Shown: positions 1 through 32,000 of the stretch, piece by piece
How the letters are laid out: each line of letters opens with the position of its first letter
Numbering within the stretch: the first letter of the stretch is position 1
Assembly: GCF_000981785.2 (NCBI RefSeq)
Contig: NZ_CP011304.1
Span: 3,000,001 to 3,032,000 of the forward strand
Source: Microcystis aeruginosa NIES-2549
Lineage (GTDB): Bacteria > Cyanobacteriota > Cyanobacteriia > Cyanobacteriales > Microcystaceae
Length of the DNA stretch: 32,000 nt
Direction: 5' to 3'
Notes under the pieces: model-generated
The model's database searches: none
Seen by the model: the letters and a program-made list of their open reading frames with translations, nothing else
What the model was told of the DNA's origin: nothing
Made by a program: the position numbers and the translations under genes

Positions 1-1131
1 TTGACTCAATTTCTGACAAAAAGCTTGAGCATCGTTCCAACTAACATTTTCTACCGGATTTTGCGGATTATTTTTAAACCGAGAGGGATTGGTTCCCATT
101 ACTGCTTGATATTGTGCCTGAGTCACAGGATATTTCCCAATCGCAAAACTGTTGACTTTAACTTGGTGTGAAGGCTTTTCATAATTGAAAGCATCAGAAT
201 CACTGTCAGGAGATCCCATGAGAAATTCACCTGCTGGTAAGTTCACCATCTCTAGTGTTACTCGATTGGGTAGTTTTTCGGTAAATGGAGTAGGTGAAGC
301 AATTAGGGGTATTGGTGAAACAGGCTTTTTGAGTGCTTGTAAGGCATTTAAAACCTGTTGTGCTGTCCATCTTTGTCTTCTATCTTTTTGCAAACACCCT
401 TCAATAATCGGTTTAAACTCTTTCGGTAAACTGGGGATTTGTAGCTCACAATTTATCACCTTTACCATTAATTGATTATTGTCATTATTGAACTTATAGG
501 GAAATTGATTAGTGGTCATTTGGATTAACATAATACCTAATGACCACAGATCCCAAGCTGAGGAAATATCACCCCTAAAGGCTTCGGGAGGCATATAAAT
601 AATTGTACCGGTATTGTGGACTGTTTGAGTGTGGCTTTTGTTATTTAAGGTTCTAATTAAGCCAAAATCTGCTAACTTGTATTGTTGATTAACCTTGAGG
701 ATATTACCCGGTTTTAAATCTCGATGGACTTTATTTTGTCGATGAAGATAATTTAAGCCCTGGGCGACTTGAGCAGTAATATTTTTAATCTCATCCGCTG
801 ACAAACTGGCTTTGGCAATGTGATTTTCTAGGCTACCCTGTGCCAATTCCATCACTAAATAAAGCATTTCAGTATTGAGAAAAGTAAATTCCCCCACCGC
901 ATAACTCTTAATTAAATTAGGATGTTCTAACTTTCTGGAATTTGTTAACTCAATTAATTTATCATCGCTACTTTCGGGGATAACTTTAATGGCAACTTCT
1001 TTGACCGATGTATTTCTGACCATTTCACTAGCATGAAATACACCACCAAAACCACCCGCACCGAGAAATTTATTAAGACGATAGGAGCCTATTTGTTGCC
1101 CTTCTAACATCTTCATCATTTGGTCTAGCAT
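1..1131 (-). CDS. Ser/Thr protein kinase fused to a C-terminal FGE-sulfatase (SUMF1-like) domain; partial, the C-terminus runs off the window
   Basis: Absent from the ORF track because it is open at the window edge. Hand translation from the ATG at 1129-1131 gives MLDQMMKMLEGQQIGSYRLNKFLGAGGFGGVFHA..VAIKVI (GxGxxG and VAIK), HRDLKPGNIL and LADFG. The same frame down to base 1 reads LPAGEFLMGSP...GKYPVTQAQYQAVMG...PVENVSWNDAQAFCQKLSQ, which are FGE-sulfatase motifs. Confidence 0.85.
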   Translation of the reverse strand, partial: MLDQMMKMLEGQQIGSYRLNKFLGAGGFGGVFHASEMVRNTSVKEVAIKVIPESSDDKLIELTNSRKLEHPNLIKSYAVGEFTFLNTEMLYLVMELAQGSLENHIAKASLSADEIKNITAQVAQGLNYLHRQNKVHRDLKPGNILKVNQQYKLADFGLIRTLNNKSHTQTVHNTGTIIYMPPEAFRGDISSAWDLWSLGIMLIQMTTNQFPYKFNNDNNQLMVKVINCELQIPSLPKEFKPIIEGCLQKDRRQRWTAQQVLNALQALKKPVSPIPLIASPTPFTEKLPNRVTLEMVNLPAGEFLMGSPDSDSDAFNYEKPSHQVKVNSFAIGKYPVTQAQYQAVMGTNPSRFKNNPQNPVENVSWNDAQAFCQKLSQ

Positions 1132-1179
1132 AATAATAACTCCTGAATTAGCCAATTTTTACGTTCTGTAACTATCCTA

Positions 1180-1256
1180 TTAAGTGGGTGGTTTTAACGA
1201 AGGCAAGAGGCAAAAGCTTTATCGAAATGTGTAATTAATTTTGCTTAGGTACTTAA
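1180..1256. repeat. MITE-like element bounded by TTAA; short copy of the family also found at 16410-16516
   Basis: The ends TTAAGT... and ...GTAATTAATTTTGCTTAGGTACTTAA plus an internal GGCAAGAGGCAA are shared with 16410-16516. It lies in the intergenic gap between the kinase start and the cupA terminator. Confidence 0.6.
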
Positions 1257-1391
1257 TACTAAATCTGGCTATTAAATACTGATTATTTATTCCCTCGAGT
1301 AGAAAACGAGTTTCTCGGAAAAACCCGTTTTCTGTGGGTTACTCAACGGATTTAGTATTAGTATGACTTGGGGTTCGGTTATCTCATAATC

Positions 1392-1417
1392 AAAAAAAGG
1401 TGGGCGATAAACCCACC
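1392..1417 (-). terminator. Rho-independent terminator downstream of cupA
   Basis: On the minus strand, GGTGGG-tttatcg-CCCACC is followed directly by TTTTTTT, about 20 nt after the cupA stop. Confidence 0.7.
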
Positions 1418-1437
1418 AGAAAAATAACCCAAAAACC

Positions 1438-2733
1438 TTAACGATAATTAGGACTTTGGATATCTCTAAGACGCGCTTCGGGACGTTTAAATCTGTCCAT
1501 TTGTGCCTCAAAGAATTGACGATTTTTAAGTAAATGTTTGGGATTAGGATCGTCGAGGGGATAGAGTAAAGCAGTGCGTAGAGCTTGAATAACTGCTGAA
1601 GTGACATTATACATCGAGCGCTGGAAACTAATCCCCAATTGAATCAAAATATCATCTTCCCCCCGGCAGTTTTGCTGATAGTAATCAATCAGATATTGGG
1701 GTAAAAAATGATACATATCATCCATTAACAACGTCGGCGGAATTCCCGCAGTACCCACGGGGAAAACATCCGCATAAAGAATGCCATAGTGAAAGTCTTT
1801 TTGTTCGTCAGGAACCTGTTTTGCTTGGGCATTATAGGACTTTGTACCCCGGAAGGGAGCAGTACGATAAAAGACCGCTTCCACATAGGGTAAAGCCGCT
1901 TCATAAAGCCAAGTAAAAGCCTTTGATTTGGGGATAATTTCGTAGCATTGACCATCAATATAAACGTGATGATAAATCGGCCGGCCAGCGATGGCAAAAA
2001 TACCATTAACGAGGAAATTCATGGCATCAGGAACACCTTTAAACCCTCCTTCATCGTAGATATCGGACATCTCGAAAAATACCGGGGCCATCACTTCCCA
2101 GAATAGTCCTAAATTAGAGTAGTAGGACATCATCCGCACCTGTTCCAAAAACATATCGGGGAACAGGTCATAAAGTTTCATCATGACGGGATTTTTCTTG
2201 AAATAGGCCTTAATAGCGCGGTCGGCATTTTGGCGATATTCTTCTGAATCAAGATAGGCATCAAATAAACCCCAACCCATATCGCGGCCATGCCATAACA
2301 TGGCTTGCATACAAGCTTCGGCAAATTCCATATTAACGCGGTCATGCCAGAGGTGATGGATTAATCTGGGCATTTTTCGGGTTTTATCTTTATCCATGAA
2401 TTCTAACAATTCAGGGTGAGCGGAACCCGTACCGCGCCAGATGCGTAAATCGGCATTATCGCCAGCGTAATGATTTTGTAGGTCTAGGTATTCTTGGGGC
2501 AGAAAATATTTAAAAAAGGGCAAAGGATCGAGGAAAACTCGTTCGGCAATATAGAGCAGATCTCGCCAATAAAAATCCATCGGCACGGCATAAGCTTTAT
2601 AAATGCCGATAATTTGCATCAGGTTTTCGGGAGTATCCGGCAACATGGATCCACCCGCTTCTAAACGATAGATAATGTCGGCGAATTCGTGATTAGAAGG
2701 GGGAATTTTGGCTTTGATTAATGTCCCAGTCAT
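1438..2733 (-). CDS. cupA: CO2 hydration protein CupA/ChpY of the NDH-1(3) high-affinity CO2 uptake complex
   Basis: 431-aa ORF with an ATG start, immediately downstream of ndhD3/ndhF3. Size and sequence character fit the ChpXY family; the position next to the D3/F3 paralogues points to CupA rather than CupB. Confidence 0.88.
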   Translation of the reverse strand: MTGTLIKAKIPPSNHEFADIIYRLEAGGSMLPDTPENLMQIIGIYKAYAVPMDFYWRDLLYIAERVFLDPLPFFKYFLPQEYLDLQNHYAGDNADLRIWRGTGSAHPELLEFMDKDKTRKMPRLIHHLWHDRVNMEFAEACMQAMLWHGRDMGWGLFDAYLDSEEYRQNADRAIKAYFKKNPVMMKLYDLFPDMFLEQVRMMSYYSNLGLFWEVMAPVFFEMSDIYDEGGFKGVPDAMNFLVNGIFAIAGRPIYHHVYIDGQCYEIIPKSKAFTWLYEAALPYVEAVFYRTAPFRGTKSYNAQAKQVPDEQKDFHYGILYADVFPVGTAGIPPTLLMDDMYHFLPQYLIDYYQQNCRGEDDILIQLGISFQRSMYNVTSAVIQALRTALLYPLDDPNPKHLLKNRQFFEAQMDRFKRPEARLRDIQSPNYR

Positions 2734-2790
2734 AGTTTTAGGTAAAGTAATTAGCAGCGGTTACAATAATTCGGAAACAGCAAGGGATAA

Positions 2791-4341
2791 CTAACTATTA
2801 CTCAAATATTTACCCCGATTCAACCAGTTGGTTTTTGAGGACTTTTGCGGAGATTTTTTGAAGACAAAACTAGGTTTTGCTTCTCCCGATAAGCTGGCAA
2901 CCATCGAGTTAGTGGTGGGTTCAATCCAACGGACTAAATAATTGGGTTGAATACCTAAAAAGACGATTAATACCATTAGGACAAAAGCGGGGATAGTTTC
3001 CGATTTCAGGACTTTGGGATAGTAGGCAAGTTTATTATCCAATTTACCAAAACAGGTGCGATTAAGCAGGATAACAAAGTAAACCGCCGTTAAACCGGAA
3101 GCGATGATACAGAGAACCGTCTGCACGGGAAAACGGGAGAAACTACCCTGAAAAACGATAAATTCCGCCACAAATCCCACTAATCCGGGAATCCCGGCGC
3201 TGGCCATACCGGCGAGAATTAATAGGGCGCTAACCAGGGGTAAACCGCGAATTGGGTTCATTAAACCGTTTAAAACGTCTAAATCTCTAGTTCCGGCTTT
3301 GCGTTCGACGATGCCCACCAGATAGAATAAGAGGGCGAGAATAAGACCGTGGCTAATCATTTGCGCGACGGCACCAAGGACGCTTAAACCCGTGCCGGCG
3401 GCGGCTGCTACCAGTATATAGCCCATGTGACCGATCGAACTGTAGGCCACCATGCGTTTAATGTCTTTTTGGGCAATAGCGCTCAAGGCCCCGTAAATAA
3501 CGCTAATAACGCCGATAATTGCCAGTCCGGGGGCGATTAAAGACCAAGTTTCTGGGAATAATTGCAGACCAAAGCGAACTAAGCCATAAGTACCGAGTTT
3601 AGCGAGGATACCACCTAGTAAAATGGCTGTAGCGGGGGAAGCTTCCGTGTAGGCATCCGGTAGCCAAGTATGGAGAGGTACGAGGGGGATTTTGATGCCA
3701 AATCCCACTAACAGCAGAGTTAAGAGCAGTAATTGGGTTTTTTGGGAGAAATCGGCGGTGGAGAGGGAGGAATAGTCAAAAGTACCACCGTTGAGAAAAC
3801 CTATGCCTAAAAATGCCGCTAGGACTAATAACCCGGAGACAGCAGTGTAGAGAAGAAATTTAATCGAAGCATAGCCACGTTTTTCGCCTCCCCAGATAGC
3901 AATCATCAGATAAAAGGGGATTAATTCTAGTTCATAGAAAACGATGAACAGCAGCAGGTTTTTAGCCATTAATGCCCCAGAAACCCCGGCGTTAATCAGG
4001 AGGATTAGGATGTAATAAAGTCGGGGACGCTCTACTTTTTCTTCGGTACTATAGATAGCTATTCCTGTCAAGAAACAGTTTAAAATAATTAACGGTAAGG
4101 ACAAACCATCGACTCCGAGGTTATAACTTAAACCGATTGGTTTTGCCCATTCGCGGTATTCAGAAAATTGAAAGCCATTACTGGTTAAGTTATATTGGGT
4201 CAGCAGATATAAAGACCACAAGAAGACGGCGGCAACAAAAAAGAGGGTAATTTGACGTAATTTTGCTGGGGCAAATTTATCGGGGAAAAGACCGACGATA
4301 ATTGCTCCAAGTATTGGCAACCAAAGCAGGGTACTGAGCAT
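2791..4341 (-). CDS. ndhD3: NAD(P)H-quinone oxidoreductase subunit 4 paralogue NdhD3
   Basis: Polytopic NuoM/NdhD-type membrane protein located between ndhF3 and cupA. The track ORF starts at a TTG (4392); I prefer the ATG at 4341 (MLSTLLWLPILGA...). Confidence 0.88.
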   Translation of the reverse strand: MLSTLLWLPILGAIIVGLFPDKFAPAKLRQITLFFVAAVFLWSLYLLTQYNLTSNGFQFSEYREWAKPIGLSYNLGVDGLSLPLIILNCFLTGIAIYSTEEKVERPRLYYILILLINAGVSGALMAKNLLLFIVFYELELIPFYLMIAIWGGEKRGYASIKFLLYTAVSGLLVLAAFLGIGFLNGGTFDYSSLSTADFSQKTQLLLLTLLLVGFGIKIPLVPLHTWLPDAYTEASPATAILLGGILAKLGTYGLVRFGLQLFPETWSLIAPGLAIIGVISVIYGALSAIAQKDIKRMVAYSSIGHMGYILVAAAAGTGLSVLGAVAQMISHGLILALLFYLVGIVERKAGTRDLDVLNGLMNPIRGLPLVSALLILAGMASAGIPGLVGFVAEFIVFQGSFSRFPVQTVLCIIASGLTAVYFVILLNRTCFGKLDNKLAYYPKVLKSETIPAFVLMVLIVFLGIQPNYLVRWIEPTTNSMVASLSGEAKPSFVFKKSPQKSSKTNWLNRGKYLSNS

Positions 4342-4419
4342 ATTGGTATCGATCGAATTTATAATGACTGGGATGAGAAAAGGATTAGCCAAACGACACG
4401 ATGACTAATCTGGAATTGA

Positions 4420-5145
4420 CTAAATTAAATTCACTTTGCCGGTATCGAGATCGTAGTAGGCTCCAACAATTTTTAATTGTTTTTTATCTACTAAATCACC
4501 CATGACCGGGGACTTGCCTAATTTCTCTACTTGATAGACAACATTGGATTTAATGGCTCGCTCAAGTTTGTCGGAACCGGGTTGTTTTTCAGACCGATCA
4601 ACTCCCACCTGTAGGCCATCGATTAAACGACCGATTTGTCCGGGAAAACGACCCCCTTCAATGGTGGCTTTTACCGCTCCACAACGAGAATGGCCGAGGA
4701 CAACAATTACCTTAGCTCCTAACACCAACGTGCCGAATTCGAGGCTACCAATTTCTTCGGAAGTGGCTAAATTTCCCGCTACCCGACAAACAAATAGATC
4801 TCCTAATCCTTGATCAAAAACAATTTCTGCCGGCACGCGAGAATCGGCACAGCCCAAAATTGCCGCAAAAGGGGCTTGACTTTCGGCCACTTCTGTGAGT
4901 CGAGCTTGATCGCGGTTAGGACTTTTTTTTCTTCGTTCCCAGAAACGTTGATTGCCTTCCATGAGCATAGTTAAGGCCTGGTCTGGGTTCAATCCTTGAT
5001 TTTGAGCGGTTAGCCATGGCTGGGAATTAACAGCAGTTTGGGCGTTAGTTTTGGACAACTGAGAACCCAAAACAGAGGCGGTTAGACTGGTTCCCAAAAA
5101 ACCACCCCCATAACGAATTAATTGGCGACGAGAGGTATTGAACAT
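4420..5145 (-). CDS. ecaB: Beta-class carbonic anhydrase with an N-terminal twin-arginine signal (EcaB-like), embedded in the NDH-1(3) operon
   Basis: Beta-CA zinc-ligand motifs CADSR (LGCADSRVPAE) and HSRCG (VLGHSRCGAV). The N-terminus MFNTSRRQLIRYGGGFLG.. looks like a Tat signal. The symbol is assigned by analogy only. Confidence 0.8.
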   Translation of the reverse strand: MFNTSRRQLIRYGGGFLGTSLTASVLGSQLSKTNAQTAVNSQPWLTAQNQGLNPDQALTMLMEGNQRFWERRKKSPNRDQARLTEVAESQAPFAAILGCADSRVPAEIVFDQGLGDLFVCRVAGNLATSEEIGSLEFGTLVLGAKVIVVLGHSRCGAVKATIEGGRFPGQIGRLIDGLQVGVDRSEKQPGSDKLERAIKSNVVYQVEKLGKSPVMGDLVDKKQLKIVGAYYDLDTGKVNLI

Positions 5146-5225
5146 AGGTAATTGTTTCCATTAATCAGGACAAATCCTATTGTCAGGGCCGGGGATGCTA
5201 AAGAAAAGCCTAAGTTATCAAATCT

Positions 5226-7079
5226 TTAACTGAAAACTAGAGAAATTTGTGCTAGTAGGGGCCAGCAGATGATAATACCAATCAAAGCCACCCCCAAAAT
5301 AATCGACAGAAAGTAAAATTGGGTCTGTCCTGAGACGTTATATTTCAAACTCTGACCACCAAAAACCGTGGCTAATCCCACCAGATTAACGATCCCATCC
5401 ACCAGAAAGGTATCGATCCAGTTAATAATTTGCGAAATTAATCCGACGACAAAAACGATGGTGACTTTATACAATTGGGCTGTATAAAGGTCGTTGGCAA
5501 AGAAATCTTGAAGGGCTTTCGGTTGAAAAACGATCGGTTTGGAGATATTTTCATTCAGATAAATATAGGCTGCCGGAATTACGCCCCCAGCAGTGGAAAG
5601 TACCAAGAGAAAAGCCACTCCCAGATTTAAGTTACTTGGTAATAAATGCCATTGCGCTAATAAAATCGGCAGATGAAGGGCGAAACCCATGGTCACAGTC
5701 ATGGGGATAACTAAGGGCCAAAGAGCTTCCGGAGAGCGCAGGGTCATCGGTTTGATTTTACCGCCAAAGAAAACGCAAAATTCTCTAGTGACACTAAAAG
5801 CAGTTAAAGCATTGACCAACAATAGCACTAATAACAGTAAACCACTGACTTCTGCGAGGCGATCGCCCATGCGGGCTAATGACCAAAAACCACCAAAGGG
5901 AGGCAGTGCGACTAAACTAGCGGCACCGACGAGATAACAAATGCCGGAAACGGGACGACGGGACCATAAACCGCCGTATTGGCTTAAATCTTGGCTGATA
6001 TTATTCCAAACGATGTTACCCACCACCATGACTAACAGGGACATAGCGATCGCATAAGTAAAGAGTAACACTAAAGCGGTTTCCGTTTGTCCGGTGGCCA
6101 CAGCGATAAAAATCAGTCCCATGTAGGCACTGACGGAATAGGAAAGGGAGCGCTTGACATCGATCTGGGCGATCGCAATTAACCCCGCACCGATAGCGGT
6201 GACAGAGCCAACAATGATCATCACCTGTAAGGTTAAGGACGATAATTGTAGCACTGGCTCTAATTTGACCAATAACCAAGCGCCAGTGGAAACGACGACG
6301 GTATTCCGCAGAATTGTCGCTGGCATCGGTCCTTCCATGGCCTCATCTAGCCATAAATGCAGGGGAAATTGAGCGCATTTGCCCATTGGACCTGCAATCA
6401 GGGCTAAACAGAGTAAATTAGCCACATTGGGGTTTAAATCGGCTGTAGCCGCCCATTCTGCCAATTGGTCAAAGTTCCAGGTTCCCGCCAGGGGTAAAAG
6501 GGCCACCACTCCCATCAAGAGGATTAAATCGCCAATCCGTTTGGTTAGGAAAGCATCCCGCGCCCCCGTTACCACCAGAGATTGATTGAACCAGAAACCA
6601 ATCAGTAGATAAGTGCCGAGGGTGAGAACTTCTAGCACACAATAGCTGAAAAATAGCGAATTACAGATAACTAGGGCGCACATACCCCCTTCAAAGAGGG
6701 CGACGAGAGAATAAAACCTTGCCCAACCCCAATCCATTTCTAGATAGGCGATCGCATATACCTGGGCGGCGAGGTTTAAGCCGGTAATTAGCAGTAAAGC
6801 CCCGATATTAACGGCCGAAATCTGCACATCTAAAGATATGCTTAAATCTGCGGCATTTAGCCAATTAAATGCTATAGATTGCGGCGGACGACCCCAAACG
6901 GCGAGCAAAGCAAAAAGGCTATGCAAAAAAGCCCAGCAGGTCATGATCAAGTTCAGATAACCGGCCGGTCGCGGGCCGGTTTGCCGGATAATACCGGGAG
7001 ACCAGGGTAGAGCGAGAAGTGCGCCGGCGAAGGCATAAAGAGGTACCAACCAGATAGTCTGGCTGAAGGACTCGAACAT
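5226..7079 (-). CDS. ndhF3: NAD(P)H-quinone oxidoreductase subunit 5 paralogue NdhF3
   Basis: 617-aa NuoL/NdhF-type polytopic protein with an ATG start; first structural gene of the ndhF3-ndhD3-cupA arrangement. Confidence 0.9.
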   Translation of the reverse strand: MFESFSQTIWLVPLYAFAGALLALPWSPGIIRQTGPRPAGYLNLIMTCWAFLHSLFALLAVWGRPPQSIAFNWLNAADLSISLDVQISAVNIGALLLITGLNLAAQVYAIAYLEMDWGWARFYSLVALFEGGMCALVICNSLFFSYCVLEVLTLGTYLLIGFWFNQSLVVTGARDAFLTKRIGDLILLMGVVALLPLAGTWNFDQLAEWAATADLNPNVANLLCLALIAGPMGKCAQFPLHLWLDEAMEGPMPATILRNTVVVSTGAWLLVKLEPVLQLSSLTLQVMIIVGSVTAIGAGLIAIAQIDVKRSLSYSVSAYMGLIFIAVATGQTETALVLLFTYAIAMSLLVMVVGNIVWNNISQDLSQYGGLWSRRPVSGICYLVGAASLVALPPFGGFWSLARMGDRLAEVSGLLLLVLLLVNALTAFSVTREFCVFFGGKIKPMTLRSPEALWPLVIPMTVTMGFALHLPILLAQWHLLPSNLNLGVAFLLVLSTAGGVIPAAYIYLNENISKPIVFQPKALQDFFANDLYTAQLYKVTIVFVVGLISQIINWIDTFLVDGIVNLVGLATVFGGQSLKYNVSGQTQFYFLSIILGVALIGIIICWPLLAQISLVFS

Positions 7080-7125
7080 ATAACCACCTCAAGAAGAAAA
7101 ATGATCCTGAATTAAAGTTTAAGGT

Positions 7126-8070
7126 TTAATGGCTCACTAATAAGCTGTCACCATTTTTTAACGGGGCATGAATGGGGATGGTTTGACTAGCTTCCAGCAG
7201 GTATTTTAAAAAGGCATCGGCAATCACGGAAAGTTGTTTTCCGGCCAGATAACAAACGTACCAATTGCGCTGAATTGGAAACTGTTCCACGTCGAGGATG
7301 GTTAATTCGCCGTTTTCCCCTTCCGAGATGAGAGTATGCTTAGATAGTACCGATATTCCCAAACCCCCAGAAATAGCCTGTTTAATCGCCTCGTTACTGC
7401 CTAATTCCAAGCGCACCCTAACTTTAATATCGTGGAGATTAAATAATTTTTGTACCGCTTGCCTGGTTCCAGATCCCGATTCGCGCATAATAAAAGGTTG
7501 ATGGTTGAGGCACTCAAGGGGAAGATTTTTCTGTCCCACCAATGGATGATCTCGTCGCGCCACCACCACTAGGGGATTTTCTAGGAAAGACTGAGAACAC
7601 AGTTCCACTTCTTCCGGCGGTTGACTGAGAATATACAGGTCATCCTCGTTATTTAACATTCGCTCTTGCAGTTTCTGATGATTAGTCACTTGCAGGGCAA
7701 TGTCAATACCGGGATACTGTTGACAGAATGCCCCTAGTAATCGCGGTACAAAGTATTTAGCGGTAGTAATTACGCCTAAAGTTAGCTTTCCCTGTCTAGT
7801 TCCCTTAATATCGGCCACTTTCATTTGAAAGTTGTCCAATTTCTTAAAAATCTCTTGACAGGTGAACAGTAATTCCTGACCCGCTTCGGTTAAAAATAAA
7901 CGTTTGCCAATTTGCTCGAATAGCGGTAAACCCACGGCTTTTGTGAGTTGTTTGACTTGGGTTGAGACGGTAGGTTGAGTGATAAATAACTCCTCGGCCG
8001 CCTTGGTAAAGCTACTGTGTCGAGCGGTAGCCTCGAAAACCCTTAACTGGTGCAGGGTTGCCTGTATCAA
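7126..8070 (-). CDS. ccmR: LysR-type transcriptional regulator of the CbbR/CmpR/NdhR(CcmR) group
   Basis: N-terminal wHTH LHQLRVFEATARHSSFTKAAEELFITQPTVSTQVKQLTKAVGLPLFEQIGKRL plus a LysR substrate-binding domain. It lies 46 bp upstream of ndhF3 on the same strand and has a TTG start codon. Confidence 0.8.
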   Translation of the reverse strand: MIQATLHQLRVFEATARHSSFTKAAEELFITQPTVSTQVKQLTKAVGLPLFEQIGKRLFLTEAGQELLFTCQEIFKKLDNFQMKVADIKGTRQGKLTLGVITTAKYFVPRLLGAFCQQYPGIDIALQVTNHQKLQERMLNNEDDLYILSQPPEEVELCSQSFLENPLVVVARRDHPLVGQKNLPLECLNHQPFIMRESGSGTRQAVQKLFNLHDIKVRVRLELGSNEAIKQAISGGLGISVLSKHTLISEGENGELTILDVEQFPIQRNWYVCYLAGKQLSVIADAFLKYLLEASQTIPIHAPLKNGDSLLVSH

Positions 8071-8207
8071 GTTCTTATCCTCTTCTCAATAACAACTATT
8101 TGTCACCATCAATCCTAACGCCTTTATAGATTCTAGTCAATTAACTTTTTGATAAATATAGACTCTACTAGATATAACCGCAGCTTAAGACCTTTTGTAG
8201 CTGTCAG

Positions 8208-8272
8208 CTTTTTTCTCCTTCCTCCCCTCTCCCCCACTTCCCTGCTCCCTTCTCCTCTTCTCCCTTCTCCCT
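8208..8272. repeat. 65-nt polypyrimidine (CT-rich) tract
   Basis: The plus strand is all C/T except two purines (8236, 8244). It sits upstream of ccmR and abuts the MITE-like repeat. Confidence 0.8.
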
Positions 8273-8373
8273 AGGGTTGATTCAAGGTAGGGTTGATTCA
8301 TGAATCAACCCTACCCTTAATCCCCCCTTGATAAGGGGGGTGTCTGATAATTTTTAATGCCTACCTACTTAAT
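8273..8373. repeat. Composite MITE-like repeat: perfect 30-bp palindrome (8286-8315) plus a hairpin-bearing element (CCCCCCTTGATAAGGGGGG...GCCTACCTACTTAAT)
   Basis: GGTAGGGTTGATTCA|TGAATCAACCCTACC is a perfect palindrome. The adjacent element recurs inverted at 11661-11760 and without the palindrome at 29459-29522. Confidence 0.65.
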
Positions 8374-8420
8374 TATCTTGCTACAATCAAAAAACAACCA
8401 TCTATTAAAATTAAAAGACA

Positions 8421-9152
8421 ATGGTTAGTTATCTTGATATTGACGACGATCTTCTTTTCCCCGATAGTGATGGTCAACCGATGGCAGATAATACCGAACA
8501 ATATGAGTGGATTGTTAAAATTAAGGAGAATTTAGAAATTATCTTTGCTGATGACCCTAGGGTGTTTATTGCTGGAGATTTACTCTGGTATCCTCTGCGT
8601 TCTACTTTGGTTTCACCGGTTGCTCCCGATGTGATGGTAGCTTTTGGCCGTCCCAAAGGACGAAGGGGTTCCTATCGTCAATGGCAGGAGGAAAATATCG
8701 CTCCTCAAGTGGTTTTTGAAATTCTATCACCGAAGAATACAAAAGCAGAAATGAGTCGAAAATTAGAGTTTTATGACACATATAATGTAGAAGAATACTA
8801 TTTATATAATCCCATGCGCTGTCGTTTACAAGGTTGGCAAAGACAGGGAGAAAATTTAAGAGAAATTATCCCCATCAATGACTGGATAAGTCCCCGCTTA
8901 GGTATGCGTTTTATCTGGGATAAATCTAGTTTAGAATTGTATCGTCCCGATGGAGAGAAATTTTTAACAACTGTTGAGTTAGAGTCTCAAATGCGTCAAG
9001 AAAAGAAACGTGCCGATAAAGAACAGAAACGCGCTGATAAAGAACAGAAACGCGCTGATAAAGAAAAAAAACGTGCTGATAAAGAAAAACAACGTGCAGA
9101 CCGACTAGCGGAACGCTTACAGGCGTTAGGATTAAGTTTAGAAGAAGAATAA
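8421..9152 (+). CDS. Uma2-family (DUF820) putative endonuclease with a repetitive charged C-terminal tail
   Basis: The pattern DSDGQPMADNTEQYEWI...FIAGDLLWYP...APDVMVAFGRPKG.RGSY..W.E....PQVVFEILSP.N...E...K...Y...V.EYY.Y.P is typical of cyanobacterial Uma2 proteins. The tail carries (KRADKEQ)n. Confidence 0.85.
   Translation: MVSYLDIDDDLLFPDSDGQPMADNTEQYEWIVKIKENLEIIFADDPRVFIAGDLLWYPLRSTLVSPVAPDVMVAFGRPKGRRGSYRQWQEENIAPQVVFEILSPKNTKAEMSRKLEFYDTYNVEEYYLYNPMRCRLQGWQRQGENLREIIPINDWISPRLGMRFIWDKSSLELYRPDGEKFLTTVELESQMRQEKKRADKEQKRADKEQKRADKEKKRADKEKQRADRLAERLQALGLSLEEE
9006..9110 (+). repeat. In-frame 21-bp tandem repeat: 4 good copies plus 1 degenerate
   Basis: AAACG(T/C)GC(C/T)GATAAAGAA(C/A)A(G/A) units at 9006, 9027, 9048 and 9069, with a degenerate unit from 9090. 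They encode KRADKEQ/KRADKEK. Confidence 0.9.
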
Positions 9153-9270
9153 TACCATGCCATTACTTTGGAAAAATGGTATTTAGATCAAGTTTTTTTC
9201 ATAAGTTATTAGTAAACAATAATCAGTGAACTGATAACTGATAACTGTTTACTGATAGCTAAAAAAATCT

Positions 9271-10431
9271 TTAAACTTCTAATAAATTTTCTAGGCGATC
9301 AAGAACGATATCGGTGATACACTTAATTCGGTATAAACAGGCTTTAGTATCTGTGGAGTTGAAAGTGCCATTTTCCCAATATTTGTTACTACCGGCACCA
9401 CCCCCACAAACCCCAAAATAATCACAGTTTTGCCGACATAAATCGACTCCACCGCGCATATCAGCGTAAATTTGTTTAAATTTCTCGGTTTCACAGATAG
9501 ATTCCAGAGAATCGGTCAAAACATTACCAAAGATAAAATCGCCGTAGGGTTGGGTTTTAATCGATAGTAATTCCGGATCAAAGGTGGAAAAATTACCTTG
9601 ATTATCAAAATTGACAATCATAAAAGGTCGATTCATATCGGTATTTTCTAAGCGTTCATCGGCATAAATCAAACTACAGATAGATTCAAATTCCCGCAGC
9701 TTAAATTCTCCTTGTTTGGCCGTGACTAACTCCCAAAATCTGGCAATAAACTGGCGATAACGTTGTTCAATACCTAATTTATCTAAGGAAGATTGTGAAT
9801 GAATACCCTCAGTTTCTTCCATATTAAAAGCCACATCGGTAAGACCATGATCCCAAAAAAAGTTAAAAATTTCGTCGGGATAGTCGAGGGAATCTTCTGT
9901 TAAAACAGCGATAACACTCACATCAATTTCATGTTTTTGCAAGAAAGAAATCCCCCGCATTGTAGCAGCATGACTGCCAGTTCCCTTGCGGTTTTGCCGG
10001 TGGATATCGTGAATAAAAGCCGGTCCATCAAGACTGACTCCCACATAAACATCATGCTTTTTAAATAATTGACACCAAGCATCGTTAATATAAGTGGCGT
10101 TAGTTTGTACTGAATGACGAAAACAGTAACCCTGCTGATTATATTTCTCGCTAACTTCCGCAATTTTAGCAAAGGCACTTTCATAAAAACTGATGGGAAC
10201 TGCTAAGGGTTCGCCGGCGTGCCAGCAAATGGTAAAATCATCTTGGAGAAAACGACTACTAAAAACCCTCTGAAAAATCGGCTCGATTAAATCTAAGGAT
10301 AGGGTATTTTTTAAATGGCGATCGGGTAAATAACAGTAATCACAATTGAGATTACAAAAAGAAGTCGGCTGCACGACTACTAAAGTAATTGGACCACAAT
10401 CCGACCAATCTATATTTATGGTTTTTTTCAT
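9271..10431 (-). CDS. Radical SAM/SPASM-domain maturase related to anaerobic sulfatase-maturating enzymes; target unknown
   Basis: CNLNCDYCY (CxxxCxxC) near the N-terminus. The C-terminal Cys-rich SPASM region reads CRQNCDYFGVCGGGAGSNKY...CLYRIKC. Confidence 0.88.
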   Translation of the reverse strand: MKKTINIDWSDCGPITLVVVQPTSFCNLNCDYCYLPDRHLKNTLSLDLIEPIFQRVFSSRFLQDDFTICWHAGEPLAVPISFYESAFAKIAEVSEKYNQQGYCFRHSVQTNATYINDAWCQLFKKHDVYVGVSLDGPAFIHDIHRQNRKGTGSHAATMRGISFLQKHEIDVSVIAVLTEDSLDYPDEIFNFFWDHGLTDVAFNMEETEGIHSQSSLDKLGIEQRYRQFIARFWELVTAKQGEFKLREFESICSLIYADERLENTDMNRPFMIVNFDNQGNFSTFDPELLSIKTQPYGDFIFGNVLTDSLESICETEKFKQIYADMRGGVDLCRQNCDYFGVCGGGAGSNKYWENGTFNSTDTKACLYRIKCITDIVLDRLENLLEV

Positions 10432-10509
10432 GATTCTATTGTTTAAATTCTCACTTAAGTATGATAACTGATTCTGGGGAGTCTATCTTAATTTTACCTA
10501 TACTATTTC

Positions 10510-11631
10510 CTATTCCCTCAATAATAAATAATATAATTGACCCGGAGTATTAATTAAACCGGCTCGCTCACCCGCATTTTTTCCTGTTCCCATAAAAATA
10601 TCTACCCTACCAGCACCTTTAATCGCGCTGCCAGTATCTTGATCGAGAACATAGCGACTAACTAATTTTTTATTAAGATTTCCCTGGGGAATTTCTGTCT
10701 CAATTACTGCTAAAGCACCGGGGGGAAAAATACTTTTATCTGTGGCGATCGATCTTTCGGGTAAAACTGGAACTCCAATACTACCAGTGGCGGGTGCGCC
10801 GTGGGTTTCTCGAAAGAAAATAAACCTATTATTGCGGGGAATATAATTCTTTAATTGCTCAGGATTACTTCTGAGAAAATCCAAAACCATTGGTAAGGTT
10901 AACCCCTCGGCGGGAAAAATACCATCGGCAATCATTTCTTTTCCCAGACTTGTGTAGGGATGCTCGGTATTGCCATCAAAACCAATGCTCATAATTTGAC
11001 CATCAGGTAAACGTAATTTCGCCGAACCTTGCACATGAACTAAATAAGCTTCTAAGCGATCTTTTAACCAGACTAATTCGTATCCCGCTAGACGGCTATT
11101 TTTCCCCAGTAAACCATCTTTTCCCTCTAATTCTACCCTAGCTGGATGGGGTTTTGACCAGCGAGAAAAGTTAGAAGGTCGGCGATAGAGAGGATATTTA
11201 TAATCGGCGTTTTTTTGCCGACTTGCTTGATAAATTGGCTCAAAATAACCAGTAAATTTAACATTTCCTTGGCTATCATTACCCAAAGAACGATACCAAA
11301 TAAATTCTTTTTTAACTGCCTTTTGTAGAGCTGCGGGAGTGGGAGAATTCTGCACTAATTGACGAAAACGTACTAAGGAACGCTGCACTCGCTGACGAGT
11401 TATTTCAGGAATAGGATAATTTTGATAGGCGCGGATTGCTGCCGAGCTATTCAGATAACGTAAACTATGATCGATCGCTTGTAGGAGGGTTTTTTTGTCG
11501 GTTAGCAGTCGTTCATCGTATCCCGTAGATGTTCCTAATTGTGAGATTTCAAAACGTTCTAGGGGCAAATTTGCGGGGGTGAGGGCAATTAATCCCAAGC
11601 TGAGGGGGAGGAGTGTCAAAAGGTGTTTCAT
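10510..11631 (-). CDS. mltA: Membrane-bound lytic murein transglycosylase A (MltA family, 3D domain)
   Basis: Signal peptide MKHLLTLLPLSLGLIAL, with the C-terminal 3D-domain motif DTGSAIKGAGRVDIFMGTG..AGERAG......LYYLL. Confidence 0.85.
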   Translation of the reverse strand: MKHLLTLLPLSLGLIALTPANLPLERFEISQLGTSTGYDERLLTDKKTLLQAIDHSLRYLNSSAAIRAYQNYPIPEITRQRVQRSLVRFRQLVQNSPTPAALQKAVKKEFIWYRSLGNDSQGNVKFTGYFEPIYQASRQKNADYKYPLYRRPSNFSRWSKPHPARVELEGKDGLLGKNSRLAGYELVWLKDRLEAYLVHVQGSAKLRLPDGQIMSIGFDGNTEHPYTSLGKEMIADGIFPAEGLTLPMVLDFLRSNPEQLKNYIPRNNRFIFFRETHGAPATGSIGVPVLPERSIATDKSIFPPGALAVIETEIPQGNLNKKLVSRYVLDQDTGSAIKGAGRVDIFMGTGKNAGERAGLINTPGQLYYLLLRE

Positions 11632-11660
11632 GGTGACAGGAGTGGGCAGCTATTGACGCG

Positions 11661-11760
11661 ATTAAGTAGGTAGGCGTTAAAAATTATCAGACACCCCCCT
11701 TATCAAGGGTAGGGTTGATTCATGAATCAACCCTACCTTATCAAGGGAGGCAGGGGGGAT
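11661..11760. repeat. Inverted copy of the 8273-8373 composite repeat; the palindrome (11708-11737) is nested with an 8-bp duplication
   Basis: Its reverse complement matches 8316-8373. The 30-bp palindrome is flanked by TTATCAAG at 11700-11707 and 11738-11745. Confidence 0.65.
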
Positions 11761-11854
11761 CGAACCTAAAATCCATTTTTAATTTAATTATAACCAACTA
11801 CTTAACAATCAAAAAGAATAAATAAATGAGAAAAGTTGTTTCTTGTTTATATCC

Positions 11855-13186
11855 TTAGGATAGTTGTTGCCGATAAATCTTAATTTGTTCCAAGCGAGGG
11901 CCGACCTTAGAAATGATGGTAAATTCTAAATTTTGGTAATATAATTGTTCTCCCACCTTCGGTATTTTTTGCCAATGATGGAGGACAAAACCAGCTAGGG
12001 TTTGGTATTCATCGGCCAAGGGTAAACTTAAATTTAATGCTTTGTTCACGTCCTCTAAATTCATTTGTGCTTGTACGAGAAAAGTCGATTCATCGAGGAG
12101 TTGATATTTTACTGTTCCTGATTCATCACTAGGGGAAAAAGTTCCCAGAATCTCGCCGATTAAATCTTTTAGGGTTAATAAACCGGCTGTTCTGCCAAAT
12201 TCATCCACAATGATAACCATCTTTAAGGATGATTCCCGCATCACTGTTAGTAATTCATTTAAAGCAGTGGTTTCGGGGAAAAAACGCGCAGGTTTTAACC
12301 AAGGTTTAATCGGGGTTGTTAAATTTAACTGACCTTCGGCAAGGGGTAAAGCTAAATCTTTAAAATCGATCAGACCACGGATATCATCACCGGAATCTCC
12401 TTCCACAGGATAACAAGAATAGCCGCTGTTAACTACTTGGAGCAGTAATTCCTCAAAAGTTGCGGTCGAGGGAATAGCTATTAAACGGTTATGGGGAACC
12501 ATGATTTCTGCGGCAGTGATTTCGCTAAACTGGAAAACATTATTTAAAATTTTCCTTTCCGCTGCTTCTAATCCCGTTAATTCCCCTTCCATGCTGATAA
12601 TTAATTGTAATTCCTCGGAAGTTACCCGACTAGAACGCTGTAGATCCACTTCGGGGATACGGGTTAAAACCAATAAAAAACGAGTTGATTGATTTAGAAT
12701 ACCGATAAAAGGCTTAAAAATCCTGGAAATAACCCCAATAGGTGCGGCTAATAATCGCGCCATCGGTTCGGCATAAATTAAAGCTAGGGATTTGGGATAA
12801 AGTTCCCCAAAAACTATCTGGAGATAGGCCACGATTAAAAAAGCTAGACAAAGAGAGAAGCCATGGGAGAGAAGATTTTGCCAGTTTAAAGAAAAGGGTA
12901 AAAAACTTAGTAATTTCCTCACAAAAACGGTCATGGTACTCTCCCCGATCCAACCTAAAGCTAAACTAGAAAGGGTGATACCTAATTGGGTAGTGGAAAG
13001 TAAGCGATCGAGACTTCTTTGTAGAGATTGGACCGTCTGCGCTGGCACATCTCCCGCAGCCACTAGCTGACTGATGCGGGTACGACGGACAGACACAAGC
13101 GAAAATTCGGCCGCTACGAAAAAAGCATTGAGGACGATTAGTAAAAAGACTAAAATTAAACGAGTCAATAAATCCTGATTATCCAT
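11855..13186 (-). CDS. CNNM/DUF21-CBS-CorC_HlyC family transporter (hemolysin-like, TlyC/CorC type)
   Basis: 443 aa. N-terminal DUF21 TM segments (LNAFFVAAEFSLVSVRRTRI), a central CBS pair and a C-terminal CorC/HlyC domain. Confidence 0.88.
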   Translation of the reverse strand: MDNQDLLTRLILVFLLIVLNAFFVAAEFSLVSVRRTRISQLVAAGDVPAQTVQSLQRSLDRLLSTTQLGITLSSLALGWIGESTMTVFVRKLLSFLPFSLNWQNLLSHGFSLCLAFLIVAYLQIVFGELYPKSLALIYAEPMARLLAAPIGVISRIFKPFIGILNQSTRFLLVLTRIPEVDLQRSSRVTSEELQLIISMEGELTGLEAAERKILNNVFQFSEITAAEIMVPHNRLIAIPSTATFEELLLQVVNSGYSCYPVEGDSGDDIRGLIDFKDLALPLAEGQLNLTTPIKPWLKPARFFPETTALNELLTVMRESSLKMVIIVDEFGRTAGLLTLKDLIGEILGTFSPSDESGTVKYQLLDESTFLVQAQMNLEDVNKALNLSLPLADEYQTLAGFVLHHWQKIPKVGEQLYYQNLEFTIISKVGPRLEQIKIYRQQLS

Positions 13187-13218
13187 AGCGAAAAGGCAAA
13201 ATTCGCCTTTTTTAAAGC

Positions 13219-13512
13219 CTATCCTTTGGTTTCGTCCTTTGATTGCGGTTGGTTTTTCTGTTGTTGCATATAAACTCTCACTCTTTTCAGCACCTCTTCT
13301 TCCTTCACGGGGATAAAAGTTTGATTGCGACCATAACTGGTGCGATCGTTGGTAAACTTTTTAGCGGGGTTGATATCCGGTTGACTGACCCCCTTGAGGG
13401 AGGCGATTCCTAATTGATAGGCTACCCAACCGCTACCGAAGCCGGCGGCTAACATGGCTACCATCAAAAGGAGTCCTAGCTGCAAGGAGGTGCTGATTGA
13501 AAATTTTTTCAT
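13219..13512 (-). CDS. Small hypothetical membrane protein
   Basis: 97-aa ORF with an ATG start and one N-terminal TM segment, 32 nt upstream of the transporter gene. No family recognised. Confidence 0.5.
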   Translation of the reverse strand: MKKFSISTSLQLGLLLMVAMLAAGFGSGWVAYQLGIASLKGVSQPDINPAKKFTNDRTSYGRNQTFIPVKEEEVLKRVRVYMQQQKNQPQSKDETKG

Positions 13513-13554
13513 CTTGGTAGGTCCGAATTTTCACGTTCAGAGTGATTACTGATC

Positions 13555-13560
13555 TATAAT
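13555..13560 (+). promoter_or_regulatory. Possible -10 box (TATAAT) for the split tRNA gene
   Basis: Perfect TATAAT 17 nt upstream of the tRNA 5' end; no convincing -35 element. Confidence 0.3.
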
Positions 13561-14122
13561 GAGTTAATAGTATAACCCAGGGTTGGCCGAGCGGTTGAGG
13601 CAACGAACTCAGTGCGACGTACACAACCCCAGTCATGAGGGTGTAAATCCCCCCACCTTATCGGAAGGTGACTCCACAGCCCACTTCCTATCTCTGACAA
13701 AGATAGGGGGGGAAGCAAGGGCAAAAAAAGCTAGGAAAGACAAGTCCAGTCGGAACTAGAAAGTGGGAGTCTATATGGTTAGCGAAAGCGAACTCACGCC
13801 CGAACTACGGAAAAGTGCAGCAGTGAAAAGGACTGATACACTGCGACCAAAAGGTCAATACGGCCAGTGGTATAACCTATGTTGAGTAATAGGAATCCGA
13901 TTACCCAGACCGTACCGTAGAAAGTGAGAACCTAAGTGGACAAACAATGACAGGGGAATAAGGTACGGGAACCTCCAGACTCTCAACCTACTACCGTAGG
14001 AGATTAAGTCAAAATCTGAGAATGGGGGGAAGGAACTTATCTCAAGCCAAAGCTCTACCGTAATAGTAGAGATATGCCGAAAGATAAGTGGCTACATCAG
14101 AGTAAATCAACAGGTTGAACTT

Positions 14123-15853
14123 ATGTCTAAGGCTCAAGAAGCAGAATGGATACAAGTGGATTGGACAAACATCCAATACACCGTATCAAAGTTACAATCC
14201 AAAATTTACGAAGCATCCCTAAAGGGTGACAAAAGTTCGGTTGTTAAATACCAGAAAATCCTAATTAACTCTTTCAAAGCTAAATTACTAGCCGTAAGAA
14301 GAGTGACACAGGATAACAAAGGTAAGAGAACGGCAGGAATAGACGGCAAGAAAATCCTCAATTACGAGGAAAGAATCAAACTAGCTGAAAACCTGAAACT
14401 AGATGGTAAGGCAACGCCACTGAGGAGAGTAGAAATACCCAAATCAAACGGAAAAACCAGAAATCTAGGAATCCCCACCATAGAGGATAGAGCCAAGCAA
14501 GCATTAGCGAAAATGGCACTAGAACCCGAATGGGAAGCTAAATTCGAGCCTAACAGCTACGGATTCAGACCAGGTAGAGGCTGTCATGATGCTATAGATG
14601 CCATCGAACTCCAAGTCCGTCGAAAAACCAAGTACGTCTTGGATGCGGATATCAGTGGCTGTTTTGATAACATCAAACACTCAGCGATAATCGAGAAATG
14701 CAATACTTTTCCAGTCATGGAAACCCAAATCAGAGCTTGGCTAAAAAGCGGAGTAATGGTGGGGGATGTATTTCATCAAACCGAAAAAGGCACACCACAG
14801 GGGGGAGTAATATCTCCGTTACTGGCAAACATAGCTTTACACGGTTTAGAAACTCACATTTCAACCAAATTCCCTTGTAGAAAGACCAGAATAGGTCAGA
14901 CTAACGGAAAAATGGAGGAAATAGGGGAAGCTAGATTAATCAGATACGCTGATGACTTTGTTGTACTTCATGCCAGAGAAGAAACAATCAAAGCAGTCAA
15001 GATTGAGGTAGAGAACTGGCTAAAGGATTTGGGATTAAGCCTAAATCCTGAAAAAACCAGAATAGGTCATACTAAAGAGGAATACAACGGTGAAAAACCT
15101 GGACTTGACTTTTTGGGATTTAATATCAGAACCCATGATATAGGGAAATATAAATCCAATAAGAAAGGAAATGGGGAACCACTAATGATGTTAACTAAAG
15201 TTAAACCATCGGAGAAATCGGTGGAACAATTTATCAACAACATCAAAGAAATCCTCAATAGTGGACACGATAAAGCCCCGATAATAATGATTAACCAATT
15301 AAGCTGGTTAATCAGAGGATGGGCAAACTACTTCAAAATAGGAAGCCATTCATGGGAAACCTTTGGGCGACTAGAATTTCACAGGCTAAACAAGCTATAC
15401 CTAAACTGGGGAAGGAAAAGATTCGCCAAAGAAGGAATAGGGTACATTAGTAAAAAAATATTCCACCAAACATCCAAATCCAAATACACTTTCGGATGGA
15501 AGATTGGAGACAAAAAATATACAGTACCTACCCTATACGATTTCCCATACACCCAACATATCAAGGTAAAAGGAAATAAAAGCCCTTACGACGGAGATTG
15601 GGTATATTGGACAAAAAGAATGGCAGACCATCCGCAAGCCCCAAAAGATATAACTTACGGGATAAAACAGCAGCAAGGTAAATGCTACATCTGTGGACAA
15701 AACCTAACTGTAGAAGATTCCCTAGAGATACATCATATAGACGGAAACAGGGAAAACAACAAAAAAACGAACAAGGCAATAGTGCATAACTACTGTCACA
15801 AGTCACACCATAGAATGGCGGTATCTCTCCAAGAGATATTGGATGTAGCTTGA
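14123..15853 (+). CDS. Group II intron-encoded protein: reverse transcriptase / maturase (X) / HNH endonuclease
   Basis: RT motifs IPKSNGKTRNLGIPTIEDR, YGFRPGRGCHDA, LDADISGCFDNI, GTPQGGVISPLLANI and YADDFVV. X domain RGWANYFK. C-terminal HNH region CYICG...HHIDGNRENN...HNYCHKSHH. Confidence 0.95.
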   Translation: MSKAQEAEWIQVDWTNIQYTVSKLQSKIYEASLKGDKSSVVKYQKILINSFKAKLLAVRRVTQDNKGKRTAGIDGKKILNYEERIKLAENLKLDGKATPLRRVEIPKSNGKTRNLGIPTIEDRAKQALAKMALEPEWEAKFEPNSYGFRPGRGCHDAIDAIELQVRRKTKYVLDADISGCFDNIKHSAIIEKCNTFPVMETQIRAWLKSGVMVGDVFHQTEKGTPQGGVISPLLANIALHGLETHISTKFPCRKTRIGQTNGKMEEIGEARLIRYADDFVVLHAREETIKAVKIEVENWLKDLGLSLNPEKTRIGHTKEEYNGEKPGLDFLGFNIRTHDIGKYKSNKKGNGEPLMMLTKVKPSEKSVEQFINNIKEILNSGHDKAPIIMINQLSWLIRGWANYFKIGSHSWETFGRLEFHRLNKLYLNWGRKRFAKEGIGYISKKIFHQTSKSKYTFGWKIGDKKYTVPTLYDFPYTQHIKVKGNKSPYDGDWVYWTKRMADHPQAPKDITYGIKQQQGKCYICGQNLTVEDSLEIHHIDGNRENNKKTNKAIVHNYCHKSHHRMAVSLQEILDVA

Positions 15854-15926
15854 AGCCGTGTGCGGTGAAAGTCGCACGCACGGTTTTGCAGCCGAGCTAA
15901 TCAAGTAATTGGTTAGTTTAGGTAAC
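15853..15926 (+). other. Group II intron domains V and VI (catalytic hairpin and branch-point helix)
   Basis: AAGCCGTGTGCGGT-GAAA-GTCGCACGCACGGTTT, followed by CCGAGCTAATCAA-GTAA-TTGGTTAGTTT-A-GG and TAAC. Confidence 0.8.
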
Positions 15927-16001
15927 TAATTCGTGCTAGGCAGGTTCAACTCCTGCACCCTGGATAGTTTTGATGGCTTCAGGCGATCAGCTTTGACTGC
16001 A

Positions 16002-16151
16002 CTAGAGTAGTCGGCGGTGACAGATTACCTGACCATTTTCGGCTGCTTTGAGAACAGAAATACAATCATTAATTTTATCCTTTTCATTTTTCAGGAAAGC
16101 TAAAAAAACACAAGAATCCCAGTAGTGTAGCTTTTTTGTTGGACGAATCAC
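16002..16151 (-). pseudogene. Truncated/frameshifted PIN-domain (VapC-like) toxin gene fragment
   Basis: A GTG start overlaps the upstream stop (GTGA). Translation MIRPTKKLHYWDSCVFLAFLKNEKDKINDCISVLKAAENGQVI.. matches PIN N-termini (first acidic residue, xxDSxVFxAxL). The frame breaks after about 44 aa and the remainder is missing before the tRNA. Confidence 0.45.
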
Positions 16152-17018
16152 TTACTTTCTCCCAAAATTCCGATCATTTCCTCAATGGTAGGTAAATCTT
16201 TTTCCTGAGGAAAAAGATCAATTGACTCAACTTTAATCCCGATTTTTTCCCCATCTTCTCTAGAGGTAACTATCCCCGATACAGAGACTCTTTTTTCTAG
16301 ATATTCTTTGATATTATCAAGTAAATTTGGTTCAAAGTAACATTTAACACTTTTATTAGTCAATAAATTGTAAACTCTAAAAATAGGTTGACGACTTACA
16401 TCAATAGCTTTAAGTAGTCGTGCAAAATTAATTTCCTAGTGAAGATAGGCAAGAGGCAAGGGGCAAGAGGCAAGAGGTGGTTAGATATGTGTAATTAATT
16501 TTGCTTAGGTACTTAAGCACACCTTCTACAGTACCAAAACTTTGATATTTTCCCCCGATAATTTCATCAACATTAGCAATCAAAGCTTGATTCAAGTCGA
16601 TACACCTCGAATCAAAGCCCAATTGCACCATAAACTCATCTCTTTTTTTCAATATTGCTAATGATCGCGCACTTTCTAAAGCTCGATCAGAAAAATACTT
16701 AGGGCGAATCGGATGTTCTAAAATTGTTACTATTCCCCTTTCTACAGTCTTAATAACTTCAGAAATTTGACTAGGTGTGATCTGATCTTGAGGCATTCCT
16801 TCTAAAGTAAGATGAATGCTGCCACTATGAATTTGAGAGATTCTCCAATTTATCAGGAGGCGATTTTTGTTAGCAAGGGTTTTATCTACTTCATGGAGTA
16901 GTATTGCTAATTGTTCTTGAGCCTTGATAAATTTATCAAAAGACAACAGTGAGCCTTCTATATCTAGTGTTAGGCTCTTGATTGTTTCCTTCGATATAGG
17001 GCTTTCCCCTTTAGTCAT
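16148..17018 (-). pseudogene. Unknown-function gene (255 aa when repaired) disrupted by a MITE insertion
   Basis: Track ORFs 16428-17018 and 16148-16363 are its two halves. The tail of the first ORF (..YLSKINYTYLTTSCLLPLASCLSSLGN*) is encoded by the MITE. Removing 103 bp restores the frame ..FGTVEGVLKAIDVSRQPIFRVYNLLTNKSVKCYF... Confidence 0.7.
16410..16516. mobile_element. 107-bp MITE with imperfect 24-bp terminal inverted repeats and a TTAA at both ends
   Basis: The left end is TTAAGTAGTCGTGCAAAATTAATT. The reverse complement of the right end is TTAAGTACCTAAGCAAAATTAATT. TTAA lies at 16410-16413 and 16513-16516. A second family member sits at 1180-1256. Confidence 0.75.
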
Positions 17019-17140
17019 GGCTCTAGGAATCGTGATAATTATCTCAAGTGTAAAGGTTTTGGCTAACTACTAAAGCTTCCTACTTTACATTTTTACATGA
17101 ACTAACCCTAAAGCCTAAACTAGGTTGACCTATAACCACA

Positions 17141-17162
17141 AAAAAACCCGCTGGCGCGGGCT
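17141..17162 (-). terminator. Probable original tkt terminator, now separated from tkt by the R-M insertion
   Basis: On the minus strand, G-CCCGC-gcca-GCGGG is followed by TTTTTT. It lies about 20 nt downstream of the duplicated tkt 3' fragment. Confidence 0.55.
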
Positions 17163-17183
17163 TTTTTCACAAAAGCAAAGTTT

Positions 17184-17247
17184 TAATTAACCTAACAACG
17201 CTTTTGCCTTCGCTACCACGTTATCCACGGTAAAACCGAACTTCTCT
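17184..17247. repeat. 64-bp direct repeat, copy 1: orphan duplicate of the tkt 3' end (last 20 codons, stop, and 3 nt)
   Basis: Base-for-base identical to 19400-19463; both copies were compared by hand. Confidence 0.95.
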
Positions 17248-17317
17248 GACATTCCTAGATAAAATATCGTAATTTTGTTAAAATAATCTCAAAGAAAAGC
17301 CTCTAAAATCAAAGGTA

Positions 17318-18211
17318 ATGTCCAAAATCGCTAAAAAACTTAGTAATTCTCCTTTTCGTTATCCTGGCGGTAAATTTTATGCCCGTAAGCTAATCTTAGC
17401 TTGTCTTCCTAGTCACCATAAGTATTGTGAACCTTTTGCGGGGGGAGCATCTATATTCTTTGCTAAGGAAAGTGTAGCAGAGAATATTCTCAATGACAAA
17501 GATGAGGAATTAATGAACTGTTATCGACATATCAAAGATCATCTTGATAGTCTAATTGAATTATTAAAAGATCTAAACGCTACCAAAGAATTACACAATT
17601 ATTATAAAAATGAATTTCAACCAGCCAATGACCTAGAAAGAGCCATGCGTTGGTATTATCTAAATAGAACTTCCTACTCAGGAATTATGAAACTTGAAAA
17701 TTGTTATTGGGGCTATGGTGATAAGTATTCTATGCGTCCTGAAAACTGGCCTTCTCACCTAAAAACCACTTCGGAAAAACTGCAAAATGTCAATTTATCT
17801 TGTTTAGATTTTGAAGATTTAATCAATCAATTACCCGATGATTACTTTTTATTTGTCGATCCTCCTTACTTTCAAGCAGATCAAAATAAATTCTATTCCT
17901 GCTTCTTCAGTCTAGAAGATCATGAAAGGTTATGTAAGACGTTGAAAAAACATCAACATCGATTTAAATTTCTTTTGACTTATGATAATTGCTCCGAAAT
18001 TAGAGAAATGTATGATTGGTGTATTTCTTTACAAGATAATGAATGGAATTACACTATTAATCGAACTGATGATCAAAAAAATGGTTTAAAATTAGAACAT
18101 GGTTATCAGAGTGAAAGACGCAAGGGCAAGGAGGTATTTATTGCTAATTATGATCTTGAGAAACCTGCAAGATTTACACCTCTACAATTAAGTTTATTCG
18201 ATGTATCTTGA
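17318..18211 (+). CDS. Dam-class (D12, alpha-group) N6-adenine DNA methyltransferase
   Basis: FRYPGGK, EPFAGGASIFF (motif I), NDKDEELMNCY, YYLNRTSYSG and FVDPPY (motif IV). Confidence 0.9.
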   Translation: MSKIAKKLSNSPFRYPGGKFYARKLILACLPSHHKYCEPFAGGASIFFAKESVAENILNDKDEELMNCYRHIKDHLDSLIELLKDLNATKELHNYYKNEFQPANDLERAMRWYYLNRTSYSGIMKLENCYWGYGDKYSMRPENWPSHLKTTSEKLQNVNLSCLDFEDLINQLPDDYFLFVDPPYFQADQNKFYSCFFSLEDHERLCKTLKKHQHRFKFLLTYDNCSEIREMYDWCISLQDNEWNYTINRTDDQKNGLKLEHGYQSERRKGKEVFIANYDLEKPARFTPLQLSLFDVS

Positions 18212-18220
18212 TTCCTAATT

Positions 18221-19051
18221 TTAATCAAGTAAATCCTCTATTTTTTCGATAGGTAGCCATGGTTGTAGAGGTTCAGCCGTATTAACATCAAAGAAAATTT
18301 TGGGATAATTAGGGATGAAATTACAGTTTTGATCCTGGCATTTCTGGCGAGAACAATTGATATTATTGGTTTGATTTGCTGTTAAATCTTTACTTCTGGC
18401 AACGTACATTTTTAAAAGGGCTTCTTCTTGATTATTAATATTAATTTTGCTTAAAAATATTTGCTCTTTTGGTGTGGGATTCCAAACAAATAGTCCTGTT
18501 TCTAAATTGGTCTGAAAAAAAGCATTGGCAAGAGATGTAATCACTAAATCAAAATCTGTTTCAATATATTGATCTTTGTGAATATTGAGGCTTGTTGAAG
18601 GTATTCCTATCAATTTAGACCTTTGTTCTGCCGCTTTGTCTCCTAAGGTTCTTGATCTCATACATTTGACTTCAATAAAAGGTCTGATACCTCCCTGAAG
18701 ACGGAAACTACCTTTTTTGGCTAACTTACATTCAGCAGAGTATTTTTTGGCGTTTTTTTGATTGATAATAGCTACATCTATATCGTGAGAACCAGCTTGA
18801 GGATTTAAGCGAGGATTAGTAACTAAATAATTATTCGCGAGTATTTTTGACAGTTTATCTTGTACAGTGAACTCAAAAAACTTGCCACGAATCATAGGAA
18901 TAACTTTTGGATCATTGAGAACTTCTGTAATATATTTGATATTCAAACTATAACTCTTACAAAAACTTTCTATTTTTTCAAACCATTCCCATTCAAGCTC
19001 GTTATCATGCAAAAACTGCTCAAGCAATTTAATCAAATCTTCTGACATCAT
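18221..19051 (-). CDS. Putative type II restriction endonuclease (PD-(D/E)xK-like)
   Basis: 276 aa. It converges on M (9 bp between the stops) and overlaps the C-gene stop by 23 nt. A candidate catalytic core is GKFFEF...SHDIDVAI...SAECKLAKK. No family recognised. Confidence 0.7.
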   Translation of the reverse strand: MMSEDLIKLLEQFLHDNELEWEWFEKIESFCKSYSLNIKYITEVLNDPKVIPMIRGKFFEFTVQDKLSKILANNYLVTNPRLNPQAGSHDIDVAIINQKNAKKYSAECKLAKKGSFRLQGGIRPFIEVKCMRSRTLGDKAAEQRSKLIGIPSTSLNIHKDQYIETDFDLVITSLANAFFQTNLETGLFVWNPTPKEQIFLSKININNQEEALLKMYVARSKDLTANQTNNINCSRQKCQDQNCNFIPNYPKIFFDVNTAEPLQPWLPIEKIEDLLD

Positions 19052-19289
19052 CAGTATTTACATCGGAATTTATAGACATAGTGTTAAAAAGCTCCGAAAG
19101 ACTTATGTTTAATGCTCTACATAAAGAAATCAAGCATAGTAAAGAAGGATTCCTTTTACCACGTTCAAGAAGACTGATGTAAGTTCTATCCAAATTGGCC
19201 GCTTCGGCCAACCTTTCTTGGGATAAACCCTTTTGAATACGAGCATTATGTAAACATCTGCCAAATTGAGCTAAATTGTCCTTTGCCAT
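19029..19289 (-). CDS. Controller (C) protein, XRE-type HTH regulator of the R-M system
   Basis: MAKDNLAQFGRCLHNARIQKGLSQERLAEAANLDRTYISLLERGKRNPSLLCLISLCRAL. About 86 aa from the ATG at 19289. The track's GTG start at 19340 lies inside the C-box. Confidence 0.8.
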   Translation of the reverse strand: MAKDNLAQFGRCLHNARIQKGLSQERLAEAANLDRTYISLLERGKRNPSLLCLISLCRALNISLSELFNTMSINSDVNTDDVRRFD

Positions 19290-19312
19290 GCTTCGATTAA
19301 ACTGCCTGACGT

Positions 19313-19338
19313 GACCCCTAGTCCACTGACTGACAGTC
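19313..19338 (-). promoter_or_regulatory. C-box operator (two GACT-N3-(A/G)GTC palindromes separated by AGTG)
   Basis: The minus strand reads GACTGTCAGTC-AGTG-GACTAGGGGTC, 23 nt upstream of the C-gene ATG. This is the same architecture as the C.PvuII/C.AhdI-type operators. Confidence 0.7.
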
Positions 19339-19351
19339 ACAATAGAAAAAC

Positions 19352-19381
19352 AAAAAAATGAGCCAGATTTTTCTGACTCAT
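19352..19381 (-). terminator. Rho-independent terminator between the tkt stop and the C-box
   Basis: On the minus strand, ATGAGTCAGA-aaaa-TCTGGCTCAT (10 bp, one G-U pair) is followed by TTTTTTT. Confidence 0.7.
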
Positions 19382-19399
19382 TACAGCTAAGATTTCAGG

Positions 19400-19463
19400 T
19401 AATTAACCTAACAACGCTTTTGCCTTCGCTACCACGTTATCCACGGTAAAACCGAACTTCTCT
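19400..19463. repeat. 64-bp direct repeat, copy 2: the functional 3' end of tkt
   Basis: Identical to 17184-17247. Confidence 0.95.
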
Positions 19464-21409
19464 AGAATCACACCCCCCGGAGCAGAAGCGCCGAAGGTAT
19501 CAACCCCCAACACATCCCCCTCATCGGTGATGTAGCGATGCCAACCCATAGTTGAACCCGCTTCCACCGCGAGACGTTTTTTCACTGCTTTCGGCAGTAC
19601 CGATTCTTTGTATTCTGCCGATTGTTCCTCGAATAGCTCCCAACAGGGCATAGAAACGACGCGAGCTTTAATTCCTGCCTCTTTTAACACCGCAGCCGCT
19701 TTATCGCAGAGATACAACTCGCCACCCGTACCGATGAGAATGACATCGGGAGTACCTTCACAATCGGTGATAATATAAGCACCTTTAGCCACACCCGCAA
19801 GGGAAGTTCCCGCTAAATTGGGCAGATTTTGACGGGATAATGCTAGTAACGTCGGGCGCTTAGTTTCGCTCACCGCTACTTTATAAGCACCGGAAGTTTC
19901 CGTACCATCTCCCGGACGCATGACTAACAGGTTAGGAATAGCGCGCAGAGAAGCAACGTGTTCCACGGGTTGGTGAGTCGGTCCATCTTCCCCGAGGGCA
20001 ATGGAATCGTGAGTCATTACCCAGATGACGCGGGTTTCTGACAATGCCGATAAACGGATAGAATTCCGCATATAGTCGGTGAAAATCAGGAAAGTTGCCC
20101 CGTAGGGAATCAATCCCGTGTTATGGAGAGCAATCCCGTTACAAATCGCCCCCATCGCGTGTTCCCGCACGCCAAAATGGACGTTACGCTCCTGATAACT
20201 GCCTTTTTGGAAATTACCAAAATGCTCTAATTCCGTGTAGTTAGAGTGGGTTAAATCCGCCGAACCACCGATTAAACCGGGTAAAACCCCCGCAAGGGCA
20301 TTTAAGCAGATTTCCGAGTGTTTACGACTAGCGAGAGCCTTATCTTCGGGTTTATAAACCGGTAAAGCTTGCTCCCAACCTTCCGGCAGTTGACCGGTGG
20401 TTAACTGTTCAAATAAAGCGGCTTCTGCGGGATATTTAGCCTGATATTCGTTAAATAACTTATTCCAGTCCGTTTCTGCCGTCGCTCCCTTGTCCACTGC
20501 TTGTCGGAAACGATTTAACACCTCATCGGGAACCACAAACGGCTCGTACTGCCAACCTAAGGCTTTCCGGGTTAACTCGATTTCCGTTGCTCCTAAAGCT
20601 GCCCCGTGAACATCGGCGGTATTAGACTTATTGGGGGAACCATAACCGATGGTGGTGGTGATTTTAATCATCGAGGGTTTATCGGTGACAGCTTTGGCAG
20701 CTGCGATCGCATTGGCAATGGCATCTAAATCGGTGTTACCATTCTCGACGTGCTGAACGTGCCAACCGTAGGCTTCAAAACGCTTGCTCACGTCCTCGGT
20801 AAAAGCGATATCGGTGGAACCATCGATCGAGATATGGTTATCATCGTAGAGAGCGATTAACTTGCCTAAACCCCAGTGACCGGCTAAAGAACAAGCTTCC
20901 CCGGAAATTCCCTCCATATTGCAACCATCACCCAAAATCACATAGGTGTAATGGTCGATAATTTTGGCATCCGGTTTGTTGAAACGGGCCGCTAAATGGG
21001 CTTCTGCTAGGGCCAAACCCACACCATTGGCAATCCCTTGACCCAGAGGACCGGTGGTCACTTCCACCCCTTCCGTGACGAAATTTTCGGGGTGGCCGGG
21101 GGTTTTCGATTTCCACTGCCGGAATTGTTTAATTTCCTCTAGGGGAACGCTATCGTATCCGGTCAGGTACATCAAAGCGTACTGCAGCATACAACCGTGA
21201 CCGGCGGAGAGAACAAAACGATCTCGATTGACCCATTGGGGGTTTTTCGGGTTAAAACGCAGGAATTGATCCCAGAGAACAAAGGCCATGGGAGCGGCTC
21301 CCATGGGCAGTCCGGGGTGTCCGGATTTAGCTTTTTCCACGGCATCCACCGCTAAAAAACGCACGGCATTAATACAAAGTTCTTCGAGGGATTGGGAGGC
21401 GACAACCAT
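19403..21409 (-). CDS. tkt: Transketolase
   Basis: 668 aa. Contains the ThDP motif region [24 protein letters not shown], and the C-terminal ..[12 protein letters not shown]. Confidence 0.95.
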
Positions 21410-21491
21410 AATGTTTTTTAGAATGAACTACAAAAATAAGACCAGGTTAAAGAGGGAGCCACTCACAGATTACTCTTTCAGGGGCATCGAC

Positions 21492-22742
21492 TCAAGCATA
21501 TTTTCTAAAAGCTAAGGTGACGTTATGGCCACCAAATCCAAAGGAGTTGGAAAGGGCAGCGTTAACTATCTGCTGACGACTTTCGTAGGGGACGTAATCG
21601 AGATCGCAATCGGGGTCAGGATTGTCCAGGTTGAGAGTCGGGGGAATCTGGTCATTAGCGATCGCCATCACCGTGGCCACGGCTTCAATGCCGCCAGAAC
21701 CGCCTAAAAGGTGGCCTGTCATCGATTTGGTGGAACTGACAGGGATTTTGTAGGCCGATTCTCCTAAAGCTTTTTTAATCGCCTTGGTTTCCGTGGGATC
21801 ATTGGCTCCCGTACTGGTCCCGTGGGCGTTGATGTAGCTAATTTCCGCCGGAGTCAAACCGGCATCTTTGATCGCTAATTCGATCGCTCTGGTGGCCCCA
21901 CGACCATCGGGAACCGGTGCCGTCATGTGATAGGCATCGCAAGTCAGACCATAACCGATCATTTCGGCGTAAATACGCGCCCCACGGGCCAAGGCCGTTT
22001 CTAATTCCTCTATAATCAAAATTCCTGCCCCTTCCCCCATGACAAAACCATCCCGATCCTTGTCGAAGGGACGACTGGCCCGGGTGGGGTCATCGTTGCG
22101 GGTGGACAGGGCCTTAGCGGAGGCAAAACCAGCCAATCCTAGGGGGGTAACGGCGGCTTCCGTCCCACCGCAGATCATCCCTTTGGCTAAACCCCTTTGT
22201 ACTAGACGGAAAGCATCGCCGATGGCATTGGAACCGGCAGCGCAAGCGGTCACGGTGCAGTTACTCGGTCCTTTGGCCCCCGTGTGAATAGCGGTTAAAC
22301 CGGCGGCCATATTGGCAATCATCATCGGGATCATGAAGGGACTACACCGGCTCGGTCCTTTTGTCAAGTAAATTTCCTGTTGATCCTCAAGCACTTTTAA
22401 GCCACCCACGCCCGTACCAATTAGTACACCTATATCATCGGCATTGAGAGCGTCGATCACTAATCGAGAATCTTGCAGTGCTTGCAAACTGGCGGCGACG
22501 GCAAATTGAGCGAAACGGTCCATGCGTTTTGCCTCTTTGCGATCCACATAGTCATGGGGGTCAAAACCCCGCACTTCCCCAGCAATGCGACAAGCGTGAC
22601 GGGAGGCATCAAAGTGGCTGATTAAACCAATGCCACTTTTGCCGTTGATTAAGCCTGTCCAATAGTCTGCTAGATTATTGCCGAGGGGAGTGATCGCACC
22701 CATCCCCGTGATGACAACCCTTTTTAATGGCAATTCTGTCAT
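21492..22742 (-). CDS. fabF: 3-oxoacyl-ACP synthase II
   Basis: 416 aa. Active-site Cys context TACAAGSNAIG, plus HGTSTxxND and GHLLGGSGG motifs; immediately downstream of acpP. Confidence 0.95.
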   Translation of the reverse strand: MTELPLKRVVITGMGAITPLGNNLADYWTGLINGKSGIGLISHFDASRHACRIAGEVRGFDPHDYVDRKEAKRMDRFAQFAVAASLQALQDSRLVIDALNADDIGVLIGTGVGGLKVLEDQQEIYLTKGPSRCSPFMIPMMIANMAAGLTAIHTGAKGPSNCTVTACAAGSNAIGDAFRLVQRGLAKGMICGGTEAAVTPLGLAGFASAKALSTRNDDPTRASRPFDKDRDGFVMGEGAGILIIEELETALARGARIYAEMIGYGLTCDAYHMTAPVPDGRGATRAIELAIKDAGLTPAEISYINAHGTSTGANDPTETKAIKKALGESAYKIPVSSTKSMTGHLLGGSGGIEAVATVMAIANDQIPPTLNLDNPDPDCDLDYVPYESRQQIVNAALSNSFGFGGHNVTLAFRKYA

Positions 22743-22811
22743 GTTTGTTCAAAAATAAGGGCAGATTTTGCCCCAGATATTTAATTCTAATTGTCAATTT
22801 TCCCGCAATAA

Positions 22812-23063
22812 CTAGGCGGTTGCTCCTACTTTCTCGCTAATATAATCGACAGCTTTGCCTACAGTGTCAATTTGTTCGGCTGCGTCGTCGGGAATTTCAA
22901 TATCAAATTCTTCCTCTAAAGCCATCACTAACTCGACCACATCAAGGGAATCAGCTTTCAGATCATTAGCAAAGCTTGCTTCGGGGGTAACTGTACCCAG
23001 ATCCTCTACTTCTAATTGTTCCACAACAATTTTTTTAACTCGATCGAAAATTTCTGTACTCAT
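22812..23063 (-). CDS. acpP: Acyl carrier protein
   Basis: Contains the phosphopantetheine site [21 protein letters not shown] prefer the ATG at 23063 ([13 protein letters not shown]) over the track's TTG at 23072. Confidence 0.93.
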
Positions 23064-23239
23064 GGATGTCAATTTTTATCCGCTGGTTTACCGGACTCTA
23101 GCCTCTAGGGTCTGGGGAAATGGGGCGGTGTTACCATTTCCGACAATAAATTTCGGTTAGCTTTTTCACTGACCATTTTTCATCTTACTGGAAGTTGTTC
23201 CCCTCTTGATGAAGTTTTTTCGCGATCATCAGAAGAGAA

Positions 23240-23326
23240 GGGTGTGGGGTGTGGGGTGTGGGGTGTAGGGTGTGGGGTGTAGGGTGTAGGGTGTGGGGTG
23301 TAGGGTGTAGGGTGTGGGGTGTGGGG
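23240..23326. repeat. Heptamer tandem array GGGTGT(G/A), about 12 copies (STRR-like; G-quadruplex-prone)
   Basis: Read directly. Runs of GGG/GGGG are spaced by TGT/TGTA on the plus strand. Confidence 0.9.
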
Positions 23327-23344
23327 AGAATAAATAAAAATAAT

Positions 23345-23393
23345 CTCCTGTCTCCTGACTCCTGACTCCTGATTCCTGACTCCTGCCTCCTGA
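23345..23393. repeat. Heptamer tandem array (C/T)TCCTG(A/T/C), 7 copies
   Basis: CTCCTGT CTCCTGA CTCCTGA CTCCTGA TTCCTGA CTCCTGC CTCCTGA. Confidence 0.9.
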
Positions 23394-23498
23394 ATAAAAA
23401 GCCAAAATATAACGGATAACTCCGAAATCCAGATAATAATCATGGCTGACCATTACCCCAATTCTAGAATTATCCGTTTTTTTTGGTTTTCTTGACTA

Positions 23499-24218
23499 CT
23501 ATTCGGCGGTAGCCAATCCAGTTTCGGTGCTGCCAGTGCTGCGACGACGGGTGAGAGTATTAAAGAGCATAATTCCGATCGCCTTGATTAGATTGCCTTC
23601 CAACTCTTGGAACATTTTCATGTTCATGCCAAAAGCGGCGTTAGCTTCGGTGACAATGCGATCGGCCATGGCTTGATCCACTGGTAACTCGTCGAGGGTT
23701 TGACGATAGTGGTTTTTATAGGCTTTTTCGTCGGAAATATCTTTGAAATCATAGAAAGCCGTGCCACCAGTTTCCAGATTCATCGCTTTTTCGGCGATTT
23801 TTTTCAAGATTTGCCCCCCGGACAGATCGCCGAGATAACGGGTATAGGAATGAGCGACTAATAATTCGGGTTCTGTTGTGGCGATTTCCCGAATCCGGTT
23901 AACGTAGGCCTGACCTGCGGGAGATAAAGCGATCTCGTTGCGCCAATTGGGACCGTAATAAAAATATAAATCCTGTTCCAGCGTATTTTTACGATTGAGT
24001 TCAGGAAAACAGATTTTAGAAACGACGGGATGACTAGGAAGTTTTTCCATCTCCTCCTCCATGGCCGAATAGACGAAGTAGAGGTTAGCCACCAGTTTGC
24101 GATAGGAAGTTTTTTCTACCACGCCTTTGAGAAAACACTTGACAAAACCGACGTTTTCTGCCATGGTGTGGGATTTTTTCGTGCCTTCCCGCAGTTGAGT
24201 TGATAAATTAACGCTCAT
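23499..24218 (-). CDS. ho1: Heme oxygenase 1
   Basis: 239 aa. LREGTKKSHTMAENVGFVKCFLKGVV....Y..LVANLYFVYSAMEEE is the canonical HO signature. Confidence 0.92.
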   Translation of the reverse strand: MSVNLSTQLREGTKKSHTMAENVGFVKCFLKGVVEKTSYRKLVANLYFVYSAMEEEMEKLPSHPVVSKICFPELNRKNTLEQDLYFYYGPNWRNEIALSPAGQAYVNRIREIATTEPELLVAHSYTRYLGDLSGGQILKKIAEKAMNLETGGTAFYDFKDISDEKAYKNHYRQTLDELPVDQAMADRIVTEANAAFGMNMKMFQELEGNLIKAIGIMLFNTLTRRRSTGSTETGLATAE

Positions 24219-24453
24219 ATTATGATCACCTGTTTGGATGAGTAGAATGGATCGGGTTCGTTACAGATGCTTACTAAAACCGCCTATTTGGGTAGATTAA
24301 ACTGAATCGAACGGTAATTTTATTAAGAATTTTTACAGTGCCGCCGGGGAAGCTGAGGGGGAAATTTACCTCTAGAAGGACTTGACCGCCGGTTGAAACC
24401 GGTATCAAGCCAGATGGCGCAATTGTAAAGATTAGTGAAAAACTGCTCCCTAG

Positions 24454-24481
24454 TTGATCTTGGGGAGAGAGAGGGTATAAT
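24454..24481 (+). promoter_or_regulatory. Candidate sigma70-type promoter TTGATC-N16-TATAAT pointing toward rpaA
   Basis: Hexamers at 24454-24459 and 24476-24481. A second perfect TATAAT lies at 24903-24908. The 24476-24481 hexamer read on the minus strand (ATTATA) could instead be the ho1 -10 box. Confidence 0.35.
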
Positions 24482-24565
24482 TTAGCACTAATATCGATTA
24501 TCGAGCAACATTCTTCACACTTCTTAGCAATTCTTAACATTCACGAGACTTATCGGAAATTTGGG

Positions 24566-24593
24566 TTGAAAACCCCGTCCTAAAAGGACGGCC
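24566..24593 (-). terminator. Possible minus-strand intrinsic terminator inside the ho1-rpaA spacer
   Basis: On the minus strand, CCGTCC-tttta-GGACGG is followed by GG and TTTT. No annotated minus-strand gene lies upstream of it. Confidence 0.4.
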
Positions 24594-25031
24594 TTGTGCT
24601 AGAGTATTTGTAGGTAGTTCCGACCGTGAGAACGTGAGCAAACGGGTTAAACGTCCTACTCCGTCATCTCAAAATTTCTGACAGTCAATGGTGTTCAATT
24701 AAGTCCAAACTGTCAGAACTCCAAACAATTAAATACTGTGGGACACACAGAAATTTACGCTTGGGGAGTAGTCTTTAAGAGTGCTGGCCTTATAGGTGTA
24801 GTCGGACTAGACATGAAACTGTAAGACCAAAATTAGCGTTGCTAGTAGAGGCAAGATTCAGCCCAAGAATCTCCGCACTTCTAGGGCGGAGAGTGTCAAG
24901 CTTATAATCAGTACAGGATTCTTTATGTTGTGCTAAACTCAGGCCCTTGAGAGACAAAGCCCTAGTGGCGATGTCAGCGAGAACACATTTAGCAACTCCC
25001 TACCCAAACCCTTAGTCATAACACTCTGGTA

Positions 25032-25772
25032 ATGCCCCGAATACTTGTAATCGATGATGATCCTGCAATCGCGGAATTAGTCTCCATCAACTTGGAGATG
25101 GCGGGTTATGACGTTAATCCCGCAGAGGACGGGATTAAAGGCCAGGCCTTGGCCGTCCAGTTACAACCCGATTTAATCATGCTGGATTTAATGCTGCCCA
25201 AAGTCGATGGTTTTACCGTCTGTCAGCGTTTGCGACGAGATGAACGCACGTCCGACATCCCGATTTTGATGCTCACAGCCTTAGGACAAACCCAAGATAA
25301 AGTGGAAGGTTTTAATGCGGGTGCTGATGATTACCTGACCAAACCTTTCGAGGTGGAGGAAATGTTAGCTAGGGTGCGCGCCCTGCTCAGACGCACCGAT
25401 CGCATTCCCCAAGCCGCTAAACACTCAGAAATACTCAGTTTTGGACCTTTAACCCTGGTTCCCGAACGTTTTGAGGCGGTCTGGTTTGAAGGTGTGGTCA
25501 AGTTAACCCATCTAGAATTCGAGTTACTCCACTGTCTTCTCCAACGTCACGGTCAAACCGTTTCCCCCAGTGATATTCTCAAGGAAGTCTGGGGATATGA
25601 TCCCGATGATGATATCGAGACTATTCGCGTTCATATTCGCCATCTGAGAACGAAACTAGAACCCGATCCCCGTCATCCTCGCTATATTAAAACCGTTTAC
25701 GGTGCGGGTTATTGTCTGGAGTTACCCACCAATGAACAGATGGTGCTTGATTCATCGGTGGCAACAGTTTAA
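25032..25772 (+). CDS. rpaA: OmpR-family response regulator RpaA (circadian/clock output regulator)
   Basis: [23 protein letters not shown]...[61 protein letters not shown] and the wHTH end [17 protein letters not shown] match my recollection of RpaA much better than RpaB. Confidence 0.85.
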
Positions 25773-25780
25773 ACAGGGAG

Positions 25781-25816
25781 CAATTGTCTAAATAGGCAAT
25801 AGAGACAATTGTTTCC
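25781..25816 (+). terminator. Possible rpaA terminator hairpin
   Basis: CAATTGTCT-(13 nt)-AGACAATTG followed by TTTCCTCTC. The U-tract is weak. Confidence 0.4.
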
Positions 25817-25970
25817 TCTCTCCTCCTCCTCTTGAGATTGAGAAGGTTTGACCGGCGGTTGGGTTTTGATGGCTATTTCTGAGGACTCTTTTGGGGCATG
25901 ACGATAACAAGCTGAGGGCTGATAGCTATATGGATGGGAAAACACCCCCAGCAAGTTAGTAACTACTGGT

Positions 25971-27455
25971 TTAAGGTAAATCCGTCGCCCCCATCAAAAA
26001 GCGATCGCATTCCCTGGCGGCCCCGCGGCCTTCATTAATCGCCCAAACCACCAAACTTTGACCACGACGACAATCCCCCGCTGCAAAGACTTTCGGTAAG
26101 CTAGTGGTAAATTGACCGTGTTCGGCCTTGATATTGCTGCGGGCATCCTTTTCTAGGCCCAAATCATCGAGTAAAGGCTGTTCTGGTCCCAAAAATCCCA
26201 TGGCCAATAAAACTAACTGCGTCGGGATGACTGTTTCGGTTCCTGCCACCGGTTGGGGGATAAACTGCCCTTTTTCGTTGCGTTGCCATTCCACCTGTAC
26301 CGTGTGGATCCCCGTCACGTTGCCCTCGCTATCCCCCTCGAATTTAGTGGCCGTGGTGGTATAAACCCGGGGGTCATCGCCAAAGCGCGCGGCCGCTTCC
26401 TCTTGTCCATAGTCCAGACGGTAGATTTTCGGCCATTCGGGCCAGGGATTATCGGCGGCCCGTTCGCGGGGCGGTTGCGGCATAATCTCTAATTGGGTGA
26501 CGCTACGGCAGTTATGACGCAGGGAAGTCCCCACACAGTCGGTTCCCGTGTCGCCACCGCCGATAATTACCACGTCTTTACCCGCGGCCGAGATAAAATC
26601 CTCCCCGGGCTGTCCGTCTAATAGTGCTTTTGTATTAGCGGTGAGAAACTCCATGGCGAAGTGAATGCCCTTTAATTGGCGACCTTCGATGTTTAAATCC
26701 CGGGGTTTGGTCGCCCCGGTACAGATAACCACGGCATCGTATTCGTTTAATAGGTCTTGGCTGCTGATATCCTTGCCCACTTCCGTGTTACAGACCATTT
26801 TTACCCCTTCCTGTTCGAGCATCTGGAGACGACGCAGAACCACTTCTTCCTTATCTAACTTCATGTTGGGGATACCGTACATTAATAGTCCCCCGGGGCG
26901 GTCGGCCCTTTCATAAACTGTCACCCAGTGACCGGCTTTATTTAACTGGTCGGCGGCTGCTAATCCAGCAGGTCCAGAACCGATCACGGCCACTTTTTTG
27001 CCAGTACGGATGGCGGGGGGATTGGCAGTAATCCACCCGGATTCCCAACCTTTGTCAATAATCGAACATTCAATATTTTTGATCGTAACGGGGGGATTAT
27101 GAATACCGAGAACACAGGAACCCTCACAGGGAGCGGGGCAGACTCTACCGGTAAATTCGGGGAAATTATTGGTTTTATGAAGGCGATCGAGGGCTTCTCG
27201 CCACAATCCTCGATAGATTAAATCATTCCATTCCGGAATCAGGTTATTAATCGGGCAACCACTGGCCATGCCACTAATTAGCGTTCCCGTGTGACAAAAG
27301 GGTGTACCACAATCCATACAACGGGCGGCCTGATTGCGGAGTTTATCTTCTGGCATGGGAAGATGAAACTCATCCCAATTATGAAGGCGATCGAGGGGGG
27401 TAAGTTCGGAAGGAAGTTCACGCAGGAATTCGATAAAGCCAGTCGGTTTGCCCAT
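25971..27455 (-). CDS. gltD: Glutamate synthase small (beta) subunit, NAD(P)H-dependent
   Basis: 494 aa. N-terminal Fe-S Cys clusters ([18 protein letters not shown]) and two dinucleotide folds ([24 protein letters not shown]). Confidence 0.92.
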
Positions 27456-27742
27456 AGTCTTTTTTGTCTCTGTCGTTTATTCCCTATCTTCCTTCAGGGT
27501 TCGATCGATCCCCGCAACTTTACCGATTTCTTTAATCTTATCCGCAACTCAGTGGACTAACAGGCGGTAATTTTGACAAATTCGGGAATTAACTAGGGCT
27601 TGCTGAATAAATCTAAAAACCTTGTTGGATAATGCTTTTAGACTTTTTTTCCCTCAAAAAGTGCCGACCGAGGGATCGGGGGTAAAATTCAGGTACTTTT
27701 TCCCTGAAAATTAGGTAACTGACTACCTCAAAATCGGTAAAA

Positions 27743-27783
27743 CCCTACACCCCACACCCCACACCCCACACCCTGCCCCCACC
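27743..27783. repeat. Heptamer array CCC(C/T)(A/G)C(A/C); reverse-complement orientation of the 23240 array
   Basis: CCCTACA CCCCACA CCCCACA CCCCACA CCCTGCC CCCACC. Confidence 0.85.
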
Positions 27784-27832
27784 AACAAACTTTTTCAGCA
27801 GACTCTAACTATTGAGTTAAAAACAGGCGATT

Positions 27833-28672
27833 TCAAGAGGAAGGGGGCAATTCTAAGGGGATAGCCCCGATTATTCCCTTACGAAAATCATTGAGTAACT
27901 GCATGGCTGCCCTTTCTTTATCTTCTTGATATTTGAGATTGGCCAATTTTTCGATAAAATCTTCCCCGGTCATGTCTAGGGTATTCAACCCATAACGAGA
28001 TTGTAAAAGACCTTCATAGTTTAATTCTATTAATAAATCGACAAAAGCCGCCGCTATCCTTTGGTTATCATAACCAGCATCCCCAATATCCTCACAGATA
28101 GCTAATTTCACCGCATCCTTTTGATTTTCTAAACGGGAAGGGATCACCCCCGGCGCGTCCAATAATTCTAAGGTGTCGGAAATTCGCACCCATTGTAATT
28201 GTCGCGTTACTCCGGCCCTGCGGGCGCTGGCAACGACTTTTCGCCCTAATAAACGGTTAATCAGGGCAGATTTGCCCACATTGGGAAACCCAATCACCAC
28301 GGCCCGCACTGGACGCGGTAACATTCCTCTCAGTTGGCGTTTTTGGTTAATTGCATCGCCAATTTTTTCCGCCGCTTTGATAATTGCTTTAACTCTTTCT
28401 CCCTGTTTAGCGTTAGTAAAATAGACGGTTTCTCCTTGACTTTTAAACCATGTTACCCATTGTTGCTGGGCAGATTCGGGAATCATATCGAGACGATTTA
28501 AGATTAACAAGCGCGGTTTATTGCCAATCCAATCGTCCACCTGCGGATGATGGGAGGCTAAGGGAATGCGAGCATCGCGCACTTCTAGGACCACATCCAC
28601 GAGTTTAAGATGTTCCTTGAGTTTTCTTTCCGCTTTGGCAATATGACCGGGATACCATTGAATTAACGACAT
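27833..28672 (-). CDS. rbgA: Ribosome biogenesis GTPase A (YlqF/RbgA), circularly permuted GTPase
   Basis: MSLIQWYPGHIAKA... start, NRLD (G4) preceding GFPNVGKS (G1), and DAPG. Confidence 0.9.
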   Translation of the reverse strand: MSLIQWYPGHIAKAERKLKEHLKLVDVVLEVRDARIPLASHHPQVDDWIGNKPRLLILNRLDMIPESAQQQWVTWFKSQGETVYFTNAKQGERVKAIIKAAEKIGDAINQKRQLRGMLPRPVRAVVIGFPNVGKSALINRLLGRKVVASARRAGVTRQLQWVRISDTLELLDAPGVIPSRLENQKDAVKLAICEDIGDAGYDNQRIAAAFVDLLIELNYEGLLQSRYGLNTLDMTGEDFIEKLANLKYQEDKERAAMQLLNDFRKGIIGAIPLELPPSS

Positions 28673-28779
28673 GGGAGATGGGAGTATAAAATTAAATTTT
28701 ATCAGAAATAGTCCCTAGATAGCTATAATTATCTGAGAAAAAGTTTAGTAATTTCACTGCAATTATAACAGGATTGTCG

Positions 28780-29322
28780 ATGACTAATTTAAAAAAATGG
28801 CAAATTATTAAATCTGAGCTAGTTTTTAATAATCGTTGGTGTCAAGTCCGTCAAGACGCGGTGAAGTTATCCTCCGGACAAGTTATCGATGATTATTTCG
28901 TTAATATTCGTCCTGAAATTGTTTTAGTTGTTCCAGTTACTGGGGATAATCAATTGGTTTTTGTTCGTCAATATCGTCACGGAGTTAAGGAAATTTTATT
29001 GGAATTTCCCGCCGGAGCAGTAGATGCGGGTGAAGATAATATTACTGCGGCAGCGCGTCGGGAATTCGAGGAGGAAACTGGTTATCAAAGTGATTCTCTA
29101 ATAGCTCTGGCTGTTTTGTACGATAATCCTGTTAAAGATACTAACAGAATTCATATTTTTTTGGCTCTTAATGCTACTCCCACTGGTCAACAAAAGTTAG
29201 ATGTTACCGAGGAAATTGAAGTTATTCTTCGACCTTTACAGGAAATTAATCCCCAGGAAATTACTGTCTCTGGTAGTTTAGCTGCTTTCTATCTAGCGAG
29301 GGATTTTTTAAAGCAAAATTAA
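28780..29322 (+). CDS. NUDIX hydrolase (ADP-ribose pyrophosphatase-like)
   Basis: Nudix box GAVDAGEDNITAAARREFEEETGY. The track ORF starts at a TTG (28774); I prefer the ATG at 28780. Confidence 0.85.
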   Translation: MTNLKKWQIIKSELVFNNRWCQVRQDAVKLSSGQVIDDYFVNIRPEIVLVVPVTGDNQLVFVRQYRHGVKEILLEFPAGAVDAGEDNITAAARREFEEETGYQSDSLIALAVLYDNPVKDTNRIHIFLALNATPTGQQKLDVTEEIEVILRPLQEINPQEITVSGSLAAFYLARDFLKQN

Positions 29323-29380
29323 GGAGTTATAGCGGTTATATTAATAGGGAGGTAGGAAGTTTTCGTTTTCGGGAGCCAGT

Positions 29381-29410
29381 TGTCAGGAGATTATTTTTAT
29401 TTATTCTCCC
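29381..29410. repeat. Inverted copy of the linker found between the two heptamer arrays at 23323-23350
   Basis: GTCAGGAGATTATTTTTATTTATTCTCCCC is the reverse complement of GGGGAGAATAAATAAAAATAATCTCCTG. Confidence 0.6.
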
Positions 29411-29458
29411 CAATTCATAATTGATAAGTAAGTAGTTATAATTAAATTGAAGATAAAT

Positions 29459-29522
29459 CCCCCCTTAATCCCCCCTTGATAAGAGGGGTGTCTAACAACT
29501 TTTAACAGCTGCCTACTTAATT
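29459..29522. repeat. Third copy of the hairpin-bearing MITE-like element, without the 30-bp palindrome
   Basis: CCCCCCTTAATCCCCCCTTGATAAGAGGGGTGTCT..TTTTAACAGCTGCCTACTTAATT aligns with 8316-8373. Confidence 0.6.
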
Positions 29523-29546
29523 CATAATTTATAATTCCCACTGTCT

Positions 29547-30503
29547 ATGAGTAATTTTTTTATGATTGCTGGCTTTATTCTATCAGCTTATGCAATCGTT
29601 GCTAACGATTCCCTACAAACTTTAGGGACTTTTTTAAGTGCCAATGAAGAACGTCCCTGGTGGATTTTATGGCTGTATTCCAGTATAATCTTAGCCTCGA
29701 TTTTTATCGCTGGTTGGTACATTAATCAGGGAGATGTGGCTTATAATCGACTAGAAATGATTCCCTTCCCAGAAAATTTTACTTGGATTTATATCGTTCC
29801 TCCCTTAGCAATTTTAATTCTCACCACTTGGGGAATACCTGTGAGTACAACCTTTTTGGTTTTAACAGTTTTTGCTCCCCAATCTCTAGATGAAATGTTA
29901 GTTAAATCCGCTTGGGGTTATGCTCTTGCTGTTATAGTGGGGTTAGTCATCTATCGAATTATTTATCGATTAGAAAACTTTTTCCTAGAAACAGTTAATA
30001 AAGAACCTCAAAAAATCTGGGTAGTTTTACAGTGGTTATCTACTGGGTTTCTCTGGAGTCAATGGTTAATGCAAGATTTTGCTAATATTTTCGCCTATCT
30101 TCCCAGAAAGTTAGCGGCAACATGGTTAGTTTTATCTCTAACAGTTATGCTACTCCTGCAAACCATCATTTTTATTAATCATGGGGGTCAAATCGAGAAA
30201 ATTGTCACTAGCAAAACTAACGCCCATGATCCGCGTTCTGCAACAATTATTAACCTAATTTATGGCTTAATTTTACTGTTTTTTGTTGGCTATAATCATA
30301 TTCCCATGAGTACCACTTGGGTATTTTTAGGTTTATTAGGAGGTCGAGAAATTTCTCTGACTTTAACCAGAGAAACCCCTAATTTAGCCGCCACGGGTAA
30401 ACTGGTGTTCGGGGATGCCTTGAAAGCTTTTATCGGTATGATTGTTAGTGTTGCTATCGCTCTTGCTTTACCTCTACTCGCTCAAAAACTTAACTATCTA
30501 TAG
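29547..30503 (+). CDS. Polytopic membrane protein, divergent PiT/PHO4-like
   Basis: 318 aa with multiple TM segments. VANDSLQTLGT, GIPVSTTFLV and IPMSTTWVFLGLLGG resemble the duplicated PiT signatures (GANDVAN, PVSTTH) but lack the His. Confidence 0.75.
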   Translation: MSNFFMIAGFILSAYAIVANDSLQTLGTFLSANEERPWWILWLYSSIILASIFIAGWYINQGDVAYNRLEMIPFPENFTWIYIVPPLAILILTTWGIPVSTTFLVLTVFAPQSLDEMLVKSAWGYALAVIVGLVIYRIIYRLENFFLETVNKEPQKIWVVLQWLSTGFLWSQWLMQDFANIFAYLPRKLAATWLVLSLTVMLLLQTIIFINHGGQIEKIVTSKTNAHDPRSATIINLIYGLILLFFVGYNHIPMSTTWVFLGLLGGREISLTLTRETPNLAATGKLVFGDALKAFIGMIVSVAIALALPLLAQKLNYL

Positions 30504-30528
30504 GAAGTGGGGTGTGGGGAGAGGTAAA

Positions 30529-31470
30529 TTAAGAATAACAAGATTGGGGAGATAGGCGATCGATTGACGCTCCGGAGTGATAAAGTTTTCTATTACTGAT
30601 AATCTCGAAATTATCATTCAACCAGATTAAAGATGCTTCTGTGACTAGACCTTCTTCAAGAGTGACTAGGGAAAAATTGCGAGATTTACCCCTATCGGAG
30701 TGGAGAATGCGAGGGACACTCGCAGCATTCAGATAAACAGTTCCCATCTCGGAAGTGACCACGGGATTGCGTAAACGGGAAGTAGTATGACGGAGACGGT
30801 GGTGCATATGACCGAAACTGACGAGAGGAACCTGTTTTCCTAATAGCTGTGCTTGTGCGATGGCCGCCGCTAAATCGGGATCCCCGTGGTCCCCTCCCAA
30901 GGGTTGCCAATCGCGACCACAGATAGCTTCCGCTTCCTTTCCCAGTCCGGCTGGACCATTGTGACCTAAAAAAATCAGGTTATTATAGGCAGTATCTTGA
31001 ATATTAGCGATAATTTTGGCGGTAGATTCGGCAAAACTGCTGATATTATAGCGTTCTTGCAAAAATTCTCCATTTTTCCACTCGGATCCCCCCCAAGTAA
31101 AGGGACGACCCCCAACAATCGAAAGCTCTAAACTGGGTAGGTCTAGTTTTGAGTAACCCACATGGGCAACCCCTAATAATTCTAACTGGGCGGTGACACG
31201 ATCTTCTTGATCGCGATCGTAGGGACATTGCTTTCGTCCCCAGGGGGTGGCGCTATACCAAGCGTCATGATTACCGAGAATAACGGCTTTTGGTAAGGAC
31301 AAACTAGCAATCCGACCGACAATTTCTAGGGATTCATTGCCAAAATCGCCGACAAATAGGGCTAAATCCACTTGTAAAGCTTCTAGAGCTAAATTATCTT
31401 CTATTTCCCATTGGTCGTGAACGTCACCGATGACGGCGATTTTATAGGTGCGAGGGAAAGAACTTACCAT
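30529..31470 (-). CDS. Calcineurin-like metallophosphoesterase family protein
   Basis: IAVIGDVHD, FVGDFGNE, LGNHD, GHNGP and GHMHH motifs in the canonical order. Confidence 0.85.
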   Translation of the reverse strand: MVSSFPRTYKIAVIGDVHDQWEIEDNLALEALQVDLALFVGDFGNESLEIVGRIASLSLPKAVILGNHDAWYSATPWGRKQCPYDRDQEDRVTAQLELLGVAHVGYSKLDLPSLELSIVGGRPFTWGGSEWKNGEFLQERYNISSFAESTAKIIANIQDTAYNNLIFLGHNGPAGLGKEAEAICGRDWQPLGGDHGDPDLAAAIAQAQLLGKQVPLVSFGHMHHRLRHTTSRLRNPVVTSEMGTVYLNAASVPRILHSDRGKSRNFSLVTLEEGLVTEASLIWLNDNFEIISNRKLYHSGASIDRLSPQSCYS

Positions 31471-31529
31471 TACCAGTTATCAACTATCATTTATCAGTAA
31501 CGATCATAACTAGGATTGGCCGAATAAAT

Positions 31530-31709
31530 AGACCTCTTGCAAAAATCAAAAATCTTCCTTTAGGTGAGGAGTAAGGAGCCAGTAGTCAGTAGTCAGGAGA
31601 ATTAAGAATGAGCATTAATCAATTAAATGCTCTATTTAGTGATTTTATGCAATTTTATGCCTATTTTTCTCATTTTTGCCCTCTCAAAAATTAATTTTGC
31701 AAGAACTCT
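31530..31709. repeat. Possible about 180-bp MITE with terminal inverted repeats AGAnnTCTTGCAAAA
   Basis: AGACCTCTTGCAAAAAT (31530-31546) versus ATTTTGCAAGAACTCT (31694-31709). The interior has CAGTAGT/GTCAGGAG heptamer-like repeats. Confidence 0.4.
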
Positions 31710-31798
31710 GGTAAAGATGTAAAGATTTCAAACAAAGTTACCCACAGTCATCGGTTTGTTTGTAAATTTAGATACAGAATTATCAGGGTGATCTGTGT

Positions 31799-31996
31799 AT
31801 GTCTTTACTACAATACCGCACTACTGCCGTTGTTACTTGCCCCCAAGCAAACACATGGGTACAACTCAGAATGCTTCCCTCTCCCTACAGCTTTGATGAA
31901 GCGCTACTACTCTGTGAACAGGATCAGGGACGTTGGGTGGCATGGATTCCCGATTTTGGCGAAATTATCTTGATCGAAGGACAATTTGAGGGATAA
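31799..31996 (+). CDS. Small hypothetical protein (65 aa)
   Basis: ATG start and natural-looking composition (..FDEALLLCEQDQGRWVAWIPDFGEIIL..). The overlapping alternative frame 31788-31973 looks less protein-like. Confidence 0.5.
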   Translation: MSLLQYRTTAVVTCPQANTWVQLRMLPSPYSFDEALLLCEQDQGRWVAWIPDFGEIILIEGQFEG

Positions 31997-32000
31997 ACTA

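What the first reader, a model, noticed from the sequence alone, without database searches (positions are those of the whole stretch)
13577..15964. Complete mobile group II intron sitting inside the anticodon (between nt 35 and 36) of a non-canonical tRNA(CAU)
Seen: 13577-13611 and 15927-15964 join into a 73-nt cloverleaf. It has a perfect 7-bp acceptor stem, a 5-bp anticodon stem, a T arm with a TTCAACT loop, and anticodon loop CUCA|UAA (anticodon CAU). The 2,315-bp interruption starts with GTGCGAC. It has a textbook domain V (AGC triad, GAAA loop) and a domain VI with a bulged A 7 nt from the ..AAC 3' end. It also carries an intact 576-aa RT/X/HNH ORF. Established knowledge: the classically described cyanobacterial tRNA introns (tRNA-Leu UAA, tRNA-fMet) are group I. 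Group II introns in tRNA genes are a plastid hallmark (trnK-matK, trnV, trnG, trnI, trnA), and bacterial group II introns mostly avoid housekeeping genes. Inference: function of this tRNA depends on splicing, and the locus would be a bacterial analogue of the plastid situation. The tRNA itself is odd. It has C1-G72 and a 3-bp D stem with a type-II-like GCCGAGCGGTTGAGGC arm, yet only a 5-nt variable loop. It lacks initiator features, so it could be an accessory Met or Ile2 tRNA.
Basis: partly seen in the sequence, partly recalled or inferred. Interest (0 to 1): 0.78.

Follow-up and report, generated by a model that had tools for sequence, protein, structure and literature searches.

The report
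Group II intron splitting tRNA-Ile(CAU) anticodon
A complete self-splicing retro-element (group II intron) splits the anticodon of a Microcystis cyanobacterium's normal tRNA for the AUA isoleucine codon; a group II intron in this gene was already known (TeI4h), but this one belongs to a separate, apparently undescribed intron family that always uses this one position.

Summary
Window 13612-15926 is a complete group II intron: GUGCGAC 5' end, Rfam domain V/VI hit, bulged A at -7, and a 576-aa RT/maturase/HNH-like ORF. It lies between nt 35 and 36 of a 73-nt tRNA(CAU). An intron-less Microcystis allele at the same locus gives the exact empty site.

- The tRNA is not non-canonical. It is the resident tRNA-Ile(CAU) (Ile2, lysidine type) found almost unchanged across cyanobacteria, beside the same CorC/CNNM gene.
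- A bacterial group II intron in this gene is not unprecedented. The well-studied T. elongatus intron TeI4h sits in the same gene. I fetched that locus: TeI4h is in the D loop and belongs to a different intron subclass.

Beyond the finding:
- The window's intron belongs to a distinct clade of about 40 protein clusters (58-95% identity). Every member I checked sits at exactly this anticodon position, in Microcystis, Crocosphaera, Cylindrospermopsis and four further metagenome-derived lineages.
- The two nearest outgroup proteins checked are not in tRNAs.
- 19 of 40 clade members have lost the RT catalytic aspartates, against 0 of 80 outgroup members, yet their ORFs stay intact (dN/dS about 0.1). 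This suggests repeated reduction to a splicing-only maturase.

Splicing itself is inferred, not shown. Verdict: a new member of a known kind, of moderate interest.

The parts
13555..13560 (+). Possible -10 box (TATAAT), ending 16 nt upstream of the tRNA; would drive the tRNA-intron precursor
   Evidence: Read directly from the sequence. The consensus promoter scan did not call it, so this is weak.
13577..13611 (+). tRNA-Ile(CAU) exon 1 (nt 1-35: acceptor 5' strand, D arm, anticodon stem 5' strand, C32 U33 C34 A35)
   Evidence: ARAGORN with introns allowed. Identical to the intron-less Microcystis allele in L019.
13607..13611 (+). IBS1 (ACUCA), the last 5 nt of exon 1
   Evidence: Complementary to the EBS1 loop. 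Invariant in all 8 intron-bearing alleles.
13612..15926 (+). Group II intron, 2315 nt
   Evidence: Exact empty site in L019; GUGCGAC 5' end; RF00029 match ending at 15926.
13876..13893 (+). Domain I hairpin carrying EBS1 (stem 13876-13880 / 13889-13893; loop GUUGAGUA; EBS1 UGAGU at 13883-13887)
   Evidence: Across 7 aligned introns the loop is largely conserved and the stem covaries: CCUAU/AUAGG, CUCAU/AUGAG, CUAGG/CCUAG, CCCAU/GUGGG, CCAAGG/CCUUGG.
14123..15853 (+). Intron-encoded protein, 576 aa: RT (YADD intact), X/maturase, D and an HNH-like En domain
   Evidence: Pfam RVT_N, RVT_1, GIIM; TIGR04416 327 bits; best solved relative 6ME0_C, the TeI4h protein, E=1e-80; YADD and HH motifs present.
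15853..15888 (+). Domain V (AGC triad at 15854-15856, GAAA loop)
   Evidence: RF00029 alignment; minimum-free-energy fold conserved in 8 lineages.
15891..15923 (+). Domain VI, with the bulged branch-point A at 15920 (7 nt from the 3' splice site)
   Evidence: Fold with the bulged A in the same place in all 8 lineages; the stem covaries.
15927..15964 (+). tRNA-Ile(CAU) exon 2 (U36 to discriminator A73; no encoded CCA)
   Evidence: ARAGORN; contiguous with exon 1 in L019.

Best explanation
The window comes from a Microcystis chromosome. Its resident, conserved gene for tRNA-Ile(CAU) is split between A35 and U36 by an intact group II intron of the chloroplast-like (CL) protein class. tRNA-Ile(CAU) is the tRNA whose C34 is converted to lysidine so that it reads AUA.

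Shown here:
- the intron's boundaries, its ribozyme hallmarks and its ORF;
- that the host gene is the universal cyanobacterial tRNA-Ile(CAU) at its ancestral locus;
- that the intron is present in some Microcystis strains and precisely absent in others;
- that it belongs to an intron family found only at this one position.

Inferred mechanism:
1. The tRNA promoter transcribes exon 1, the intron and exon 2 as one precursor.
2. The intron protein is translated and binds its own RNA as a maturase.
3. The ribozyme splices by branching at A15920 and ligates A35 to U36.
4. The tRNA is then end-processed, receives CCA, is lysidinylated by TilS and is charged with isoleucine.
5. The excised lariat-protein particle can reverse-splice into intron-less alleles at CTCA|TAAT. 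It uses EBS1 (UGAGU) pairing with IBS1 (ACUCA); the HNH-like domain and the RT then complete retrohoming.

Because the target is a nearly invariant tRNA sequence, the same homing site exists in virtually every cyanobacterium. In many sister lineages the RT catalytic site has decayed while the ORF is kept, which suggests the intron becomes a fixed element that only splices.
For: Intron anatomy.

Empty site at the orthologous Microcystis locus.

Identity of the tRNA:
- 116 of 120 loci are intron-less, near-identical copies across cyanobacteria (two are plant-plastid trnI-CAU contaminants).
- The window tRNA matches their consensus at 70 of 73 positions.
- A3-U70 is a published Ile(CAU) discriminator.
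- The T. elongatus gene with the same acceptor and anticodon stems is described as the single-copy, putatively essential tRNA-Ile(CAU).
- A plastid tRNA(CAU) with a closely similar D arm and T loop sits next to ycf2; that this position marks plastid trnI-CAU is from my own knowledge.
- CorC/CNNM synteny holds in 81 of 120 loci, and in intron-bearing L076, L133, L138 and L142.

Site-specific family:
- IEP homologues fall into a 58-95% clade, then drop to 49% or less.
- Window, L033, L076, L130, L131, L133, L135, L138 and L142 all read CTCA|GTRCGAC...AAC|TAATT.
- The outgroup proteins P0043 and P0053 are not in tRNAs.

Intact function:
- In 8 intron-bearing alleles 100% of the cloverleaf pairs form, and 9 of the 12 pairs that bridge the intron show compensatory changes.
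- Domains V and VI are conserved.
- IEP dN/dS is 0.10-0.15, including the pairs that involve the RT-dead L133 and L135.
- The window copy has YADD and HH intact.
Against: - There is no RNA evidence for ligated exons, and no test that the intron self-splices or moves.
- I could not scan the whole Microcystis genome, so a second, uninterrupted tRNA-Ile(CAU) copy is not excluded.
- EBS2/IBS2 and EBS3 could not be identified.
- Domains I-IV match no Rfam D1-D4 model even at E<=1, so the ribozyme subclass is unassigned.
- The HNH domain is below the Pfam threshold.
- The compensatory changes between the exon halves may pre-date insertion, because a mobile intron can enter alleles that had already diverged.
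- dS values exceed 1 and are near saturation, so the dN/dS figures are rough.
Confidence: 0.82

Rival explanations
1. The interrupted gene is dead. The intron does not splice, or splices too poorly, and AUA decoding is supplied by another tRNA-Ile(CAU) copy elsewhere in the genome.
For: No RNA data. The whole genome could not be searched. Default gene finders see no tRNA here. The insertion may be recent in Microcystis, since it is polymorphic between strains, so intact exons alone do not prove selection.
Against: - The interrupted gene occupies the ancestral CorC-linked locus.
- The gene is reported as single-copy in T. elongatus.
- All 8 full-length intron-bearing alleles compared, from lineages whose IEPs are only 51-80% identical and whose dS exceeds 1, keep perfect cloverleaves.
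- RT-dead lineages keep full-length ORFs under purifying selection, which makes sense only if maturase-assisted splicing is needed.
Confidence: 0.07
2. The tRNA is an elongator tRNA-Met (as ARAGORN labels it), or an accessory or odd tRNA, rather than tRNA-Ile2.
For: ARAGORN names every CAU tRNA as Met. Silva et al. note that separating Ile from Met is hardest in cyanobacteria.
Against: - A3-U70 excludes Met and fMet by the published rule.
- There are no initiator features: C1-G72 is paired and there is no GGG/CCC in the anticodon stem.
- The same gene in T. elongatus is identified as tRNA-Ile(CAU).
- The D arm and T loop match plastid trnI-CAU.
- It is universal and syntenic, not accessory.
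Confidence: 0.04
3. The intron has been co-opted as a regulator. Splicing efficiency (dependent on Mg2+, temperature or maturase level) gates the supply of tRNA-Ile2 and so the translation of AUA-containing genes.
For: An essential tRNA depends on a ribozyme. The intron family has been retained for a long time, with RT-dead maturase-only forms. Organellar introns are thought to be used this way (PMC4424553).
Against: - Nothing here tests regulation.
- The intron is absent from most cyanobacteria (116 of the 120 scanned loci are intron-less) and from other Microcystis strains, so it is dispensable.
- The CorC (Mg2+ transporter family) neighbour is there with or without the intron.
Confidence: 0.07

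Closest known systems
TeI4h (T.el4h), the group IIB1 intron of Thermosynechococcus elongatus BP-1 (Mohr et al. 2010, PMC2882425; cryo-EM structure 6ME0)
   Same: - A group II intron with an RT/X/D/En protein, inside the same universal cyanobacterial tRNA-Ile(CAU) gene (exons CCAGGGTTGGCCGAGCG... and ...ACCCTGGA).
- That gene is described as single-copy and putatively essential, so splicing must restore the tRNA.
- Its protein is the best solved-structure match of the window's IEP (E=1e-80).
- The natural copy also has a mutated RT motif, YAGD.
   Different: - TeI4h is in the D loop, after nt 17 (CCGAGCG|TTGCGAC), not in the anticodon.
- It starts with U rather than G.
- It matches Rfam group-II-D1D4-7 at 127 bits, whereas the window intron matches no D1-D4 model.
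- The protein match is distant (E=1e-80), well below the 47-49% identity of the window IEP's nearest cyanobacterial outgroup.
- Among the named relatives of TeI4h at 60-66% identity, most are proteobacterial; most of its hits are unnamed. The window's relatives are cyanobacterial.
- This looks like a separate colonisation of the same gene.
The florideophyte red-algal plastid trnMe group II intron with an RT/maturase ORF (Janouskovec et al. 2013, PMC3607583)
   Same: A group II intron with a GTGYG 5' end, domains V and VI and an RT/maturase ORF, in the anticodon loop of a CAU-anticodon tRNA. Its protein is said to fall within the cyanobacterial/plastid radiation.
   Different: It is reported in elongator tRNA-Met, after the third anticodon base (36/37), in a plastid. 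Here the host is tRNA-Ile(CAU), the site is 35/36, and the genome is that of a free-living cyanobacterium. I could not obtain a red-algal sequence, so homology was not tested.
The land-plant plastid trnK intron with MatK (and the other plastid tRNA group II introns)
   Same: An essential tRNA is interrupted in the anticodon loop by a group II intron whose ORF survives mainly as a maturase (PMC4424553). The RT-dead sister lineages here (YAHD, YAND, YADN and others) resemble that state.
   Different: MatK belongs to a IIA intron, has lost RT motifs 0-4 and serves several introns. The window's IEP has all its domains and an intact YADD, and the intron is still polymorphic, hence probably mobile.
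The cyanobacterial group I introns in tRNA-Leu(UAA) and tRNA-fMet
   Different: A different ribozyme class (group I) with no reverse transcriptase. Where they move, they do so at the DNA level by homing endonuclease.

Membership tests
Group II intron (self-splicing ribozyme and retroelement) | Conserved 5' end GUGYG | tested here: met
   GUGCGAC at 13612; the same in 7 of 8 lineages, GUACGAC in L138.
Group II intron (self-splicing ribozyme and retroelement) | Domain V with the catalytic AGC triad and a GNRA loop, followed by domain VI with a bulged branch-point A 7-8 nt from the 3' end | tested here: met
   RF00029 at 48.8 bits (gathering 40), 15851-15926; the fold has its bulged A at 15920 and is conserved in 8 lineages.
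Group II intron (self-splicing ribozyme and retroelement) | Domains I-IV with the class-typical architecture | tested here: inconclusive
   A consensus fold of 7 introns gives a plausible domain I with covarying helices. No Rfam D1-D4 model matches, even at E<=1.
Group II intron (self-splicing ribozyme and retroelement) | EBS1-IBS1 pairing with the end of the 5' exon | tested here: met
   UGAGU (13883-13887) in a hairpin loop pairs with ACUCA (13607-13611). The loop is largely conserved and the stem covaries.
Group II intron (self-splicing ribozyme and retroelement) | EBS2-IBS2 (and EBS3-IBS3) pairing, expected for IIA and IIB introns | tested here: inconclusive
   A complementarity search of the first 440 nt of each intron against exon -6 to -18 found no site at a shared alignment position. 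For comparison, the EBS2 of TeI4h could also not be read from its structure.
Group II intron (self-splicing ribozyme and retroelement) | ORF in domain IV encoding RT plus the X/maturase domain | tested here: met
   RVT_N, RVT_1, GIIM; TIGR04416 at 327 bits, cut-off 300; YADD present.
Group II intron (self-splicing ribozyme and retroelement) | Splicing and retrohoming activity | not testable with these tools
   Only indirect evidence: a precise presence/absence polymorphism and intact exons in all lineages.
tRNA-Ile(CAU) (tRNA-Ile2, lysidine type) | Cloverleaf tRNA with a CAU anticodon | tested here: met
   ARAGORN on the joined exons; the intron-less allele scores 54 bits on Rfam tRNA.
tRNA-Ile(CAU) (tRNA-Ile2, lysidine type) | Not an initiator (no C1xA72 mismatch, no A11-U24, no three G-C pairs at 29-31/39-41) | tested here: met
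   C1-G72 is paired, the D stem is GCC/GGC, and the anticodon stem is ACGAA/UUCGU. Criteria from PMC1635315.
tRNA-Ile(CAU) (tRNA-Ile2, lysidine type) | Pair 3-70 is not C-G (A3/U70 or G3/C70 indicates Ile rather than Met or fMet) | tested here: met
   A3-U70 in the window; G3-C70 in the variant alleles L076, L133, L138 and L142 and U3-A70 in L131. Rule from Silva et al. 2006.
tRNA-Ile(CAU) (tRNA-Ile2, lysidine type) | Orthology with a gene already identified as tRNA-Ile(CAU) | tested here: met
   Same acceptor and anticodon stems as the T. elongatus gene that hosts TeI4h. The D arm and T loop match the plastid tRNA(CAU) next to ycf2.
tRNA-Ile(CAU) (tRNA-Ile2, lysidine type) | C34 modified to lysidine by TilS; charged with Ile; reads AUA | not testable with these tools
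   Needs mass spectrometry or tRNA-seq.
TeI4h / EcI5-like IIB1 introns | Same insertion site as TeI4h | tested here: not met
   TeI4h lies after nt 17 in the D loop; the window intron lies after nt 35.
TeI4h / EcI5-like IIB1 introns | IIB1-type domains I-IV (Rfam group-II-D1D4-7) | tested here: not met
   L182 scores 127 bits; the window has no match at E<=1.
TeI4h / EcI5-like IIB1 introns | Close IEP relationship | tested here: not met
   Only a distant match (E=1e-80). The two proteins have different nearest neighbours.
Chloroplast-like (CL) IEP class | IEP groups with CL-class reference proteins in a phylogeny | not tested
   Suggested only by the best solved relative being TeI4h (a CL protein per PMC2882425) and by the cyanobacterial neighbours. 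No reference-set phylogeny was run.

The most novel reading that the evidence does not exclude
This is one copy of a previously undescribed, cyanobacteria-wide family of group II introns dedicated to a single phosphodiester bond (A35|U36) in the anticodon of the essential tRNA-Ile(CAU). About half of the family's lineages have independently lost RT catalysis, and some have lost the HNH histidines, yet they keep a full-length ORF under purifying selection. These would be bacterial introns caught in the transition from mobile retroelement to fixed, maturase-dependent, organelle-style intron. That would make them a free-living model for how trnK/MatK-like arrangements arise, and possibly kin of the red-algal plastid trnMe intron.
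Probability: 0.45. Interest if true: 0.65.

Novelty: new member of a known kind. Interest (0 to 1): 0.5.

Why it matters
1. Annotation. Standard tRNA finders miss the gene. Genomes that carry this intron (Microcystis, Crocosphaera and Cylindrospermopsis strains) will therefore look as if they lack the tRNA for AUA.

2. Biology. The 73-nt tRNA-Ile(CAU) gene has now been colonised by two unrelated group II introns, TeI4h in the D loop and this family in the anticodon. This supports the idea that ultra-conserved tRNA genes are safe, universally available homing sites.

3. Evolution. RT active-site loss is strongly enriched in this family (19 of 40 against 0 of 80) while the ORF is retained. That gives a tractable bacterial system for studying how mobile introns turn into splicing-only elements, as happened in organelles.

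4. Practical. The window's copy has YADD and the HNH motif intact and comes from a mesophile. It could be tested as a mesophilic counterpart to the TeI4h and TeI3c targetrons.

Tried and rejected
- Default ARAGORN on the window found nothing. The low-threshold run added a 'tRNA-Gly with a 2180-nt intron' at 21839-24111, which I treat as spurious.
- EBS2/IBS2: the complementarity search of domain I against exon -6 to -18 found no position shared by the 7 aligned introns. A GGCCAG/UUGGCC pairing seen by eye in the window was rejected because it is not conserved and lies too far upstream. Comparison with the outgroup intron (L144/L145) confirmed the same 8-nt EBS1 loop design but did not reveal EBS2.
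- Rfam D1-D4 models gave no match for the window or the outgroups, so the subclass (IIB1, IIB2 or other) is left open.
- Phage-borne spread: a viral-contig scan for the exon-intron junction gave 36 hits, all chance matches inside unrelated sequence. L131 has a Phage_fiber_2 gene nearby, but its context stays unresolved.
- The metagenome scan for the junction, restricted to the G27 exon variant to avoid Microcystis redundancy, returned only one contig (L130).
- The promoter/terminator scan gave no more hits than shuffled sequence.
- I looked for other CAU tRNAs in the fetched loci, to classify by elimination; none were present.
- Literature searches for a described intron at this site found only TeI4h and the red-algal trnMe case. 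The library lacks most subscription journals and the Zimmerly intron database, so an earlier listing cannot be excluded.
Full report
**1. Observation**

The sequence is as described. Default ARAGORN finds no tRNA in the 32-kb window. With introns allowed, it calls one tRNA(cat) at 13577-15964 with a 2315-nt intron at position 36. The joined exons fold into a clean 73-nt cloverleaf.

- Rfam's group II domain V/VI model matches 15851-15926 at 48.8 bits (gathering score 40) and ends exactly at the proposed 3' splice site.
- The intron begins GUGCGAC. Domain VI folds with a bulged A at 15920, 7 nt from the end.
- The 576-aa ORF has RVT_N, RVT_1 and GIIM domains and passes NCBIfam's group II RT/maturase model (327 bits, cut-off 300).
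- Its HNH match is below the Pfam threshold, but the CxxC...HH...CH motif is there.

**2. Source and empty site**

The exact IEP occurs on contigs of two NCBI assemblies (GCA_009811815.1 and GCA_009811855.1) and on several metagenome or SRA contigs. Where the contigs extend far enough, the neighbours are the same; the four shortest hold only the intron.

In Microcystis aeruginosa LEGE 91341 (L019), window 11823-13611 and 15927-16386 align to directly adjoining bases at 96.5% and 93.5% identity. So the window is from Microcystis, 13612-15926 is a discrete insertion, and the intron is polymorphic among strains. The intron-less allele scores 54 bits on Rfam tRNA.

**3. What the tRNA is**

It is not.

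- A degenerate D-arm-to-anticodon pattern was scanned over one genome per GTDB species.
- 116 of them carry an intron-less tRNA. Two of these are plant-plastid trnI-CAU contaminants; the cyanobacterial copies are nearly the same, and the window tRNA matches their consensus at 70 of 73 positions.
- 81 of the 120 loci also hold a CorC/CNNM homologue next to the tRNA, as in the window. This is therefore the resident gene at an ancestral locus.
- It has no initiator features.
- Its A3-U70 pair is a published discriminator for tRNA-Ile(CAU) against Met and fMet (Silva et al. 2006).
- Two plant-plastid contaminant contigs from the same scan carry a tRNA(CAU) with a closely similar D arm and T loop, lying head-to-head with ycf2. 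From my own knowledge, that is the position of plastid trnI-CAU.
- Mohr et al. 2010 identify the T. elongatus gene with the same stems as the single-copy, putatively essential tRNA-Ile(CAU).

**4. The intron family**

Homologues of the IEP form a distinct clade of about 40 clusters (at 90% identity) that are 58-95% identical to it. Identity then drops abruptly to 49% or less for ordinary cyanobacterial HNH-bearing IEPs.

Every clade member I could place sits at the same bond, CTCA|GTRCGAC...AAC|TAATT, in a tRNA(CAU):

| Locus | Source |
|---|---|
| window | Microcystis |
| L033 | Synechococcales MAG |
| L076, L130 | Oscillatoriales MAG and a metagenome contig |
| L131 | P0006 |
| L133/L134 | Cylindrospermopsis raciborskii |
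| L135-L137 | Crocosphaera |
| L138-L141 | P0025 |
| L142 | P0035 |

- Two outgroup proteins are not in tRNAs: P0043 (49% identity) and P0053 (47%, two copies in Dactylococcopsis).
- In the species-representative scan, 2 of the 118 tRNA(CAU) genes of this type carried the intron.
- IEPs of the eight lineages are 51-80% identical, and synonymous divergence exceeds 1. The association with this site is therefore old.

**5. Evidence that the split gene works**

- In the eight intron-bearing alleles all 160 cloverleaf pair cells form. Nine of the 12 pairs that bridge the 2.3-kb intron show double-sided compensatory changes. Some of this may pre-date insertion.
- Domains V and VI, with the bulged A at -7, are conserved with covariation.
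- The EBS1 loop (UGAGU in six of the seven aligned introns, UGAGA in Crocosphaera L135) sits on a covarying stem and pairs with the invariant exon end ACUCA.
- IEP dN/dS is 0.10-0.15.

**6. An unexpected pattern**

I aligned the window IEP with the 120 best homologues. The catalytic aspartates of the RT motif YxDD are lost in 19 of 40 clade representatives, in 11 different ways (YAHD, YAND, YADN, YADK, YGDN and others). None of the 80 nearest outgroup proteins has lost them (Fisher p = 2e-11). Six clade members also have YY in place of the HNH histidines.

These ORFs are still full length and constrained, for example in Cylindrospermopsis and Crocosphaera. Their ribozyme cores are intact. The simplest reading is repeated decay of mobility with the maturase retained, because the host gene is needed.

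The window's own copy keeps YADD and HH. Together with the strain polymorphism, this suggests it is still mobile.

**7. What is already known**

The claim that tRNA group II introns are a plastid speciality needs correcting. TeI4h of T. elongatus is the basis of mobility studies and of the 6ME0 cryo-EM structure. [quoted passage not shown]

I recovered the TeI4h locus. It lies in the D loop (CCAGGGTTGGCCGAGCG|TTGCGAC...) of the same tRNA. It matches Rfam group-II-D1D4-7, whereas the window intron matches no D1-D4 model. Its protein is only a distant match to the window's (E=1e-80). So the same small gene has been colonised twice, by different group II lineages at different sites.

The florideophyte plastid trnMe intron is another analogue. 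It sits after the third anticodon base and carries an RT/maturase ORF. I could not test homology with it.

Full-text searches found no description of the anticodon-site family. The library is incomplete, so this is not proof of absence.

**8. Mechanism (inferred)**

1. The precursor is transcribed from the tRNA promoter.
2. The maturase assists splicing, with branching at A15920 and ligation of A35 to U36.
3. The tRNA is end-processed and receives CCA, which is not encoded in the gene.
4. TilS lysidinylates C34.
5. The lariat-protein particle retrohomes into empty CTCA|TAAT sites through EBS1-IBS1 pairing, the HNH-like domain and the RT.

**9. Unresolved**

- There is no RNA evidence.
- The gene's copy number in the Microcystis genome is unchecked.
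- EBS2 and EBS3 are not found, and the ribozyme subclass is unassigned.
- The host and context of L131 are unclear.
- It is not known whether the divergent tRNA scaffold seen with the intron in Cylindrospermopsis and L131 (GCGCCTT... and GCTCCTT...) is native or arrived with the intron.

**10. Verdict**

This is a new member, and apparently a new site-specific family, of a known kind. Interest is moderate. Most of it comes from the family-level pattern rather than from the single locus.

Noticed in passing
Related loci and proteins: L133/L134 (Cylindrospermopsis), L135 (Crocosphaera), L033, L076; P0001-P0040: 19 of 40 IEP cluster representatives in the tRNA-Ile intron clade have lost one or both catalytic Asp of the RT motif YxDD, in 11 different variants. 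None of the 80 nearest outgroup proteins has. Six clade members also have HH changed to YY in the HNH motif. Their ORFs stay full length, with dN/dS about 0.1.
   Followed up: partly
L182 (T. elongatus BP-1, BA000039.2), about 2370-4828: The well-known intron TeI4h interrupts the D loop (after nt 17) of the same universal tRNA-Ile(CAU). The paper names the gene; the searchable text of the paper did not state the position within the tRNA (its figures are not held). I derived the position from the locus.
   Followed up: yes
Window 17318-19340: A type II restriction-modification cassette lies just downstream of the tRNA: Dam-like MTase 17318-18211 (+), REase 18221-19051 (-) and control protein 19029-19340 (-). 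Sister strains have other genes at this place: a 912-aa plus a 146-aa protein in L001/L003, and a UPF0150 protein in L005. In Crocosphaera, HicA/HicB follows the tRNA. The 3' flank of this tRNA looks like a hot spot for accessory genes.
   Followed up: partly
Window 11855-13186 (-), and 81 of 120 cyanobacterial loci: A CorC/CNNM-family gene (putative Mg2+ transporter) is the conserved, divergently oriented neighbour of tRNA-Ile(CAU) across cyanobacteria, with or without the intron.
   Followed up: partly
L133/L134 and L131: Here the intron sits in a tRNA(CAU) with a different scaffold (GCGCCTTTGGCCGATTGGGGAGGC... and GCTCCTTTGGCCGATTGGAGGAGGC...; G3-C70 in L133 but U3-A70 in L131, with C4-G69 and C5-G68 in both). 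In Cylindrospermopsis it is nevertheless at the CorC-linked locus. Whether this scaffold is native or arrived with the intron is unknown.
   Followed up: no
L035 219-293 (- strand): Rfam family RF04354 'Plastid-ycf2 5UTR RNA' matches at 105 bits, exactly antisense to the plastid trnI-CAU gene (tRNA model 63 bits on the + strand at the same coordinates). That family appears to be essentially the reverse complement of a tRNA.
   Followed up: no
L035 (Pilimelia anulata JCM 3090 assembly, 2075-bp contig) and L099: These contigs in bacterial assemblies carry a plant-plastid type trnI-CAU. L035 also has an N-terminal ycf2-like ORF. They are probably plastid DNA contamination.
   Followed up: partly
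Window 21839-24111 (- strand): At its low-score setting ARAGORN calls a 'tRNA-Gly(gcc) with a 2180-nt intron' spanning the fabF/acpP region. It is almost certainly spurious.
   Followed up: no
Window 8421-9152 (+): A Uma2-family putative endonuclease ORF whose length differs between the two sister assemblies (243 aa against 236 aa).
   Followed up: no
L144 and L145 (Dactylococcopsis salina CP003944.1): Two identical copies of an outgroup group II intron (IEP P0053) at sites ending ...GTTCATTTG| and ...GTTCAGTTG|. One is flanked on both sides by cadherin-domain genes. The EBS1 hairpin has the same 8-nt loop design (GUCAACUA) as in the window's intron.
   Followed up: partly

Follow-up and report, generated by a model that had tools for sequence, protein, structure and literature searches.

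A type II restriction-modification unit behind the transketolase gene of Microcystis aeruginosa NIES-2549, a probable insertion with long target duplication

In the bloom-forming cyanobacterium Microcystis aeruginosa NIES-2549, a complete and apparently intact type II restriction-modification (R-M) unit lies directly behind tkt, the transketolase gene, between two copies of the tkt 3' end. We think it likely that the unit entered here once, by insertion with long target duplication, and that the locus was later reshaped by recombination at the resulting repeat.

Results

Organization of the locus

Coordinates are those of the window, which is the whole 32,000-nt stretch of DNA that was analysed. 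The features discussed below are as follows.

17141 to 17166, minus strand: original tkt terminator, a GC hairpin at 17147-17160 with A-run and T-run arms.
17184 to 17247: repeat copy 2, an orphan, non-coding tkt 3' end identical to copy 1.
17248 to 17317, plus strand: M upstream region at the right end of the inserted unit; a consensus scan finds promoter-like TAGATA, 17 nt and TAAAAT at 17256-17284.
17318 to 18211, plus strand: M gene, alpha-class D12-family DNA methyltransferase of 297 aa, convergent with R across a 9-nt gap.
18221 to 19051, minus strand: R gene, predicted type II restriction endonuclease of 276 aa, full-length match to PADLOC REase_II (6.4e-69).
19029 to 19289, minus strand: C gene, controller protein of 86 aa with recognition helix DRTY (Pfam HTH_3).
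19296 to 19301, minus strand: -10-like element TTTAAT as read from the sequence, 6 nt ahead of the C start codon.
19313 to 19338, minus strand: predicted C-box operator GACTGTCAGTCAGTGGACTAGGGGTC, the sole match in the window.
Within 19313 to 19338, minus strand: C-box parts, OL GACTGTCAGTC, spacer AGTG and OR GACTAGGGGTC.
19347 to 19382, minus strand: cassette-borne intrinsic terminator between the tkt stop, 20 nt before it, and the C-box.
19400 to 19463: repeat copy 1, the functional tkt 3' end, seen in 35 of 35 Microcystis loci examined.
19403 to 21409, minus strand: tkt, transketolase, intact (TIGR00232, 983 bits; Pfam Transketolase_N, pyr and C).

Pairwise comparison confirms the 64-bp identity reported in the earlier note: 17184-17247 and 19400-19463 are direct repeats that match at 100%, and the bases just outside the two copies differ at either end. 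An exact 64-mer repeated within 32 kb cannot be of chance origin. Each copy contains 1 nt of a Leu codon, 19 sense codons, the stop codon and 3 further nt; from tkt it takes in the final 58 nt of coding sequence and the stop. The stop and the 3 nt agree with the earlier description, and its 20 sense codons have to be corrected to 19 plus the single Leu nucleotide. The Tkt protein is identical to AKE65368.1 of M. aeruginosa NIES-2549.

The unit between the repeats is 2152 bp long and encodes C, R and M, in the order C-R and then M, which is convergent. The cassette end GGAATGTC precedes the orphan repeat copy in every strain. The insert is A+T-rich, as had been claimed (G+C 0.28-0.36 in its interior vs 0.48-0.53 in tkt), but the low G+C extends leftwards past the orphan copy, to about 16000. 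On its downstream side the orphan copy likewise borders on A+T-rich sequence, which is variable and carries toxin-antitoxin-like and defence-like genes.

Islands commonly target the 3' ends of genes and restore them by a direct repeat. The 64 bp might accordingly be an attL and attR pair, made when an integrase inserted a small element, or a larger island of which a remnant is left, site-specifically into the 3' end of tkt; the usual 3'-end targeting and the A+T-rich, variable flank beyond the orphan copy, with its toxin-antitoxin-like and defence-like genes, speak for such an origin. A search for integrases and transposases in the unit, next to it and in the flanking modules X, T and W found none, and no tyrosine or serine recombinase gene is present in the unit or in modules X, T, W and Z. 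The length of the repeat depends on the arrangement, being either 64 bp or 172 bp, a misfit with a fixed att core. Integrase-mediated integration is very improbable, and with no recombinase in any flanking module we reject it.

Restriction and modification genes

M has the motifs FAGGAS at residues 40-45 and DPPY at 181-184 and matches PF02086 (3e-33), TIGR00571 (122 bits vs a cut-off of 114.85) and PADLOC MTase_II (2.7e-81). A methyltransferase with AdoMet-binding and catalytic motifs and a separate R gene adjoining it, both of them marks of a type II R-M system, are present. The assignment of M, R and C to R-M families in the earlier note is upheld by the Pfam, TIGR and PADLOC matches.

R encodes a predicted PD-(D/E)xK type II restriction enzyme. 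The superfamily has an alpha-beta-beta-beta-alpha-beta core with D...(D/E)xK on strands 2 and 3; R agrees with it in its motif and in its predicted secondary structure, and the fold matches are weak. The residues E60, D92 and E107-x-K109 are invariant and fall on the canonical helix and strands of the AF2 model (pLDDT 94.5). The best Foldseek matches are the PD-(D/E)xK enzymes I-Ssp6803I, HinP1I, SwaI, MunI, Hjc and RecU, all of them weak (E >= 0.026, TM <= 0.44). R has no match in Pfam, a sequence search of the PDB returned only noise, and an exact-sequence look-up of the R variant found no record. R homologues always stand tail-to-tail with a D12 methyltransferase; they occur in four phyla, with Merismopedia, Vibrio and Chloroflexi among their hosts.

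M had been described as Dam-class. This is correct for the fold family, and a Dam-like specificity is not borne out. The nearest solved relative of M is the N4-cytosine enzyme M.CbeI (1.9e-27), followed by DpnM (1e-17) and Dam (5e-13), and the score against the Dam equivalog NF008152 is 56.8 bits, where the cut-off is 441. By this score and by its closer m4C relative, M does not classify as a Dam orthologue (GATC, m6A), and with M.CbeI as the nearest solved structure neither GATC nor m6A can be assumed for it. Palindrome depletion in 59 kb of non-redundant Microcystis DNA does not point to one site for this system: at least 16 hexamer palindromes are absent, GATC, GGCC and TGCA all have an O/E of about 0.65, and neither TGATCA (the BclI site) nor TCTAGA shows depletion. 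The literature offered nothing usable on the NIES-2549 methylome or a REBASE assignment.

The controller protein and its operator

The earlier proposal of a C protein with its own C-box is well founded. The C protein has C.BclI (8.4e-15) and C.AhdI (3.5e-12) as solved relatives and matches PADLOC Control_protein (1.2e-16). The C gene lies just upstream of R and overlaps it by 23 nt, so that a C homologue ahead of R and a C-box operator, the hallmarks of C-protein-regulated R-M systems, occur together. The published C-box consensus is GACT-N3-AGTC-N4-GACT-N3-AGTC with a central GT (PMC2175313). The box at 19313-19338 fits it at 15 of 16 symmetry positions and in the central GT, its chance expectation was 0 in 100 shuffles, and it is kept in the Merismopedia orthologue. 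OR overlaps a -35-like TGGACT. The Merismopedia locus (L105) has the same -10-like element at the same spacing, and the position of this element would predict a leaderless C-R mRNA; leaderless C mRNAs are known from PvuII (PMC2175313). The region upstream of M contains no C-box at up to 2 mismatches.

Terminators

Two hairpins flank the unit in the way the earlier note had described, one directly after the tkt stop and the other, the original tkt terminator, now behind the orphan copy. The first folds between 19382 and 19357 on the minus strand into an 11-bp stem with a 4-nt loop and a T-run (-14.8 kcal/mol, z = -3.1) and is lacking from cassette-free alleles. The second, the hairpin at 17147-17160 with its A/T arms, folds at -17.4 kcal/mol. 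In the cassette-free loci L099, L102 and L103 it comes right after the single 64-bp copy, the same order as behind the orphan copy.

Distribution and age of the insertion

Identical junctions are present in all cassette-bearing Microcystis loci sampled; they are common to 18 of 18 loci fetched through Tkt alone and to about 20 more genomes. Among the sampled loci and genomes, the cassette occurs in Microcystis only at tkt, never elsewhere. The homologous cassettes of Merismopedia, Vibrio and Chloroflexi were searched for flanking long direct repeats, and none were found. The strains that share the junctions are 2-4% apart in tkt and fabF. R has decayed in at least four different ways; M is mostly intact. 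R or M has decayed in several strains, and M is disrupted in strain KW (CP086723). In two lineages a single nucleotide separates the two 64-bp copies. Because the junctions are common to strains this far apart, the genes have decayed and the copies have diverged, the insertion is, by sequence comparison, old relative to strain divergence and genus-wide. The earlier note had called it clean and recent, and neither word can be retained: besides the evidence of age, permuted forms with 172-bp repeats occur at the locus, and a further, older remnant of R lies there too.

The permuted arrangements are flanked by 172-bp repeats, which consist of the 64 bp plus the terminator. The older R remnant is truncated and lies further downstream, two-copy-derived forms also exist, and the old V-adjacent R remnants form a separate clade. 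The tkt flank is a recombination hotspot. The IS elements that some strains carry within M or X inserted later.

Empty alleles

Empty sites were sought in a metagenome scan by a bridging pattern that had been validated on a synthetic empty site. The arrangement predicted in the earlier note, a single 64-bp copy followed by the terminator at 17141-17162, was found exactly in three contigs (L099, L102 and L103), each with tkt, one 64-bp copy and the terminator at 17141-17166. In L002, L006 and L007 the corresponding sequence is the start of a cassette, and these are not empty sites. No R-M-free allele among the 35 loci carries both copies, and M and R belong to R-M families; the earlier note had named the opposite of each as grounds for abandoning the insertion. 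A tandem duplication of the tkt 3' end that came first and later received an unrelated cassette between its copies would belong to a class recognized by Furuta et al., chance insertions between repeated sequences (PMC2853133). Among 35 loci there is no cassette-free allele with two adjacent copies, always exactly one, and this order of events is extremely improbable.

On the tkt tree the empty alleles group with remnant-bearing permuted alleles, and their terminator haplotype is that of the first repeat copy in L101. Because of this clustering, the empty alleles may be secondary deletions and not the pre-insertion state. A Tkt search of genome contigs provided no outgroup with an alignable non-coding flank and no empty site; the best species representative among the matches listed has 82% Tkt identity. 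Whether insertion or deletion took place cannot be proved from these alleles.

The same data bear on another origin of the repeat. A circle carrying C-R-M and one 64-bp tkt end could have integrated at tkt by a single homologous crossover, reversibly, in the manner of Campbell. The repeat would then be a portable segment of homology and not a duplication caused by insertion. A cycle of excision, amplification and reinsertion has been discussed for R-M units flanked by long repeats (PMC2853133). Restriction of the cassette to tkt, the nesting of empty alleles among remnant-bearing ones and the existence of permuted and two-copy-derived forms are all consistent with such a crossover. Strains that agree at 97.5-98.2% in tkt and at 96.2-97.1% in fabF agree at 98.8-99.4% in the cassette, a pattern suggestive of horizontal spread within the genus; a different level of constraint on the cassette might also explain its lower divergence. 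Neither a circular form nor a three-copy genome was observed, and some initial event would still have had to link the cassette with a tkt end. We regard integration of a circle as possible, if rather unlikely.

Discussion

Proposed history and regulation

Under insertion with long target duplication, which we prefer, the R-M unit would have entered the Microcystis chromosome once, directly behind tkt. The duplication would have covered 58 coding nt, the stop codon and 3 nt; tkt would have stayed intact because its 3' end was duplicated, and the orphan copy would have been left before the old terminator. The molecular mechanism of the duplication, the insulation by the new terminator, the leaderless mRNA and the timing of the switch are putative. 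M would be made from its own promoter, as in characterised C-dependent systems. C and R would share one transcript from the C-box promoter, probably leaderless, in which the 23-nt overlap would couple their translation. By analogy, C bound at OL would activate and C bound at OR would repress, and R would therefore appear only once the genome is methylated. The hairpin that came with the cassette presumably ends tkt transcription now and keeps read-through from reaching the C-box promoter.

The 64-bp repeat, or 172 bp with the terminator, would later have served as a substrate for homologous recombination, giving deletions (the empty alleles), permuted arrangements and two-copy states. Meanwhile R would have decayed repeatedly and M mostly survived.

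A bolder and doubtful proposal is that the tkt 3' flank acts as a docking site. There the R-M unit would be excised, re-enter and be permuted in a cycle driven by homologous recombination within its own long target duplication, and a fresh cassette allele would have recolonised the locus after an older copy had decayed. We mention it tentatively because the V-adjacent R remnants form their separate clade and intact cassettes are more uniform than the flanking core genes. If true, it would be population-level evidence for a virus-like life cycle of R-M units flanked by long repeats. To our knowledge, such a life cycle has been proposed and never observed in nature.

Significance

Filled, empty, permuted and decayed alleles are all available, which makes this a well-resolved natural example. 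It illustrates how a selfish defence unit may enter beside an essential gene and leave it undamaged, by duplicating the gene end and supplying a replacement terminator, and how the resulting long repeat drives local genome plasticity. The R family is uncharacterised and lacks a Pfam model. Microcystis has unusually many R-M systems, which are a barrier to its genetic manipulation. The unit is near-universal in the genus and apparently intact in NIES-2549, and is thus a target for methylome assignment and better transformation.

Comparison with known systems

M resembles enzymes of the M.CbeI and M.Ssp6803II type in its family, PF02086, and in the order of its motifs, FxGxG and then DPPY. Those enzymes make GG(m4)CC (PMC8616854, PMC6105098). 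M.Ssp6803II is an orphan, whereas M is paired with R.

The predicted regulatory circuit resembles those of PvuII, AhdI, BclI and Esp1396I. C.BclI and C.AhdI are the closest relatives of the C protein, its gene overlaps that of R, and the operator is GACT-N3-AGTC-N4-GACT-N3-(G)GTC with a central GT and with half-box 2A overlapping the -35-like element. As far as the cited descriptions go, AhdI and Esp1396I also have convergent C-R and M units (PMC2275141, PMC2175313). The circuit differs in its spacer, which is AGTG where CGTG is typical for DR(T/S)Y helices, and in its last half-box, GGTC.

Insertion with long target duplication was reportedly described for R-M units by Nobusato et al. 2000. 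Furuta, Abe and Kobayashi 2010 ask for R and M inside the insert, an insert of <20 kb and a direct repeat of >30 bp (PMC2853133), together with a single-copy, insert-free relative, an ancestral empty allele and no other mobile element. Here the 2152-bp insert holds C, R and M, the repeat is 64 bp, L099, L102 and L103 are insert-free with a single copy and may be secondary deletions, and neither the unit nor the flanking modules X, T and W contain an integrase or transposase. The Furuta et al. compilation names one Microcystis case, NIES-843 vs PCC 7806, with 88/88 bp (PMC2853133). The present locus, with a repeat of 64 bp (172 bp in permuted alleles), is probably a different one. It is a further case of the known R-M insertion with long target duplication and introduces no new principle. 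Like other such inserts, it has R and M inside, no mobility gene and a repeat that is single-copy in related genomes; unlike them, it preserves the C-terminus of an essential gene and has undergone many secondary rearrangements across the population.

Anatomy of the locus

The R-M cassette, comprising controller (C), endonuclease (R) and methyltransferase (M) genes of type II, lies behind the transketolase gene tkt, between two copies of a 64-bp segment.

Features of the tkt locus (window coordinates)
17147-17160, minus (tkt strand): hairpin with A/T arms, -17.4 kcal/mol, of the old tkt terminator (17141-17166)
17184-17247: exact 64-bp direct repeat, orphan copy
17318-18211, plus: M, D12/PF02086 methyltransferase (PF02086, 3e-33; above TIGR00571 cut-off; PADLOC MTase_II, 2.7e-81)
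18221-19051, minus: R, type II endonuclease (PADLOC REBASE-derived model, full length, 6.4e-69)
19029-19289, minus: C (nearest to C.BclI, 8.4e-15, and C.AhdI; PADLOC Control_protein models)
19313-19338, upstream of C: C-box, GACT-GTC-AGTC-AGTG-GACT-AGG-GGTC
19382-19357, minus (tkt strand): cassette terminator, hairpin plus T-run, -14.8 kcal/mol, z = -3.1
19400-19463: exact 64-bp direct repeat, tkt copy
19403-21409, minus: tkt (TIGR00232, 983 bits)

Comparison of the two copies confirms the 64-bp identity reported in the earlier note; the bases outside differ at either end. Of the two, the one at 19400-19463 forms the actual 3' end of the gene. Each copy spans 19 sense codons, preceded by 1 nt of a Leu codon and followed by the stop and another 3 nt, rather than the 20 codons first counted. 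The 2152 bp between them are A+T-rich, as had been noticed (G+C 0.28-0.36 versus about 0.5 in tkt and fabF), and the low G+C is not confined to the cassette but extends leftwards beyond the orphan copy to about 16000. On the tkt strand, folding supports both hairpins proposed earlier as intrinsic terminators. The best-supported overall reading is a single insertion of a C-controlled unit that duplicated 64 bp of the tkt end, brought its own terminator and delays R; this terminator now ends tkt and would shield the C-box promoter. Anatomy, homologies and the alleles compared are direct results, whereas regulation, insulation and how the duplication arose at the molecular level are inferred.

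Both edges of the duplicated segment lie within palindromes of the target (19461-19466 and 17183-17190). The tkt-internal edge splits TCT/AGA exactly at its centre; the other, on the terminator side, falls at TTAATTA/A, a palindrome intact in alleles that lack the cassette. These could be coincidence or a hint to the target break point. In Microcystis DNA TCTAGA shows no depletion (O/E 0.75).

Encoded proteins and control region

M has motif I (FAGGAS, 40-45) before DPPY (181-184) and is therefore alpha-class. The former label "Dam-class" holds for the D12/PF02086 family and fails for orthology: a Dam orthologue is ruled out (NF008152, 57 bits versus a cut-off of 441), and the nearest solved relative is the N4-cytosine enzyme M.CbeI (1.9e-27), with DpnM and Dam ranking behind. 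Family membership does not fix the target base or site, because cyanobacterial PF02086 enzymes include M.Ssp6803II, a proven GG(m4)CC enzyme (PMC8616854, PMC6105098).

R has no match in Pfam, NCBIfam or PDB sequence searches. The search threshold admitted 344 homologues, and they belong to an uncharacterised endonuclease family that Pfam does not model but REBASE-derived models cover. Of these homologues, 40 were aligned with R; E60, D92, E107-x-K109 and three C-terminal cysteines are invariant throughout. In the AlphaFold model (pLDDT 94.5) E60 is on a helix, D92 opens one strand and E107/K109 are on the following strand, a predicted layout that is canonical PD-(D/E)xK and agrees with the nuclease type proposed earlier; Foldseek matches are all weak, mostly to PD-(D/E)xK nucleases. 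The cysteines (residues 233, 238 and 243, C-x4-C-x4-C, about 18323-18355) sit inside CxRxKCx(4-7)CxFIPNYP in the C-terminal part of the family, and this pattern suggests a structural metal site, atypical for simple PD-(D/E)xK enzymes. In Merismopedia, Vibrio vulnificus and Chloroflexi, every homologue examined has a D12 methyltransferase gene tail-to-tail beside it; elsewhere some appear as HTH-R fusions. Many cyanobacterial homologues (P0057, P0067, P0082 and others, for example in Rippkaea orientalis PCC 8801 and Cyanobacterium aponinum) carry an N-terminal XRE-type HTH within one annotated protein of 328-355 aa; these are true C-R fusions or else overlapping C and R genes that were mis-called.

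The C and R genes overlap by 23 nt. The C protein and C-box of the earlier note both stand: the operator is the sole match in the window (0 expected by chance), fits the published consensus GACT-N3-AGTC-N4-GACT-N3-AGTC with central GT (PMC2175313), and is near-identical upstream of the Merismopedia orthologue, though the Merismopedia R is only 61% identical. In both genera a -10-like TTTAAT ends 6 nt ahead of the C ATG, and the C transcript may therefore be leaderless. Control would follow the standard C-box circuit, R expression probably being delayed via C after the PvuII/AhdI paradigm.

Distribution and age

Tkt and M are identical to AKE65368.1 and AKE65366.1 (both M. aeruginosa NIES-2549). 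The left junction of the cassette was present in 18/18 loci fetched through three Tkt variants, and all 20 further loci fetched via C or M adjoin tkt, none carrying the cassette elsewhere. The insertion was previously thought recent and clean. It is instead one old event common to Microcystis strains, because the junctions are the same in all loci compared, the 64-bp copies have diverged by 1 nt in two lineages (KW, in the tkt copy; L096, in the orphan copy), and R is broken in at least four ways (114+207 aa; 189+62 aa; 221+62 aa; 5' truncation with insertion). M is intact except in locus L101 and in KW, where an IS66-like element lies inside it. Between strains the cassette is 98.8-99.4% identical versus 97.5-98.2% for tkt and 96.2-97.1% for fabF, values compatible with later recombinational spread of a cassette allele across the genus.

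IS elements occur inside the cassette region of the KW lineage (L089-L091, L114, L117) and of L112, L120 and L129; they include the IS66-family element within M (KW) and an ISL3-family element within module X (L112, L120), one of the alternative gene sets downstream of the repeat and old terminator.

Empty and rearranged alleles

A search pattern running from within tkt across the 64 bp into the first part of the old terminator, validated on a synthetic empty site, matched six contigs of a metagenome collection. In L099, L102 and L103 tkt runs into one 64-bp copy and the 17141-17166 terminator, without R-M sequence, exactly the empty site that had been predicted. Chance insertion between repeats already present is unlikely beside these single-copy sites. 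On the tkt tree the three group with L100 and L101, both still remnant-bearing, so that they probably arose by secondary deletion, although the haplotypes leave the point undecided. Beyond the terminator they carry a Ser/Thr-kinase-GUN4 gene and PIN and HicB-like genes; no recombinase was found there, and integrase-mediated integration is unlikely.

Nor is the locus clean. L100, L101 and L104 have an empty-type junction at tkt, followed by the terminator, module X (255-aa protein and PIN), a 5'-truncated R, M, and then the 64-bp copy and the terminator once more; their direct repeat is 172 bp, and beyond its second copy the sequence is colinear with the empty allele L102. L124 has an analogous permutation around module T (genes of 146 and about 912 aa). 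Most cassette-bearing strains have a second, truncated R fragment 1.5-3.4 kb downstream with a shared right-hand breakpoint, and diagnostic substitutions set these remnants apart as a separate clade. The simplest explanation for the permuted and remnant forms is that the locus once held two copies of the cassette, one truncated, with later homologous recombination across the 64-bp or 172-bp repeats. A Campbell-type cycle of excision and reintegration via the repeat is a serious possibility, complementary to insertion with target duplication.

Module X, A+T-rich and probably a toxin-antitoxin-like pair, is degraded in NIES-2549 (16002-17075, minus, downstream of the orphan copy): the 196-aa ORF at 16428-17018 is a shortened form of the 255-aa protein, which has no family matches, and the 49-aa ORF at 16002-16151 is what is left of a PIN-domain gene whose intact 156-aa form occurs in L096, L110 and L115. 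Module T (L001 4778-8406; also L003, L094, L111, L116, L119, L124) follows the terminator and may be defence-island cargo; after the 146-aa gene comes a 912-aa gene (weak AAA_31 match; PADLOC candidate PDC-M28B, 2.6e-15), and its final 141-aa ORF is an R fragment (REase_II, 5e-27). A group II intron at 13612-15926 (plus), with an RT/maturase ORF at 14123-15853 (RVT_1, RVT_N, GIIM) and domain V/VI at 15851-15926 (Rfam RF00029), is strain-specific, positions 15927 and 13611 directly abutting in L101 and L102. Synteny past the modules varies by strain (CNNM/MltA side versus TauE/M48-peptidase side); larger rearrangements thus have a breakpoint at this locus.

Comparison with known cases

The R-M repertoire of Microcystis is reported as very large. 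Extreme palindrome avoidance is consistent with this: 59 kb of non-redundant Microcystis DNA (window plus loci) wholly lack at least 16 of 64 possible hexamer palindromes, among them ACTAGT, GCTAGC and TTCGAA (expected 8-9 times each).

The phenomenon itself is known; the tkt case is unusually well documented, and its population-level rearrangements are the most interesting aspect. Judged by the explicit criteria that Furuta et al. 2010 set out, it qualifies as an R-M insertion with long target duplication (PMC2853133). The one Microcystis case they list has an 88-bp repeat (PMC2853133), against 64 and 172 bp at tkt, and is probably a different locus.
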